From: a virus
Lineage: Duplodnaviria > Caudoviricetes
Length of the DNA stretch: 50,847 nucleotides
Strand: one strand, 5' to 3'
Virus record (IMG/VR): IMGVR_UViG_3300031669_000042
Span: 1 to 50,847 of that record
In this document: piece after piece, positions 1 to 50,847 of the stretch
Numbering within the stretch: position 1 is the first letter of the stretch
Layout: each line of letters starts with the position of its first letter
Notes under the pieces: model-generated
Told to the model about the DNA's origin: nothing
The model's input: only the letters and a program-made list of their open reading frames with translations
The model's database searches: none
Position numbers and translations under genes: made by a program

Positions 1-133
1 ACCAGGCCAGTAGTCCCTGCTGGAACTTGTTTGCCCGCGCCTCTCCCCCGTCCTCGATGGGGAAGGTCTCAGGCCAGAGCCCCACGGTGCTCCCGACGTG
101 CAGGTCCGCGATGGCCAGGATGTCCGCCGTCAT
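1..133 (-). CDS. Partial (runs off window) putative calcineurin-like metallophosphoesterase
   Basis: Manual translation MTADILAIADLHVGSTVGLWP... shows a hydrophobic strand followed by DxH; ATG overlaps the upstream stop (ATGA). Confidence 0.55.
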   Translation of the reverse strand, partial: MTADILAIADLHVGSTVGLWPETFPIEDGGEARANKFQQGLLAW

Positions 134-570
134 CCGGCCTCCGTCGACGACAGCCGCGTCTCGATGTCCGCCTTCTCAGTCTCCAGCCGCTTCACTTCGT
201 GCTCCAGCTCCACGATGCGCTTGGCCTGGTCGCGGCGCTGGCACTCCAGCTCGATGATCCGGGCCTCTAGCTCAGCCTTCTCCCGCTTCCAATTGGCCAC
301 GTTGTTGGCGTACTGCTCTCGCAGCCGGGTGAGCTCCTGCGATAGCGCCTCGATGCGCCCGTAGGCCGCGTCGAGCCGCGCGGTCTCCTGGTCCAGCCGC
401 TTCTGCATCCCCTGCACCAGGGACGCGTAGCCCTGCTGCAGGGTCCCTCCCTCTGTCGCTTCTGCCTGGCGATTGCTCTCCCCGCGCCGTTGCAGGATCT
501 GGACGATGTTGACCAGGGCCGTGATGGCCGCCACGATGATGGTGGCGATGATCTCGGGCGCGAGTTGCAT
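130..570 (-). CDS. Holin-like membrane protein with coiled coil
   Basis: N-terminal TM segment (IIATIIVAAITALVNIVQIL) plus long heptad region; directly downstream of the endolysin. Confidence 0.55.
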   Translation of the reverse strand: MQLAPEIIATIIVAAITALVNIVQILQRRGESNRQAEATEGGTLQQGYASLVQGMQKRLDQETARLDAAYGRIEALSQELTRLREQYANNVANWKREKAELEARIIELECQRRDQAKRIVELEHEVKRLETEKADIETRLSSTEAG

Positions 571-582
571 CGGCGGGCTCCT

Positions 583-2301
583 CTACCAGGTAATGTGCGT
601 TGTTGCGCCCCAGTCGCCGTCCCGGCAGTGGACGATGCCCCCGGCGTAGGCGGCCACGGCGTAGGTCACGCCCCCGATGTTCAGCTTGTCGAAGGCCAGG
701 GCCAGCGGTGCGCCTAGTCCCTGCTCGGTGGCGTACTTGGGAAAGGCAAAGGTCGAGTTGTAGGGCAGCCCGTCCGGAGGATAGGGCCGCAGCCCGTTAT
801 AGCAGGCGTTGCGCAGTTGGGTTTTCAGATCGTTCTGTGCCATCCATGCCTCCACAAGAGGAATGATCCACTCCTTGGTGACCGCCTTCCCTGGGCAGGT
901 CTTGGTGCTCACGTCCCGGTGAAAGCGCAGCCCCGTGGCTGGCAGCCCGGTCTCCCGGAAGAGGATCCCCAGCGCGGCCAGGGTGTTCTCTAGCACCGCG
1001 CCGCTCGGGCGAAATACGTCATAGTCGCCCACCATCTCCAGGCCGATGGTCCCCACGTTGTGGACCCCGCCCGCGTGCCAGCCGTCCTTGGTCAGCGGCC
1101 AGAAGACCCAGATCCCGTCCGGCCCCACGAAGAGATGGGGTCCCGCCAGCCAGCCCTTGCGGTAGAGCCCGTCATCATCCTGCCACGGGGTCTCCTCATA
1201 GACCCGCTTCATGGCCCGGATGGTGTCGATGCCCTTCCAGTCCGTGACCAGGGGCCGGTAGGTGTGGTGCAGGAAGATGCCCTTTTTCGTGCCCTGGAGC
1301 TTCAGCCCCTTGGCGTAGTCGGAGAACTCGGTCGGGGTGAACTTGCGCTCCACGATGGCCAGCGGCGGCGAGACGATGGGGTTGTCCGGCGTGGTCCCCG
1401 GCTTGGGTGGCGCCGGGGCTCCCTCGGGCACGGGTCCCAGGGGCTTGATCTGCTTGGCGATGTCGTTCATCATCCCCTCATTGTGGTCAAAGCTCCCCCA
1501 GGGCTTCTCATAGCCCAGGGTAAAGAGCATGGCCGCCTCCACGTAGCCGTCCTCCCGTATCAGGCGCTCAAACTCGAGAAGATCCTGCAGGTACTGGGCC
1601 TTGGTCCCCGTGGCCTGCCACCCGGCCTTGTCTGCCGGGCGCAGGTTGCCGATCTGGGCGTCGCTCCCGGCCTCGCTGAGCAGGCAGGGCGTCACGTAGG
1701 GGTCGAATCCCAGGCCCTTGAGGACCCTTACGATCCAGCGGTAGCGTAGCGGGCAGTCGGGGTCGTTCGGCCCGATCCCCTTGAGCCGCGACCAGTAGGC
1801 GTGATAGCACCAGTAGGCGGGCCGCACGCCCTTGGGGTAGCTTCCGGGGAGGAACATCGGCGCCAGCCGCTTGATCTTGTCCTCCACTTCCGCGGGTGGC
1901 CCGTATGGGTTGCCCACGGAAATGCAGCCGATGGCTGCTGGTATCCCCATCGTGGCCAGCTCAGTCACACAAGCGATGGTGAAAGCGACCAGGTTGGCGA
2001 TCCCCGCCGGGCTGTTCACGTCCGGCTCGTTGGGGAGCTCTAGCGCGTCGCCGTAGCCCAGGGCCTTGTAGCTCGGCCCCAGCCGGCGGGCGTACTCCTT
2101 GCCCCCTTCCGCGCCCCTGGCAATGGCCCCCGGCGCCCAATCGTCGCACCAGAAGCGGATCAGGGCCTTGAGGCCAGGGTAGGGGTTGCCCGGTCCGGGG
2201 TTGACCAGCTTGACCCACTTGGGGCCTAGCAGGCTGAGGACCGCCTTGATCCAGGTCTGGTTGCGCTGGATGTGGGCCGTGGTCTTGCTGCCGTAGGTCA
2301 T
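583..2301 (-). CDS. Endolysin: glycoside-hydrolase-like domain + N-acetylmuramoyl-L-alanine amidase (Amidase_2-like)
   Basis: NEP and LSEAG motifs of clan GH-A; Pro-rich linker; IFLHHT...HRDVSTKTCPG Zn-amidase motifs; start re-called at ATG 2301 (ATGA overlap). Confidence 0.75.
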   Translation of the reverse strand: MTYGSKTTAHIQRNQTWIKAVLSLLGPKWVKLVNPGPGNPYPGLKALIRFWCDDWAPGAIARGAEGGKEYARRLGPSYKALGYGDALELPNEPDVNSPAGIANLVAFTIACVTELATMGIPAAIGCISVGNPYGPPAEVEDKIKRLAPMFLPGSYPKGVRPAYWCYHAYWSRLKGIGPNDPDCPLRYRWIVRVLKGLGFDPYVTPCLLSEAGSDAQIGNLRPADKAGWQATGTKAQYLQDLLEFERLIREDGYVEAAMLFTLGYEKPWGSFDHNEGMMNDIAKQIKPLGPVPEGAPAPPKPGTTPDNPIVSPPLAIVERKFTPTEFSDYAKGLKLQGTKKGIFLHHTYRPLVTDWKGIDTIRAMKRVYEETPWQDDDGLYRKGWLAGPHLFVGPDGIWVFWPLTKDGWHAGGVHNVGTIGLEMVGDYDVFRPSGAVLENTLAALGILFRETGLPATGLRFHRDVSTKTCPGKAVTKEWIIPLVEAWMAQNDLKTQLRNACYNGLRPYPPDGLPYNSTFAFPKYATEQGLGAPLALAFDKLNIGGVTYAVAAYAGGIVHCRDGDWGATTHITW

Positions 2302-2744
2302 GCTTCCGGCTCCTGGGGTGGCTCCCCTATCGGCGGCGGGCATGGCGGGTCCGCGGGCTCGTCTCCCGCCTGCAGCAGCCCGCCCAGCATGTAGAGCGTC
2401 CTGGGCGCGATCTGCTCGATGCGCTGCAGGTCCCCCTCGTAGACCGCCAGGAGGAAATCCGCCGGGCGATCCATCAGCTCGCTGTAGTCCCGCTCAAAGT
2501 CCGCCAGCGTCGCGGGCTCCAGGATGACGTGGTCGCCCTCCTGCCGCATCTCGCCCTGGGCGTCCTTCTTTGCGTACTGGCGCAGCAGATTCCGCCGCGC
2601 CGCCTCCACGTGGTCCTGCTGCTCCCCCGCAGCGCGCATGAGCTTGCTCACCCGGTAGGCCGCCCGAGGCGGCATGGGCTGGTCCGCCAGTGCCGTGAGC
2701 GCCTGCAGCGCCCCTGGGATCTCCCTGTTTGTGATCGTGGCCAT
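2298..2744 (-). CDS. Phage protein downstream of tail fibre (DUF1617-like, possible assembly chaperone)
   Basis: LLRQYAKKDAQGE...DFERDYSELM pattern and position after the tail protein. Confidence 0.5.
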   Translation of the reverse strand: MATITNREIPGALQALTALADQPMPPRAAYRVSKLMRAAGEQQDHVEAARRNLLRQYAKKDAQGEMRQEGDHVILEPATLADFERDYSELMDRPADFLLAVYEGDLQRIEQIAPRTLYMLGGLLQAGDEPADPPCPPPIGEPPQEPEA

Positions 2745-2873
2745 GCTGTGTCTCTCCTCACTTTGTGTTGGATGTGCCGTGCCCTAAGCACGATTATACC
2801 CTAGATCGCGCCTGGTGAACAGCCCCCGTCCCGGCGTTACGCCGAGGAGCTATCCACCGGAGAAGCCAGGCGC

Positions 2874-5800
2874 TTAGAGCATGGCGATGCCGGAACAGCC
2901 ATATTGCAAACCTGTCACTAGAATGCTCATCACCACGCCAGGGCTAGCCGTATGATCTCGCCGGATAGTGAACGTGTAGGTGTCCGTGCTCCGGGCGTTC
3001 GTGAGCGAGTCTGCTGTAATCTCTCCTGTATAGCCAAAGTCCGTCAACTCTACAGTAGAGTTAGCCCGCTCCGTTCCAGCGCTATCTCGGTAAATAAAGA
3101 CTCGGTACTTCTTCTCGCCTCCATAAAGCCCAGTGCCGGTAGAGCGGTGCGTGATGATGGTCACTTCCAGGTAGATCATCGCGCTGGCAGGCAACGTAAC
3201 AGCGAGGAAGTCCTTGACCGCATCGTCGGAATAAGCGAATGCATTAGACAGAACGACAGCACGACCAGTGACCGAGAGGTTGCCGCTCGCACGTATATCC
3301 CCCGTCGCTGCCCCAGTTGCGGTGCCGACGTTGAGACCGAGCTTGGCATTTAGTGTATCCCATGCCGTCAGCACACCACCTGCTACGTCGATAGCCCCTA
3401 CTCCTGCGGGGTCATCTGTGATTAGGATATAGGGTGAATCACCACTGGCAGCCATAGCCATCATGGTGACTTTTGAGATATGCCCCGCGCCGGTACTGAC
3501 AGCCCGGAGCATCAGACGGGCTCCATATCCCGATTGCTCCTCAGCCTCTAGGTATACCCCATCAAAGATGTTAGGAGATTGGGGGACGTGACCCCAAAGT
3601 TTGCCAATGTCTGAACCAGCAATGGGCAGGCGAATCTTGACTGCTGCCCCTGCGACATAGGCTATTCCCGCCTCAATCGAGAGGCCATCCACGTCCATCC
3701 ACGTCTTGCCCGCTCCGGCCAAAACAGCGCCGGTAACTCCGTCCAAGTACGCCTGCTTGACGTTTGCCTTGAGACCATAGAGGCCAGTCCTATCCAAAAA
3801 TATGCCTGTGCCGCTCGATGCCGATGCCGGGGGAGTAGCCCCAAAAGCTAGAGCAGCGCTTGCCCCACTCCGGAGGTGGATGCCCGTAGAACTGAGTTTA
3901 CCATCCTCTAGTGTCCAACCAGAGACATTCAGTATGCCTGCCGTAGTCCAGGCAATTTTACCATCAGCCAAGTAACCCGACCCCGCATGATCGAAGTGGG
4001 CACGTAGGACAGTCAAAGATTGGACGGTGCTATAGAAGTCTAGGTCACCGTCAACAGTAGCACGCAAGAAGGCCAAATCGGTGCCGATCTCCACGACGCT
4101 ACTGGTCAACCGGACAACGCCAGTCGTCCCCTGCCGTAGAGATAGTGTGCCAGCACTCTGATCCCACAGTAGGTTTACCTTATCCCAGGCATTGCTCCCG
4201 ATTAGCACATCCCCCGCAGCGAGCGCTTCCCCTCCAATCGTCGCCGCTTCGGTGAGGAGAGAGAAGGCGTTGGCAAAACTCGCGTCATACCCGAAGATGC
4301 CCCCGCCGTGGGCCAGGACATAGGCTTGCCCATGCCCTCGTGTCAGCTTTAGCTCAAACTTGTTGGTGCCTACAACAGCAGGCCCATTGGAGTAGTAGAG
4401 TTGTTGTGCTTCCTGAGTGGTCAGCGCCCGGTTGAAGACCAGCAAGTCGTCGATGTAGCCGGGATGGCCGTAGCTGGGCGACGGGCTAACGCCGAATGTC
4501 GGCCCCAAATCAGGTATGTTGACATGGGTTGCCTGCGTGGTTGCCGTGCCGTCTATCACCATCCAGTGCTTGGTAGCGTTCCAGATGAAGACGATGTGGT
4601 GCCAAACCCGCTCAGTGATGGTAGCGCTCGTTTTGCTAGTAGTGTCAACGCGGAAGACGACATTGCCCCCAGAAGTGATATAGCCATCTAACTCAGAGGC
4701 AGCATTACCCGCGCTCCACAGGAATCCACCGCTGGTGTTGGCGTTCACCAGATAGACCCACATCGCCACCGTACCCTCGCGGGCCGGCGTATTCATAATA
4801 CCGGGGAGCGGGTAAGTAAGGTAATGTGCGTCCGCCCTAGCAGAAGTGGAACCGTGCGCCGTGCCCGACCAGGTGCAACCCGGCATTGTGCCGTCCAGGT
4901 AGGGGCCGCCAAAGGTGGCGTTTTCTAGCTGGACCGCATCCACGTAGCACGACCGGGTCGGCGTGTCGATGGAGACAATGTAGACCCGCACCCAGTCAAC
5001 TGTCTTGCCCCCGTTCGCCGCCTGCAGCACGAGACGATGTTGCCAATTGGCAGTCATGGTGCAGCCGGTCTGCACGTCGTCTTGGGTCGCGTCCGTGTAG
5101 TGGATGCGGAGCAGCAGGGAGAAGTTGAGCCCCACGTCTGCCGCCGTCGCCGCCTTCAGGTAGCACTGCGCGACCCAGGTGCCGCCGGTCGAGGTCGTCT
5201 TAGTCTGGTAGATGTAACCGTTGGAGCCCTCACCATTGGTGACTTGGGCGCAACAGGAGCCCACGTAGCCCTCGCTGGTCACGCGCGCGACCGTCCCGTA
5301 TGCCGCCGTCCACCCCGCCGTGTCGACTTCAAAGCTCGGATTGGTGATGTGGTTGGTCCGCGACGGCGCGGTCAACAGCGCCTTGCCATAGCGCCCATAC
5401 CAGCCGGTGCTTAGGCCCAGGCCCGCGTTCTGCGTGGCCGTTTGCCCCAGATGGCCGTTTGGGTTTATGTCCTGGTAGAGCGAGTAGGGTTGGTTGCCGT
5501 CGAAGGGGCAGTAGAGCGTTACCCCATTAGCAACGTAGGACGCGCCAGGGCCGGTCATCAGACCACCCACGATATTGAGTGCGGCCCCATCCCAATGCAG
5601 CCCTGCCGTGAGTACCCCGGTATCGATGTTGCCGACCCTAAACTCGTAGTCAGCGCCATCTTTGCCCATCCAGATACCCGAACCGGTAAGAGGGGCTGTG
5701 GGAAGGGCCGCACCCAGGGCAATGGAGGGAGAGCCTGCGCCGTAGAGCATGGCGACAACGGGGACTGCCCCCACGTACATCTTCAGGTCAAGGTTATGCA

Positions 5801-8800
5801 GGTCAAAGCCAAGGTTGCTGATGCGGAGGTATTGAGAAGCATCCGTAACGCCGCTCCCGGCGTACAGACCGTATTCGTCTCCGCTGGTAAAGATACCATT
5901 GAGTTGGCCCAGCCTGGAGCGAACCACTTTGCCAGAGTTGGGGTGAGTTGTCCAGGTGACGATCTGCGCGTAAGGAGTAACACCCGCCCAGGTACCCGCA
6001 TCCACGCCGTCTATGCTTGTGTCAACAGCGGAGACTTCCCAATAGCCGTTGCCCGATGTGCCATAGTCCAGCGCCAGGGACTTGGCCGCAACAACAGTGG
6101 AAGCGGCCATCGCGCCCGCGTTCGGGGCTGCGGAGCGGGTAAACGTCCACGATTGCGTGTACTCTACCCCTCCAGGGTCGTCGGCGTAGTTGGTGACTAC
6201 GCCCCAGCAGTTGCTAATGTCCAGCCCGCCCTCCTTGCGGCTAAACGAGCGCACACACACAAAGTCGCCCGACTCAAAGACGCGCATATCCTGAGCACTC
6301 GGCAGATCCTCTACGGTCAAAGTTGCTGCAGCACCTGCTGCAGGCGCGGTAAAGTCGAGTGCCAGAATAGCCACGCTCTTACTGATAATCTGCCCGCCCG
6401 CCAGTGCCTGCTCAAGGTCAGCTACGAACACCTTGGCATGCAATTCGTCAGCGTACAGATAGCGGAAGTCGGCATAGCCCGCGTAGGAGATCCCCCAGCC
6501 CGTAGTTTGACTGGCAAAGTGCTCAGACTTGATCCACGGCATATTGGTTGCCGACATTCTCACGCCACTAGGCGGGCTGAAGTCCACATAGCTGCCAGCG
6601 GTAATCTTGAGCGCGTTGGTTGCCGATATGCCCGCTGAGGCGTGGTCGAACTTGTGTGTACCCGTCCAGGTCGGAGCCATGCCTTCGTCGATGTTATGGT
6701 AATGGTTGCTGCGTGCGAATGAAGTCGCGTCGCCCTGAGCCGAAGCGCTCACGCCTACACTGTCCGCCGCCGGTGCCGCCGCCGCCGCGCTGTGTACGTG
6801 ATTCGATCTGGCGAATGAGGTAGCATCCCCCTCGCTGGCCGAGGCGCTTGGATAGATCAGACCAGGAGCCGCTGCAACTATGGAGTGCCGATGGTCAGAC
6901 CGGGCGAATGAGTATGCAGACCCCTCGTCAGCGGGATCGTCGGGCTGGATCGCTCCGGGTGCCGCCGCTACTATGGCGTGAACGTGGTCTCGCCTCGCGG
7001 CAAAAGCGGCTGAACCTGTAGCCGCTGCGTCGTCAGGTTGGATGGTCGAGGGGACAGTGGCGTCAAACGCTGCGATGGTAGCATTAGAGCGGATGATCCC
7101 CGTAGCGTCGCCCGCTGATGCATTCAGTCCCAAGATAATCGCCGGTGTTGCCCAACCTGGCACAATAGCCCCTGTGCTAAACGTTAGGCCACTGCCCAGG
7201 TTGACTTGTGTCTTTTTGGGCGTACTTGCGTCAAACTTCAGGCCCGCCGCCGTATCAATACCCACGGCCAATGTGTATGTGCTGCCCGCGCCCCCGTCTG
7301 TGCCAGCCAGACCATCACCCGGCGTGAATACGCGCTCATTGGAGATGCTGGCATTGACAGCTAGGGTGAGGAATTGCGCTGCTGCAAACCCCGCTATATC
7401 CACGCCGTCCACCGTGCCGTCGGTGGTGATGTTGCCCACCACGTGCAGGGCATCGTCGGTCTTGAGCTGGTTCGCCGCGCCTCGGTACAGGTTGGTGTCC
7501 CTGGCCGCGTCGCCCGAGCCCCACTCCTGCTTGCCGTCGCCCATGATGCCCCAGCGGGCGTAGGTTTGCCCGCTCACCTTGGTCTTGAGCGCGTAGCTGT
7601 CCGCGGCGACCTGGGTCCACTCGTGGGTGGCGCCCCAGATGATGGCCGTCTCCAGAGGCAGATCGGCGGGGACCATCGCCCGGAAGGCCGGGACGGCGGC
7701 CCCTCCTGCCGCTGGCCCGGCGAAGAGCGCGTTCGCCGCCTGGGCCGGGAGCGTCAGCGTCGAGAGAATCTCTACCGTCGTGAATCGGCCCGTAGAAGCG
7801 ATGCTTGCGCCGATGGGCGTGCCGTCGATGGAGCCGCCGTTGATGTCGACGTCGTCGCTGGTGATCTGCCGCACCACCGTCTGTACGGCCAGCGATCCGT
7901 GGGCAGTCAGGTCCATGATCGCGCCCGCCAGCATGGCCACCTGCTCGCCGTCCGTCTTGGGCCGCTTTTTCACCGTGGCCACTTCCAGCTCGCAGGTGAA
8001 GAATCCCGCGCCGTCGTAGCCGCGCGTTGTCCGGAGCACGTAGACCTCGCGGGCGATGTTCTTGGTGCAGGTGCCGTCCTCGGCGTACTCCTGGTAGTCC
8101 AGCCAGACGGCCTCCCCGACCTTGATGGCCAGGGCGTTCTTGGCCAGCGTCACCCGGTAGGCGTATTGGGGCTCCTTGTGGTCCTTCAGATGGGTCAGCG
8201 CCGCCTCGTACAGGGCGTCGCTGGCCATCTCGGGGTGATCCTGGTAGCTGTCCGGCTGCTGCAGCACGATGTTGGGGAAGGAGACGCTGCGCTCGATGCG
8301 CGGGTAGCTGGCCTCCCCGGCGTCGCACTTGATGTAGTTTTTGACCTTGTCGAGCGTGTAGCCCGCCTCTGGCGTCTTGGTGCAGTCGGCCAGGGTGACG
8401 CGCCCGCTCGCCATGCCCCCGCCGTAGGGGATCACGCGGGTGATCAGCTCGTAGGCGTCCCGCTCCTCCTCTAGATCCAGAGCCAGCGCCGCATAGGGGT
8501 TGTTCTCCACGGCGTCGGTGCCGGAGGCGATCACGTACACCGGCGCGTCCGGGTTGGTGTCCCGCAGCCACTCAACGACCTTGCCGCTTCCGAGCCGGAA
8601 ATGCTCCCCGGTGGCTTCCGCCAGCGCCCTCAGCGCGGCCAGCACCGAGACGTTCCTGAATTCCAGGTAAGCGGTCTTGGCCGTGGTGGTGTAGGTCCCC
8701 ACCGACCAGCCTGCCGGGGCCAGGGCCATGATCAGGTTTATGCCGTCCGCGGTGGCGACGTCGCCGTAGACCGTGAACTCGTAGACCTCGATGTCCGATG

Positions 8801-9605
8801 TGTCGCCGGTGGCGTAGAGGCGGAGCCAGAACCAGGAGCCCGCGGCCTCGGTAGGCGTGCAGCGCTCCCAGTCGGTGGGCCGGGTAAACGAGATTTCCCC
8901 GCTCTGGGCGAAGGTCTTACCGCCGGACTCGGTGCCGTCGGTGACGGTCAGGTCCTTCCAGCCGTCGGAGCTGTTATACTGGACCTTGAGCGTGACGGCA
9001 TTGATGTTGGGCGTTCGGACTTGGACGTAGATTCTGTCGTAGCGGCTGTCCTTGCCCACGTAGGTGTAGCGGTAGGCCGACCCCTCGTAGGCCATCTCCA
9101 ACTTGAGCTCATCATACGTCGTGGTGGCGTCGCCGTCGTAGGTGTGGTCCAGGTCCTTGTCGGTGTACGTCCCGCTGTGCAGGTGCAGCTCATGCACCCG
9201 GCCCTTGGGCTTGTCGGGGTCATCCGGGTTGTTCAGGAAGGCCCAGCCCAGCTCCTTGATCAGGAGCTCGCTGCCGGTGTCGCGGTAGCTCAGCTCGTAG
9301 AGGATATCGCTGCCGGTGACGCGCAGCAGGCTCGGGCTGCCATCCTTGCCCTTGATAAAGGTGATCCGGGCGATGATCATCGCGCCGACCAGGGTGACCA
9401 CTTCGTTCTCTACGGTGTAGCACCACGCCTGGCGCAGCTCCTGCAGCATATTGGCCCTCGGGTCCCCGACCGGCATCGTGAATTCGCACACGCCCGCTTC
9501 GTCTAGCGCCGGGCTGTTCTGCCACTCCTGGACGGTGTAGATCGGGCCGGGCTCCTGCTTGGTCATGCCGGTAACGTCGTAGATGTCGACCCATAGTCCT
9601 GCCAT
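2874..9605 (-). CDS. Large tail tip / fibre protein (Tal-like N-terminus, HxH fibre repeats, CBM-like and LamG-like domains)
   Basis: 2243-aa ORF after Dit; LITRVIPYGG motif; NHITNPSFE...YVDAVQLE CBM-like region; GTVAMWV...WHHIVF...GYIDDLLVFNRALT LamG-like region. Confidence 0.8.
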   Translation of the reverse strand: MAGLWVDIYDVTGMTKQEPGPIYTVQEWQNSPALDEAGVCEFTMPVGDPRANMLQELRQAWCYTVENEVVTLVGAMIIARITFIKGKDGSPSLLRVTGSDILYELSYRDTGSELLIKELGWAFLNNPDDPDKPKGRVHELHLHSGTYTDKDLDHTYDGDATTTYDELKLEMAYEGSAYRYTYVGKDSRYDRIYVQVRTPNINAVTLKVQYNSSDGWKDLTVTDGTESGGKTFAQSGEISFTRPTDWERCTPTEAAGSWFWLRLYATGDTSDIEVYEFTVYGDVATADGINLIMALAPAGWSVGTYTTTAKTAYLEFRNVSVLAALRALAEATGEHFRLGSGKVVEWLRDTNPDAPVYVIASGTDAVENNPYAALALDLEEERDAYELITRVIPYGGGMASGRVTLADCTKTPEAGYTLDKVKNYIKCDAGEASYPRIERSVSFPNIVLQQPDSYQDHPEMASDALYEAALTHLKDHKEPQYAYRVTLAKNALAIKVGEAVWLDYQEYAEDGTCTKNIAREVYVLRTTRGYDGAGFFTCELEVATVKKRPKTDGEQVAMLAGAIMDLTAHGSLAVQTVVRQITSDDVDINGGSIDGTPIGASIASTGRFTTVEILSTLTLPAQAANALFAGPAAGGAAVPAFRAMVPADLPLETAIIWGATHEWTQVAADSYALKTKVSGQTYARWGIMGDGKQEWGSGDAARDTNLYRGAANQLKTDDALHVVGNITTDGTVDGVDIAGFAAAQFLTLAVNASISNERVFTPGDGLAGTDGGAGSTYTLAVGIDTAAGLKFDASTPKKTQVNLGSGLTFSTGAIVPGWATPAIILGLNASAGDATGIIRSNATIAAFDATVPSTIQPDDAAATGSAAFAARRDHVHAIVAAAPGAIQPDDPADEGSAYSFARSDHRHSIVAAAPGLIYPSASASEGDATSFARSNHVHSAAAAAPAADSVGVSASAQGDATSFARSNHYHNIDEGMAPTWTGTHKFDHASAGISATNALKITAGSYVDFSPPSGVRMSATNMPWIKSEHFASQTTGWGISYAGYADFRYLYADELHAKVFVADLEQALAGGQIISKSVAILALDFTAPAAGAAATLTVEDLPSAQDMRVFESGDFVCVRSFSRKEGGLDISNCWGVVTNYADDPGGVEYTQSWTFTRSAAPNAGAMAASTVVAAKSLALDYGTSGNGYWEVSAVDTSIDGVDAGTWAGVTPYAQIVTWTTHPNSGKVVRSRLGQLNGIFTSGDEYGLYAGSGVTDASQYLRISNLGFDLHNLDLKMYVGAVPVVAMLYGAGSPSIALGAALPTAPLTGSGIWMGKDGADYEFRVGNIDTGVLTAGLHWDGAALNIVGGLMTGPGASYVANGVTLYCPFDGNQPYSLYQDINPNGHLGQTATQNAGLGLSTGWYGRYGKALLTAPSRTNHITNPSFEVDTAGWTAAYGTVARVTSEGYVGSCCAQVTNGEGSNGYIYQTKTTSTGGTWVAQCYLKAATAADVGLNFSLLLRIHYTDATQDDVQTGCTMTANWQHRLVLQAANGGKTVDWVRVYIVSIDTPTRSCYVDAVQLENATFGGPYLDGTMPGCTWSGTAHGSTSARADAHYLTYPLPGIMNTPAREGTVAMWVYLVNANTSGGFLWSAGNAASELDGYITSGGNVVFRVDTTSKTSATITERVWHHIVFIWNATKHWMVIDGTATTQATHVNIPDLGPTFGVSPSPSYGHPGYIDDLLVFNRALTTQEAQQLYYSNGPAVVGTNKFELKLTRGHGQAYVLAHGGGIFGYDASFANAFSLLTEAATIGGEALAAGDVLIGSNAWDKVNLLWDQSAGTLSLRQGTTGVVRLTSSVVEIGTDLAFLRATVDGDLDFYSTVQSLTVLRAHFDHAGSGYLADGKIAWTTAGILNVSGWTLEDGKLSSTGIHLRSGASAALAFGATPPASASSGTGIFLDRTGLYGLKANVKQAYLDGVTGAVLAGAGKTWMDVDGLSIEAGIAYVAGAAVKIRLPIAGSDIGKLWGHVPQSPNIFDGVYLEAEEQSGYGARLMLRAVSTGAGHISKVTMMAMAASGDSPYILITDDPAGVGAIDVAGGVLTAWDTLNAKLGLNVGTATGAATGDIRASGNLSVTGRAVVLSNAFAYSDDAVKDFLAVTLPASAMIYLEVTIITHRSTGTGLYGGEKKYRVFIYRDSAGTERANSTVELTDFGYTGEITADSLTNARSTDTYTFTIRRDHTASPGVVMSILVTGLQYGCSGIAML

Positions 9606-9606
9606 G

Positions 9607-10395
9607 TCAGGCCCACCCGTCGTAGTAAGCGAAGTTGATCACGCTGTTGGTGCTGCCCCCGGTCAGGGTCACCACCACGCTGGTGTTGCCTGCGTTCAGC
9701 CGCAGCCACTCCGCCACTTTGTGGTTGGCCGTCCGGGTCAGCAGCTTGTACTCGCTGGTGGTGTCGTTCACCACCGAGCGCGCGCCGCAGTTGATGGTCA
9801 GGATCTTGCCGCTGGCCAGGCTCCCGTCCCACTGGATCTCGGTCACGCCGCTCACGCCGATCTTGACGCGGGTGATCGGCGAGCTCCCGGCCATGAGGGA
9901 GAGGATGGCGTTCAGCACCGGGTGGTCCCCGGCGTTGGCCACCACGCAGGTCCTGGGGTTGGTGTCAAGCGTGTACTGCGCGTTATAGGGCGTGGTGCCG
10001 TAGAAGCACGGGCTCACCAGGACAAAGGTCAGCTCCACCTGGACCGCCAGGGAATAGATCGGGGTCCTCTTGCAGCGCACTTCCTGCAGCCTGGCCGTGG
10101 CCCACTGGCTGCTTCCGTCGCCGTCTCCGAGCCGGAAGAGCGACGCTCTGGTCCCTACCAGGGCCAGCCAGGCGGCGTAGGCGGTCTTGAGAGCCGATGG
10201 GGTGGCCGCCACGATCCAGCCGCTCGCGGCGATGGCTCGGGGTGGCCGGTAGACGCGCTGGGTCCCCTTGGGGTCGTAGCCCCCGCCCAGGTCCATCGGG
10301 ATCAGGTAGGCGGGAGCGATGCCGCTGCCGATGTCCTGCTCGGCGTCCAGTTGTGGGATGAGCGTCGAGCCAAACTGGGTATACCTGTAGGCCAT
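9607..10395 (-). CDS. Distal tail protein (Dit-like)
   Basis: Lies between tape measure and tail tip genes; C-terminal WLRLNAGNTSVVV motif. Confidence 0.7.
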   Translation of the reverse strand: MAYRYTQFGSTLIPQLDAEQDIGSGIAPAYLIPMDLGGGYDPKGTQRVYRPPRAIAASGWIVAATPSALKTAYAAWLALVGTRASLFRLGDGDGSSQWATARLQEVRCKRTPIYSLAVQVELTFVLVSPCFYGTTPYNAQYTLDTNPRTCVVANAGDHPVLNAILSLMAGSSPITRVKIGVSGVTEIQWDGSLASGKILTINCGARSVVNDTTSEYKLLTRTANHKVAEWLRLNAGNTSVVVTLTGGSTNSVINFAYYDGWA

Positions 10396-13374
10396 TTATG
10401 CCCTCCCCGCCGCGCGCAGGGCCTCGGCCACGCCGATGCGCGCGCCGTTGCGGGCGTCGTCTGGCCGGATGACGGCCCCCTGCAGCAGCACGGTGATGTT
10501 GCTTGCCACTCCCTGGGGTAGCCCCCGGCGGATGCCGTCCAGGCCGTTAACCACGCCGTCCATGACGCCCTCTAGCGACTGGCCGCTCCCCGTGGTCGGG
10601 TCCCCGTAATACTCGCTCACGTCCTGGCCGGTCCGCGCCTTGATAAAGTCGGCCATGCCCGGCGCGTTGATGGTGAAATTGATCGGGATGTTGTCGAGAA
10701 TGGCCGCGATCCTCTCCCTCATGGTCTCTAGCTCGGGGTAGAGCGGCTCCATCCCGTTGGTCAGGGCCGTCATCCACTTGTCCGCCATCCCCTCCCCGAC
10801 GTCCGTGCCGATGGTCTCGGCCTTGGTCTTGACCACGTTGCTGTTTTCGTCCAGCGCCAGGCCATAGCGTTCCATCCATATCTGCGCCTGGTCCCAGGCC
10901 GCCACGCGGGTGGCGTCGCCCACCTTGTCGTTCTGCCAGAGCTTGATGTAGCGCGAGGCCAGCTCCTGGCCCATCTCGGGGCTCCCCAGCTTGGCGCCCA
11001 GGGCGATGCTGATCGTGTCTCCTGGGTCCCCGATGATCGTCTGTAGCATGGCGCTGATGTTGGCCGGGTCGGTCCCCGCCAGCTTGCCCGCCAGGCCGCT
11101 GATGAGCGAGATCGCCAGCTTTCCGCCCAGGAATACGGCCAGGGACCCCACGTTCTCCACGACGTTCAGCAGGTGTAGCTCCAGGGCGCTCTGGGTCTCC
11201 TGCTGCGCCGCGTCCTCCCCAAGCAACCGAGCGATCCCCTTGGCGATAAAGCTCCCCACGGCCATGCCCACCGTCTCGATGACCGTGGCCACGTCACCCG
11301 TCACGACCAGGTCGTTTAGCTTGGTGGTCAGGGTGTCCGCGATGGCCGCCACGTCGGTGGCCCCTTCCCAGAGACCGTCCCAGATCGTCTTGGCGAACGC
11401 CTGCGCCCTCTCGCGGAGCCCCGGGATCCGAATCGGCGCCCCCAGCGCGTCCGGCTGGGTCTCTCCGTTCCAGAGCTTCTCTAGCTCATACCAGCCCTTG
11501 GTCACCAGAGCTTGAAGCTGAGCCTGGATCGCGGGCCACTCGGCCTCGATCTTGGAGCCGATGGTCGCTATCTCGGGCTTGATCCGCTTCTCCCAGAGAG
11601 TGGTGGCGCCCGTGACCAGCGTGTTCCAGGCCCCCTCCCAATCGCCCTCCTTGATCTGGTCGATGACCATCCGGACGGTCAACCCGGCGTCGGCGACGGC
11701 CCCGCGCAGCCCGACCAGGCGGTCGATGATCCACTCGGGCACGCCCAGGGCGCCCAGCGGCCCGTAGGGGCTCTCTCCGCTGACGAATCCCTTGACGGCG
11801 GAGCGTATGTCCCCGATCAGGGTCCGGGCCCTGGTGATCATGCGGATGGCGTATGTGCCCCGGTCCTCCCCCAGCAGGGCCTTGATGATCACGCCCCCGG
11901 TGCCCAGGCCCCCGCTGATCTGCTGCATCTCTGCCGCCCAGGAGCTGTCCGCCAGGCCGCCGTACATCCTGGGGTCCATCATGGCCTTGGCGTTCTCTCG
12001 CTGCTCCCGCTGGAGCTGCTGGAAACGCTCCACCTTCTGCAGCACCCGGTCGAGCGGCCCGAGCGCCTTGTTGAGCTTTTCGCCCAGCTTTTCGCCCATC
12101 TCGTCTAGGGTCCCGCTCTCCCGGATGGCCAGGAACAGGTTCAGCATGTTGCTCAAACGGACGTTGACGGCCTCCATCCCGGGCATCAGGAGCTTGGGGA
12201 AGGTCAGGGCGAAGATGTCCGCGAACGTGCTCTGGAGGCCCATGAGCGTGGTCGAGAGCCGCTCGGCGGCGCCGCCAAAGTTGACGTCCGCGTACTCGGC
12301 GAAAGCCTCCGTGAACATCTCCCAGGTGATCTTGCCTTCTTCTATCGCCTTGTTGAAGTCCTCGTGATCCTTAATCATCACGCCGAACTTTTCGCCGGCG
12401 AACTGCAGCACGCTGACCAGGTCGAACCCGGCCATGGCGAGCTGCCGGATATCCATCTTGGTGACCTGGCCGACCATGCGGATCTGGGAGAAGTTGTAGC
12501 TCATCCGCTGGAGCTGCTCGTTGGTGGAGCCCATCCCGGCAGCCACGTTGAGCAGCGCCTTGGTGTAGTCGATGGCCTCCTTGCTGCTGTAGCCGAAGGC
12601 CATGGCCGTCTTGAAGGTCGACTGGACGATGTTGAGCTGGTAGGGGCTGAAGATGGCGATCTTGGCGAGCTGCTCGGTGAGCTGCTTGGCCCGATCCGCG
12701 GCGATGGGGTAGGCGTCGGCCATGGCCATGGCGCCCACGCGCACCTGGCGCTGGCCCTCCACTACGGCCATGTGCCCGACCCGGCTGTCCTCTAGCTTGG
12801 CGTTGACGGCGTCGAGCTCACCTTGGGTCTTGGCAATGGAGGCGTTGTACTTCTCCACCGTGTAGCGCGCCGACATCATGGTCGATTCGGCGACTTTGCC
12901 CTTGGCGCTGTACTCGGCGAGGCGCTGGTTGGCGATGGCCTGCTGATTCTGGTAGTCGTAGAGCTTGGCGGTGAGGCTCTCCTGCTGCTGGACCAGCTTG
13001 GCAATCGTGGCGCTCGATCCGAGCCCGACCCGCTGAACGGTCTCGAAGGTCTCGGTGATCGTCTCGCCCTTGCTGATCTCCCGCGCCAAGAGGCCGGTGA
13101 TGCCCACCTCCATCATCTGGAGTTGGGCCGTGGCCCCGATAGCCTGCTGGGCCACGTTCCAGAGTTGGTTCCCGATCTGCTGCAGCCACTGCGCAGCCAG
13201 GAATCCGGAGGCGGCGGCGGCCATGCGGTTGAAGAAGCTCTCCCCTCCCGCGGCATGCCCTTCCGCTTCCTGGGAGAACCGGCGCAGGTCCCCGCCCGCC
13301 TCGCCGAGCTTCGCTTGGAGCTCGTCTATGTTGGCGCCAATGACGGCGTACAGCCTGGCGATCTCGCCCTGCAT
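10396..13374 (-). CDS. Tape measure protein
   Basis: 992 aa, helical and Ala/Leu-rich; FSPYQL...LQRMSYNFSQI...DIRQLA tape-measure domain; follows the chaperones. Confidence 0.9.
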   Translation of the reverse strand: MQGEIARLYAVIGANIDELQAKLGEAGGDLRRFSQEAEGHAAGGESFFNRMAAAASGFLAAQWLQQIGNQLWNVAQQAIGATAQLQMMEVGITGLLAREISKGETITETFETVQRVGLGSSATIAKLVQQQESLTAKLYDYQNQQAIANQRLAEYSAKGKVAESTMMSARYTVEKYNASIAKTQGELDAVNAKLEDSRVGHMAVVEGQRQVRVGAMAMADAYPIAADRAKQLTEQLAKIAIFSPYQLNIVQSTFKTAMAFGYSSKEAIDYTKALLNVAAGMGSTNEQLQRMSYNFSQIRMVGQVTKMDIRQLAMAGFDLVSVLQFAGEKFGVMIKDHEDFNKAIEEGKITWEMFTEAFAEYADVNFGGAAERLSTTLMGLQSTFADIFALTFPKLLMPGMEAVNVRLSNMLNLFLAIRESGTLDEMGEKLGEKLNKALGPLDRVLQKVERFQQLQREQRENAKAMMDPRMYGGLADSSWAAEMQQISGGLGTGGVIIKALLGEDRGTYAIRMITRARTLIGDIRSAVKGFVSGESPYGPLGALGVPEWIIDRLVGLRGAVADAGLTVRMVIDQIKEGDWEGAWNTLVTGATTLWEKRIKPEIATIGSKIEAEWPAIQAQLQALVTKGWYELEKLWNGETQPDALGAPIRIPGLRERAQAFAKTIWDGLWEGATDVAAIADTLTTKLNDLVVTGDVATVIETVGMAVGSFIAKGIARLLGEDAAQQETQSALELHLLNVVENVGSLAVFLGGKLAISLISGLAGKLAGTDPANISAMLQTIIGDPGDTISIALGAKLGSPEMGQELASRYIKLWQNDKVGDATRVAAWDQAQIWMERYGLALDENSNVVKTKAETIGTDVGEGMADKWMTALTNGMEPLYPELETMRERIAAILDNIPINFTINAPGMADFIKARTGQDVSEYYGDPTTGSGQSLEGVMDGVVNGLDGIRRGLPQGVASNITVLLQGAVIRPDDARNGARIGVAEALRAAGRA

Positions 13375-13623
13375 CTAGCCTCCCATGCGCAGCTTGGTGT
13401 CGCGCTCAGCCCTGCGCTCCCACTGTCGTCGCTCGTACTCGTGCCAGCGCGCCTCTTCGGCCAGACAGAGCCGATGCGCCCAGATGCGCGTCGCATCCTC
13501 CCGGTCCAGCGCGCTGGGCAGGCAGTGATAGATGTCCCGGCACAGAACCAGGTCGACGTATTCCTCGGGAGGCGGGCCGGTCCCCGTCGCCAGGTAAGCG
13601 GCCAGCCTCGCCCTCAGTTTTTT
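13375..13623 (-). CDS. -1 frameshift extension of tail assembly chaperone (gpT-like)
   Basis: Slippery A AAA AAC at 13623-13617; -1 frame (KLRARLAAYL...CRDIYHCLPSALD) stays open to the base before the tape measure start. Confidence 0.7.
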   Translation of the reverse strand, partial: KKLRARLAAYLATGTGPPPEEYVDLVLCRDIYHCLPSALDREDATRIWAHRLCLAEEARWHEYERRQWERRAERDTKLRMGG

Positions 13624-13934
13624 GCCGTCGCGCCGCTCACTCGGGTCATGACGTCGATCAGGAAGAGCAGCTCTGGTTCCAGGAGCCGGTCGAGCACGGT
13701 GGGGTCCTCCCGAGGCTGGGGCAAGGGTACACCCTCTGCGTCGGACCAATTCCAGTCGACCAGGTGCTCGATGATCAGGTCCTCTAGCGGGGCCACGTTC
13801 TTTGCGGCAGCGTTCTTGGCAAACTCCCGGTCAAACGCCTTGGCCTCGCCGTGGGTGAGCTTGCGCACCACGATGTAGGTGCCCTCGCCCTGCACCTCGG
13901 TGGACTCCACCTTCTCTGTGATCTTCTGTGGCAT
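13614..13934 (-). CDS. Tail assembly chaperone (gpG-like)
   Basis: Between tail tube and tape measure; LVDWNWSD motif; ends AKN-stop. Confidence 0.8.
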   Translation of the reverse strand: MPQKITEKVESTEVQGEGTYIVVRKLTHGEAKAFDREFAKNAAAKNVAPLEDLIIEHLVDWNWSDAEGVPLPQPREDPTVLDRLLEPELLFLIDVMTRVSGATAKN

Positions 13935-13958
13935 TTCTCCCCTCTCAGTCCTCTCGCC

Positions 13959-14393
13959 TTACGTCACCGACCCGACCGGCGTGATCGTCGCGGGCCTGAA
14001 CACCACATCCACGGCCAGCGGCGTCGCCGACTCGCTGTCGGCCTCGGGCAGCGGCACGTCCCGCATGTAGCCCTGGGCCTTGTAGTAGCTGGCCGTCGCC
14101 GCGTTGTAGCTCCAGCGCAGGTAGACCTGGCTCCCCGCCAGGTGCAGCGCCCGCAGCATGGCATACGGCTCGGTTGTGCCGTAGGTGTACAGCAGCCGCA
14201 GCGTGAATTCGTAGGGCTCCATCTTGCCGGGCGTGACCACCGTCGGGTACTCATCATCGAAATTCTGGAAAGCCCCGATGTTGCGCTGGCCCCCGCTTGG
14301 CCGCAGCGACGCTGCGTAGGCGCCCAGGCTGGTCCAGACAGTCCCGTCCGTGCCGAATCCAACATAGCTCAGTCCGTTCTCGCCCGTAGGCAT
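13959..14393 (-). CDS. Major tail (tube) protein
   Basis: 144 aa, beta-rich; position after the tail terminator. Confidence 0.7.
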   Translation of the reverse strand: MPTGENGLSYVGFGTDGTVWTSLGAYAASLRPSGGQRNIGAFQNFDDEYPTVVTPGKMEPYEFTLRLLYTYGTTEPYAMLRALHLAGSQVYLRWSYNAATASYYKAQGYMRDVPLPEADSESATPLAVDVVFRPATITPVGSVT

Positions 14394-14409
14394 CTCGCTT
14401 CCTCCCCGT

Positions 14410-14808
14410 CTAAATGAACGTTACCTGGTAGACTCCCCCGGCGTGCCAGTAGGTGATATCGCCGTCCACTTCCGGGTATGCCGTGAACGTGCGCCGCCGA
14501 ACCCTCAGCGTCTTGTGGCCCGAGATCGCCACCGCCGCCGTGGTCAGGGCCTGGTCGATCAGCGCCTGGCCTGCCAGGGCGTCTACTGCCGACCGGCCTT
14601 CGTCGATCATCTTGACCACGTAGCTGGCGTCGTGCCAGCCCCCCTCCATGAACGGGATATCCGCGCCCGGCCCGTACTCGGCCACGGTCACGAAGGGATA
14701 GGTGGCGGTCCCTGGGGCCAGGCCCAGCCAAACCCCGCCGGAGGCCAGGGCCATGAGCGCCGTGCCGCCCTTCAGGGCCGCGATGATCCCCTCGATGACC
14801 TCTTGCAT
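14410..14808 (-). CDS. Tail terminator / completion protein (DUF3168-like)
   Basis: APGTATYPFVTV motif; gene order; start re-called at MQEVIEG. Confidence 0.7.
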   Translation of the reverse strand: MQEVIEGIIAALKGGTALMALASGGVWLGLAPGTATYPFVTVAEYGPGADIPFMEGGWHDASYVVKMIDEGRSAVDALAGQALIDQALTTAAVAISGHKTLRVRRRTFTAYPEVDGDITYWHAGGVYQVTFI

Positions 14809-15215
14809 CAGCGCCCCCCCTTTGCCCGGTCCGCGATCTGCTCCATCGCATCGATGAAGCTGGGCTTGACCTTCTCCACCGCTGGCCCCAGCGCGGGCCT
14901 GGGCGCGATGTGCCGGGTCCCGAACTCCAGGCCGTGGGCGTACTCGGCGCCCAGCGCCACCCACCACTCGAGCCGCACCCGCTGCCTGGACATGACGGAA
15001 TTGTGCAGGTGCCCAGTGTCGATGGCCGGGGCCTCCCCAGGGGCCGATGCCTGATGGTTCCCGTATACTCGCCCGTGCTTGGGACCCTCCATGCTGTGCT
15101 TGACCGCGGCCTCCACGTCGTGGGCCGCCTTGGCCACCACGTCTGCGGCGAGGCGCTCTAGCTCCCCGCCCAGCTTGGGCAGGTTGTTGAAGACCATCTG
15201 GATCTTGACGCTCAC
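14808..15215 (-). CDS. HK97 gp10-like neck protein
   Basis: ASAPGEAPAIDTGHLHNS...YAHGLEFGT...PRPALGPA motifs; GTG start overlapping the upstream stop. Confidence 0.85.
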   Translation of the reverse strand: MSVKIQMVFNNLPKLGGELERLAADVVAKAAHDVEAAVKHSMEGPKHGRVYGNHQASAPGEAPAIDTGHLHNSVMSRQRVRLEWWVALGAEYAHGLEFGTRHIAPRPALGPAVEKVKPSFIDAMEQIADRAKGGR

Positions 15216-15571
15216 GTCACCTCCCGGCAGACCAGGCGCAGCGCCGTGGCCCACTCGCCGCCCGTCGCGGGTCCCACCACGCGCAGGCTGTGCCCGGCGG
15301 CGACCAGCCGGTCGGTGTGCAGCACGTCCGCGTCGTGGGGCAGGGTCAGGGTCCACAGGGTCTCCCCGGCCAGCTTGTCGGCGACTTTGAATTCGCGCGG
15401 GCTCCCGGCCTGCATGCGGCAGGCGTAGGTGTGCATCTTGGTCTCCACCTCGGTCCAGGTGCCCAGGGCGTCCGGGGTCCCCGTGGCCCGGTAGACCTCG
15501 CAGGAGCCGGGCATGGCCTCCTCTTGGGTGGCCCGCAGGCTTGCCAGCTCGGCGTCACTCAAGGTTGCCAT
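15212..15571 (-). CDS. Head closure / stopper protein
   Basis: 119 aa; LPHDADVLHTDRL motif; gene order. Confidence 0.7.
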   Translation of the reverse strand: MATLSDAELASLRATQEEAMPGSCEVYRATGTPDALGTWTEVETKMHTYACRMQAGSPREFKVADKLAGETLWTLTLPHDADVLHTDRLVAAGHSLRVVGPATGGEWATALRLVCREVT

Positions 15572-16115
15572 CGCGGCGCTCCCAGTTGACCTCGATGGGC
15601 CATGCCTTGAGCTCGTAGCGTTCGGCCATGCGCTCGCAGTGCTCGAACCACTGCTGCCTCTGGTAGCTGCCGCCGTCAGCCGAGAACCCGTACTTGTCGC
15701 TGGTCAGTCCCGCGCGCTCCCGCCAGAGCTCCCCGGCGGCCCCGTTCAGGTCATAGTAGAAGGCGTCCAGGTAGCGCGCCGAGCCCCTCTGGTCGGCGCC
15801 GAACATGATCTCCCCGGCCAGATAGTTGACCGTGTAGTCCCCGGTCCCGATGGCCGCCCCGGCGCTGTCGTAGACCCGCCAGCGGGCGTCACTCTCTGGG
15901 TCCAGCTCCTCCAGGTCGCCCACGCCCACCAGGTAGCGCTTGTAAGTGGCCGTCCCGGCGACGTACTGGCTGACGATGGTCAGCGGGCGTTCCCAGAGCA
16001 TGCGGCTGCGGGCGTCCAGCGCGTCCTGCAGCAGGTCGTTGGTCCAGACGGCGGTCCCGGCGTCGTTCACCATCCGCCGCAGCCGGCCCACCAGGTTGGT
16101 CATCCCTGCTCGCAT
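15555..16115 (-). CDS. Head-tail adaptor/connector protein
   Basis: LVGRLRRMVND N-terminus and YDLNGAAGELW motif; gene order. Confidence 0.65.
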   Translation of the reverse strand: MRAGMTNLVGRLRRMVNDAGTAVWTNDLLQDALDARSRMLWERPLTIVSQYVAGTATYKRYLVGVGDLEELDPESDARWRVYDSAGAAIGTGDYTVNYLAGEIMFGADQRGSARYLDAFYYDLNGAAGELWRERAGLTSDKYGFSADGGSYQRQQWFEHCERMAERYELKAWPIEVNWERRDGNLE

Positions 16116-16118
16116 GGG

Positions 16119-16787
16119 CTATATCCCCCATCTCTCCCGGTCCAGCGGCCTGGCGTAGCGCCAGGAGCCGTTCCCCCAGGCGCTCTGCCGCTCCCCGATG
16201 TGCTCGGTCAGGTCCAGCGCGCAAAGCAGCCGCCCGGCCTGGCGCAGCCGCTTGCACACGGCCAGGTCCTCCCCGCCGGTGGTCTCGGCCAGCGGGCCGA
16301 TGAGCGGCCAGTCGCTCGCCCGGAAGCTCCAGTTGGAGCCCGGCACGCTCTCGCGGGCCAGGGCTATCTCGCCCCCGCTCGCCACCACCTGGTGCGGCTT
16401 ATTCCAGTCGTAGTCCGGCTCCAGGTTGCAGCAGACCAGGGCCACCTCGGGTGGCGCCCACCACCAAAACCGTGCCAGCTTACTGGCCCAGCCCGGCTTG
16501 TACTCGTAGTCGTCGGCGGTGAAGAGCACCAGGTCGGGCTTGCTCGCCAGCGCCCTGGTGATGGCCAGGTTCATGCCGTGGCCCACGGTGTGGTTGCCGT
16601 CGGTGTTGCAGTAGCCGCCGATCATGCCCTGCAGCAGCTCGGCGCTGCCGTCGGTCGATCCGTTGTCGACCACGACCAGCTCCCGCTCCAAAATCGGGTA
16701 CTGGTGCAGCCCCTCCTGGATGCTGTGCAGGGTCCGCAGAAAGAGCTCCTGCCGGTTGTAGGTCAGCACGGCCACGGCCAGCTTCAT
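16119..16787 (-). CDS. Glycosyltransferase family 2
   Basis: VAVLTYNR...LVVVDNGSTDGS...LFTADD...GGEDL; start re-called at MKLAVAV. Confidence 0.85.
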   Translation of the reverse strand: MKLAVAVLTYNRQELFLRTLHSIQEGLHQYPILERELVVVDNGSTDGSAELLQGMIGGYCNTDGNHTVGHGMNLAITRALASKPDLVLFTADDYEYKPGWASKLARFWWWAPPEVALVCCNLEPDYDWNKPHQVVASGGEIALARESVPGSNWSFRASDWPLIGPLAETTGGEDLAVCKRLRQAGRLLCALDLTEHIGERQSAWGNGSWRYARPLDRERWGI

Positions 16788-17503
16788 CGCGCTCTCCCCC
16801 GCGCCGGATCTGGCGCCAGCACCGGCCTGCGGTGGTGCATGATCTCTAGCCAGATCCGCAGGGCGTCCACCGCCGTGCGCCAGGAGAAGCTGCTCTCTCC
16901 CGCCGTGTAGATGATGGGCATCTGCTCGATGCGCAGGCCCTTCTCCCCGGCGTAGGCCAGCACCTCCATGTGCCAGGTGTGCCCGGTGGTCGAGTAGTGT
17001 GGCCGCTGCAGCACCCGAATCGCCCGCGGCGAAAAGGCCCGGTAGCCGCTGGTCCAGTCGGACCAGTGGGCGCCCCGCTGGACGGCGTTGCAGGCCACGG
17101 TTATGAGCCTGCTCCCCAATCGCCGCCACCAACGCCCGCCCAGGTAGGCCCCTCCCCACGTGAAGCGGGTCCCTAGCACCACGTCCGCGCCCCAGCTCAG
17201 CGGCGCGATCATGGCCAGGGCGTCGCCGGGGCTGTGCGATCCCCCGGCGTCCATCTGCAGCACGCCATCGCAGTCGGCGTACAAATAGGCCAGGTTCCAG
17301 CCCTCGATGGTGCTCGGGCCGATGCCGTGGCGCTCGTGGTGCGGGATGACGCTGGCGCCCGCATCCACCGCCTGGGCCAGGGTGTCGTCTGTCGAGCCGT
17401 CGTCTACCACGATCACCCGGAATCCCAGCCGGCGGAGCGACCCGACCAGCGGCCCGATGGTCCGTTCCTCGTTGCGGGCCGGAATCACCACGCAGTAGCT
17501 CAT
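16784..17503 (-). CDS. Glycosyltransferase family 2 (polyprenol-phosphate mannosyltransferase-like)
   Basis: VVIPARNEE...VVDDGSTDDT...QMDAGGSH...DWTSGYRAFS. Confidence 0.88.
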   Translation of the reverse strand: MSYCVVIPARNEERTIGPLVGSLRRLGFRVIVVDDGSTDDTLAQAVDAGASVIPHHERHGIGPSTIEGWNLAYLYADCDGVLQMDAGGSHSPGDALAMIAPLSWGADVVLGTRFTWGGAYLGGRWWRRLGSRLITVACNAVQRGAHWSDWTSGYRAFSPRAIRVLQRPHYSTTGHTWHMEVLAYAGEKGLRIEQMPIIYTAGESSFSWRTAVDALRIWLEIMHHRRPVLAPDPARGRAR

Positions 17504-19425
17504 GGCACGACGTCCTCTGTGGCCTGCGGCTCCTCTGCCTTATGCGCCACCAGGTAGATGTTCTGCCCCTCGCCCAGCGCCCAGTCGTGCCAGCGCACCC
17601 GTTCCTGGTAGGCGGCCAGCCGCTCGGGGTGGGCCAATAGCCCCTCGGGGCCGTAGATCCCCGGCACCGTGCTGACCGCTCGGTCCACCGCCAGCCCGGC
17701 CTTCTGGCAGGCCGCGACCAAGGACGAGAACCCGTAGCCCCGCAGGTGCTCGCAGCCGTCCACGAACGCGCCATCCGGGTCGTTCGGGGTCGTGATCAGG
17801 GCCACGCCGTTCGTCGCCAGCATGCGGCGGATGTTGGCCAGCAGCGCCTCGGGGTCCACTACGTGCTCGATGAGCTCCATCGCCAGCACCAGATCGTAGG
17901 CGCCGCTCTCGCCGTAGGTCTCGGCGTTGGCCACGATGCAGGTGACTTGGGCCGGTAGGGTGTCCGCGGCCTCGGCGATCCGGACTTGGCTGATATCGAC
18001 GGCGTCCACCGTGAGCCCCAGCCCTATGTACTCGTCTACCAGCGTCTGGACCATCTCCCCCTCGGCGCAGCCCAGGTCCACCACGGTCTCGTAGCGCCGC
18101 GAGCCGATGGCCTCCAGGGCCACTTGGCGCCGGTGTGCGTTGTACCAGTGGTCGGCGTCGGTCCGGCACATGCTGTGGTCCCGCTCGGCGACTTGGTCGT
18201 AGAAGGCTGCGTAGAGCGTGCGCGGCTCGGGCGCGTGCTCGGCGTCGGCTATGTCGTGCGCCACGCCCCTGAGGAAGGGCACCCAGAAACCGTCCACCAG
18301 GACGTCCCAGCCGTACTGCTCGTGGGCCACCTTCACGGCGTGCTGGCACTTCCTGCTCTGCCCCTTGTCGCCCCAGCCGTAGACCTCCTCTAGCGCCTCG
18401 GCCACGGCGTCCGGGTCCACCTGGGCGATCCAGCTATTGAGCGGCGTCCAGGTCCTGGTCGGCCTGGGCTCCACGGTGATCCCGGCCCAGGTCAGCTCGG
18501 GCATGGCCGTGAAGTTGGTCGTGATCACCGGCGTCCCGCAGGCTTGGGCCTCCAGGATAGGGATACCGAACCCCTCACTCGTGGCCGCTGCCAGATGCAC
18601 GTCGCTGGCCCGGTAGATGTCGGCCATGTAGGTGTCCGGGAGCCCCATCAGGTAGCGGTACTGTGGCGCCGGGATGACGCACTTGGCGTCCAGCCCGATG
18701 GCCTCCATAAAGGCGCGCAGCTCGATCCCGTCGTTCCCCGCTCCCATCTCGGTGTGCAGGTAGAGCATGGCGTCCGGGTGAGACTTTCGGAACTTGGCGA
18801 ACGCCAGGATGTTCTCGGGCAGCGCCTTCCTGCTCGGGTTGCCCTTGTTGGCGGCCACGATGTCGACCAGGTAGCAATCCGCTGGGATCCCCAGGCGCTC
18901 CCTGGCCGCGGCCTTGTCGCCGGGGCAGAACACCGTCGGGTCCACGCCGTGCGGGATGTAGGTGGTCTCTAGCCCGGCCCTGGCGCACTCCTCGTAGCCG
19001 AAGCGGGAGTAGACCAGCGGGTAGTCCGCCTCCTTGGCCCGCTCCAGTACCAGTGGCGGGATGGGCTGGTGGTCCACCGGGAACCAGGGCGCCCACTTGG
19101 CCCTGAAGCGCTCCTTGTAGCCCGCCGGGAGCACCCACAGGTCCTGCAGGCTGACCACGACGTCGGCGTGAAAGTCGGCGCAGTGCGCCCCGATCACGTC
19201 GCAGCCCCAGGGGTCCCGCATGGCGGGGTACATGGTGATCGCTCCCGCCTGGATCTTGGCCCCCGCCAGGCCGTACCAGGCAAAGTTAGCCGCGGCGATC
19301 CCCTTGGCGGCCAGCCGCGGCAGCAGGTACTTGCCCTGGATGCCGTAGCCGGTGGTCGCCCAGATGGCGTTGGCGCTCCACATCATGCGGAGCCACTCGG
19401 TCGTCGGTCCCTCTTTTGCTTGCAT
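17500..19425 (-). CDS. Glycosyltransferase (GT4, GT-B fold) fused to class I SAM-dependent methyltransferase
   Basis: IPHGVD, SEGFGIPILEAQACGTPVI; C-terminal VVDLGCAEG...YDLVLAMELIEHV...LITTPN. Confidence 0.88.
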   Translation of the reverse strand: MQAKEGPTTEWLRMMWSANAIWATTGYGIQGKYLLPRLAAKGIAAANFAWYGLAGAKIQAGAITMYPAMRDPWGCDVIGAHCADFHADVVVSLQDLWVLPAGYKERFRAKWAPWFPVDHQPIPPLVLERAKEADYPLVYSRFGYEECARAGLETTYIPHGVDPTVFCPGDKAAARERLGIPADCYLVDIVAANKGNPSRKALPENILAFAKFRKSHPDAMLYLHTEMGAGNDGIELRAFMEAIGLDAKCVIPAPQYRYLMGLPDTYMADIYRASDVHLAAATSEGFGIPILEAQACGTPVITTNFTAMPELTWAGITVEPRPTRTWTPLNSWIAQVDPDAVAEALEEVYGWGDKGQSRKCQHAVKVAHEQYGWDVLVDGFWVPFLRGVAHDIADAEHAPEPRTLYAAFYDQVAERDHSMCRTDADHWYNAHRRQVALEAIGSRRYETVVDLGCAEGEMVQTLVDEYIGLGLTVDAVDISQVRIAEAADTLPAQVTCIVANAETYGESGAYDLVLAMELIEHVVDPEALLANIRRMLATNGVALITTPNDPDGAFVDGCEHLRGYGFSSLVAACQKAGLAVDRAVSTVPGIYGPEGLLAHPERLAAYQERVRWHDWALGEGQNIYLVAHKAEEPQATEDVVP

Positions 19426-19538
19426 GTCCTCTCTCTCCTGAAAGGGCCGGGAGCGTAGCGGTGAGCAAGGAGAGAGGACTCTGCCGCCGCGCCCCCGATA
19501 TTGTCGAAGGCCGGGGCCTCTCTCCCCGGCCTCGGTGC

Positions 19539-19922
19539 CTAGAATCGCACGTCGAGCTGGACGGTCATCTGGGCGAAGGCGCCCGTCCCGGTCTCGTCAT
19601 AGTCCAGAATGACCAGGTCGCCCGCGGCGAGCTGCTCGCCCGCGGCGCCGAAGCTCACCGGGGTCAGGCCCGTCCAGCCGGCGGTGCCGCCCTTCTGCGA
19701 GCCGATGAGCGTTGTCCCGGCTCCCGCGGTCCCGCCGTTCTTCAGCGTCAGGGCGAAGTAGTTTGCCGTGTCAGCCGCGACGTCGTTGACCACCGTGACG
19801 TAGGCCCCGTCGATGCGGCACGCCTTGGGCGCGCGCCAAACCGGGAGAACCTCATCCGCGGCGGGGTCATAGTCGTAGCTCACCACCACTGGGAAAGCTG
19901 CCAGTCCTTGCATGAAACCCAT
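19539..19922 (-). CDS. Putative capsid decoration/structural protein
   Basis: 127 aa, beta-rich, first gene after the major capsid gene. Confidence 0.5.
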   Translation of the reverse strand: MGFMQGLAAFPVVVSYDYDPAADEVLPVWRAPKACRIDGAYVTVVNDVAADTANYFALTLKNGGTAGAGTTLIGSQKGGTAGWTGLTPVSFGAAGEQLAAGDLVILDYDETGTGAFAQMTVQLDVRF

Positions 19923-19952
19923 CTTGTCTGCCTCTCTTTTGTGCCTGGGGTC

Positions 19953-19986
19953 CCCGGCGGCGGGTTGTCAAACGCCCGCCGCCGGG
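19953..19986. other. 12-bp GC-rich hairpin downstream of the capsid gene
   Basis: cccggcggcggg-N10-cccgccgccggg; no U-tract. Confidence 0.6.
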
Positions 19987-20046
19987 CACTCCTGCTATTG
20001 GGGGCTCAGCTAGATTGCCAGGCCCCCGCTTAATGGGGTGTCGGTG

Positions 20047-20898
20047 TTACGACGGCTCGGTGGCGTCGGCGGTGTACTTCACGCCGAACGTCGGCCTGCG
20101 CACGCCGTGCGCGTAGCCCGCGGAGAAGTTGAGCTCCCAGGCCAGGCGGGAGGCGTCCCGCTCGCTCTCTTGATCCGGAGCCTTGCGGCTGTCGAAGCAG
20201 AGCGCCTGGGGATTGAAGATGCCGGAGACCGCGTCGGTGCCGCTCACGGCGATGTTGGCATTCACGAACCAGCGGGCGTTCAGCCAGTCGCCGACGTAAA
20301 AGTCCTTGAGCGCCTGGTTGGCCAGGTCGCCGAGCATGGCCTTGGTCGCTGCGGGCTGGCCCAGCTCCATCCAGATGTCATACCAGTGGTAGGCATGCAT
20401 CACGATGTTGATCGGGTTGGGGACGATGCTGTTGCGCAGCACGGCGATGGCCGCTGCGCACTTGGCAATCGTGGCCGTCCCACTGGCGCCCGGCCCCTTG
20501 TCGGTGGAGAAGCTGGTGAAATCGGAGCACAGGTCGGTGTCGATCTTGGAGGCGATGGCGTTGCCCATGTCCTGGGCCGCGCTGCGCTTGGAATCCTCGG
20601 GGTCGGTCTCGATCTCCTCATCGGTGATGATGACCTGGGCCATGATCATCGATGGGGTGAGCGTCGCCAGCAGGCTCTTGCTCCACTTGGTCGGGGTGGC
20701 GAAGTCCTCGCCTTCGGCCTTGGCGGTGGCGGCGATCTGCGGGCGCGTGGTGATCTTGCGGGCCATCCAGCCGCGCGCGGAGAACGGGGTGACCAGGTTG
20801 GTCATGATGTTCGTCTCGCGGGCGACAAAGAGGGCGTCCTCGAAGATCGTGTTGAAGAGACTGTTCAGGTCGCTGATTTGGGTAATTCCTGTAGCCAC
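20047..20898 (-). CDS. Major capsid protein (HK97 fold inferred)
   Basis: 283 aa, after the scaffold; AKAEGED, AIASKIDTDL, ESERDA motifs; GTG start with RBS. Confidence 0.85.
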   Translation of the reverse strand: MATGITQISDLNSLFNTIFEDALFVARETNIMTNLVTPFSARGWMARKITTRPQIAATAKAEGEDFATPTKWSKSLLATLTPSMIMAQVIITDEEIETDPEDSKRSAAQDMGNAIASKIDTDLCSDFTSFSTDKGPGASGTATIAKCAAAIAVLRNSIVPNPINIVMHAYHWYDIWMELGQPAATKAMLGDLANQALKDFYVGDWLNARWFVNANIAVSGTDAVSGIFNPQALCFDSRKAPDQESERDASRLAWELNFSAGYAHGVRRPTFGVKYTADATEPS

Positions 20899-20907
20899 AT
20901 GGCTCCT

Positions 20908-21642
20908 TTACTGAGTGTTGCCGTCCTCGGGAACCCAGAAAGGCGAGGGGCCACCACCAAAGTACTCGGCGTGGCGCTCCTTGTCTGTCCGGCCCTGAGG
21001 TCCGGCTCTAGGCGGGTTGGCCGCTGGCACATTCGGTGCCGATCCGCTGCGCTTCAGGTAGGGCTTGCCCGTGGCCAGCGCGGTCACGGCCTCTGCCAGG
21101 CCGGCGATCGTGCCGTCCTCCCCGACGGTCAGGGCCTTGCGATCCAGGAGCCGGTAGGCGTCCATCGGGTCGGTGTAGCCCTGCTTGGCGGCTTCCGCGA
21201 AGATGGCGCTCTGGATGGCCTGCTCGCGGGCCGCGTTGGTGGCCTGCTCTGCCTGCTTCTGCGCCTCGGCCAGCTTCTGCTGCGCCTCGGTCAGTTGTTC
21301 CCGCACCTTGTCCGCGTCCGACTTTTGGGCATCCTCCAGCGCCTTCAGCTTGTCCGCCTTTGCCTTGAGCTCGTCATAGTCGCCGTACTTCTTCAGGCGG
21401 CCTGCCAGCGCGGCATCGAACTCGGCCTGGGTCATCATCTTGGGCGGCGTGCCGCCTGCCGGTGGTGTCCCTGCCGGTGGGGTCCCCGCTGGCGGGGTCC
21501 CCGCGGGTGGGGTCGCCGGTGGTGTTGGGTCGCCCGTCGCTGGCGGTGTGCCAGCACCCGGCGTCGGTGGGTCCCCGGTGCCTCCCCCGTCTGGTGCCAG
21601 TCTGAAAAGCTGCGAAAGATACCCGATCCCGTGCTTGAACAT
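20908..21642 (-). CDS. Capsid scaffolding protein
   Basis: TPPAG repeats, MTQAEFDAALAGRL...YGDYDELKAKA coiled coil, KPYL motif; precedes the capsid gene. Confidence 0.85.
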   Translation of the reverse strand: MFKHGIGYLSQLFRLAPDGGGTGDPPTPGAGTPPATGDPTPPATPPAGTPPAGTPPAGTPPAGGTPPKMMTQAEFDAALAGRLKKYGDYDELKAKADKLKALEDAQKSDADKVREQLTEAQQKLAEAQKQAEQATNAAREQAIQSAIFAEAAKQGYTDPMDAYRLLDRKALTVGEDGTIAGLAEAVTALATGKPYLKRSGSAPNVPAANPPRAGPQGRTDKERHAEYFGGGPSPFWVPEDGNTQ

Positions 21643-21714
21643 TGTCCCTCTCCCTGCGCCCGTTCACCCCGGCGGCGGGTTTGCTTTTCGCCCGGTTGCC
21701 CCCGGCGTCGGGGT

Positions 21715-21999
21715 TTATCGTCCGGTGACCTCCACGTAGGCCGTGGCGGCACTGACTCCACTCTCTAGGCGCTGCTGCAGCTCGGCCCACCACTTGCGGA
21801 ACTGGCCCGGCAGCAGTATTCGCTGCTCCTCTTGGCCCGGCCCGCTCGACGGGAGCGGCGCGCCCAGCTTCCACAGGTCGGTGATCGTGTCCTCCCCCCA
21901 GTGCCAGCCGTGGCAATGGGGCAGCAGCTTGGCCCGTAGCTGGGCCAGGGTCACGGCCCGCGGCTGGACGGCGCTTTGTAGGGTGACGACTTGGCTCAT
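21715..21999 (-). CDS. Hypothetical protein
   Basis: 94-aa ORF with ATGA coupling to upstream gene. Confidence 0.65.
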   Translation of the reverse strand: MSQVVTLQSAVQPRAVTLAQLRAKLLPHCHGWHWGEDTITDLWKLGAPLPSSGPGQEEQRILLPGQFRKWWAELQQRLESGVSAATAYVEVTGR

Positions 22000-22346
22000 C
22001 CTGCCCCCCGTAGCAGGGCGTCGACGACTTTGCGCATGTCGGCCAGGTGCTCCTTGGTGGCCTTGAAGAGCGCGCTGTCCTCGCGGGCCGATAGCGGGAG
22101 CGCCGCGCGCGCCAGGGCCTCGGCCAGCGCCTCCCCAATCTCTCGCGGAAGCACCAGGCTTGGCTCCACGTCGGTGACCGTGCTCCCCACCTCTATCTCG
22201 CGGACGGCCCAGGCCCAGTCGCCGTGCTCGCCGATGCTGTGCTGGCGGACGATGTGCGGCTCCTGGGTCCGCTCAAAGACGTAAACCAGCCAGCGCATGC
22301 TGGCCGGGTCATAGTCGACGTGTACTCGGAACGCTCCCTCGGCCAT
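21996..22346 (-). CDS. Hypothetical protein
   Basis: 116-aa ORF with AAGGAGAG RBS. Confidence 0.7.
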   Translation of the reverse strand: MAEGAFRVHVDYDPASMRWLVYVFERTQEPHIVRQHSIGEHGDWAWAVREIEVGSTVTDVEPSLVLPREIGEALAEALARAALPLSAREDSALFKATKEHLADMRKVVDALLRGAG

Positions 22347-22572
22347 CCTCTCTCCTTACCAGTACGCCCACGAGCTGGCGGAATCGCCCAAGCTCGATGC
22401 CCAGGGCCTCGGCCCAAGCCTCTGCGATCTCGCCCTGGAGGAACGATAGGGCTCCCCGGCGGAACGCTGCGGATCGAGTATCCAGCACGGCCCGGTTCAG
22501 CACCGCTGCCACCAGGCTCTCGTAGCCGGGCTCGTCTATCTCGAATCCGCGCCCGCCGCGCGCTCCGTGCAT
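22309..22572 (-). CDS. Hypothetical protein
   Basis: ATG at 22572 with GGGGAG RBS; LVAAVLNRAVLD...ALSFL pattern. Confidence 0.6.
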   Translation of the reverse strand: MHGARGGRGFEIDEPGYESLVAAVLNRAVLDTRSAAFRRGALSFLQGEIAEAWAEALGIELGRFRQLVGVLVRREDGRGSVPSTRRL

Positions 22573-22724
22573 CTCCCCCCTACTTTTCGTGCGCCCCCAA
22601 GGCAAATAAAAAGGCTTGCGGCGCGCCTGGACGCGCTTCCACCGTGCGCCCTAGTGTAACATATCTTTGGGGTCTCTACAATACCCCTCCCAGCGCGCCC
22701 CGCGCCCGCCGGCAGCTTGACTGA

Positions 22725-22780
22725 TTATAATAATGGGAATTACGTCTATATATATATAGACGTAATTCCCATTATTATAA
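22725..22780. repeat. Perfect 56-bp AT-rich palindrome (copy 1)
   Basis: ttataataatgggaattacgtctatatatatatagacgtaattcccattattataa equals its own reverse complement. Confidence 0.97.
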
Positions 22781-22853
22781 CGGGTAAAGTTGCGCGGCCA
22801 GAACCACTAGCCCTGGCCGCGCAGGCGCCTCGCACCCACTACGGGTAGTGGCT

Positions 22854-23912
22854 CTAGGCCACCTTGTAGTACCGCTGCGCCTCCCGGCCCAGCAGCCTCT
22901 TGAGCGAGGCGGCCACGTACATCTGGCCGTAGACGGCGTCGTCGTAGGGCACCGATAGGTCGCGGAAGTCGAACTTGCCGTCCTGCCACGCCTGCCACAT
23001 CGCGGGTCCCATGATCTGGCGCTGGGTCTCGGGGTCCAGCCCCTTGAAGATCTCCTCTCCCGGCGGGATCTGGGTCGTGGTCTCTGGGATCCCCTCGAAC
23101 CCCATGTCCGCCCAGGACCTGGTTTGCGGGATCATGGCGCAGCGGCCCGACCAGTGGTCCCGCAGCGGCTCCTCTAGCGGGTGGACGCTGCCGTGCTGCG
23201 CCCAGCAGCTCAGGCACACCCGCGCGTCCAGGGCGCTGTGCCAGATCCAGCCGGTGACCAGGTTGCCGTTGGCCAGGTAGCCCGCGCGGGTGGCCTCGCG
23301 GTAGGCCCAGAGCTGCGCCGTCCTGGTGGCCGAAAGCGACCAGGTCAGCCCCTCCCCGAGCTTGGTCCGCAGCTCCTGGTGGATGCGCTTGGGGTTGTAG
23401 CCCAGGGCCACGCCCTCCACCAGCGCCTGGCGCACCTGCTCGGCCACCGCTGGCCCGAGCTGGTTCTCCATCCGCTGGTAGAGTGGCGAATCGTCGCCGG
23501 TCATGCCCAGCATCACCTGGACGGCGTCCGCGGGCAGGGTGTTCCAGTAAGCCTTGATCGCCGCTTCCCCGTAGCCCCCCAGGGTGAGCTGTACCATCTT
23601 CTGGGTGTGATCCAGCCCTTCTGGGATCATCTGCTGGATGATGGCCGCGACCTCCTGGTCGGCGTAGATGGCGTAGCGCTCCACTTCCTCCTCTACTTGC
23701 CGCACCAGGGCCTCGATGCGCTCCCGGATCCAGGCGTCATCCTTGCCCGCCTCGATCCCGGCCTCGATGGCCTTGAGCGCCTCCTGCAGCTTTTGCCAGA
23801 TCGCGCCGTAGGCGGCCACCAGCCGGCTGGCCGCTTCCTGGTCCCGGCGGAGGAGCGCGGCCCGGTAGCGGGCGATGGCGATCTCGATGGGCGAGACTTC
23901 CGGGTCAGCCAC
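22854..23912 (-). CDS. MuF / SPP1 gp7-like minor head protein
   Basis: WIWHSALDARVCLSCWAQHG...DHWSGRCAMIP; follows the portal. Confidence 0.88.
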   Translation of the reverse strand: MADPEVSPIEIAIARYRAALLRRDQEAASRLVAAYGAIWQKLQEALKAIEAGIEAGKDDAWIRERIEALVRQVEEEVERYAIYADQEVAAIIQQMIPEGLDHTQKMVQLTLGGYGEAAIKAYWNTLPADAVQVMLGMTGDDSPLYQRMENQLGPAVAEQVRQALVEGVALGYNPKRIHQELRTKLGEGLTWSLSATRTAQLWAYREATRAGYLANGNLVTGWIWHSALDARVCLSCWAQHGSVHPLEEPLRDHWSGRCAMIPQTRSWADMGFEGIPETTTQIPPGEEIFKGLDPETQRQIMGPAMWQAWQDGKFDFRDLSVPYDDAVYGQMYVAASLKRLLGREAQRYYKVA

Positions 23913-25398
23913 TCACGGGCTCCTTGCTGCCTGGCTGGCCGTCCACCACCTTCTCTCCCGACTTGACCGCCTGGGCGATCTTGCGCGCGTTGGTCCCCTT
24001 GAGCCCCAGGTTCTGTCCCCGGTCGAATTGCTTCAGCAGCTCGGCGCCCAGGTTCACCTGGCCGGCCTGCTGGGCCGCGATCCGCTCCTGCTCCACCTCA
24101 TAGTCGTACTGCCGCTTACTGCTCGCCGTCTCCTTGCTGCAAAGCTCGGCCTGCATGTCAAAGCCAAGGGCCGCTATCTCGCTGTTTACGTCCGGCGGCA
24201 GCGGGTCCTGCCAGGTCAGCGTCACGATCTTGTCGTCGCCGTGGCCCATGTAGTCCATCAGCCGCCGCATCAGCTCGATCAGCATGTCCCCGTAGAGGAG
24301 CTGCTTGGTCGTCGTCTTTTCGATCAGGTCGCCGTAGAGCACCCGCAGGGCGAACCCGCTCTGGGCGCCCAGGCTCATGATGCTGGGGTCCATCTCGGGC
24401 ACGCGCGCCGTCTTGTAGAAATCGGTCGTCAGCCGCGTCAGGTAGCCCATCGCGCCGCCCAGGTCGCTGGTCATCTGCAGGTACTGCAGGTGGGCCTTGT
24501 CGTTGTTGGCCAGCACCGCCTTGCCGGGGTCCACGATCAGGTCCCGGCTGCCGAACCCATAGCCCCAGGGCACCGGGTGGCCGTATAGCCGCAGGATGCG
24601 GTTGATGTTGGAGGCGGAGAAGTTGACGGCGTCGTTCAGGTCTGCGTCCTCCAGGTCGGATAGACCGAAGAAGCTGTTCGGGTTGGGCAGGTTTTTGCCG
24701 TGGACGATGGGGCACCAGGGCCAGTCCCACTTGCCCGACTCGCCCTCCTTGACCCAGCGCCGCTGCGCGCTCAGAGTCTCCTGCCAGAACTCCCAGCGGT
24801 CGCCGCTGTCGGACTTGGTCCAGATCGTGCGCCGCGTCTTGCCCTCGCTGTGCCAGCGTAGCTGGTAGGCCCAGACGTCGTCGATGTCGTTCGGGTCCCA
24901 CTCGGGAAAGACCATGCCGGGGTATAGGTTCATGAGCCGCGGCTTCTCTTTGCGCTCCCTGCCGGGCAGGATCTGGATGTAGCAGGTGCCGCAAACGCCG
25001 CCGTTCAGGGCCACGTCGTGGAGCAGGCTCATCTTGCGGTTGGCGCTCCACACCTCCTCCAGCGCCTCCTCCTCCTTGGTGGTCTTGCCCTCCTCTAGCT
25101 GCCAGGTCACTTCCTTGCCCACCAGGAAGCTCACGCCCTTGTCGACGATCCGGCGGCAGTGGTTTATGAGCACGTTGTCGTCCGGCTTGTTGGGCGAGAC
25201 CTTCAGCGGCCTGCGGAACTGGCCGTTGTAGTAGCTCCAATGCAGCGTGTACCGCTTGGCCCGGTCCTGCTGCTCCCTGGCCAGGTCGTCCAGCGGCACA
25301 GCTTCGTTCTGCTGGCCGGTCACGCCCAGCCGCGGGGTCCGCCAGGCGTCCACCGCCGCCTTGGTCGCCGCCTGCACCTTCTCCCACAGTGTAGCCAT
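23905..25398 (-). CDS. Portal protein (SPP1-like)
   Basis: YYNG, NHCRRIVDKGVSFLVG, SGFALR, LTWQDPLP motifs; follows terminase. Confidence 0.92.
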   Translation of the reverse strand: MATLWEKVQAATKAAVDAWRTPRLGVTGQQNEAVPLDDLAREQQDRAKRYTLHWSYYNGQFRRPLKVSPNKPDDNVLINHCRRIVDKGVSFLVGKEVTWQLEEGKTTKEEEALEEVWSANRKMSLLHDVALNGGVCGTCYIQILPGRERKEKPRLMNLYPGMVFPEWDPNDIDDVWAYQLRWHSEGKTRRTIWTKSDSGDRWEFWQETLSAQRRWVKEGESGKWDWPWCPIVHGKNLPNPNSFFGLSDLEDADLNDAVNFSASNINRILRLYGHPVPWGYGFGSRDLIVDPGKAVLANNDKAHLQYLQMTSDLGGAMGYLTRLTTDFYKTARVPEMDPSIMSLGAQSGFALRVLYGDLIEKTTTKQLLYGDMLIELMRRLMDYMGHGDDKIVTLTWQDPLPPDVNSEIAALGFDMQAELCSKETASSKRQYDYEVEQERIAAQQAGQVNLGAELLKQFDRGQNLGLKGTNARKIAQAVKSGEKVVDGQPGSKEPVSG

Positions 25399-25410
25399 CG
25401 CCCTCCCCCT

Positions 25411-26676
25411 CTACAGGAACGGGTTATCGAATACGTCCGCCGGGGCTCCCAGCAGCGCCGCTCGCCAGGCCAGCCCGAGACTGATCACGCAGTCATCGTG
25501 GTAGCCGTCCGGGGCTGTGTAGCGTAGCAGCCCGGACGGCGTCTTTTTCATCTCGAATGCCTGGAGCTCGTTGACCAACACCGGCTCTGGCGGGATGATG
25601 ATCTCCTCCCGCTCGAAGGCGAGCACCAGGGCGTCGATCATCTCCTTTTTCGTCGCGTTGGTGGTCGTAAAGGGTCGGACGGGCACGTCCTCCCGCTCCA
25701 GCTCCTCTATCAGCGGCTCCCCGATGCTGTTGCGTTCCGCCAGCACCAGGGTGCAGCCCCACTTTTTGGCCAGGGTGGTCAGCCGCGGCTTCTGGATGGC
25801 ATAGTCCACCTGGTTGAAGCGGTCGATGGCCACCACCTGGCTGCGCGTGCGGTCGAATACGGTCAGCACGGTAAAGTCCGTGTGCTTGGCCCAGTCCACG
25901 CCCATCATGTACTCGTGGCCCTTCTCTGGCCCCTCGATCTCCACGTACTTCTGGCAGGCCGCGGTCACCTTGCGGAAGACCTCCCCGGCGTCCTCCAGGA
26001 ACTCGGCCAGGTACTCCTGGGTGAAGGAGCGGTCGGGTAGCGTCCGCTTGGCCTCCTCTACCTCTGCTGGGTCGATGATGGGATTGGAGACCGTGGGCAG
26101 CTTCCAGCTTTTCCACTCCTCCTCTCCCTCCTGGCCCCTGAGCCAGAGCTTCCAGAACCAGTTTCGCCCCTTGGGCGTACTGATTAGGACGGCGCTCCCC
26201 TTGCGGTCCGATAGCGCCGGGCGCAGGGCCTCGGTCCACGCCTTCTCCGGTATAAAGGCGCATTCGTCTATGACCAGCAGGTCCAGCCCCTCGCCGCGCA
26301 GCCCGGTCTGGCCGGCGGCGGAGCGGATCTGGATCACGCCTCCCGTGGGGAACTCGATCAGCCGGTCGACAACCCGGAATCTCACGCCGGGGATCTGGCT
26401 GGCCAGGTGAGCGATCTCCCGCCAGCCGATGGCCGCCACTCCGTAGCTCGGCGCCACCCACCACACCCGCCGTGGCGCCTCCCGGTCCATGGCCTTGGAG
26501 ACACACAGCGCCGCGCCGCCCTTGGTCTTGCCCCAGCGCCTGCCGCAGGCCAGGACCTTGAAGCGGTGCGGGTCGTCTATGACCTCCCGCTGCCGCGGGT
26601 GCAGCCAGGGCAGGGTGACGCTCCTGACCGGCGGCACGTAGACCCGGCGCCTCTGGGCCTGGTATACCCCGCGCAT
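25411..26676 (-). CDS. terL: Terminase large subunit
   Basis: GRRWGKT Walker A, LLVIDE Walker B, ISTPKG, GVDWAK...DFT and HDDCV nuclease motifs. Confidence 0.95.
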   Translation of the reverse strand: MRGVYQAQRRRVYVPPVRSVTLPWLHPRQREVIDDPHRFKVLACGRRWGKTKGGAALCVSKAMDREAPRRVWWVAPSYGVAAIGWREIAHLASQIPGVRFRVVDRLIEFPTGGVIQIRSAAGQTGLRGEGLDLLVIDECAFIPEKAWTEALRPALSDRKGSAVLISTPKGRNWFWKLWLRGQEGEEEWKSWKLPTVSNPIIDPAEVEEAKRTLPDRSFTQEYLAEFLEDAGEVFRKVTAACQKYVEIEGPEKGHEYMMGVDWAKHTDFTVLTVFDRTRSQVVAIDRFNQVDYAIQKPRLTTLAKKWGCTLVLAERNSIGEPLIEELEREDVPVRPFTTTNATKKEMIDALVLAFEREEIIIPPEPVLVNELQAFEMKKTPSGLLRYTAPDGYHDDCVISLGLAWRAALLGAPADVFDNPFL

Positions 26677-26744
26677 TGGTCGGCTTTACCCGACGCAGGG
26701 TGCGGAACAAAGGCGCGCGGTAACCCGTCTCATGGTCATCTGGT

Positions 26745-27326
26745 CTAGTCCTCGGCCTCGGGCGCGAGCACGGGCGCGGGCGCGGGCACGCCATCGGATG
26801 GCGCGCCCAAGGTGGGCGTGCCCACCTGCTGCGCCAGGTTCGGTGGCGGCGTGTCGGACCAGTGCAGGATGATGTCCAGCGGCCCGTTGTCCGCGGGCCC
26901 CTCCCCGTACTCGTAGCGGCTCTGCTCGATGAGCATCGCCAGGGCCGCCGTCACATCCCGCCAGGAGGCAGACAGCGGGTGCAGCACGGCCATGGCCTGG
27001 GTGACCTTGCCCCGGTAGGCGTCCAGGAGCTTGAGCCGCATCTCCCGGTTTTTCTTGCGCGCCTCGGCCTCGGCCTCCCGCGCGAGCTGGCTCTCGGCGT
27101 CATCCCAGGCTGCCGCTCTCTTTTTCCACTCCCAGCGATCGCTGATCACCTTCCACGAGCCGGGCGCCTTGGTCGCCTTGGGCCGGTTGAGCAGGAAGCG
27201 ATAGACGGGCAGCAGCGCGCGCCCCGGCCCCTGGCTCCGGTACGCCTCGAATCTGTGAAACCACAGGGTCTTTTCTCCCGGTTGGCGGTCCCAGGACTTG
27301 CGCTCGCTGTCCGTCGTCTCGGTCAT
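26745..27326 (-). CDS. Putative terminase small subunit
   Basis: Immediately upstream of terL; WDRQPGE...F..Y...WEWKKRAAAWD pattern. Confidence 0.65.
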   Translation of the reverse strand: MTETTDSERKSWDRQPGEKTLWFHRFEAYRSQGPGRALLPVYRFLLNRPKATKAPGSWKVISDRWEWKKRAAAWDDAESQLAREAEAEARKKNREMRLKLLDAYRGKVTQAMAVLHPLSASWRDVTAALAMLIEQSRYEYGEGPADNGPLDIILHWSDTPPPNLAQQVGTPTLGAPSDGVPAPAPVLAPEAED

Positions 27327-27595
27327 GCGCCCCTCTTGGCCTTCTTGGGCTTGGCCGCCCGCTTGGCCCTCTTGGCCTCTAGAGACGCCAGGTGAGCCTT
27401 GGTCTCGGCCTGCATCTTTGCCCAGCGGGCCTTGCCCTCGTCATCGAGGAACTGCGCCAGTGCCTCTGGCGGAATACGCACGATGGGCACGCCCCCGCTG
27501 GCCGCGATCTTGGCGTCGGCGGCGGCGTGCGCCTCCTCCCGCGTCGGGCGCGCCGACCTCTTGGCCGTCTTGCGGATCACTTTGGCTTTAGCCAT
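27323..27595 (-). CDS. Small Lys/Ala/Arg-rich basic protein
   Basis: 90-aa ORF with RBS and ATGA coupling. Confidence 0.7.
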   Translation of the reverse strand: MAKAKVIRKTAKRSARPTREEAHAAADAKIAASGGVPIVRIPPEALAQFLDDEGKARWAKMQAETKAHLASLEAKRAKRAAKPKKAKRGA

Positions 27596-27603
27596 GTCTC
27601 TCC

Positions 27604-29859
27604 TTAGCTGTACAGGTCATAGATCTCTTTTGCTCGCTGTGCGGTGGTCTGCGTGACCAATTCTACCACGAGCTTGATGCCCCCGCTAGCCGTGACCGTC
27701 TTGCCCTTTACCGTCCAGACCAGGTTGCGGCCCAGCAGCACCTCGTGCTCGCTTGGGTGCGAGGAGCTGTAGCCGGGCAGGCTGTTCATGTGAATCGCCG
27801 GGGTGCCCTTGGGCGCCCGGAACTGAACCTGGACGCCTTCGTTCCAGGTGCTTTTCGTGCCGGTCATCGTGGCGTCGTAGCCCAGCGAGACGTAGGGATC
27901 CCCGACCTTGAGCTTGGCCGCCTGGGTGTAGAGCGGGTCGTGCTTGCCCTTCCCGCGCGTCACCACCATGTTGGTGGGCAGGCTGTTGGTCGCCATGAAG
28001 GTGTCGATCTGGTTGATCCACGTTGCCGCTTGCCCGGTGGGCGCCTGGCCGTGCCAGAGCGGCTCGTTGATTGTGGAATAGCCCGATCCCTGCCATGCCC
28101 CTACTGCCTGGACTTGCGCCGTTGTCGGCTTGGCCTGTTTCCAGCTTCCCTTCAGGAACTTGTCGCCTGCGGCTATGTCGTCGAAGGCTTGGTGCGGCGC
28201 GCTCCACGGCGTAGCTGGGTTGTTCTCGGGCTTGATGCTCTGGGCCGCTGCGGTCGAGCCAACCTGGCCGGGCTTGTACTGGTTGTGCTTGATGTCGTGG
28301 GCCAGCGAGTTGAGCGTCTGGGCGTCGCTCGTGGTGATCGTACCCTGCTTGACCACCACGCCCACGTCCGGGTCGGCCTGCAGCTTCTGGGCGACCTTTT
28401 TCGCCGTGGCCTCGTCTACGGCGTGGGCGATGTGCAGCTTGCTTCCCAGGTGGGTGATCTCCCACTTGCCGGGCTGGTTGATCGCCGGGTGAACCAGCAG
28501 CTCGCCGTAGGCGGTGCCCTTCACGTTCACGGCCTGGCCGCCCTGGGTCACCAGCTTGGCCTGGCCGGACGTCGCCGGAGGCACCGCCGTATCCTTGGCA
28601 AGGACCGCCTTGAATTCAGCCGTTGCCGCCGCCTCGGCCTCGGGCGTGGTGGCCTTGGGTCCAGTGAACATGGCGGAGAGCTGGGTGCCGGTCAGCTTGC
28701 CGCCGACCGCTGGCCCGGCCTGGCCCTGCTGCGCCGCATCCACCAGGGACTCCATCGCCTGCTTGTCAGAGACGTTCGCGGCGTACATCTGGGCCGCGGC
28801 TTTGCTTTTTAGCGGGCTCGATGTGTAGGGCTGCCCCGTCACCGAATCCACCACCGCATAGCCGCCGGGCACCTTCTGGATGGTGGGCTTGCCCTGGGCC
28901 TGCGCCGCCGATTGAGCAGGCGTCTGCGGTGCCATGGTCGCCGCCAACTGGGCCTGCGCTCCCTGGACTGCCGCTTGGAGCTCGGCCTGCTGGTTCAGGT
29001 TCGCAGCTTTCAGTGCCGCCTTGGCCTCATACTTGTGGGTGCTCACGAGCTTCCCGTCCGGCCCGTAGACGCTGTAGCCGTGCTGTCCCTTCACCACGTG
29101 GGCTTGTCCGGTTGTTTGGGCCTGGGCTTCGGCCTTGCTGGGACCACCCATGTGGGCCTGGCCCCACGCATCCGCCTGGGCCTTGGTCTTGAACCCCTGC
29201 TCGTAGACCTCCCCGCTGGCCGTGTTGTAGACCGTCATCCCCTTGGGTCCCTTGGCCACGAAGTAGGTCTCCCCGGCGGCCATGGCCTGGGCCTGGGCGA
29301 TGGCCAGCGACTTTTTGGTGAATGGGGTCCCCGATTCTCCTCCCGCTGTTATGGCCTCATACTTGCCGCCACCTATCGCATGGACTGCCCATTCCCCGCC
29401 TTCCTCACCGCCGGCCACGACCTCGCCCTTCTTGGCCTTGAAGTACTGCTTGACCTCCCCGCCGTTCAGCTTGGTCGCCGTCTGCTTGGCGTAGGTCTGG
29501 CTCTGCAGTGTCTTGGCGACCTGGCCGGTGGTCTCATCCACCACGTCGTAGCCCGAGCCGGAGGCGGACTTGGTCACCACATAGTGCGGCGGAGGAGGCG
29601 GCGGAGGCTCTGTGGCCTTGGGCTTGGCATGGGAAACCCAGCCCGCGTAGGAGGCGTTTATCAGCGCCCCCTGGACGGCCATCCCCTTGACGAAATCGTT
29701 CGCCTGGCTCAGGAGCTCCTTTGCCTTGGCCGCGCCGCCAATGCTGACTAGTCCCTGCTGGGGCACAAAGACGTTTGCTGGCTTGGCGTTGTGCGGCCCG
29801 AGGGCTTGGCCCGCGCCGCTGGCCCCCAGCTTGACCCAGATCCCCCCGCTTGCGGCCAT
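27604..29859 (-). CDS. Multi-repeat protein with C-terminal VIP2/Alt-like ADP-ribosyltransferase domain
   Basis: WQGSGYSTINEPL...VVTRG...GYDAT...SEHEVLL (R and ExE motifs); start re-called at MAASGGIW. Confidence 0.8.
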   Translation of the reverse strand: MAASGGIWVKLGASGAGQALGPHNAKPANVFVPQQGLVSIGGAAKAKELLSQANDFVKGMAVQGALINASYAGWVSHAKPKATEPPPPPPPHYVVTKSASGSGYDVVDETTGQVAKTLQSQTYAKQTATKLNGGEVKQYFKAKKGEVVAGGEEGGEWAVHAIGGGKYEAITAGGESGTPFTKKSLAIAQAQAMAAGETYFVAKGPKGMTVYNTASGEVYEQGFKTKAQADAWGQAHMGGPSKAEAQAQTTGQAHVVKGQHGYSVYGPDGKLVSTHKYEAKAALKAANLNQQAELQAAVQGAQAQLAATMAPQTPAQSAAQAQGKPTIQKVPGGYAVVDSVTGQPYTSSPLKSKAAAQMYAANVSDKQAMESLVDAAQQGQAGPAVGGKLTGTQLSAMFTGPKATTPEAEAAATAEFKAVLAKDTAVPPATSGQAKLVTQGGQAVNVKGTAYGELLVHPAINQPGKWEITHLGSKLHIAHAVDEATAKKVAQKLQADPDVGVVVKQGTITTSDAQTLNSLAHDIKHNQYKPGQVGSTAAAQSIKPENNPATPWSAPHQAFDDIAAGDKFLKGSWKQAKPTTAQVQAVGAWQGSGYSTINEPLWHGQAPTGQAATWINQIDTFMATNSLPTNMVVTRGKGKHDPLYTQAAKLKVGDPYVSLGYDATMTGTKSTWNEGVQVQFRAPKGTPAIHMNSLPGYSSSHPSEHEVLLGRNLVWTVKGKTVTASGGIKLVVELVTQTTAQRAKEIYDLYS

Positions 29860-29860
29860 C

Positions 29861-31387
29861 TCAGCCTCCCTTGTAGAGCTTGACGATGTCGGCGTCGCTG
29901 GCCGGGTCCTTGATCGAGCCGTTCTGGACCCCGGTCCACAGCTTGCGCACAAACCCGTCGATCTGGCCGTCCTTGACTCCCTGCCTGCTCAGCACGCTGT
30001 GAATCCGGCTCAGTTGCTGCATGCGGTCAAACCTGGCCCCCACCGTGGCGTGCAGCGCCTTGGGCATCACGCCCAGGAGTTGCTGCCGCTTCCCGGCCAT
30101 CGCCTTGGCCTGGGCCGCGACCTGTCCGATGGTCATGCTGCCAAAGACCGGCTTGCCCTGGCTGCTCTCCCGGAGGCTCCAGACCTCCATGGGAAAGTTG
30201 CCGAAGGCGTCGCCCTTGGCCTTGCCCTGAGCGCGGAAACGCAAGCTCCCGCCGTTGTCGATGCGGTACGTCTTGCCGCCGCCATAGAGGATGTTGTCGG
30301 CGTCCAGCCCGATCACGTCCCAGTTGCTCAGCAGTGCGTCCGCGGCAAAGTTGCGCTGCAGGCTGGCGTAGGCGCGCTGCCGCTCGACCCCGTGCAGGTC
30401 CGCCAGCGCCTTGCCCTGGACGAACTCGGCCAGCTTCACCGGCCCGCCTGGCTGCTGATAGACCTTGAAGGGCGCGACTCTGGCCCCGAGGACCTCGTAG
30501 GCCGCGTCGGCGTAGCTCTCCTCTAGCAGGTGCTCGGGGCTGTTGCCCCGCTTCAGCACGTACTGCTGGCCCCCGGCTGTCACCAGCTTGGTCCCGGTGG
30601 AGCCCCCCAGGCTCTTGACCGTGGTGGTAGCCGCCGGGCTCTCGGGCCAGGTGACCTCCCCCGGCTTGCTCGCCGGTGCCGTCGTGGGGTTGGCCGCCGG
30701 AGCTGCCGCCGGCTTGGCCGATGGCTGCTTTCCGCCCACCTGGTCGAGCGCAGCGAGCACGTCCTGGTCACGCTGCTTGTTGAGTAGCACCGCCGCCTCG
30801 GACTTGGGCACCAGCTTGACCGACTGGCTCTCTGTCCCCTGGTCCCCGGGACTGCCCCCGATCCGCCGGGCCAGGTAGAAGCGGGTTGTGCTGGTGTCGC
30901 CCTCGAAGTGGCCCACCATCCCGGTGATCTCGGCCTGCAGCCCGGTCTCCTCGAAGACCTCTCGCAGCGCGTTCTGCTGGTCGGTGAGACCCTTATCCAG
31001 CCCGCCCTTGGGGAAGGTGTGCTGATAGCCGCCGTAGTGGCCCTTGGGCTCGTAGATCCAGACCCGCCCATCCGGCTCCACGATCACGCACCCGGCGCTG
31101 CGCTTTTTGCTGCCCGGCGGCCAGCTCTCATCCCCCACGGGAACGTCCCACACGTCCTTCCAGAACCCCGGCTTGGCGCTGCCCATGGCCACGCCGTTGA
31201 TGGCCCCCTGCTCGTGGCCGCCGGGAGGAAAGACAACGCTGTCCGCCCGGTAGGGCGTGCTGGTCGCGCTGCCCTTGGGTCGGTTGCCGCCCAGCACGGC
31301 CTGCACGGTGCTCCCCTTGGGCACGAACACGCGGGTTGTGGCCCCTGCCGCCCCGCCCTTGGTCCAGGTCCCGCCGCTTGCTGCCAT
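29861..31387 (-). CDS. NUDIX hydrolase fused to HipA/PI3K-PI4K-like kinase-fold domain
   Basis: Nudix box GGLDKGLTDQQNALREVFEETGL; LGGSTG...YVLK...E...NWDVIG...DNI...RIDNG kinase-like motifs. Confidence 0.8.
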   Translation of the reverse strand: MAASGGTWTKGGAAGATTRVFVPKGSTVQAVLGGNRPKGSATSTPYRADSVVFPPGGHEQGAINGVAMGSAKPGFWKDVWDVPVGDESWPPGSKKRSAGCVIVEPDGRVWIYEPKGHYGGYQHTFPKGGLDKGLTDQQNALREVFEETGLQAEITGMVGHFEGDTSTTRFYLARRIGGSPGDQGTESQSVKLVPKSEAAVLLNKQRDQDVLAALDQVGGKQPSAKPAAAPAANPTTAPASKPGEVTWPESPAATTTVKSLGGSTGTKLVTAGGQQYVLKRGNSPEHLLEESYADAAYEVLGARVAPFKVYQQPGGPVKLAEFVQGKALADLHGVERQRAYASLQRNFAADALLSNWDVIGLDADNILYGGGKTYRIDNGGSLRFRAQGKAKGDAFGNFPMEVWSLRESSQGKPVFGSMTIGQVAAQAKAMAGKRQQLLGVMPKALHATVGARFDRMQQLSRIHSVLSRQGVKDGQIDGFVRKLWTGVQNGSIKDPASDADIVKLYKGG

Positions 31388-32592
31388 CAGCGCACCCCCA
31401 GCTCCACTTCCGCGTACAGGGTGTCGAACCCGTCCGGGCTAAACACCAGGTAGGGCATCTCCTGCTCATCCACGTACTGCGCCCAGCCCTCCCCCTCCTT
31501 GCGCCCCGCGTAGGCGAAGCAGGGCACCCGCGCCGGGCAGTTGCGCGTCCGCGGCTCCACCCACATGATGCCCAGCAGCTCCCGGAAGGTGAGCTGCGGC
31601 GGGACTTTATGCGTGCGCCACAGGTTGTGCGCCACGCTCCCCAGGTAGCTGTCGATGGGCCAGCGCCCCTCGGGCAGCCGCGGGACAAAGTAGTCGGCGA
31701 AGTCGCTGTAGGAGATCAGCCGGTCGGTCCAGCCCAGCTCATAGCAAAGATTTATCCAGCCCTGGGCCGTGGGGAAGGTCCGCGGGTAGAGATCCTGGAA
31801 GGGCTTGTCAAAGCCGCTCTTGGTCGGCTGTCCCACGCTAAAGACCTCTAGCCCGGCCTCCTGGGCCGCCTCCCGCGCGTGCATGATGAACCCGAACTCC
31901 AGCACGTCGCACTGTCGCTGCTGCGCGCGGGCGATGGTGTACTCCCCCAGGGCATCCCTGGCCCATGGCTTCATCTTGCGCGTCTGGGCGTAGTACAGGT
32001 GCAGGCGCTCGATCCAGGCGGCGTAGGCCCCGCAGGCGCGTAGCGTCGACATGATCTGGCCGGGGTCCGCGATCCACTCGGGCACGCAGGGGTTGACGCC
32101 CGCGATCACCCGGTGGCCGCGGTCGGCCAGCTCGTAGATCAACTGCAGCCGGGTCGGTATGCTCGGCGCTCCCGGCGCCACCTGCGCGCGAATCGTGTCG
32201 TCCAGGGTCTCCACCGTCACGTACCAGATCGACGGCGGGAGCATCTTGGCCGCCTCCATCGCCGCCTCGCCGCCCTTGGTCTGTACCATCACCGGGAGCC
32301 CCAGCTCGGTCATCACGCCCAGAACGGCCAGGCTCTGCTCGGCGTTGGCCTGGCAGAAGGGGTCGGTCCGGTTGCTGACCACCGTGGGGTAGCCCTGCTG
32401 CAGCAGGTAGGCGACGTAGGTCTCCCGCTCCCGGTACTCGGCCAGCAGCCGCATCAGCGCCTTGTAGTCAACGTGGCGCTTGGGCGCGTTCAGGTTGGCG
32501 AAGCAGTAGCTACAGCCGTGGGTGCAGGTCCCCAGGCTCAGCTCTAGCGGCGCCGGGTTGACCAGGAACTCGCCCCAGTAGGGCACGATCAT
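31387..32592 (-). CDS. Radical SAM protein (spore photoproduct lyase-like family)
   Basis: CTHGCSYCFA, TDPF, QTKG and PGAPSIPTRL motifs. Confidence 0.88.
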   Translation of the reverse strand: MIVPYWGEFLVNPAPLELSLGTCTHGCSYCFANLNAPKRHVDYKALMRLLAEYRERETYVAYLLQQGYPTVVSNRTDPFCQANAEQSLAVLGVMTELGLPVMVQTKGGEAAMEAAKMLPPSIWYVTVETLDDTIRAQVAPGAPSIPTRLQLIYELADRGHRVIAGVNPCVPEWIADPGQIMSTLRACGAYAAWIERLHLYYAQTRKMKPWARDALGEYTIARAQQRQCDVLEFGFIMHAREAAQEAGLEVFSVGQPTKSGFDKPFQDLYPRTFPTAQGWINLCYELGWTDRLISYSDFADYFVPRLPEGRWPIDSYLGSVAHNLWRTHKVPPQLTFRELLGIMWVEPRTRNCPARVPCFAYAGRKEGEGWAQYVDEQEMPYLVFSPDGFDTLYAEVELGVR

Positions 32593-32604
32593 GGCTCTCT
32601 CCTC

Positions 32605-32766
32605 TCAGGGCTTCCTGGCCCGCCGCTTGCGCTTGGGCTTCGACGCGCCAGCCACTGGCGGCACCACGCTGTTGGTGATCTTGGCCGCCGACGCCTTGCT
32701 CTTGCCCTTGCGCCGCACGGCCTCGTAGACCTCCCACCACTTGTCGCTGCGCCCCTTACCCGGCAT
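32605..32766 (-). CDS. Small basic protein
   Basis: MPGKGRSDKWWEVYEAVRRKGKSKASAAKITNS; start re-called. Confidence 0.65.
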   Translation of the reverse strand: MPGKGRSDKWWEVYEAVRRKGKSKASAAKITNSVVPPVAGASKPKRKRRARKP

Positions 32767-33412
32767 CGCCGCCCTCCCCTGGCCAGAGCAGCTTAAAGGC
32801 TTCCTTGTCGCCGGTGGCCCCCAGGTCCTGCTTGATCTGCCGCCAGCGATTGAACTCCTCCCGGTTGAGCACGATGGCCACGGGGAACTGAGCGAAGAGC
32901 GAGCTGTCCTCAGCCGCCGCGCGGGCCGATGCCTGCTCTCCCGTCTCGCCGTCGGCGCCATCCTGCTCTTGGTCGCCTATGAAGGCATACTCCTCCTTGT
33001 ACAGGCCCGCCTCTTCCGCCAGGTCGGCGAACAGCTTTTGCAGGGCTTCCTCCCCGGTGGACACCTCGCGCAGCAGGGCGTCCAGGGCTTGCGGGTCCGC
33101 CTGGGCCATGGCCGCCAGCGGGTCCAGGGATGCCAGCGCCTCGGGCTCCTCCTCCGGCGCGATGTCGACGTACTCCACCGGGATCTCAGGAATGTCGGCC
33201 AGGATGGCCATCTCGGCGCGCAGGTGCCCATCGAGCAGGTGGCCCGTCCGCTGGTTCACGGTCACCGAGCGCAGGTAGCCCACGTCCTTGATCGCCGCCT
33301 CCAGGGCCTCCTGCTGTTTCACCGGGTGCAGGCGCCAGTTGTAGGGGTTGGGGATCAGGGCCCTGGGATCCACCAGCCCCGACCCGACCACCCGAATCTG
33401 CCACTCAGCCAT
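32756..33412 (-). CDS. ParB/Sulfiredoxin-like N-terminal domain protein
   Basis: NPYNWRLHP...VNQRTGHLLDGHLR; start re-called at MAEWQIR. Confidence 0.85.
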   Translation of the reverse strand: MAEWQIRVVGSGLVDPRALIPNPYNWRLHPVKQQEALEAAIKDVGYLRSVTVNQRTGHLLDGHLRAEMAILADIPEIPVEYVDIAPEEEPEALASLDPLAAMAQADPQALDALLREVSTGEEALQKLFADLAEEAGLYKEEYAFIGDQEQDGADGETGEQASARAAAEDSSLFAQFPVAIVLNREEFNRWRQIKQDLGATGDKEAFKLLWPGEGGDAG

Positions 33413-34802
33413 GTGTCTCCTTTTCGGGCTTGAGCCCCATGTCGGCCAGCCGCTGCAGCGCCACCGCCACGTAGCAGGGGTCGAGCTCGGCCCCGTAGCA
33501 GAGGCGGCCCATGCGCTCGGCGGCCACAAAGGTGCTCCCGGAGCCGGTGAAGGGCTCGTAGCCTATGTCGCCCTGCTGACTCGAATTGCGCAGGTGCCGC
33601 GCGATCAGCTCTGGCGGCTTCATGTTGGGGTGCAGCGCGCTCCTCGACGGGCGATCCACCTCGAATACGCTGGTCTGGTCCCGGCCCGCGTACCACTTGC
33701 GCCCTTTGCCCTTCCAGCCGTAGAGGATGAATCCATGCCGGTTGGGGTAGTCCGCCGGGTCCTTGCCCTTGGCTCGTAGTCCCTGCTGGACGACCTGGGG
33801 TAGCTCGGGCTGGCCCCCCGGCTCCCCGCTGTCCGGATACCAGAGGCGCTCGCCCTTGGAGACGTACATCACCGGCTCGTGCTTGTAGTGGTAGTCGCTG
33901 TGGCCCGGCACCATGCTGTTCTTGACCCAGACCAGGGTCTCGTGAAAATGCCAGCCCACGGCCAGGACGGTGGCGCCAAAGACCAGGCTCAGCGGCCCCG
34001 CCGGGTGGGCGATGTAGACGGGCGCCCCCTCCACCAGGTAGCGGTCCGCCAGGCGGAAGGCGTTTGCCAGGAGCTCGCCCAGCCCGCCCGCCAGGTCGTT
34101 CTGTATCTTGAGCTGGTCCTTGGTCCTCCCGGTATAGTCCACGCCGTATGGCGGGTCGGTCCACATCCAGCGGCCCCGGTGCCTCCCCATCAGCCGGGCC
34201 ACAACTCGAGAGTTGGCGGCGTCGCCGCAAACCAGCCGATGGCTTCCGCCGGGGAGCGTCCGGCTCGGGACAGTCCAGAGCTGGCCCAGGGCCGTGCCCC
34301 ACTTCTCTCGCAGGGCCTCGGGTGGCGACTGTAGGGCCGGTCCCTGCTCCTCCTGCTCCCAATCATCGGGGACTTGCTCTAGCTCGGCGTCCGGAGCCGC
34401 GGCCATGGCGTCCAGGAATCCCTGCAGCACGGGGTTGTCCGTCGAGACCTGCTCTAGCAGGTCGTTGAGTACGGCCTGCTCGGCCAGTGCCATGCCGGTG
34501 ATGGGGTCGAAGGTGGCGAGGACGAGGCGCTCCTCCTCCTCTGAAAGGTCCACGTAGGAAACCGGGACTTGGGGAATACCGCGCCGCTTGGCCAGCGCCA
34601 CCCGCAGGTGGCCGTCGACCAGGCGGCCTGTGCGCTTGTTGACAATGATGCGGTCCACCCACCCGACCGTCTCCAGAACGCTTTCCAGGACTTGGCTCTG
34701 TTCTGCCGGGTGGGCGCGCCAATTCAGGGGATTAGGGAGGAGGACGTTCGGGTCCGCCTCCCCTTGCTCAACGATGCGATTCTGCCATCCACCAGGGCTC
34801 AT
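33405..34802 (-). CDS. ParB-like domain fused to N6A/N4C DNA methyltransferase (beta class)
   Basis: NPLNWRAHP...LVDGHLR; TDPPY catalytic motif preceding HPNMKP and EPFTGSGST. Confidence 0.92.
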   Translation of the reverse strand: MSPGGWQNRIVEQGEADPNVLLPNPLNWRAHPAEQSQVLESVLETVGWVDRIIVNKRTGRLVDGHLRVALAKRRGIPQVPVSYVDLSEEEERLVLATFDPITGMALAEQAVLNDLLEQVSTDNPVLQGFLDAMAAAPDAELEQVPDDWEQEEQGPALQSPPEALREKWGTALGQLWTVPSRTLPGGSHRLVCGDAANSRVVARLMGRHRGRWMWTDPPYGVDYTGRTKDQLKIQNDLAGGLGELLANAFRLADRYLVEGAPVYIAHPAGPLSLVFGATVLAVGWHFHETLVWVKNSMVPGHSDYHYKHEPVMYVSKGERLWYPDSGEPGGQPELPQVVQQGLRAKGKDPADYPNRHGFILYGWKGKGRKWYAGRDQTSVFEVDRPSRSALHPNMKPPELIARHLRNSSQQGDIGYEPFTGSGSTFVAAERMGRLCYGAELDPCYVAVALQRLADMGLKPEKETHG

Positions 34803-35184
34803 CTGGGTCCGTCCATAGCCGCCGCTGCCGCTGGCCCCGCCCCTTGCCCTTGCCCTTGAGCGATGCCTGCCAGTTGCGCAGCGCCTCCCAGATCTGGTGG
34901 TAGGCGGCCAACCGGCCCGGCAGCCTGTTCCGGCGCCGCGCGGCTTCTTTGAAGTTGGGATAGTCGATGTCCTGGGCCAGAATCGCCACCGCCGCCGCCC
35001 AATCGGCCTTGCTGGCCGTGGCGCGATAGGCATAGTCCCGGCCCGGCGTCTCCACGATGGCGCCCATCCGCGGGCACCAGACATTCAGGGCCTCCAGGTC
35101 CTCTCGGCACCTGGCCCGGATGGTCACCTCACTGGCCTGGTGCTGGACGGCGCTGAAGAAGCCCGCCTCACAAAAGATCCACAT
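34768..35184 (-). CDS. Conserved-looking hypothetical phage protein
   Basis: MWIF..GFFSAV...IRAR..DL...DYAYR...IDYPNFK; RBS upstream of ATG 35184. Confidence 0.7.
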   Translation of the reverse strand: MWIFCEAGFFSAVQHQASEVTIRARCREDLEALNVWCPRMGAIVETPGRDYAYRATASKADWAAAVAILAQDIDYPNFKEAARRRNRLPGRLAAYHQIWEALRNWQASLKGKGKGRGQRQRRLWTDPDEPWWMAESHR

Positions 35185-35233
35185 GTCTCTCTCCTCTCGA
35201 TTATAGCGTATATCCGACCTGGCGTACAGGCCA

Positions 35234-35560
35234 CTACTGCTCTGGGCACGGTCGGACGCGTGCCACAAAGGCGCGCCTGGCCCGCAGCTTCATGTCCCTT
35301 ACCAGGTCGACCGCGTCGCCCATGCTGCGCACGACCACCGGCTTGCGGCCCCGCCAGGCGTCGAACCACTCCTCCTGGTCGTGGGTCAGCCGGCCCTTGC
35401 GCCGCTTCACCTCCACGAGCTCGGTCTCGCCCTCTACGCCGATCACCAGGTCCGGGAACCCGGCCCCCAGGTCGGACGTGATGGCCACGCTGGCCCCTAG
35501 TCCCCGGAAGACCGAGACGATCTCGGCCTGGTTCTCATCCACTTGCCCATGCTTGTACAT
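35234..35560 (-). CDS. VRR-NUC-like PD-(D/E)xK nuclease
   Basis: GFPDLVIG...LVEVK...GRLTHDQEEW. Confidence 0.85.
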   Translation of the reverse strand: MYKHGQVDENQAEIVSVFRGLGASVAITSDLGAGFPDLVIGVEGETELVEVKRRKGRLTHDQEEWFDAWRGRKPVVVRSMGDAVDLVRDMKLRARRAFVARVRPCPEQ

Positions 35561-35655
35561 GCCGCTCCCTTGCTTGACACGTTATAATAAACGCGGTTAC
35601 GTATATAGACGTAATTCCACTTATTCCCGGCCCCTCTCTTACTTGACCCGTTATC

Positions 35656-35701
35656 ATAATGGGAATTACGTCTATATATATATAGACGTAATTCCCATTA
35701 T
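35656..35701. repeat. Perfect 46-bp palindrome (copy 2, identical to the core of copy 1)
   Basis: ataatgggaattacgtctatatatatatagacgtaattcccattat; an extra half-site tatatagacgtaattcc at 35602-35618. Confidence 0.97.
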
Positions 35702-35713
35702 TCCCCTTGGCCC

Positions 35714-36172
35714 CTAGCCCCGACGCCCCGGCGGGCTCCATCGCTGCCTCGCCCGCTTGGGCAGGCGCTCCACTCGCCCCCGCTCGGGCAGCCGACGGGG
35801 CTGTAGCCCTAGCCAGGGCGCTGGCTGCTCTGGCTTGGGCTCGACCCCGAACTCCTCCTGGAGCTCCTCCATGAACTCGGCCCAATCCTGGGCAGTCGGC
35901 GCCGCCCAGGTGTCGGTGGCGCCCGGCGCCCCCCAGGCGCCGGGCAAAGCCGCGGCTGCTCGCCGCACCTCGGCGAACCACTGCGATTGCGCCTCCTCTA
36001 GCGCCCGCGCGACGCCCGCCATGATGGCCAGCATCCCGCCCTCGATGTTCCTGCGCATCTGGCCCCCGATGTACTCGGCCACCTTGCGCACCGCCTCGGG
36101 GTCAATCTCGCGGGCTTCGTCGACCCAGACCCGCTGGATGGCGTCCTTGGGCTCGTGCCGCTCCTGGTTCAT
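35714..36172 (-). CDS. Hypothetical protein
   Basis: MNQERHEPKD...; ATGA coupling to the upstream small ORF. Confidence 0.6.
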   Translation of the reverse strand: MNQERHEPKDAIQRVWVDEAREIDPEAVRKVAEYIGGQMRRNIEGGMLAIMAGVARALEEAQSQWFAEVRRAAAALPGAWGAPGATDTWAAPTAQDWAEFMEELQEEFGVEPKPEQPAPWLGLQPRRLPERGRVERLPKRARQRWSPPGRRG

Positions 36173-36309
36173 CGCCAGCACACGCACATGACGCGCCCGT
36201 GGATGCAGCCCGGCGGGCACTTGTGCACCCCGTAAGGCCCGATCTCGGTCGGGCTGGTGCAGCCCGCCAGGGCCACCAGTAGTAGTGCTAGAACGATCAT
36301 CTTACGCAT
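36169..36309 (-). CDS. Small Cys-rich lipoprotein (46 aa)
   Basis: Manual translation MRKMIVLALLLVALAGCTSPTEIGPYGVHKCPPGCIHGRVMCVCWR; LAGC lipobox; AAGGAGAG RBS. Confidence 0.65.
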   Translation of the reverse strand: MRKMIVLALLLVALAGCTSPTEIGPYGVHKCPPGCIHGRVMCVCWR

Positions 36310-36607
36310 GCTGCTCTCCTTGTTGCTGTAGCTCCCGCGTCCTAAGCTGGCGCCGATAGATCGCCTCCAGCCAGGCCACGGCCACGGCGGCGATCTGTAC
36401 CACTTCGCGCTCGACGTCCCCTTCCTCTAGAATGGCCCTGCAGGCTTCCCCGACTTCCTCGCCCAAGATCACGCTCCAGGCTATGTCGCCGTGGTTCCGC
36501 TGGCCCCACTTCTCATCCTGCCGCGCCCTCTCGGCCAGCACCTTCGCTATCGCCAGCGCCCTGAATCTGTCACCCATCTCGCTCCCTTCCGTCAGATCTA
36601 CTTTCAT
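36302..36607 (-). CDS. MazG-like NTP pyrophosphohydrolase
   Basis: ERARQDEKWG...LGEEVGEA...EREVVQIAAVAVAWLE. Confidence 0.8.
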   Translation of the reverse strand: MKVDLTEGSEMGDRFRALAIAKVLAERARQDEKWGQRNHGDIAWSVILGEEVGEACRAILEEGDVEREVVQIAAVAVAWLEAIYRRQLRTRELQQQGEQHA

Positions 36608-36843
36608 ACCACGACCCCTTCCGGCACAGCCCACTCCTCTGCCGCGTAGACCAGGTAGTGCGAGCCCTGCTTGGTCGGCGGGAGCTCGCACGTATAGTAC
36701 AGCTTGCCGTTGGCCCGCGCCTCCTCCCGGAAGGCGGCGATGCGGCCCGTGCGCTTGTGCTGCAGCGGCACACCGTTGTGCGCCGGGTAGACGATGCCGT
36801 CGATGACCCGGTATAGGATCTCGGTCTTGGTGCTCTCGCTCAC
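36604..36843 (-). CDS. Hypothetical protein
   Basis: GTG start (VSESTKTEILYR) with overlapping stop/start at both ends. Confidence 0.6.
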   Translation of the reverse strand: MSESTKTEILYRVIDGIVYPAHNGVPLQHKRTGRIAAFREEARANGKLYYTCELPPTKQGSHYLVYAAEEWAVPEGVVV

Positions 36844-37166
36844 TTGACCTCCTCTTGCAGCTTCTCTAGCTCTACCACGAGGAACCCGCCCCTTTTGCCC
36901 CGCGCCAGCTTCAATCCGGGCACGTATCCGGCCTCGATGACCTCGATGATCGTTCCGATGCGGTTTTTGTCCTTGGCCCGCGAATGGTCCCAGGTGAACA
37001 GGATCTCGAATCCCCCGGTCCCCCGGCGCAGCGCCTCCATGCAGATGTAGTCCCACAGCGCGCTCGGGCTCGGGCTCTCCTCTGGCTTATGGCGCCGCGC
37101 CGTGTCGTAGGCGCGCAGGATGGCGCCGAGAAAATACTCGCTTGGCTTGTCTCCCTTGAGCATCAC
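36840..37166 (-). CDS. Hypothetical protein
   Basis: MLKGDKPSEY...; GGAGG RBS and GTGA overlap. Confidence 0.6.
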   Translation of the reverse strand: MMLKGDKPSEYFLGAILRAYDTARRHKPEESPSPSALWDYICMEALRRGTGGFEILFTWDHSRAKDKNRIGTIIEVIEAGYVPGLKLARGKRGGFLVVELEKLQEEVK

Positions 37167-37651
37167 TTGGCCTCCTCTAGCTCGAATCCTATCACCCACA
37201 CACGCGGGTCATCTTTCCACGCCGCCCCATACCGGCGCTCATTCAGCTTGTCCCAATAGCCGGCGAACTCTTGCACGCTGCCGAACCCCTCCCTCTGGGC
37301 GCCCTCTTGGTCGATGTCCCACAGGTACTTGGGGTAGGCGTACTTGACGGTCAGGAAGTAGCGGGCAGCGCGCCTGGGCATAAACATGGCCTGGAGCCTG
37401 GCTCGCTGCCACTCCCAGCGGATCGGGTTTGCGCCCTGATAGACGACCGCGCCATCCAGCGCGTAGCGCGCATAGTCGCCCCACCCAGACAGCGCCTCGC
37501 GGACCCATAGCCGGTCCCCCGCCTTGCCGAAGGAGCAAGTTTCCAGCCATTGCGCTTGTATTCGTAGCCGCTGCCGCCTGGTCTCTGTCTTGCGCCCCGC
37601 GAGGATCGCCCGCAGCATCTCGGGTCTGAAAACGATCGGTCTCTCCCTCAT
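37163..37651 (-). CDS. ASCH/PUA-like phage protein
   Basis: MRERPIVF..EMLRAILAGRKTETRR...GDRLWVRE...FMPR...EG...F..YWD...PRVWVIGF. Confidence 0.8.
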   Translation of the reverse strand: MRERPIVFRPEMLRAILAGRKTETRRQRLRIQAQWLETCSFGKAGDRLWVREALSGWGDYARYALDGAVVYQGANPIRWEWQRARLQAMFMPRRAARYFLTVKYAYPKYLWDIDQEGAQREGFGSVQEFAGYWDKLNERRYGAAWKDDPRVWVIGFELEEAK

Positions 37652-37932
37652 GCTCCCCTCCCGCAAATGACCCGCCCCACGTCGACCAGGGTGTAGACCT
37701 CCTGGCCCCTTAGCGTCCAGGTCCACCAGTTGCCATACGGCGTCCGCTCGTAGCGCCCCTCGAATTCAAGCCCGTTGGCGGTGACGTACACCGTGGTGTC
37801 TGCATCCCTGGCCGCCACGTGGTCGGGCCTGGTCTTGAAGCAGCGCCGGAAATCACGCACCGCCTGCCTGCCCAGCTTGGCCCTGGCATCCGCGTAGGCC
37901 ATGATCGCCGCCTTCTTCAGTCCCTCACTCAT
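37648..37932 (-). CDS. Hypothetical protein
   Basis: 94-aa ORF with RBS and ATGA coupling. Confidence 0.6.
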   Translation of the reverse strand: MSEGLKKAAIMAYADARAKLGRQAVRDFRRCFKTRPDHVAARDADTTVYVTANGLEFEGRYERTPYGNWWTWTLRGQEVYTLVDVGRVICGRGA

Positions 37933-38038
37933 CGTCTCCCCCTTCCTGGGTCCTTGTTACCAGCCACACCAGCCCCACGACCGCCCCGATCAAGGCCGCA
38001 GTCGTGAGGACCGAGATCCAGCCGATCAACTCCGGCAC
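37925..38038 (-). CDS. Small single-pass membrane protein (37 aa)
   Basis: Manual translation MPELIGWISVLTTAALIGAVVGLVWLVTRTQEGGDDE; fills the gap, RBS present. Confidence 0.5.
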   Translation of the reverse strand: MPELIGWISVLTTAALIGAVVGLVWLVTRTQEGGDDE

Positions 38039-39030
38039 GTCGCTCCCTTCAGTGCGTCACCGACGTCTGTTTTCAGCGGGTACCCGGCCCACTGCACCAA
38101 CCGTGCCCGGACCCCGGCTTCCAGCAGCCGGTTGGCCAGGCGGATGCCGTTCGGCACGATGTCCTGCTTGTGCTTCGGGTCCGCCAGCCATGCCTCCTTG
38201 CCGCGCTGGCCGCCCCCGTTCCCTGGCCGGTCATTATCGTAGGCCACGATCACCAGCCCCGGCCTGGCCCTGGCCACGAGCTCGGTCCAGGCGGCTTGCC
38301 AGATCGTCACCCCCAGGGTGGCCACGGCGCAGACCCTGGGGTAGCGCGCCTCTAGCAGCAGGGCGTCGATGGGATTCTCTACGATGAAGAGCACCTTGCC
38401 CGCGATGGGCCGCCAGCCGTAGGCGTAGCCCATGCCCTCGTGCGGCTCCCCGGTCAGGCGCTCCCCGTTGTACAGGATCATCCGGCTCCCGCTCGGGCTC
38501 AGCCACTTGCCGCAGGAGCAGCGCCAGACCAACTGGCGCCCGCGGAACCCGACCACCTTCCCCTGGGCGATCAGCGGCACCTGCAGGCGTTGGTGTTCAC
38601 AGCGGCTCATGTGCTTGGGGTAGGCCCCCAGGCCCAGCCGATAGGCGCTGACCGCTTCCTCGGGCACCGGCTTGTACTTGAGCCAGTAGGCCAGGGCCAC
38701 GGTCGAGGAGGCGTAGAGCTCGGCCAGCCGGCTGAACTCATCCAGCCGCCCCGGCACCACCGGCTTGCGCGCCCGCTCGGTCTGCCGCGGATATGCGGGC
38801 ACGACAGGCTCCGGGGCTTCTCTCCCGAGCAGCATCTCGGCCAAGTGGGCCAGGCTGGTCCCCTGGCCGCAAACGAAACAATGGAATCCCCGCTCGCTGA
38901 AGCTGGCGTGGGTCTGGCCCCGCTTGGCCTCCTTGCCGCAGAACGGGCAGTCCACGTGGACTTCCCCCTGGCTGTCGGGATTCGCCGCCAGGCGCGCGCA
39001 CAACCGCGCGAATAAGCTGTTCTCGCTCAT
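38026..39030 (-). CDS. DNA primase-like protein (Zn-binding + TOPRIM)
   Basis: CPFC...H...FHCFVCG; LFIVENPIDAL and AYDND TOPRIM motifs; start re-called at MSENSLF. Confidence 0.85.
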   Translation of the reverse strand: MSENSLFARLCARLAANPDSQGEVHVDCPFCGKEAKRGQTHASFSERGFHCFVCGQGTSLAHLAEMLLGREAPEPVVPAYPRQTERARKPVVPGRLDEFSRLAELYASSTVALAYWLKYKPVPEEAVSAYRLGLGAYPKHMSRCEHQRLQVPLIAQGKVVGFRGRQLVWRCSCGKWLSPSGSRMILYNGERLTGEPHEGMGYAYGWRPIAGKVLFIVENPIDALLLEARYPRVCAVATLGVTIWQAAWTELVARARPGLVIVAYDNDRPGNGGGQRGKEAWLADPKHKQDIVPNGIRLANRLLEAGVRARLVQWAGYPLKTDVGDALKGATCRS

Positions 39031-39188
39031 TGCAGGTGTCCCTCCCTCTGCCACTCGGCCCGGTCGGCACGGCGAATCAGGCGCCGCGCCGCCCGCCGCA
39101 GGACTTTGCGAAATCCGCCGCCTGGTCGGCAGCAAGGGCAGCGCCAGCCGCCCTTGCCGCTGTTTGAGTAAGCGTGAAACAGGTCCAT
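39027..39188 (-). CDS. Small basic protein with CPCC motif (53 aa)
   Basis: MDLFHAYSNSGKGGWRCPCCRP...; GAGGAG RBS; ATGA coupling to primase. Confidence 0.55.
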   Translation of the reverse strand: MDLFHAYSNSGKGGWRCPCCRPGGGFRKVLRRAARRLIRRADRAEWQREGHLQ

Positions 39189-39223
39189 CGTATCCGCTCC
39201 TCTCTGCCGCGTTGGCGGGGCAG

Positions 39224-42001
39224 CTACTCTGCCGCCCCGGCTGCTACGAAATAGGGGCTCGGCTCGCCCACGAACGGAGCCCCCTGGCCGAACCGCTTCT
39301 GCATCCTGGTGATCGCCCGCATCGCCAGGGCGTGGGTGATCACTTCCGCGCAGGCCCCCTTGGTCAGGCCCTCCTGCCAAACCTTGAGGCTCGATGCGAA
39401 CTTGGCCTGGCCTGGGCTCGCGGGCTGCTTGCGCCACCCGCGCGACCGGGCTGCCAGGGCCGCGTTGTGATACTTTTCGATGAGCAGGTCCGCCCGCTCG
39501 CTCACTTCCTCGAAGGTCCCCACCTGGCCCAGCACCGCCTGGTTCCCGTGCCCCAGCGCCTGCCGGTTGGTCCAGACCAGCCAAAGCTCGCACTGGCCGT
39601 CCGCGTCCGGCTTGCTAATCGCCAGGGTCCGCTCGATCCCGTCCCGGGCCTCCCCCAGCCCCAGGGTGAGCCAGCCGCTCCTATTGTCCTGGTGCCAGGC
39701 GAAGGCTGAAAGCTGCAGGTAGTCTAGCTGGCGGCTGATGATCTCCATCGGGTCGCCGCTCATCCACTTGGTCTTGCCGTCGAAGGTGAACCCGCCGAGC
39801 ACGTCCCCTTCCTCTGCCTGCTCGGGGTCCGCGATGTACACTTCCTTGCGGGTGTCGAGCCCCAGGATGTCGCCCATCAGAGTCAGGTTCCGCGCCTCTA
39901 GCGGCACATAGTCGAGCACCAAAGCGTCCTCTTTGCCGGGGCTTAGCCGCAACGCGCGGCCGATGCAGTTTCCCAGGATAGCCACTTTGCCATGACGTCG
40001 AGTCACGAGCGTGCCGAGCTCGTTCTGCACACACCAGACGACCTCCCCAGGCACCGCCGCGACTTCATGCAGGACCGGTCGGCCATCATAGGCCCCGGCC
40101 GTCTGTCCTCCCACATAGCGGTCTGTCTCCCGATACGCGTGAAGGCGAAAGAACGGCTTCCCGGCTGAGCTAGTCGCTTCAACAACATTGCAGCGCCAGC
40201 CACGGCGCACACAGAGACCCTGAAGTCTTTCCACGAACAGTCGATTGCCCTTGTGTATGGTAAGTGTGCGTCGCGTCCAAGGGCGACCCTTGGAGATGTA
40301 TTGCTGATGTTGTTTGCTGCCATCTGCGAAGTTGACCGTCTCCAGGAGCACAGCGAGTTGGCGTTCATCCATCTCTTCCAGCAATGGGGAGAAGCCCTTA
40401 CTCAGATAGGGCTCCAGACGTCCCCAGCCGCTGAGGTGCTTGTCCCGGCCTCGTGGCTGCCCCCTGGATACGGTATAGTTGATCTGCGCCGAACGCCGCC
40501 GAAAGTTCGAGGCACCGCACTGGCGATGAACGCCATACTTGAAGCCACATCGCTTGAGCGTGTCTTCGATCTGCTGGTGGTAGGGCTGATGTTCTGCCTG
40601 ACTGATTGTGATTTGGCCATTCAACGAGTTGATGCAGCCATCTGTCATAACCCAGGCAATGAAACGAATCTCGTGATCCGTAAGCGGCAAGCCCTCGACC
40701 TTCTCGTGCCCCGCTACAGGGATGACATAGTCGCTCTTCCGCTTGGCCATTTCGTCTGCCGTGCTAATCCGCCATTTGGCTCCCGCGTTTTTGTTGCGAT
40801 AGATCATGCGATGGCCACCGGTCACACGGATATCAACACAATCCGAAAACAGACCATACATGCGCTCCCCAGGGGCTAGGGAGCGCTCGATCTTCTGCTG
40901 CATTGCAGCCCAGCAAATCGCGTTTTTCCCGAGATCCAGTCCGGCGACCAGATCATCTTTGGCAATCTGGTCCTTGCCCATCCAGCCACGCTTAGTCAGT
41001 ATCTCGGTTGCATCATCCAGACACTGGGTATACAGGGCGTCGCTCCCGGTGGGCCGCACCATGTGGATGCAGCTTGTCTGCGGTATGTCGAGCCCTTCCG
41101 TGAAGATCCCGACGTTGACCAGCACCTTGGTCTTGCCCGCCCGGAAATCGGTCAGGACGCGCCGCCGCTCCTCCCGCGGCGTGGTGCCGTCCGCGGCCTG
41201 GGCCACGATCCCGCCCTCGCGGAACTTGGCCGCCAGCCGATAGGCCCCGTCGACCGTCGGTGTAAAGGCGATGGCCTGCCGCTCCTGGGCGTACTTGTGG
41301 TGGCTCGCCACCACCAGGTCGAAGCAGTTGTCGCACTCGTACACCGAGCCCAGGCCCTTGGCGCTGTAGTCCCCGTCGTGCTTGCTCACGCCCTTGATGC
41401 TCAGCTTGACGTGAATCGCCAGCCAGCGCGGCGGCACCAGCCACCCCGCCTTGATCATCTCCTTGAGCCCGTACTTGAAGGCCACGCTCTCGTAGACTTC
41501 GGCCATCCCTTTTTTGTCCTCGCGCATGGGCGTGGCCGTGACGCCCAGGTGCCGCACGTCCGGGTTGGCCTCCCGCAGCGCCTGGTAGACCGCCTGGTAG
41601 GTGTCGGCCACGGCGTGAATCGCTTCATCCGTGACCACGTAGTCGATGGCGCCGTGCGCCAGGACCCTGGCCAGGCGATTCCCGCTGTTCAGGGTCTGAA
41701 CCGTGGCCACCACGATGCGCCGGTCGCATTCGTCGTACTCGGCCATCACCGCCCCGGCCTGACCCTTCCACTCGGGCCAGAACTGGTAGAGGCGCTCGAT
41801 GGGCTGGTAGATCAGCTCCTCTCGGTGCGCCAGCACCAGCGCCCGCGCCTTGGGGTTTTTCGTGAGCTCCTCTACGAGCAGCGCCAGAAAGACGTTCGTC
41901 TTGCCCGCGCCCACCGCCGCCACCCCCAGGGTGCTCTGAACGCCGTTCGCCCATTCGGCCCGTACCGCGTCCACCGCCTTCTGCTGGTAGTCCCGTAGCA
42001 T
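39224..42001 (-). CDS. SF2 (DExH, Irc3/RadD-like) helicase, intein-containing
   Basis: LRDYQ, GAGKT, DEAIH, GVTATP, TEGLDIP; motif VI YTQ|CIGRALR split by the intein. Confidence 0.92.
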   Translation of the reverse strand: MLRDYQQKAVDAVRAEWANGVQSTLGVAAVGAGKTNVFLALLVEELTKNPKARALVLAHREELIYQPIERLYQFWPEWKGQAGAVMAEYDECDRRIVVATVQTLNSGNRLARVLAHGAIDYVVTDEAIHAVADTYQAVYQALREANPDVRHLGVTATPMREDKKGMAEVYESVAFKYGLKEMIKAGWLVPPRWLAIHVKLSIKGVSKHDGDYSAKGLGSVYECDNCFDLVVASHHKYAQERQAIAFTPTVDGAYRLAAKFREGGIVAQAADGTTPREERRRVLTDFRAGKTKVLVNVGIFTEGLDIPQTSCIHMVRPTGSDALYTQCLDDATEILTKRGWMGKDQIAKDDLVAGLDLGKNAICWAAMQQKIERSLAPGERMYGLFSDCVDIRVTGGHRMIYRNKNAGAKWRISTADEMAKRKSDYVIPVAGHEKVEGLPLTDHEIRFIAWVMTDGCINSLNGQITISQAEHQPYHQQIEDTLKRCGFKYGVHRQCGASNFRRRSAQINYTVSRGQPRGRDKHLSGWGRLEPYLSKGFSPLLEEMDERQLAVLLETVNFADGSKQHQQYISKGRPWTRRTLTIHKGNRLFVERLQGLCVRRGWRCNVVEATSSAGKPFFRLHAYRETDRYVGGQTAGAYDGRPVLHEVAAVPGEVVWCVQNELGTLVTRRHGKVAILGNCIGRALRLSPGKEDALVLDYVPLEARNLTLMGDILGLDTRKEVYIADPEQAEEGDVLGGFTFDGKTKWMSGDPMEIISRQLDYLQLSAFAWHQDNRSGWLTLGLGEARDGIERTLAISKPDADGQCELWLVWTNRQALGHGNQAVLGQVGTFEEVSERADLLIEKYHNAALAARSRGWRKQPASPGQAKFASSLKVWQEGLTKGACAEVITHALAMRAITRMQKRFGQGAPFVGEPSPYFVAAGAAE
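39968..41023 (-). mobile_element. Intein (352 aa) with LAGLIDADG-like homing endonuclease
   Basis: Starts CLDDATEILTKRGW; block B VTGGHRM; FIAWVMTDG and LETVNFADG motifs; ends VWCV...LVTRRHGKVAILGN before Cys+1; visibly lower GC. Confidence 0.92.
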
Positions 42002-42042
42002 GTCGCCCCCCTTTCACTTCCATCTTGACAGAACGTGAGCAT

Positions 42043-42071
42043 ATAATAGCACAGCACCGTGCCAATGTCAA
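42043..42071 (-). promoter_or_regulatory. Sigma70-type promoter upstream of the helicase
   Basis: TTGACA-N17-TATTAT on the minus strand. Confidence 0.7.
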
Positions 42072-44110
42072 GGGGTTTGGCCGGAATTGGCCAGCACTTC
42101 GACGACCAATCCCGGCCTGCCGCAGCCCCTGCCAGGCTCGGCCTGGATCAGGCGGAACTCGCCGGGGTGCTCCTGGGCCAGCGCCTGCACGTACTTGCGC
42201 GCCGTGTGCCAGTCGATGTCAATCCCCCGCACCATGTCGCCGGTGGTGAAGTGGGGCTCGGGCCAGCTCCTGGCCCAGTCCAGCGCGCCCGACCAGCCAA
42301 AGACCCGCACGCCCTCGGGCGCGCCGTATAGCTCCCGTAGCGACATGAGCTCGGTCGGCGGGAGCTCCCGCACGGGCAGGTTGGTCAGCAGCCAGATATC
42401 CACCTCTCTGTTGACCGGCCTGGCCCGGTGCGCCGCCTGGATGATCTCGGCCTCGCGCAGGCTCCACAGCACGGCGACCAGGTCGGGCTCGCCCCAGAAC
42501 CCGCCCACCGGCCACCGGGCGCCCTTTCCGTCCGGGCCGATGTAGTTGTAGCTCTGCCACTTGGCGCTCCAATGCGCGGTAAATGCCTCTAGCCGCTCCT
42601 GAAACAGCATCACGGCGATGGTCTGGATGTCCGTGGCCCTGGGCTGTGGCGTCCCGGCCACGATCAGCGCGTCGCAGTCCTCCAGGGCGTTGGTCCCCCT
42701 GGCCGCGTAAAAATGGCTATTGGGCATGGCCTCGAAGGTCGGGGTCCCGTCCACCACCTTCTGAAAGCTGATGATGGCAGGCGACTGGTAACCACCCCGC
42801 TCGATAACGCGCCGCACCTGGGCCTCTAGTTGTCCGGCCTTGGGCGTCAGCACGCCCTCCTTGCTCAGCAGCGTCCCCTTGCCGTTGGCCCGGCTCCACA
42901 CCTGGTAGATGCGGCCCCTGAGCTCGGGCTGGGCGTCCACGACCCGGACTTTGCGCTGCAGGCAGGCCCGGTAGATGCGCTCGTCTGCCGTGGCGTCCAG
43001 CCAGGCGATGTAGCGTGGGAGCTTGTCGTCTACCGGGCGCCGCAGGTAAAGCTGCAGGTGCCCCTTGTGTACCACCACCCGGTGCAGATACTGGATCCCC
43101 TGGGCCGCGGCCCCGGCCTCCCGCTCCAGGATGGGCACTAGTTGGTGCAGGTAGGCGTAGGGCACCTCGGCCACGTCCTTGGCGTTCTGGATGTCCGGCG
43201 CCAGGTAGTGCGGGTCCAGGGGTATGTCGGCCTCGGCGCACGCCTGGGCCACGAACGCCGCGCCGCCCAGGTGCCCCAGCAGGCTCTCCCCATCGGTGGT
43301 CACGCCCTGCTCGCACAGGCTCCGCAGCCCGGTGAGGACGACAGCCAGCGGATGGCCCTTGGCGATCCCCGGAACCGTCACCCAGCGGCCTGGGATTCTG
43401 CGCACCCAGCAAAAGGCCCCCAGCGGCGATTCGTCGCCTATGACCACGGAGAACTCTAGCGGGTGGCCCATCGAGACGTGCTGGTGCTGGCCGAAGATGC
43501 AGGGCTCGTGCCGCTTCTTCTGGCCGTGGTAGACGCAGCCGTTACCGACGTGGTCCCAGCCGCAGATGCGCTCGCAGAAGTCTATCCCGCGGTAGCCGCG
43601 CGTCAGCCAGAGATCGATCTGCTCGGCGTACTTGCAGGTCTCGATCTTGGTCTCGCTCTCGGCCTGCCGGGGCAGCCACTCGTACCATAGGTCGGGGTCG
43701 GCGGCGATCTCCATGATGTCGCCGTAGAAATCGTGCCGCGGCCCCGCGTACAGCACCCGCTGGTGCTTGGTCGCCAGGATCTCGCTGGCCCGCACGCCCG
43801 CCGTCGTTTTGCCGGTCCCCGGCAGCGCCTTGATCAGCAGGGCGTAGTCCGGCTCGGGCTCATCCAGATAGGCGTCGAGGGCCGATTCGACGCGCTCCCT
43901 CGCCGCGTCCAGGGTGATGGGCTCGGTGTAGACCGCCGCGGGTGGCTCGCCGCGCAGGAGATCATAGGAGAACTGGTACTCGGGCTCCGGTGGCAGGGAC
44001 TCCGCGGCGCCGGACTGCCAGCGCTGCCGCTCCTGCTCCTCCGCCTCGGCTGCCTTGACGAGCGCGTCCAGGTATTCCTTGGCGCTCTCTGGTGCAATCA
44101 CCGAACTCAC
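42068..44110 (-). CDS. Putative replication protein: degenerate helicase-like P-loop NTPase with Cys cluster and C-terminal HTH
   Basis: ALPGTGKTT Walker A, VVIGDES, LDATA, IIQAAHRARP; C...C..C...C cluster; start re-called from RBS spacing. Confidence 0.7.
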   Translation of the reverse strand: MSSVIAPESAKEYLDALVKAAEAEEQERQRWQSGAAESLPPEPEYQFSYDLLRGEPPAAVYTEPITLDAARERVESALDAYLDEPEPDYALLIKALPGTGKTTAGVRASEILATKHQRVLYAGPRHDFYGDIMEIAADPDLWYEWLPRQAESETKIETCKYAEQIDLWLTRGYRGIDFCERICGWDHVGNGCVYHGQKKRHEPCIFGQHQHVSMGHPLEFSVVIGDESPLGAFCWVRRIPGRWVTVPGIAKGHPLAVVLTGLRSLCEQGVTTDGESLLGHLGGAAFVAQACAEADIPLDPHYLAPDIQNAKDVAEVPYAYLHQLVPILEREAGAAAQGIQYLHRVVVHKGHLQLYLRRPVDDKLPRYIAWLDATADERIYRACLQRKVRVVDAQPELRGRIYQVWSRANGKGTLLSKEGVLTPKAGQLEAQVRRVIERGGYQSPAIISFQKVVDGTPTFEAMPNSHFYAARGTNALEDCDALIVAGTPQPRATDIQTIAVMLFQERLEAFTAHWSAKWQSYNYIGPDGKGARWPVGGFWGEPDLVAVLWSLREAEIIQAAHRARPVNREVDIWLLTNLPVRELPPTELMSLRELYGAPEGVRVFGWSGALDWARSWPEPHFTTGDMVRGIDIDWHTARKYVQALAQEHPGEFRLIQAEPGRGCGRPGLVVEVLANSGQTP

Positions 44111-44169
44111 GCCGAGCACTCCTTAGCCTTGGGTCGCCCCAGCACGACCTCTTGTCGTGTTAGCGAGCG

Positions 44170-44331
44170 GAAAAAAAGACGCTATAGCGCACTGGGCTGC
44201 CGACTCGTGGTCCCGGAAACCTGCCACAGAATCAGGGAGACAAGGGGGGGCTTTCGCCCCGACCTTACGGGTCGGCAGCCCGCTGGGCTATAGCGTCACT
44301 TGGGTCCGGCCCTGCCTGCCCGCTCTGTGGC
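44170..44331 (-). ncRNA. Putative structured small RNA / attenuator leader
   Basis: Promoter upstream; nested inverted repeats 44178-44188/44287-44297 and 44194-44204/44271-44281; internal GAAA-capped stem; ends in U7. Confidence 0.6.
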
Positions 44332-44337
44332 TCCCGT

Positions 44338-44366
44338 AGTGTATCCTATGCCCGACACAAAGTCAA
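44338..44366 (-). promoter_or_regulatory. Sigma70-type promoter
   Basis: TTGACT-N17-TACACT on the minus strand. Confidence 0.7.
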
Positions 44367-44407
44367 GGCCCGCCCCACCCTTGGTCGAGCGAGGCGGGCC
44401 TGGCCGC

Positions 44408-44836
44408 CTAGAACGGCACGTCGTCTGGGTCCGGCTCGGCCTGTTCAGGGGCACAATCGCCGGAAGCACCCACCACCAGCACCGCCAACTTGGCGGGCCG
44501 ATTGACGACATCCCAGGAGATCGTCGCCACGTCGATCCGGAGCCGCGAGGCGTTCCATAGCTGCTTGGCGATCTCGGCCTCGGCGCGCCCGAAGGCGATC
44601 TGGTAGCCCCGGTCATAGTCAAAGGGGAGCGCGGGCTGCCCGCGCTCATTCACCAGGGCCGCGTCGTTCGGGTTGTACTTGGCGAACCCGAGCCCCCGCA
44701 GGGTCTTGTTGGCCCCTGGCACGGGCATCTGCGCCTCGACCACGGTGAAATGGCCGCGCGCGCTCCACTTGGTGTCCTTGCGCTGCTTGCGCACGAAGGA
44801 CTTTGTCTCTGCGAAGCTCTCAAATCTCAACTCCAC
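44408..44836 (-). CDS. Hypothetical protein
   Basis: 142-aa ORF with RBS; acidic DDVPF C-terminal tail. Confidence 0.7.
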   Translation of the reverse strand: MELRFESFAETKSFVRKQRKDTKWSARGHFTVVEAQMPVPGANKTLRGLGFAKYNPNDAALVNERGQPALPFDYDRGYQIAFGRAEAEIAKQLWNASRLRIDVATISWDVVNRPAKLAVLVVGASGDCAPEQAEPDPDDVPF

Positions 44837-44858
44837 GTTTGTCTCTCCCTCTTTTTAC

Positions 44859-45092
44859 TCAGCCCCCGCGGGCTTCCTGCCAGTCGTTCTGCCACTCGCG
44901 GCACTGCAGCCGAATGCGCCACTCCATGCCGCACCTGGGGCAGCAAAATTCCTGCCCGGTCGGTGGCGGGATCAGGTCCCCGCAGACGCAGCGCACGGTC
45001 ACGCCATGGCGGGTGACCACGAGGCCGCCCTCGTCACCGGCCAGGCGCCAGCGCGGCGTCGTCGCCTTGTTCGACTCCACGGACCCTTCCAT
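44859..45092 (-). CDS. Small zinc-ribbon protein
   Basis: CVCG...CPRCG. Confidence 0.65.
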   Translation of the reverse strand: MEGSVESNKATTPRWRLAGDEGGLVVTRHGVTVRCVCGDLIPPPTGQEFCCPRCGMEWRIRLQCREWQNDWQEARGG

Positions 45093-45103
45093 CGTTTCCC
45101 TCC

Positions 45104-45679
45104 CTATAGCGACAGGCCCTGGGCTTGAGCCACCTCACGCGCCAGCACCTTGGTCGCCTGCATCTTGACGTAGTCCGCGACCTCCTGGTAGTCCAGCGTC
45201 ACCCCTTCCACCCGCTCGATGGTGGCGATCCACCGCCACTTCACCTCCTGGTAGATCTCGTAGGCCAGCCGCAGGCAGCGCCCGCCGTCCCACGTCTTGA
45301 CCTCCTCCCCGCGGTAGCCCTCTCGCCGCAGGATGGCCTCGGCCAGGTTGAGCGCCAAGTCCGCGGGTCCGCTGCCGGCGTAGCCGAACTCGTAGCCGCT
45401 CGGGCTGTGCTCCACCACCAGGTGCGGCACGTTGGTCTCCGTGACCCCGTCCGCTCCCCGGCGGATGATGATGCCCGCCTCTAGCGGCGAGCCGATAGTA
45501 CGGTCCGCGATGTCCTCCTCTTGCCCTTGGCCACTGCCGCGCCCCACCTTGTGGCGGCAGATGGGTCCCATCCCTGCCTGCCGCGATGTCGGGTTGCTCA
45601 GCGCCCGCCCGCACCGCTCGCAGTAGTTGGTGGGTCCGCCCAGGCCCGCCTTCGCAAACATCGCCCCTTGCTGGTACAC
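45104..45679 (-). CDS. DUF6011-like Zn finger fused to DUF6166-like domain
   Basis: CERCGRALSNPTSRQAGMGPIC; HSPSGYEFGYAGSGPADLALNL. Confidence 0.7.
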   Translation of the reverse strand: MYQQGAMFAKAGLGGPTNYCERCGRALSNPTSRQAGMGPICRHKVGRGSGQGQEEDIADRTIGSPLEAGIIIRRGADGVTETNVPHLVVEHSPSGYEFGYAGSGPADLALNLAEAILRREGYRGEEVKTWDGGRCLRLAYEIYQEVKWRWIATIERVEGVTLDYQEVADYVKMQATKVLAREVAQAQGLSL

Positions 45680-45701
45680 GTCTCCCTCCTGTGTCTGTCT
45701 T

Positions 45702-45726
45702 GGAGGCGCCGCTCTGCAGCGCCTCC
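45702..45726 (-). other. Hairpin closing pentamer array 2
   Basis: ggaggcgc-N9-gcgcctcc. Confidence 0.7.
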
Positions 45727-45734
45727 CTTACGGT

Positions 45735-45846
45735 GCCTTTGCCCTGCGTGGCGGAGCTACGCCATGCCCTTGCTTTGCTGGGCTAAGCAGTGCATTTCCT
45801 TGCCCTTGCTATGCTGGGCGTCGCCTCGCCATGCCTTTGCCGCGCC
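45735..45846 (-). repeat. Pentamer array 2 (NGC-NN units), putative guide-like ncRNA
   Basis: About 22 units in 5-nt register with 6-nt A-rich units spaced 31, 36 and 31 nt apart. Confidence 0.85.
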
Positions 45847-45969
45847 TCATCTCATCAAGATCTTGACCGCTACTCCAATCACGAGCAGGCCGATCCCCAA
45901 AGGCGGCGCCGCCACGAACAGCAGCCCGCAGAAACCCAAGAACGCCAACACCCCCAGTAGTTTGAACAT
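45847..45969 (-). CDS. Small membrane protein (40 aa) between the two arrays
   Basis: MFKLLGVLAFLGFCGLLFVAAPPLGIGLLVIGVAVKILMR; AGGAGG RBS. Confidence 0.7.
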   Translation of the reverse strand: MFKLLGVLAFLGFCGLLFVAAPPLGIGLLVIGVAVKILMR

Positions 45970-46034
45970 CGTGCCTCCTATTGAGCCTTGTCTGATTTGG
46001 TGGCCCCCGGCCACTCCCGCTCGCATCCCGTCTC

Positions 46035-46241
46035 GCCTTTGCTGTGCTTCGCTGCGCTGCGCCAAGCCGTTGCCTCGCGATGCTCCGCTCCGCCTTTGCT
46101 TTGCTGTGCTTCGCTGCGCTGCGGCGCGCCGCCGCGCGTTGCCTTTGCCACGCGTCGCTCTGCCTCGCGGTGCAGTGCCTTTGCCGAGCTAGGCCACGCT
46201 ATGCCTCTGCCGTGCGATGCGACGCCGCGCGGCGCGTCGCC
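46035..46241 (-). repeat. Pentamer array 1 (NGC-NN units), putative guide-like ncRNA
   Basis: About 40 units starting 14 nt after the RAMP gene stop; 6-nt units at 46035, 46066, 46092, 46141, 46177, 46203; followed by hairpin 46000-46014. Confidence 0.88.
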
Positions 46242-46254
46242 ATGTGCCGCCCAG

Positions 46255-46884
46255 CTATTGCGCCGCCTCGACCTCCGTTAAGGTCGCCTCGAATCGCCCA
46301 TAGCCCGCGTTGCGCCACTGGCCGAGGCCGCGCAGGGCGCCGTACTCCAGCCACTCCCGGAATAGGCCCTTCGGGATCTTCCCCAGGGCCAGGATCTCAA
46401 AGCTGCAGGTGGTCCCCGCCGGGCAGGCTTCGCTCGCCGCCAGCGCCACGCGCTCGCCCTTGGCGGTCTGTGCCCGCAAGGGCCGCACCAGGATGCTGAT
46501 CGCTTCCGCCTCGGGCACTTCCAGGCGGATGAGCCTGGGGAATACGAACACCAGCCCATCGATCACCTTCCGAAACGCCCTCAGCTTGGCGCTCCCGGAC
46601 TCGGGGTCCCGGCTGAGCATGCTGCAGGCGTCTTTGAAGAACCCCTTGATGGCATAGTCGTACAGCGCCGGGGCGCCATCCTCCAGGCGGTGAAACCCGG
46701 TGGTGCCCTTCTCCAGCGCCTCGGGGAGCGTCTCCATCTCATCCTCGATGTCCGTGGCGCTCCCGTTGTCGTTCCCCTCTGCCTCCAGCTTGCTCTGGAT
46801 GTGCTCCTTGTAGATGTCCGGGTTGCCCGGCACGGTGCCCAGGATGGGCTCGGTAAAGCGTAGGTGTACTCGGTACTTGTTCAT
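46255..46884 (-). CDS. Stand-alone Cas7/Csm3-like RAMP superfamily protein
   Basis: YRVHLRFTEPILG (beta1), DGAPALYDYAIKGFFKDA (P.i....lKG.lR-like), EACPAGTTCSFEI, C-terminal Gly-rich loop RGLGQWRNAGYGRF. Confidence 0.8.
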   Translation of the reverse strand: MNKYRVHLRFTEPILGTVPGNPDIYKEHIQSKLEAEGNDNGSATDIEDEMETLPEALEKGTTGFHRLEDGAPALYDYAIKGFFKDACSMLSRDPESGSAKLRAFRKVIDGLVFVFPRLIRLEVPEAEAISILVRPLRAQTAKGERVALAASEACPAGTTCSFEILALGKIPKGLFREWLEYGALRGLGQWRNAGYGRFEATLTEVEAAQ

Positions 46885-47423
46885 AGCTCCCCTCCCTCTG
46901 TCTCCACCGGCTCCTCTGGAATCTCCAGCGTGCCGCTAATCGCCACCGACGGCTCGGTGACGATGTCTAGCGGCGCCCCCGGCAGGCTCTCCTTGGCCTT
47001 CTGCAGCGCCGCGTCGTTCACTTGTAGCCAGTTGGCGGTGTCGTCTGCGCCCGCCAGGTAGCCCACCACGTCCGCCGTGCGCCGCGGGTCGATCTCCAGG
47101 TAGACCGGCGCGTTGGCCCGCAGCCAGCCCACCATGTTGGCCTGGTCATACGCGGCCCGCTTGCCGATGCGAATCTGCACCCCGCCGGCTGGCCGCTTGT
47201 CGCCCGTCTCCCGGAACGCACGCAGCGCCTCCTCCCGCACGGCAACCGATAGCGACTGCTCGCCGTTCAGCGCCTCGGCCAGGACCTTGCTCGCCTGGCG
47301 TAGCTGCTCGGCGATGGCCAGGGCCTGCATCTCCTGCTGGAGCCCGTCCACCCGCGCCCGCGCGACCAGGACCGACACCCGCTGCTTTGCCAAATCCGCG
47401 ATCTTGCGCTCTAGCTCGCTCAC
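46881..47423 (-). CDS. Coiled-coil protein, possibly Gam/Gp157-like
   Basis: N-terminal coiled coil then GVQIRIGKRAAYDQANMVGWL; GTG start; ATGA-coupled to the RAMP gene. Confidence 0.5.
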   Translation of the reverse strand: MSELERKIADLAKQRVSVLVARARVDGLQQEMQALAIAEQLRQASKVLAEALNGEQSLSVAVREEALRAFRETGDKRPAGGVQIRIGKRAAYDQANMVGWLRANAPVYLEIDPRRTADVVGYLAGADDTANWLQVNDAALQKAKESLPGAPLDIVTEPSVAISGTLEIPEEPVETEGGEL

Positions 47424-47929
47424 TCGGCCACCTCCCGCACGATCCGGTAGAGCAGCTTGTAGATCTTGGCCGCCAGCTCGCGCTCCTGTGGGGCCAGGTC
47501 CTCTAGCTCCCCTTGCGCGCGCGCCTCGGTCTCTACTCGGCAGTCCTGGCACACGCACCACCCGTCGTCGTAATACTCCCCCGGCAGCAGCGCCTGGACT
47601 TCACCCAGGCGGTGCAGGCTGTCGACCTCCCACAGCGGGGTCCGCTTCCCGCAGGTCTCGCACGGCGCGACTAGCTCGAAGTAGGTCCTGCGGTTCAGCC
47701 GGGTCCCCAGCAGCTTGGTGCCGTCCGCGAACGTGGCCAGGCCCTGGTAGCTGTTGAGCATCTCCACGACCGGGCTCTCCCCGAACAGCGCCTCCGCCCG
47801 CCGCTGGATGAGCTCGGCACACTCGGCCTTATCCGCCTGGCGCGCCGCCTCTAGCTCGGCCCGCTGCTTCTGGTAGACTTCCGCCGCCCGCTCGGCCAGT
47901 CCCTTGTACTCGGTCAGTTGCTCTGTCAC
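47420..47929 (-). CDS. Zn-finger hypothetical protein, paralog B (169 aa)
   Basis: CETC...CQDC; KGLAERA, ATFADGTKL, AAKIY. Confidence 0.75.
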   Translation of the reverse strand: MTEQLTEYKGLAERAAEVYQKQRAELEAARQADKAECAELIQRRAEALFGESPVVEMLNSYQGLATFADGTKLLGTRLNRRTYFELVAPCETCGKRTPLWEVDSLHRLGEVQALLPGEYYDDGWCVCQDCRVETEARAQGELEDLAPQERELAAKIYKLLYRIVREVAE

Positions 47930-48435
47930 TCCGCCTCCCTCCTGATCATCTCTTGCACCACCCGGTAGAGCTTGGCCGCGATCTGGAGCTCGGGCTCCGC
48001 TAGCCCCAGCCAGCCATCATTCTCCTTGGCCCTGTTCTCTGCCTGACGGCATTCCCGGCACAGCACCCGCCCGTCGCCGAAGTGGCTTGCCGGTCCCTCG
48101 GCCAGCGCGTGCCCGAGCTCATAGATGTTGTTGGCCACCTGCGCCGGAACCACGGCGTCGCACTCCTGGCAGCACCCCGCCAGGCGCCACTCCTTGCCGT
48201 ACTGGTGGCAGATCGCCAGCTTGGTGCCGTCCCGGAAGGTCGCCCAGCCCTCGCGAAGGCTGATCATCGTGACCTTGGGCGTCTCCCCGAAGGTCTCCAG
48301 CATGTTGTAGCGGACTTTGCGCTCGATCTCGACCAGCTCCCGCCTGCGCGCCGCTTCCGCCTCAGCCTGGTCCTGGTGATAGGCTTTCAGCGCCCGCTCG
48401 GCCAGCCCCTTGGCCATGGTCTCTTGCTCTGTCAC
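47926..48435 (-). CDS. Zn-finger hypothetical protein, paralog A (169 aa)
   Basis: CQEC...CREC; KGLAERA, ATFRDGTKL, AAKLY; GTG start with AAGGAGAG RBS. Confidence 0.75.
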   Translation of the reverse strand: MTEQETMAKGLAERALKAYHQDQAEAEAARRRELVEIERKVRYNMLETFGETPKVTMISLREGWATFRDGTKLAICHQYGKEWRLAGCCQECDAVVPAQVANNIYELGHALAEGPASHFGDGRVLCRECRQAENRAKENDGWLGLAEPELQIAAKLYRVVQEMIRREAE

Positions 48436-48460
48436 TTTGTCTCTCCTTGTACGAATCAGG

Positions 48461-48484
48461 AGGCCCCGGCGCGTGCCGGGGCCT
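48461..48484. other. 10-bp intergenic hairpin
   Basis: aggccccggc-gcgt-gccggggcct; no U-tract. Confidence 0.6.
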
Positions 48485-48496
48485 GTTGGCCCTCTC

Positions 48497-49897
48497 CTAG
48501 AATGCGATGGACTCCACGCCGGGGATCCCGTCGATCCCCTCTGGCGGAGGCCCTGGCTCCGGCTCGCCCGTCTCGGGCTCATCCAGCAGGTCGATGATCT
48601 TGGTCTGCGCCTGCAGGAAGGTCCCCATGAAATCGGCCAGGCGCTCCACTCCCAGCGCCTGCAGGACGTGCCTGTAGCCCGGCGCCGCGATCTGCCGCGC
48701 CCCTGCCGCCGCCACCGCGAACTCCACGATGGTCGCCCGGTTCTCGTCTTTGCCATTCCAGTCCGCGGGCAGGCCAGCGTTGCCCCTTTCCCGGCCCGCG
48801 GCATAGTCCCGCAGGGCGTCGCACAGATCGTCGAGCGTGCCGGGGAAATCGCGGAGCTTGGCCACCCCGCTGGCCGTGGCCAGCTCCTCTGCCGAGCTGA
48901 TCTCCAGTCCCTTTGTCAGGCTCGTGACCCGCGCCTTGCCCTCCTGGGTCTCGTACCATTCCTTGGGCGCCTGGGACTTGCCAGCCGCAGGCGCCGCAGG
49001 GGCCGGGGCTGGTGCCGGGGACTTGGCCGCTGCAGGCTTGGCCGCTGCAGGCTTGGCCGCTGCGCCGTTGCCCTGCTCGGTCCCCTCATCCCAGGGCGCC
49101 TCGGTCTCATCATCCAGGAGCTCCCCAGTTTCCGGGTCGACGTTCACGCCGCCCAGCACCGGGATCTTGCCCGTCGGGACCCCGATGGCCAGCGCCGCCG
49201 CGCGCGCCTGGGCCACCTGGGCCTCGATCCACTCGGCCACTGGCTCGACGGTCACCACGCCCAGGGTCCGCACGCCGTGCTCCTTGGTGGGAATATCGCG
49301 CAGCACCCGGTGGATGATCACCTCGATGCCGCGCAGGTCCTCCCGGCCATCGGTGCGCTGGGTCTGGATGTTGTACAGGTCCTTTTCGATGGCGTACAGG
49401 TCGGTCAGCGCGTGGGTCTCTAGCGTCACCTGGCCCACGCAGCCCCGGCTCAGGAGCTCGGGCAAAATCAGCGCCAGCCGGCCCACCGGCTTGTGGTCGC
49501 CGGGCTTGGCCGGCTGCTCGCCGCTGCAGTAGGGGCAGGTCTTGCGCTCGTGGCTGTAGCTCCTGCCGTCCGCCACGAGCCACTTGACCCAGACCACGCC
49601 GTCGCAGCGGTAGACCAGCCGATTGCGTTGCCCGGCCCGTGCCCAGCCTTCGATCCAGTAGTCCCAATTGTCCCGCACGTGCGCAAAGGGCAGGTAGGCC
49701 CGCACGCTCTCCACCCGGTCGGTGTGGTAGGCGTTCATAAACGCCGCCATGACCGCTGGGTCATCCGCCGTGAACCTGAACACGGTATCCAGGTCTCGGC
49801 CTGGCCCACGCTCGGGCTTGACGTCGCCCTTGCGCAGCTTGCCGATGGTTCGCAGGATGCTCCTCTGGGAGCGGTCCGCGATCTGTTGGATTGCCAC
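48497..49897 (-). CDS. Gp3-like (recombination directionality factor-like) protein with C-terminal extension
   Basis: IGKLRKG...DLD..FRF...LPF...LVYRCDG...CP...KPVGRL..ILPEL; NVDPETGEL; AAKP linker; GTG start after GGAGG. Confidence 0.65.
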   Translation of the reverse strand: MAIQQIADRSQRSILRTIGKLRKGDVKPERGPGRDLDTVFRFTADDPAVMAAFMNAYHTDRVESVRAYLPFAHVRDNWDYWIEGWARAGQRNRLVYRCDGVVWVKWLVADGRSYSHERKTCPYCSGEQPAKPGDHKPVGRLALILPELLSRGCVGQVTLETHALTDLYAIEKDLYNIQTQRTDGREDLRGIEVIIHRVLRDIPTKEHGVRTLGVVTVEPVAEWIEAQVAQARAAALAIGVPTGKIPVLGGVNVDPETGELLDDETEAPWDEGTEQGNGAAAKPAAAKPAAAKSPAPAPAPAAPAAGKSQAPKEWYETQEGKARVTSLTKGLEISSAEELATASGVAKLRDFPGTLDDLCDALRDYAAGRERGNAGLPADWNGKDENRATIVEFAVAAAGARQIAAPGYRHVLQALGVERLADFMGTFLQAQTKIIDLLDEPETGEPEPGPPPEGIDGIPGVESIAF

Positions 49898-49898
49898 T

Positions 49899-50168
49899 CT
49901 ACTTGCCTCCATTGCTGTTGGTCTTGGCCCCGCCCGCCACGGGCAGGCCCGCGTACACTTCCTCGACGCGCGCCGTCGTCTTGCGCAGCACCGGCATGGC
50001 TTCCGCCTTCACCACGTCCTTGACTTCGGCGAACAGCCGGGCGTAGGCGCCCAGCTCCTCCTCTCCCTGGTCCAGGTCGGCCCAGGCGCTGGCCTCGATG
50101 TGCATGCTCTCAAAAGAGCCTAGATTCCACTTGCGTCCGTAGGTCACGCTGATCGTCTTGACCTGCAT
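49899..50168 (-). CDS. Conserved-looking hypothetical phage protein
   Basis: ISVTYGRKWNLGSFES motif; RBS present. Confidence 0.7.
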   Translation of the reverse strand: MQVKTISVTYGRKWNLGSFESMHIEASAWADLDQGEEELGAYARLFAEVKDVVKAEAMPVLRKTTARVEEVYAGLPVAGGAKTNSNGGK

Positions 50169-50219
50169 TTTGCTTTTCTCCCTCTACCGCCTATAATGGC
50201 GGCTGATCGTCCCCTTGCA

Positions 50220-50259
50220 GCCCCGGCCCGCAACCACCCACCATCGGGCCGGGGCTTTT
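50220..50259 (+). terminator. Possible intrinsic terminator / hairpin
   Basis: gccccggcccg-N14-cgggccggggc followed by tttt on the + strand. Confidence 0.4.
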
Positions 50260-50261
50260 GC

Positions 50262-50429
50262 TTACCGCTCACGCGGGATCAGCAGGCTGCCCACGATCAG
50301 GCCGTAGATGATGGTCCCTATCGGGAACCAGAACGCAATCGGGAGGCAAGCCGCCACCGGCAGCCACCACCACCGACTCTTGTACCCCGTCACCGGGTTG
50401 CGCCCGACGTTCCGCCACCATTTGCGCAT
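50262..50429 (-). CDS. Small Trp-rich membrane protein (55 aa)
   Basis: Manual translation MRKWWRNVGRNPVTGYKSRWWWLPVAACLPIAFWFPIGTIIYGLIVGSLLIPRER; AGGAGG RBS. Confidence 0.6.
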   Translation of the reverse strand: MRKWWRNVGRNPVTGYKSRWWWLPVAACLPIAFWFPIGTIIYGLIVGSLLIPRER

Positions 50430-50500
50430 CCGTCGTCCCTCCTCTCTGCCTGGCCGCCCGGTAGGCCCCGAGCAGCACTCCCCATGCGCGCCCTCGTGCT

Positions 50501-50689
50501 TCAGGACTCGGTCCCATCGCGCTCCTTGAGGCCCCGCAGGTCCTCCATGTCGGCGTTCATCAGCAGCAGGGCGACCACCGCCGACTTGCTGCGAAACGTC
50601 CGCTGTGCCAGCTCCTCTAGCCGTGCCCTAACGCCGGGCGCCAGGCTCAGGCTCACCGGCTGCACCCTCTCCCGTTGCCTTCTCGTCAT
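50501..50689 (-). CDS. Ribbon-helix-helix (CopG/Arc-like) DNA-binding protein
   Basis: VQPVSLSLAPGVRARLEELAQRTFRSKSAVVALLL; start re-called at MTRRQ. Confidence 0.75.
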   Translation of the reverse strand: MTRRQRERVQPVSLSLAPGVRARLEELAQRTFRSKSAVVALLLMNADMEDLRGLKERDGTES

Positions 50690-50742
50690 AGCGTCTCCCT
50701 TCTCCCGGTGTGCCCAGACCGACTTTACGTGCGATCTCGGGC

Positions 50743-50768
50743 AAAAAAAAAGACCCGTCCTGGGGTCT
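50743..50768 (-). terminator. Intrinsic terminator-like hairpin abutting the leftward promoter
   Basis: Minus strand agaccc-caggac-gggtct followed by a T run. Confidence 0.5.
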
Positions 50769-50797
50769 AGTATAACCGAAAGTCGCCGGAATGTCAA
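50769..50797 (-). promoter_or_regulatory. Leftward sigma70-type early promoter
   Basis: TTGACA-N17-TATACT. Confidence 0.75.
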
Positions 50798-50816
50798 TAC
50801 CCTACGGTGGGCAATC

Positions 50817-50845
50817 TTGCGCCTTGCGTAAAGTTGGCGTATAAT
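50817..50845 (+). promoter_or_regulatory. Rightward sigma70-type promoter (divergent)
   Basis: TTGCGC-N17-TATAAT at the window edge. Confidence 0.6.
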
Positions 50846-50847
50846 GT

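Follow-up and report, generated by a model that had tools for sequence, protein, structure and literature searches.

A Phage VIPR Locus With Two Staggered GC-NNN Arrays, Candidate Guides for DNA Binding That May Be Read at Three Bases per Unit

Introduction

VIPR systems combine Vipr with vrRNA and, in some cases, a vap gene, and seven types are listed in the discovery preprint (bioRxiv 10.64898/2026.04.26.720920), the legends to figs S17-S18 of which record staggered arrays. A rule in which 1 nt is skipped is used throughout that preprint, with all types treated as NN readers; binding, reporter, and cryo-EM work demonstrated it for type II (10.64898/2026.04.26.720920; 10.64898/2026.04.26.720927, main text), and it was also applied to types III and V, target searches being confined to types II, III, and V (10.64898/2026.04.26.720920). 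The gapped 2-of-5 code of VIPR is said to tolerate wobble mutations. Work on SUSP1 has described a Vipr protein that forms a filament on RNA, opens a DNA R-loop, and silences as a roadblock without cleavage, and the main text of the structure preprint reports that the third base of the target is flipped outward by the thumb, that H17 and D177 read G1 of the GGY motif, and that the protein binds ssRNA in vitro (10.64898/2026.04.26.720927). Units are modeled as XYZNN in the accessible text of a further preprint (10.64898/2026.10.21.760802). The string 'NNN' is absent from the main text of the structure (10.64898/2026.04.26.720927) and competition (10.64898/2026.10.15.759431) preprints, and a three-base reading was not found in the accessible VIPR text, although the supplementary figures, tables, and data of the discovery preprint and the supplements of the other three papers might cover the clade considered here.

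Here, a locus is described from a tailed phage genome of 50.8 kb and 66% GC that encodes terminase, portal, capsid, tape measure, and endolysin proteins; the whole stretch of DNA that was analyzed (50,847 nucleotides) is referred to as the window. An earlier note, made from the sequence, had proposed a lone RAMP gene accompanied by VIPR-like arrays of pentamer guides, and protein fold, homology to SUSP1, and arrays all agree that the locus is very probably a VIPR system. With modest confidence, its two staggered GC-NNN arrays are considered to guide DNA binding, likely with three bases read per unit. The note took its NGC-NN unit to be a variant grammar; this is not upheld, because NGC-NN is YNNNG in another frame, and the methods of the discovery preprint already give NNNGG, YNNNG, and NNNNG as alternative consensus repeats (10.64898/2026.04.26.720920). 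The motif class and the staggered array style were thus already known, and what is likely new is the GC-NNN parse together with a likely three-base rule.

The vipr Gene, Its Protein, and Genome Context

The gene and the features that bear on its expression are as follows.

46255..46884, minus strand: vipr gene, encoding a 209-aa stand-alone RAMP (Cas7/Csm3-like), from the AlphaFold2 fold, fold matches, and a SUSP1 Vipr profile match
46881..47435, minus strand: early phage gene upstream of vipr, its stop codon overlapping the start of vipr (ATGA), from the ORF listing
50769..50797, minus strand: sigma70-like promoter TTGACA-17-TATACT, 11/12 consensus bases, with 0.6 expected by chance

The 209-aa open reading frame at 46255-46884(-) and its Gly-rich loop RGLGQWRNAGYGRF, in which RAMP/Cas7-type motifs had been noticed, were both recovered. 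The AlphaFold2 model of this protein (pLDDT 93.4, pTM 0.88) was submitted to the structural search that the note had named, and a RAMP fold is present, with Csm3, Cmr, and Cas7 chains in the top ranks: the best match was Csm3 (9g9a_D, Z 12.2, rmsd 3.5, 159 residues aligned), followed by a Cmr subunit and type VII Cas7, in a top range of Z 11.7-12.2. The fold library comprised entries to April 2026 without VIPR structures, and SUSP1 Vipr lay outside this comparison. Foldseek gave E 1.5e-9 against type VII Cas7, and an Atlas structure search matched the RAMPs family PF03787 with TM 0.63/0.70.

Single-sequence searches of Pfam, PHROG, and PDB left the protein unmatched, and tblastn over annotated phages returned 4 unannotated records, SUSP1 not among them. 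Comparison of profiles by HHalign aligned the window's family with the SUSP1 family over full length (probability 90.3, E 1.5e-6, 186 columns), and the SUSP1-family profile in turn matches PDB 36pp, 'SUSP1 Vipr protein', at E 9e-80. The SUSP1 vipr gene was taken from its GenBank record, where it was recognized by the adjoining GGY arrays and by residue numbers in the main text of the structure paper (10.64898/2026.04.26.720927). The two proteins share about 21-24% identity. The G-loop residues W178/R179 of SUSP1 are retained as W190/R191, the G1 reader D177 corresponds to Q189, which is nearly invariant in the family, and the other G1 reader, H17, aligns at or beside T17, at a gap. Because of these last two differences, the alignment fits a loss of G1 specificity in the window's Vipr. 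At E<=0.001 and 90% clustering the family holds 3302 homologues, and it counts 2152 clusters at 50% identity. The closest homologues in cellular assemblies (loci L082-L084, 53-57% identity) are in Chloroflexota bins, a weak hint as to the host.

The backbone RAMPs of Class 1 systems (Csm3, Cmr4, type VII Cas7, and type IV-B Csf2) resemble the window's Vipr in their RRM core, thumb, and G-loop (Z 10-12), and they form a filament on guide RNA, as is expected of the window's Vipr. In contrast to Class 1, the window has no repeat-spacer array, Cas5, Cas6, Cas8, or Cas10, and a 5-nt step, with targeting letters interleaved with scaffold, replaces the 6-nt step. The note's statement that no other cas gene and no CRISPR array is present holds for the 30 ORFs scanned against PHROGs, where no cas family was found, and for the 19 direct-repeat families of the window, none of which is a CRISPR repeat-spacer family; within this scope the window lacks the repeat-spacer array and multi-gene cas operon of class 1 CRISPR-Cas.

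The early gene upstream of vipr has no Pfam or PHROG match and no sign of vap, and families of vap type (DNA-binding, nuclease, helicase) were matched by none of the vipr neighbors in Pfam or PHROG, a comparison that lay outside the vap sequences of the preprint. The promoter at 50769..50797 is the only sigma70-like promoter in 44800-50847 and may drive the early operon that holds vipr. In the same region, 50751-50797(-), a terminator-like hairpin with a T run stands directly after the promoter, which suggests antitermination control of the early operon. DNA of the window was found in six soil metagenome runs, four of them possibly its own source; contigs of two runs (X1, X4) cover the vipr locus without differences and are perhaps from the same source as the window. 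RNA runs are not listed among the sequence runs that hold this DNA.

Several other features of the genome were observed. An AT-rich perfect palindrome of ~50 nt around a TATATA run occurs twice (22716-22776 and 35602-35705), 93% alike and each time after TTGAC; the pair is possibly a late promoter/operator or an origin. A helicase ORF at 39224-42001(-), matched by PHROG at residues 2-328, contains a long insert with Cys and His/Gly-Asn-Cys boundaries, which we take, from its end motif, to resemble an intein. A 782-aa ORF at 27604-29952(-) with an Alt-like ADP-ribosyltransferase domain adjoins a Nudix-domain ORF (29861-31387), and a glycosyltransferase-methyltransferase fusion (17500-19425, minus strand) lies within the virion gene module.

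Pentamer Arrays Beside vipr

Five features were delimited on the 3' side of vipr.

46032..46255, minus strand: guide array 1, about 44 GC-NNN units, from chain scores and unit parsing
46000..46014, minus strand: short GC hairpin after array 1, a possible 3' cap, with a folding z of -0.73 for 45975-46025 that is not significant
45847..45969, minus strand: 40-aa hydrophobic ORF between the arrays, with an AGGAGG ribosome site
45733..45846, minus strand: guide array 2, about 22 GC-NNN units, from chain scores and unit parsing
45702..45726, minus strand: stable hairpin closing array 2, a possible 3' stabilizer (-24.4 kcal/mol, z -4.85)

Two tracts of 5-nt units with a fixed GC, as first noticed in the sequence, are confirmed by a chain score that tolerates missed units and one-base shifts. 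Their period-5 GC chains score 24.4 and 16.4, against 4.6 for the next best chain in the window and a mean of 5.06 (sd 0.89, maximum 8.0) in 30 Markov simulations of the whole window. A plain fixed-period count is weaker, with 9/12 at period 5 equaled by period-6 runs elsewhere. The statement that the first tract starts 14 nt past the vipr stop is true of the unbroken run; the phase of array 1 reaches back to the stop codon itself.

In both tracts the register moves by one extra G every 5-10 units. Array 1 comprises six segments of 10, 5, 7, 10, 5, and 6 units and then a decaying end, with extra G at 46205, 46179, 46143, 46094, 46068, and 46037; its fourth segment (10 units) has a 2-nt slip at 46122-46119, and array 1 also shows an internal 42-nt duplication (46028-46069 / 46090-46131, 83%). 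The full segments of array 2 have 6, 7, and 6 units, with extra G at 45835, 45804, 45768, and 45737. In both tracts the base ahead of GC varies as much as NN does, and deletion of GC from the guide segments leaves a contiguous, natural-looking DNA string, in which one base of every three would carry no meaning under the published skip rule. The arrays parse as G(GC-NNN)n, that is, as about ten putative guides of roughly 5-10 units offset by one G. The earlier note had one protomer per unit bound through a constant GC with NN displayed as a non-contiguous code; the protomer per unit remains likely, whereas the unit parses as GC plus three variable bases. The extra-G register shifts, the fully variable base before GC, and the 40-aa ORF that splits the tracts are features beyond that description. 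None of 200 shuffles was as stable as the hairpin closing array 2, behind which there is no U-run. The 40-aa ORF has no match in a Pfam search. Small hydrophobic ORFs often follow or split arrays (the window; L002, L059, L063) and may be ordinary early-region membrane peptides.

Escherichia phage SUSP1, the type II exemplar (PDB 36pp), and the window share a phage-borne lone homologous RAMP with no CRISPR array or other cas gene found, adjoining non-coding pentamer repeats, and a ratio of 5 nt of RNA to 3 nt of target; in both SUSP1 and the window's branch, candidate targets lie in rival mobile elements and include a recombinase. The differences are several. SUSP1 uses GGY (YNNGG units), whereas the window has the fixed GC of YNNNG units; guides of type II (SUSP1, P. 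fulva) have 9-16 units, those of the window 5-10, abutting; type II carries a structured 3' tail or pseudoknot on each guide, whereas in the window only array 2 ends in a significant hairpin; types II-VII have an adjacent vap gene, and none was found among the window's neighbors by family search. Further, SUSP1 reads NN, whereas in the window's branch target information appears to reside in the third base as well. The YNNNG repeat of other VIPR loci is the window's unit in another frame, and many relatives drift to a G-plus-any scaffold (NNNNG). The figure legends on staggered VIPR arrays describe guides that share ends in a 1-nt overlap (fig. S18), whereas the window has a 1-nt insertion (the extra G); in either case the guides appear to abut at a 1-nt offset.

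Arrays Beside Homologues

A check of homologues for adjoining 5-nt periodicity, as the note had proposed, found a GC chain within 1 kb of vipr at 118 of 154 loci (153 homologue loci and the window), which are not independent because many are sister gut phages. Most rows listed among the other 36 loci have looser G-plus-A/C/T chains, for which no null was run. An opposite-strand control for the GC chains of relatives was void, as GC reads the same on both strands. Loci with this architecture span hosts of 40-67% GC. The relatives yielded 598 distinct segments with the unit GC-NNN, each set off from the next by a single extra G; 5-8 units make up 475 of these segments, and the last triplet is mostly purine-A-N. 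Ahead of GC, inner units have A.34, C.14, G.31, and T.21, and at segment starts the frequency of G is.95. Segments are reshuffled as modules between sister phages.

Candidate Targets of the Guides

In 30 sister gut phages (L237-L266), 9 of them without an array, an origin-like locus lies after an HTH gene and contains iteron-like 10-nt repeats, an AT-rich stretch, and a hairpin. It is hypervariable, with at least 8 alleles, precisely at the matches to sister-phage guides. One guide matches the L237 allele at 25/25 contiguous nt and a second the L238/L239 allele at 15/15; each carrier has another allele, which makes both matches non-self. A third guide differs from the L248 allele at a single NN base (14/15). 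The matches to origin alleles end at or just before the extra G. It should be noted that the best guide matches are repetitive and the origin-like region is A-rich, and that the strongest match is a 9-nt repeat and hence holds only 3 independent triplets.

An NN-only pattern from a guide shared by Faecalibacterium-type phages found a single homologous site, present in 3 of the 91 genomes searched within the genus. The site is in rmrT (NN 16/16, third base 6/8, total 22/24), within a RosmerTA (rmrT-rmrA) island that adjoins a DUF6061 gene (L267-L269), and the matched bases code for MREKRF, the motif best conserved among RmrT homologues; a search of 151 family genomes did not find RmrT. This guide has a second match, in a large serine recombinase (17/18, third base 6/6). 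In the recombinase frame its variants read EKIVL, EKIEL, and ERIVL, resembling a recombinase motif, with the third base at codon position 2 and conservative K/R and V/E changes, whereas they would break the near-invariant K and F of RmrT. Because the guide matches both genes its target is ambiguous, and the third base agrees with either one.

In 24-nt windows with at least 21 matches over 11.2 Mb, 15 pairs at six sites were found against 2 in each of three shuffles, three of the six sites (5 pairs) having been fetched by guide patterns and hence not being independent. The remaining three are the L237 allele, an EIEIE repeat of a replisome organizer (22/24, third base 8/8), and the MATGTGKT motif of type I HsdR (NN 16/16, third base 5/8, all mismatches synonymous); the genome with the HsdR site is not the host of the phage that carries the guide. 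That host-defense genes (type I restriction hsdR, RosmerTA toxin) are true guide targets is doubtful on these matches. The note had guides that could silence DNA or RNA of a rival phage or the host; the candidate sites agree with a rival or host aim, and DNA appears likelier than RNA as the substrate because non-coding origin-like DNA is among the best sites and because the gene matches are in sense orientation, unable to pair with mRNA.

Other searches were negative or weak. One pattern search with the window's own guides gave 0 matches and another a single metagenome match with 3/6 free third bases agreeing, and self-targets did not exceed chance. Among 12 guide pattern searches, 11 gave nothing usable, the rmrT-site search being the exception: five, including the first of the two just given, had 0 matches, one had the single metagenome match, one had 79 with none above 4/7 third bases, one had 2, two had 6 and 2 that were chance-like, and the last had 3, in tail or unrelated genes. 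Group-B guides showed no excess of matches against 80 sister-phage loci, and against a host-genus genome (G008, 2.83 of 3.10 Mb) they gave 44 at 16/18 versus 51-75 when shuffled. An NN-only excess in the host-genus genome (P 0.03-0.045) was mainly due to the known rmrT site. A 17-nt match to host rarA was rejected as within chance (null mean 0.6 sites).

Does the Third Base Carry Target Information?

The evidence that the third base, before GC, is read comes from a handful of sites in relatives and from guide statistics; the matches in relatives suggest that this base carries target information. In sister phages, 4 of 73 sites selected on NN alone agree at 5/5 third bases against 0.1 expected (maximum 1.4 in 200 permutations), in two guide families and with none in cross-group controls. 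Among 41 sites selected at NN 14/14 with pattern-fetched loci excluded, 2 (one locus) agree at 7/7 against 0.0 expected, and 3 at 5/7 or more against 0.46 expected (P 0.014). All candidate target sites show a 3-nt target period; skip lengths of 0-3 tried against 2 Mb of local loci gave no difference from shuffles.

Across 615 dereplicated guides there are 93 in-register stop triplets, versus 114-119 after third bases were permuted (three permutations, P<=0.0015), a depletion that neighbor effects could cause because the third base adjoins NN in the RNA. Guide likelihood under a phage Markov model is at z 4.7 over the third-base permutation null, and at z 1.9 only against permutation of triplet order. 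Shine-Dalgarno 7-mers occur in 17 guides versus 8.9 expected (p 0.008, four motif classes tested), and promoter boxes (-10, -35) were not enriched in guides, though single guides had hinted so. Changes among related guides number 133 at the third base versus 113 and 124 at NN, and third-base transversions have no synonymous bias. Effects between neighboring bases of the RNA might account for part of these guide statistics.

Alternative Explanations

For this branch, the chance that each pentamer is read at three bases is judged about even. The locus may instead be an ordinary VIPR of the YNNNG class that follows the published 1-nt skip, with no constraint on the variable base ahead of GC, or with that base a passive vestige of guide origin; this is considered somewhat improbable. 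It would accord with the type II demonstration and the extension of the rule to types III and V, with the 3-nt period of all candidate targets, with third-base mismatches of 3/8 at HsdR and 2/8 at rmrT, and with a third base slightly more changeable than NN. What it accommodates less well is the excess third-base agreement at sites selected on NN, the avoidance of stop triplets, and the recombinase reading, with its third base at codon position 2 and conservative variants. Moreover, the 4-6 informative units of a guide would specify just 8-12 nt.

It is very improbable that the array RNA stays uncut, as one long scaffold, or that it pairs with RNA (e.g., antisense transcripts against ribosome sites) and not with DNA. 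Such a scheme would be in keeping with the lack of a nuclease, a ribozyme (the Rfam search of the window gave 0 matches), and a structured tail on each guide, with the palindromic GC, by which the opposite strand carries a GC-NNN pattern too, with the Shine-Dalgarno-like strings, and with the in vitro ssRNA binding reported in the SUSP1 structure text (10.64898/2026.04.26.720927). It is at odds with matches that end at or just before the extra G, with segments reshuffled as modules among sister phages, with arrays that adjoin vipr on the same strand, and with best sites that include non-coding origin-like DNA. Least probable is that the tracts are unrelated to the protein and arose as coding repeats or as by-products of low complexity. 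GC is a common dinucleotide in a genome of 66% GC and spurious overlapping ORFs run across the tracts, but chain scores far over the null and the same architecture beside most homologues, in hosts of widely differing GC content, largely refute this view.

A Possible Mechanism

The early operon probably transcribes vipr and the arrays together, and Vipr would coat the array RNA with one subunit per pentamer. The extra G may mark where one guide ends and the next begins; there would then be about ten guides, each with 4-9 informative triplets and closed by a triplet that is purine-rich and nearly constant, and because the extra G resets the register it would limit the filament to one short guide. 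Under the three-base reading GC alone would be buried, and N4-N5-N1 would pair with three target bases in a row, with looser pairing and tolerance of mismatches probable at the third. Guides that are too short to be specific on NN alone would thereby gain 12-27 nt of specificity. Pairing of the third base would need another geometry, because the SUSP1 thumb flips that base out and the alignment of the window's thumb is uncertain. By analogy with SUSP1, and with no nuclease or vap found here, the Vipr-RNA complex would bind dsDNA as a roadblock without cutting, and silencing or blocking would be aimed at DNA of rival elements and possibly at host defense genes.

Implications

If the published rule holds, the locus is an ordinary new VIPR member whose motif class is already listed. 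A possibility judged about even is a large VIPR branch with a 3-of-5 code and contiguous targets, in which many short guides, staggered by one base, would block the origins and recombinases of sister phages and maybe silence host defense; its code would be an intermediate between the gapped one of VIPR and the contiguous one of CRISPR. If the branch does read three of five bases, the VIPR code would be evolvable and the skip would not be a defining property. A 23-kDa protein with ~30-40-nt guides would then be a very compact programmable DNA binder, and silencing of host defense, if true, would amount to RNA-programmed anti-defense. Any guide could be decoded by deleting GC, which would make thousands of guides searchable, and living phages would hold a step between VIPR and the contiguous pairing of CRISPR type.
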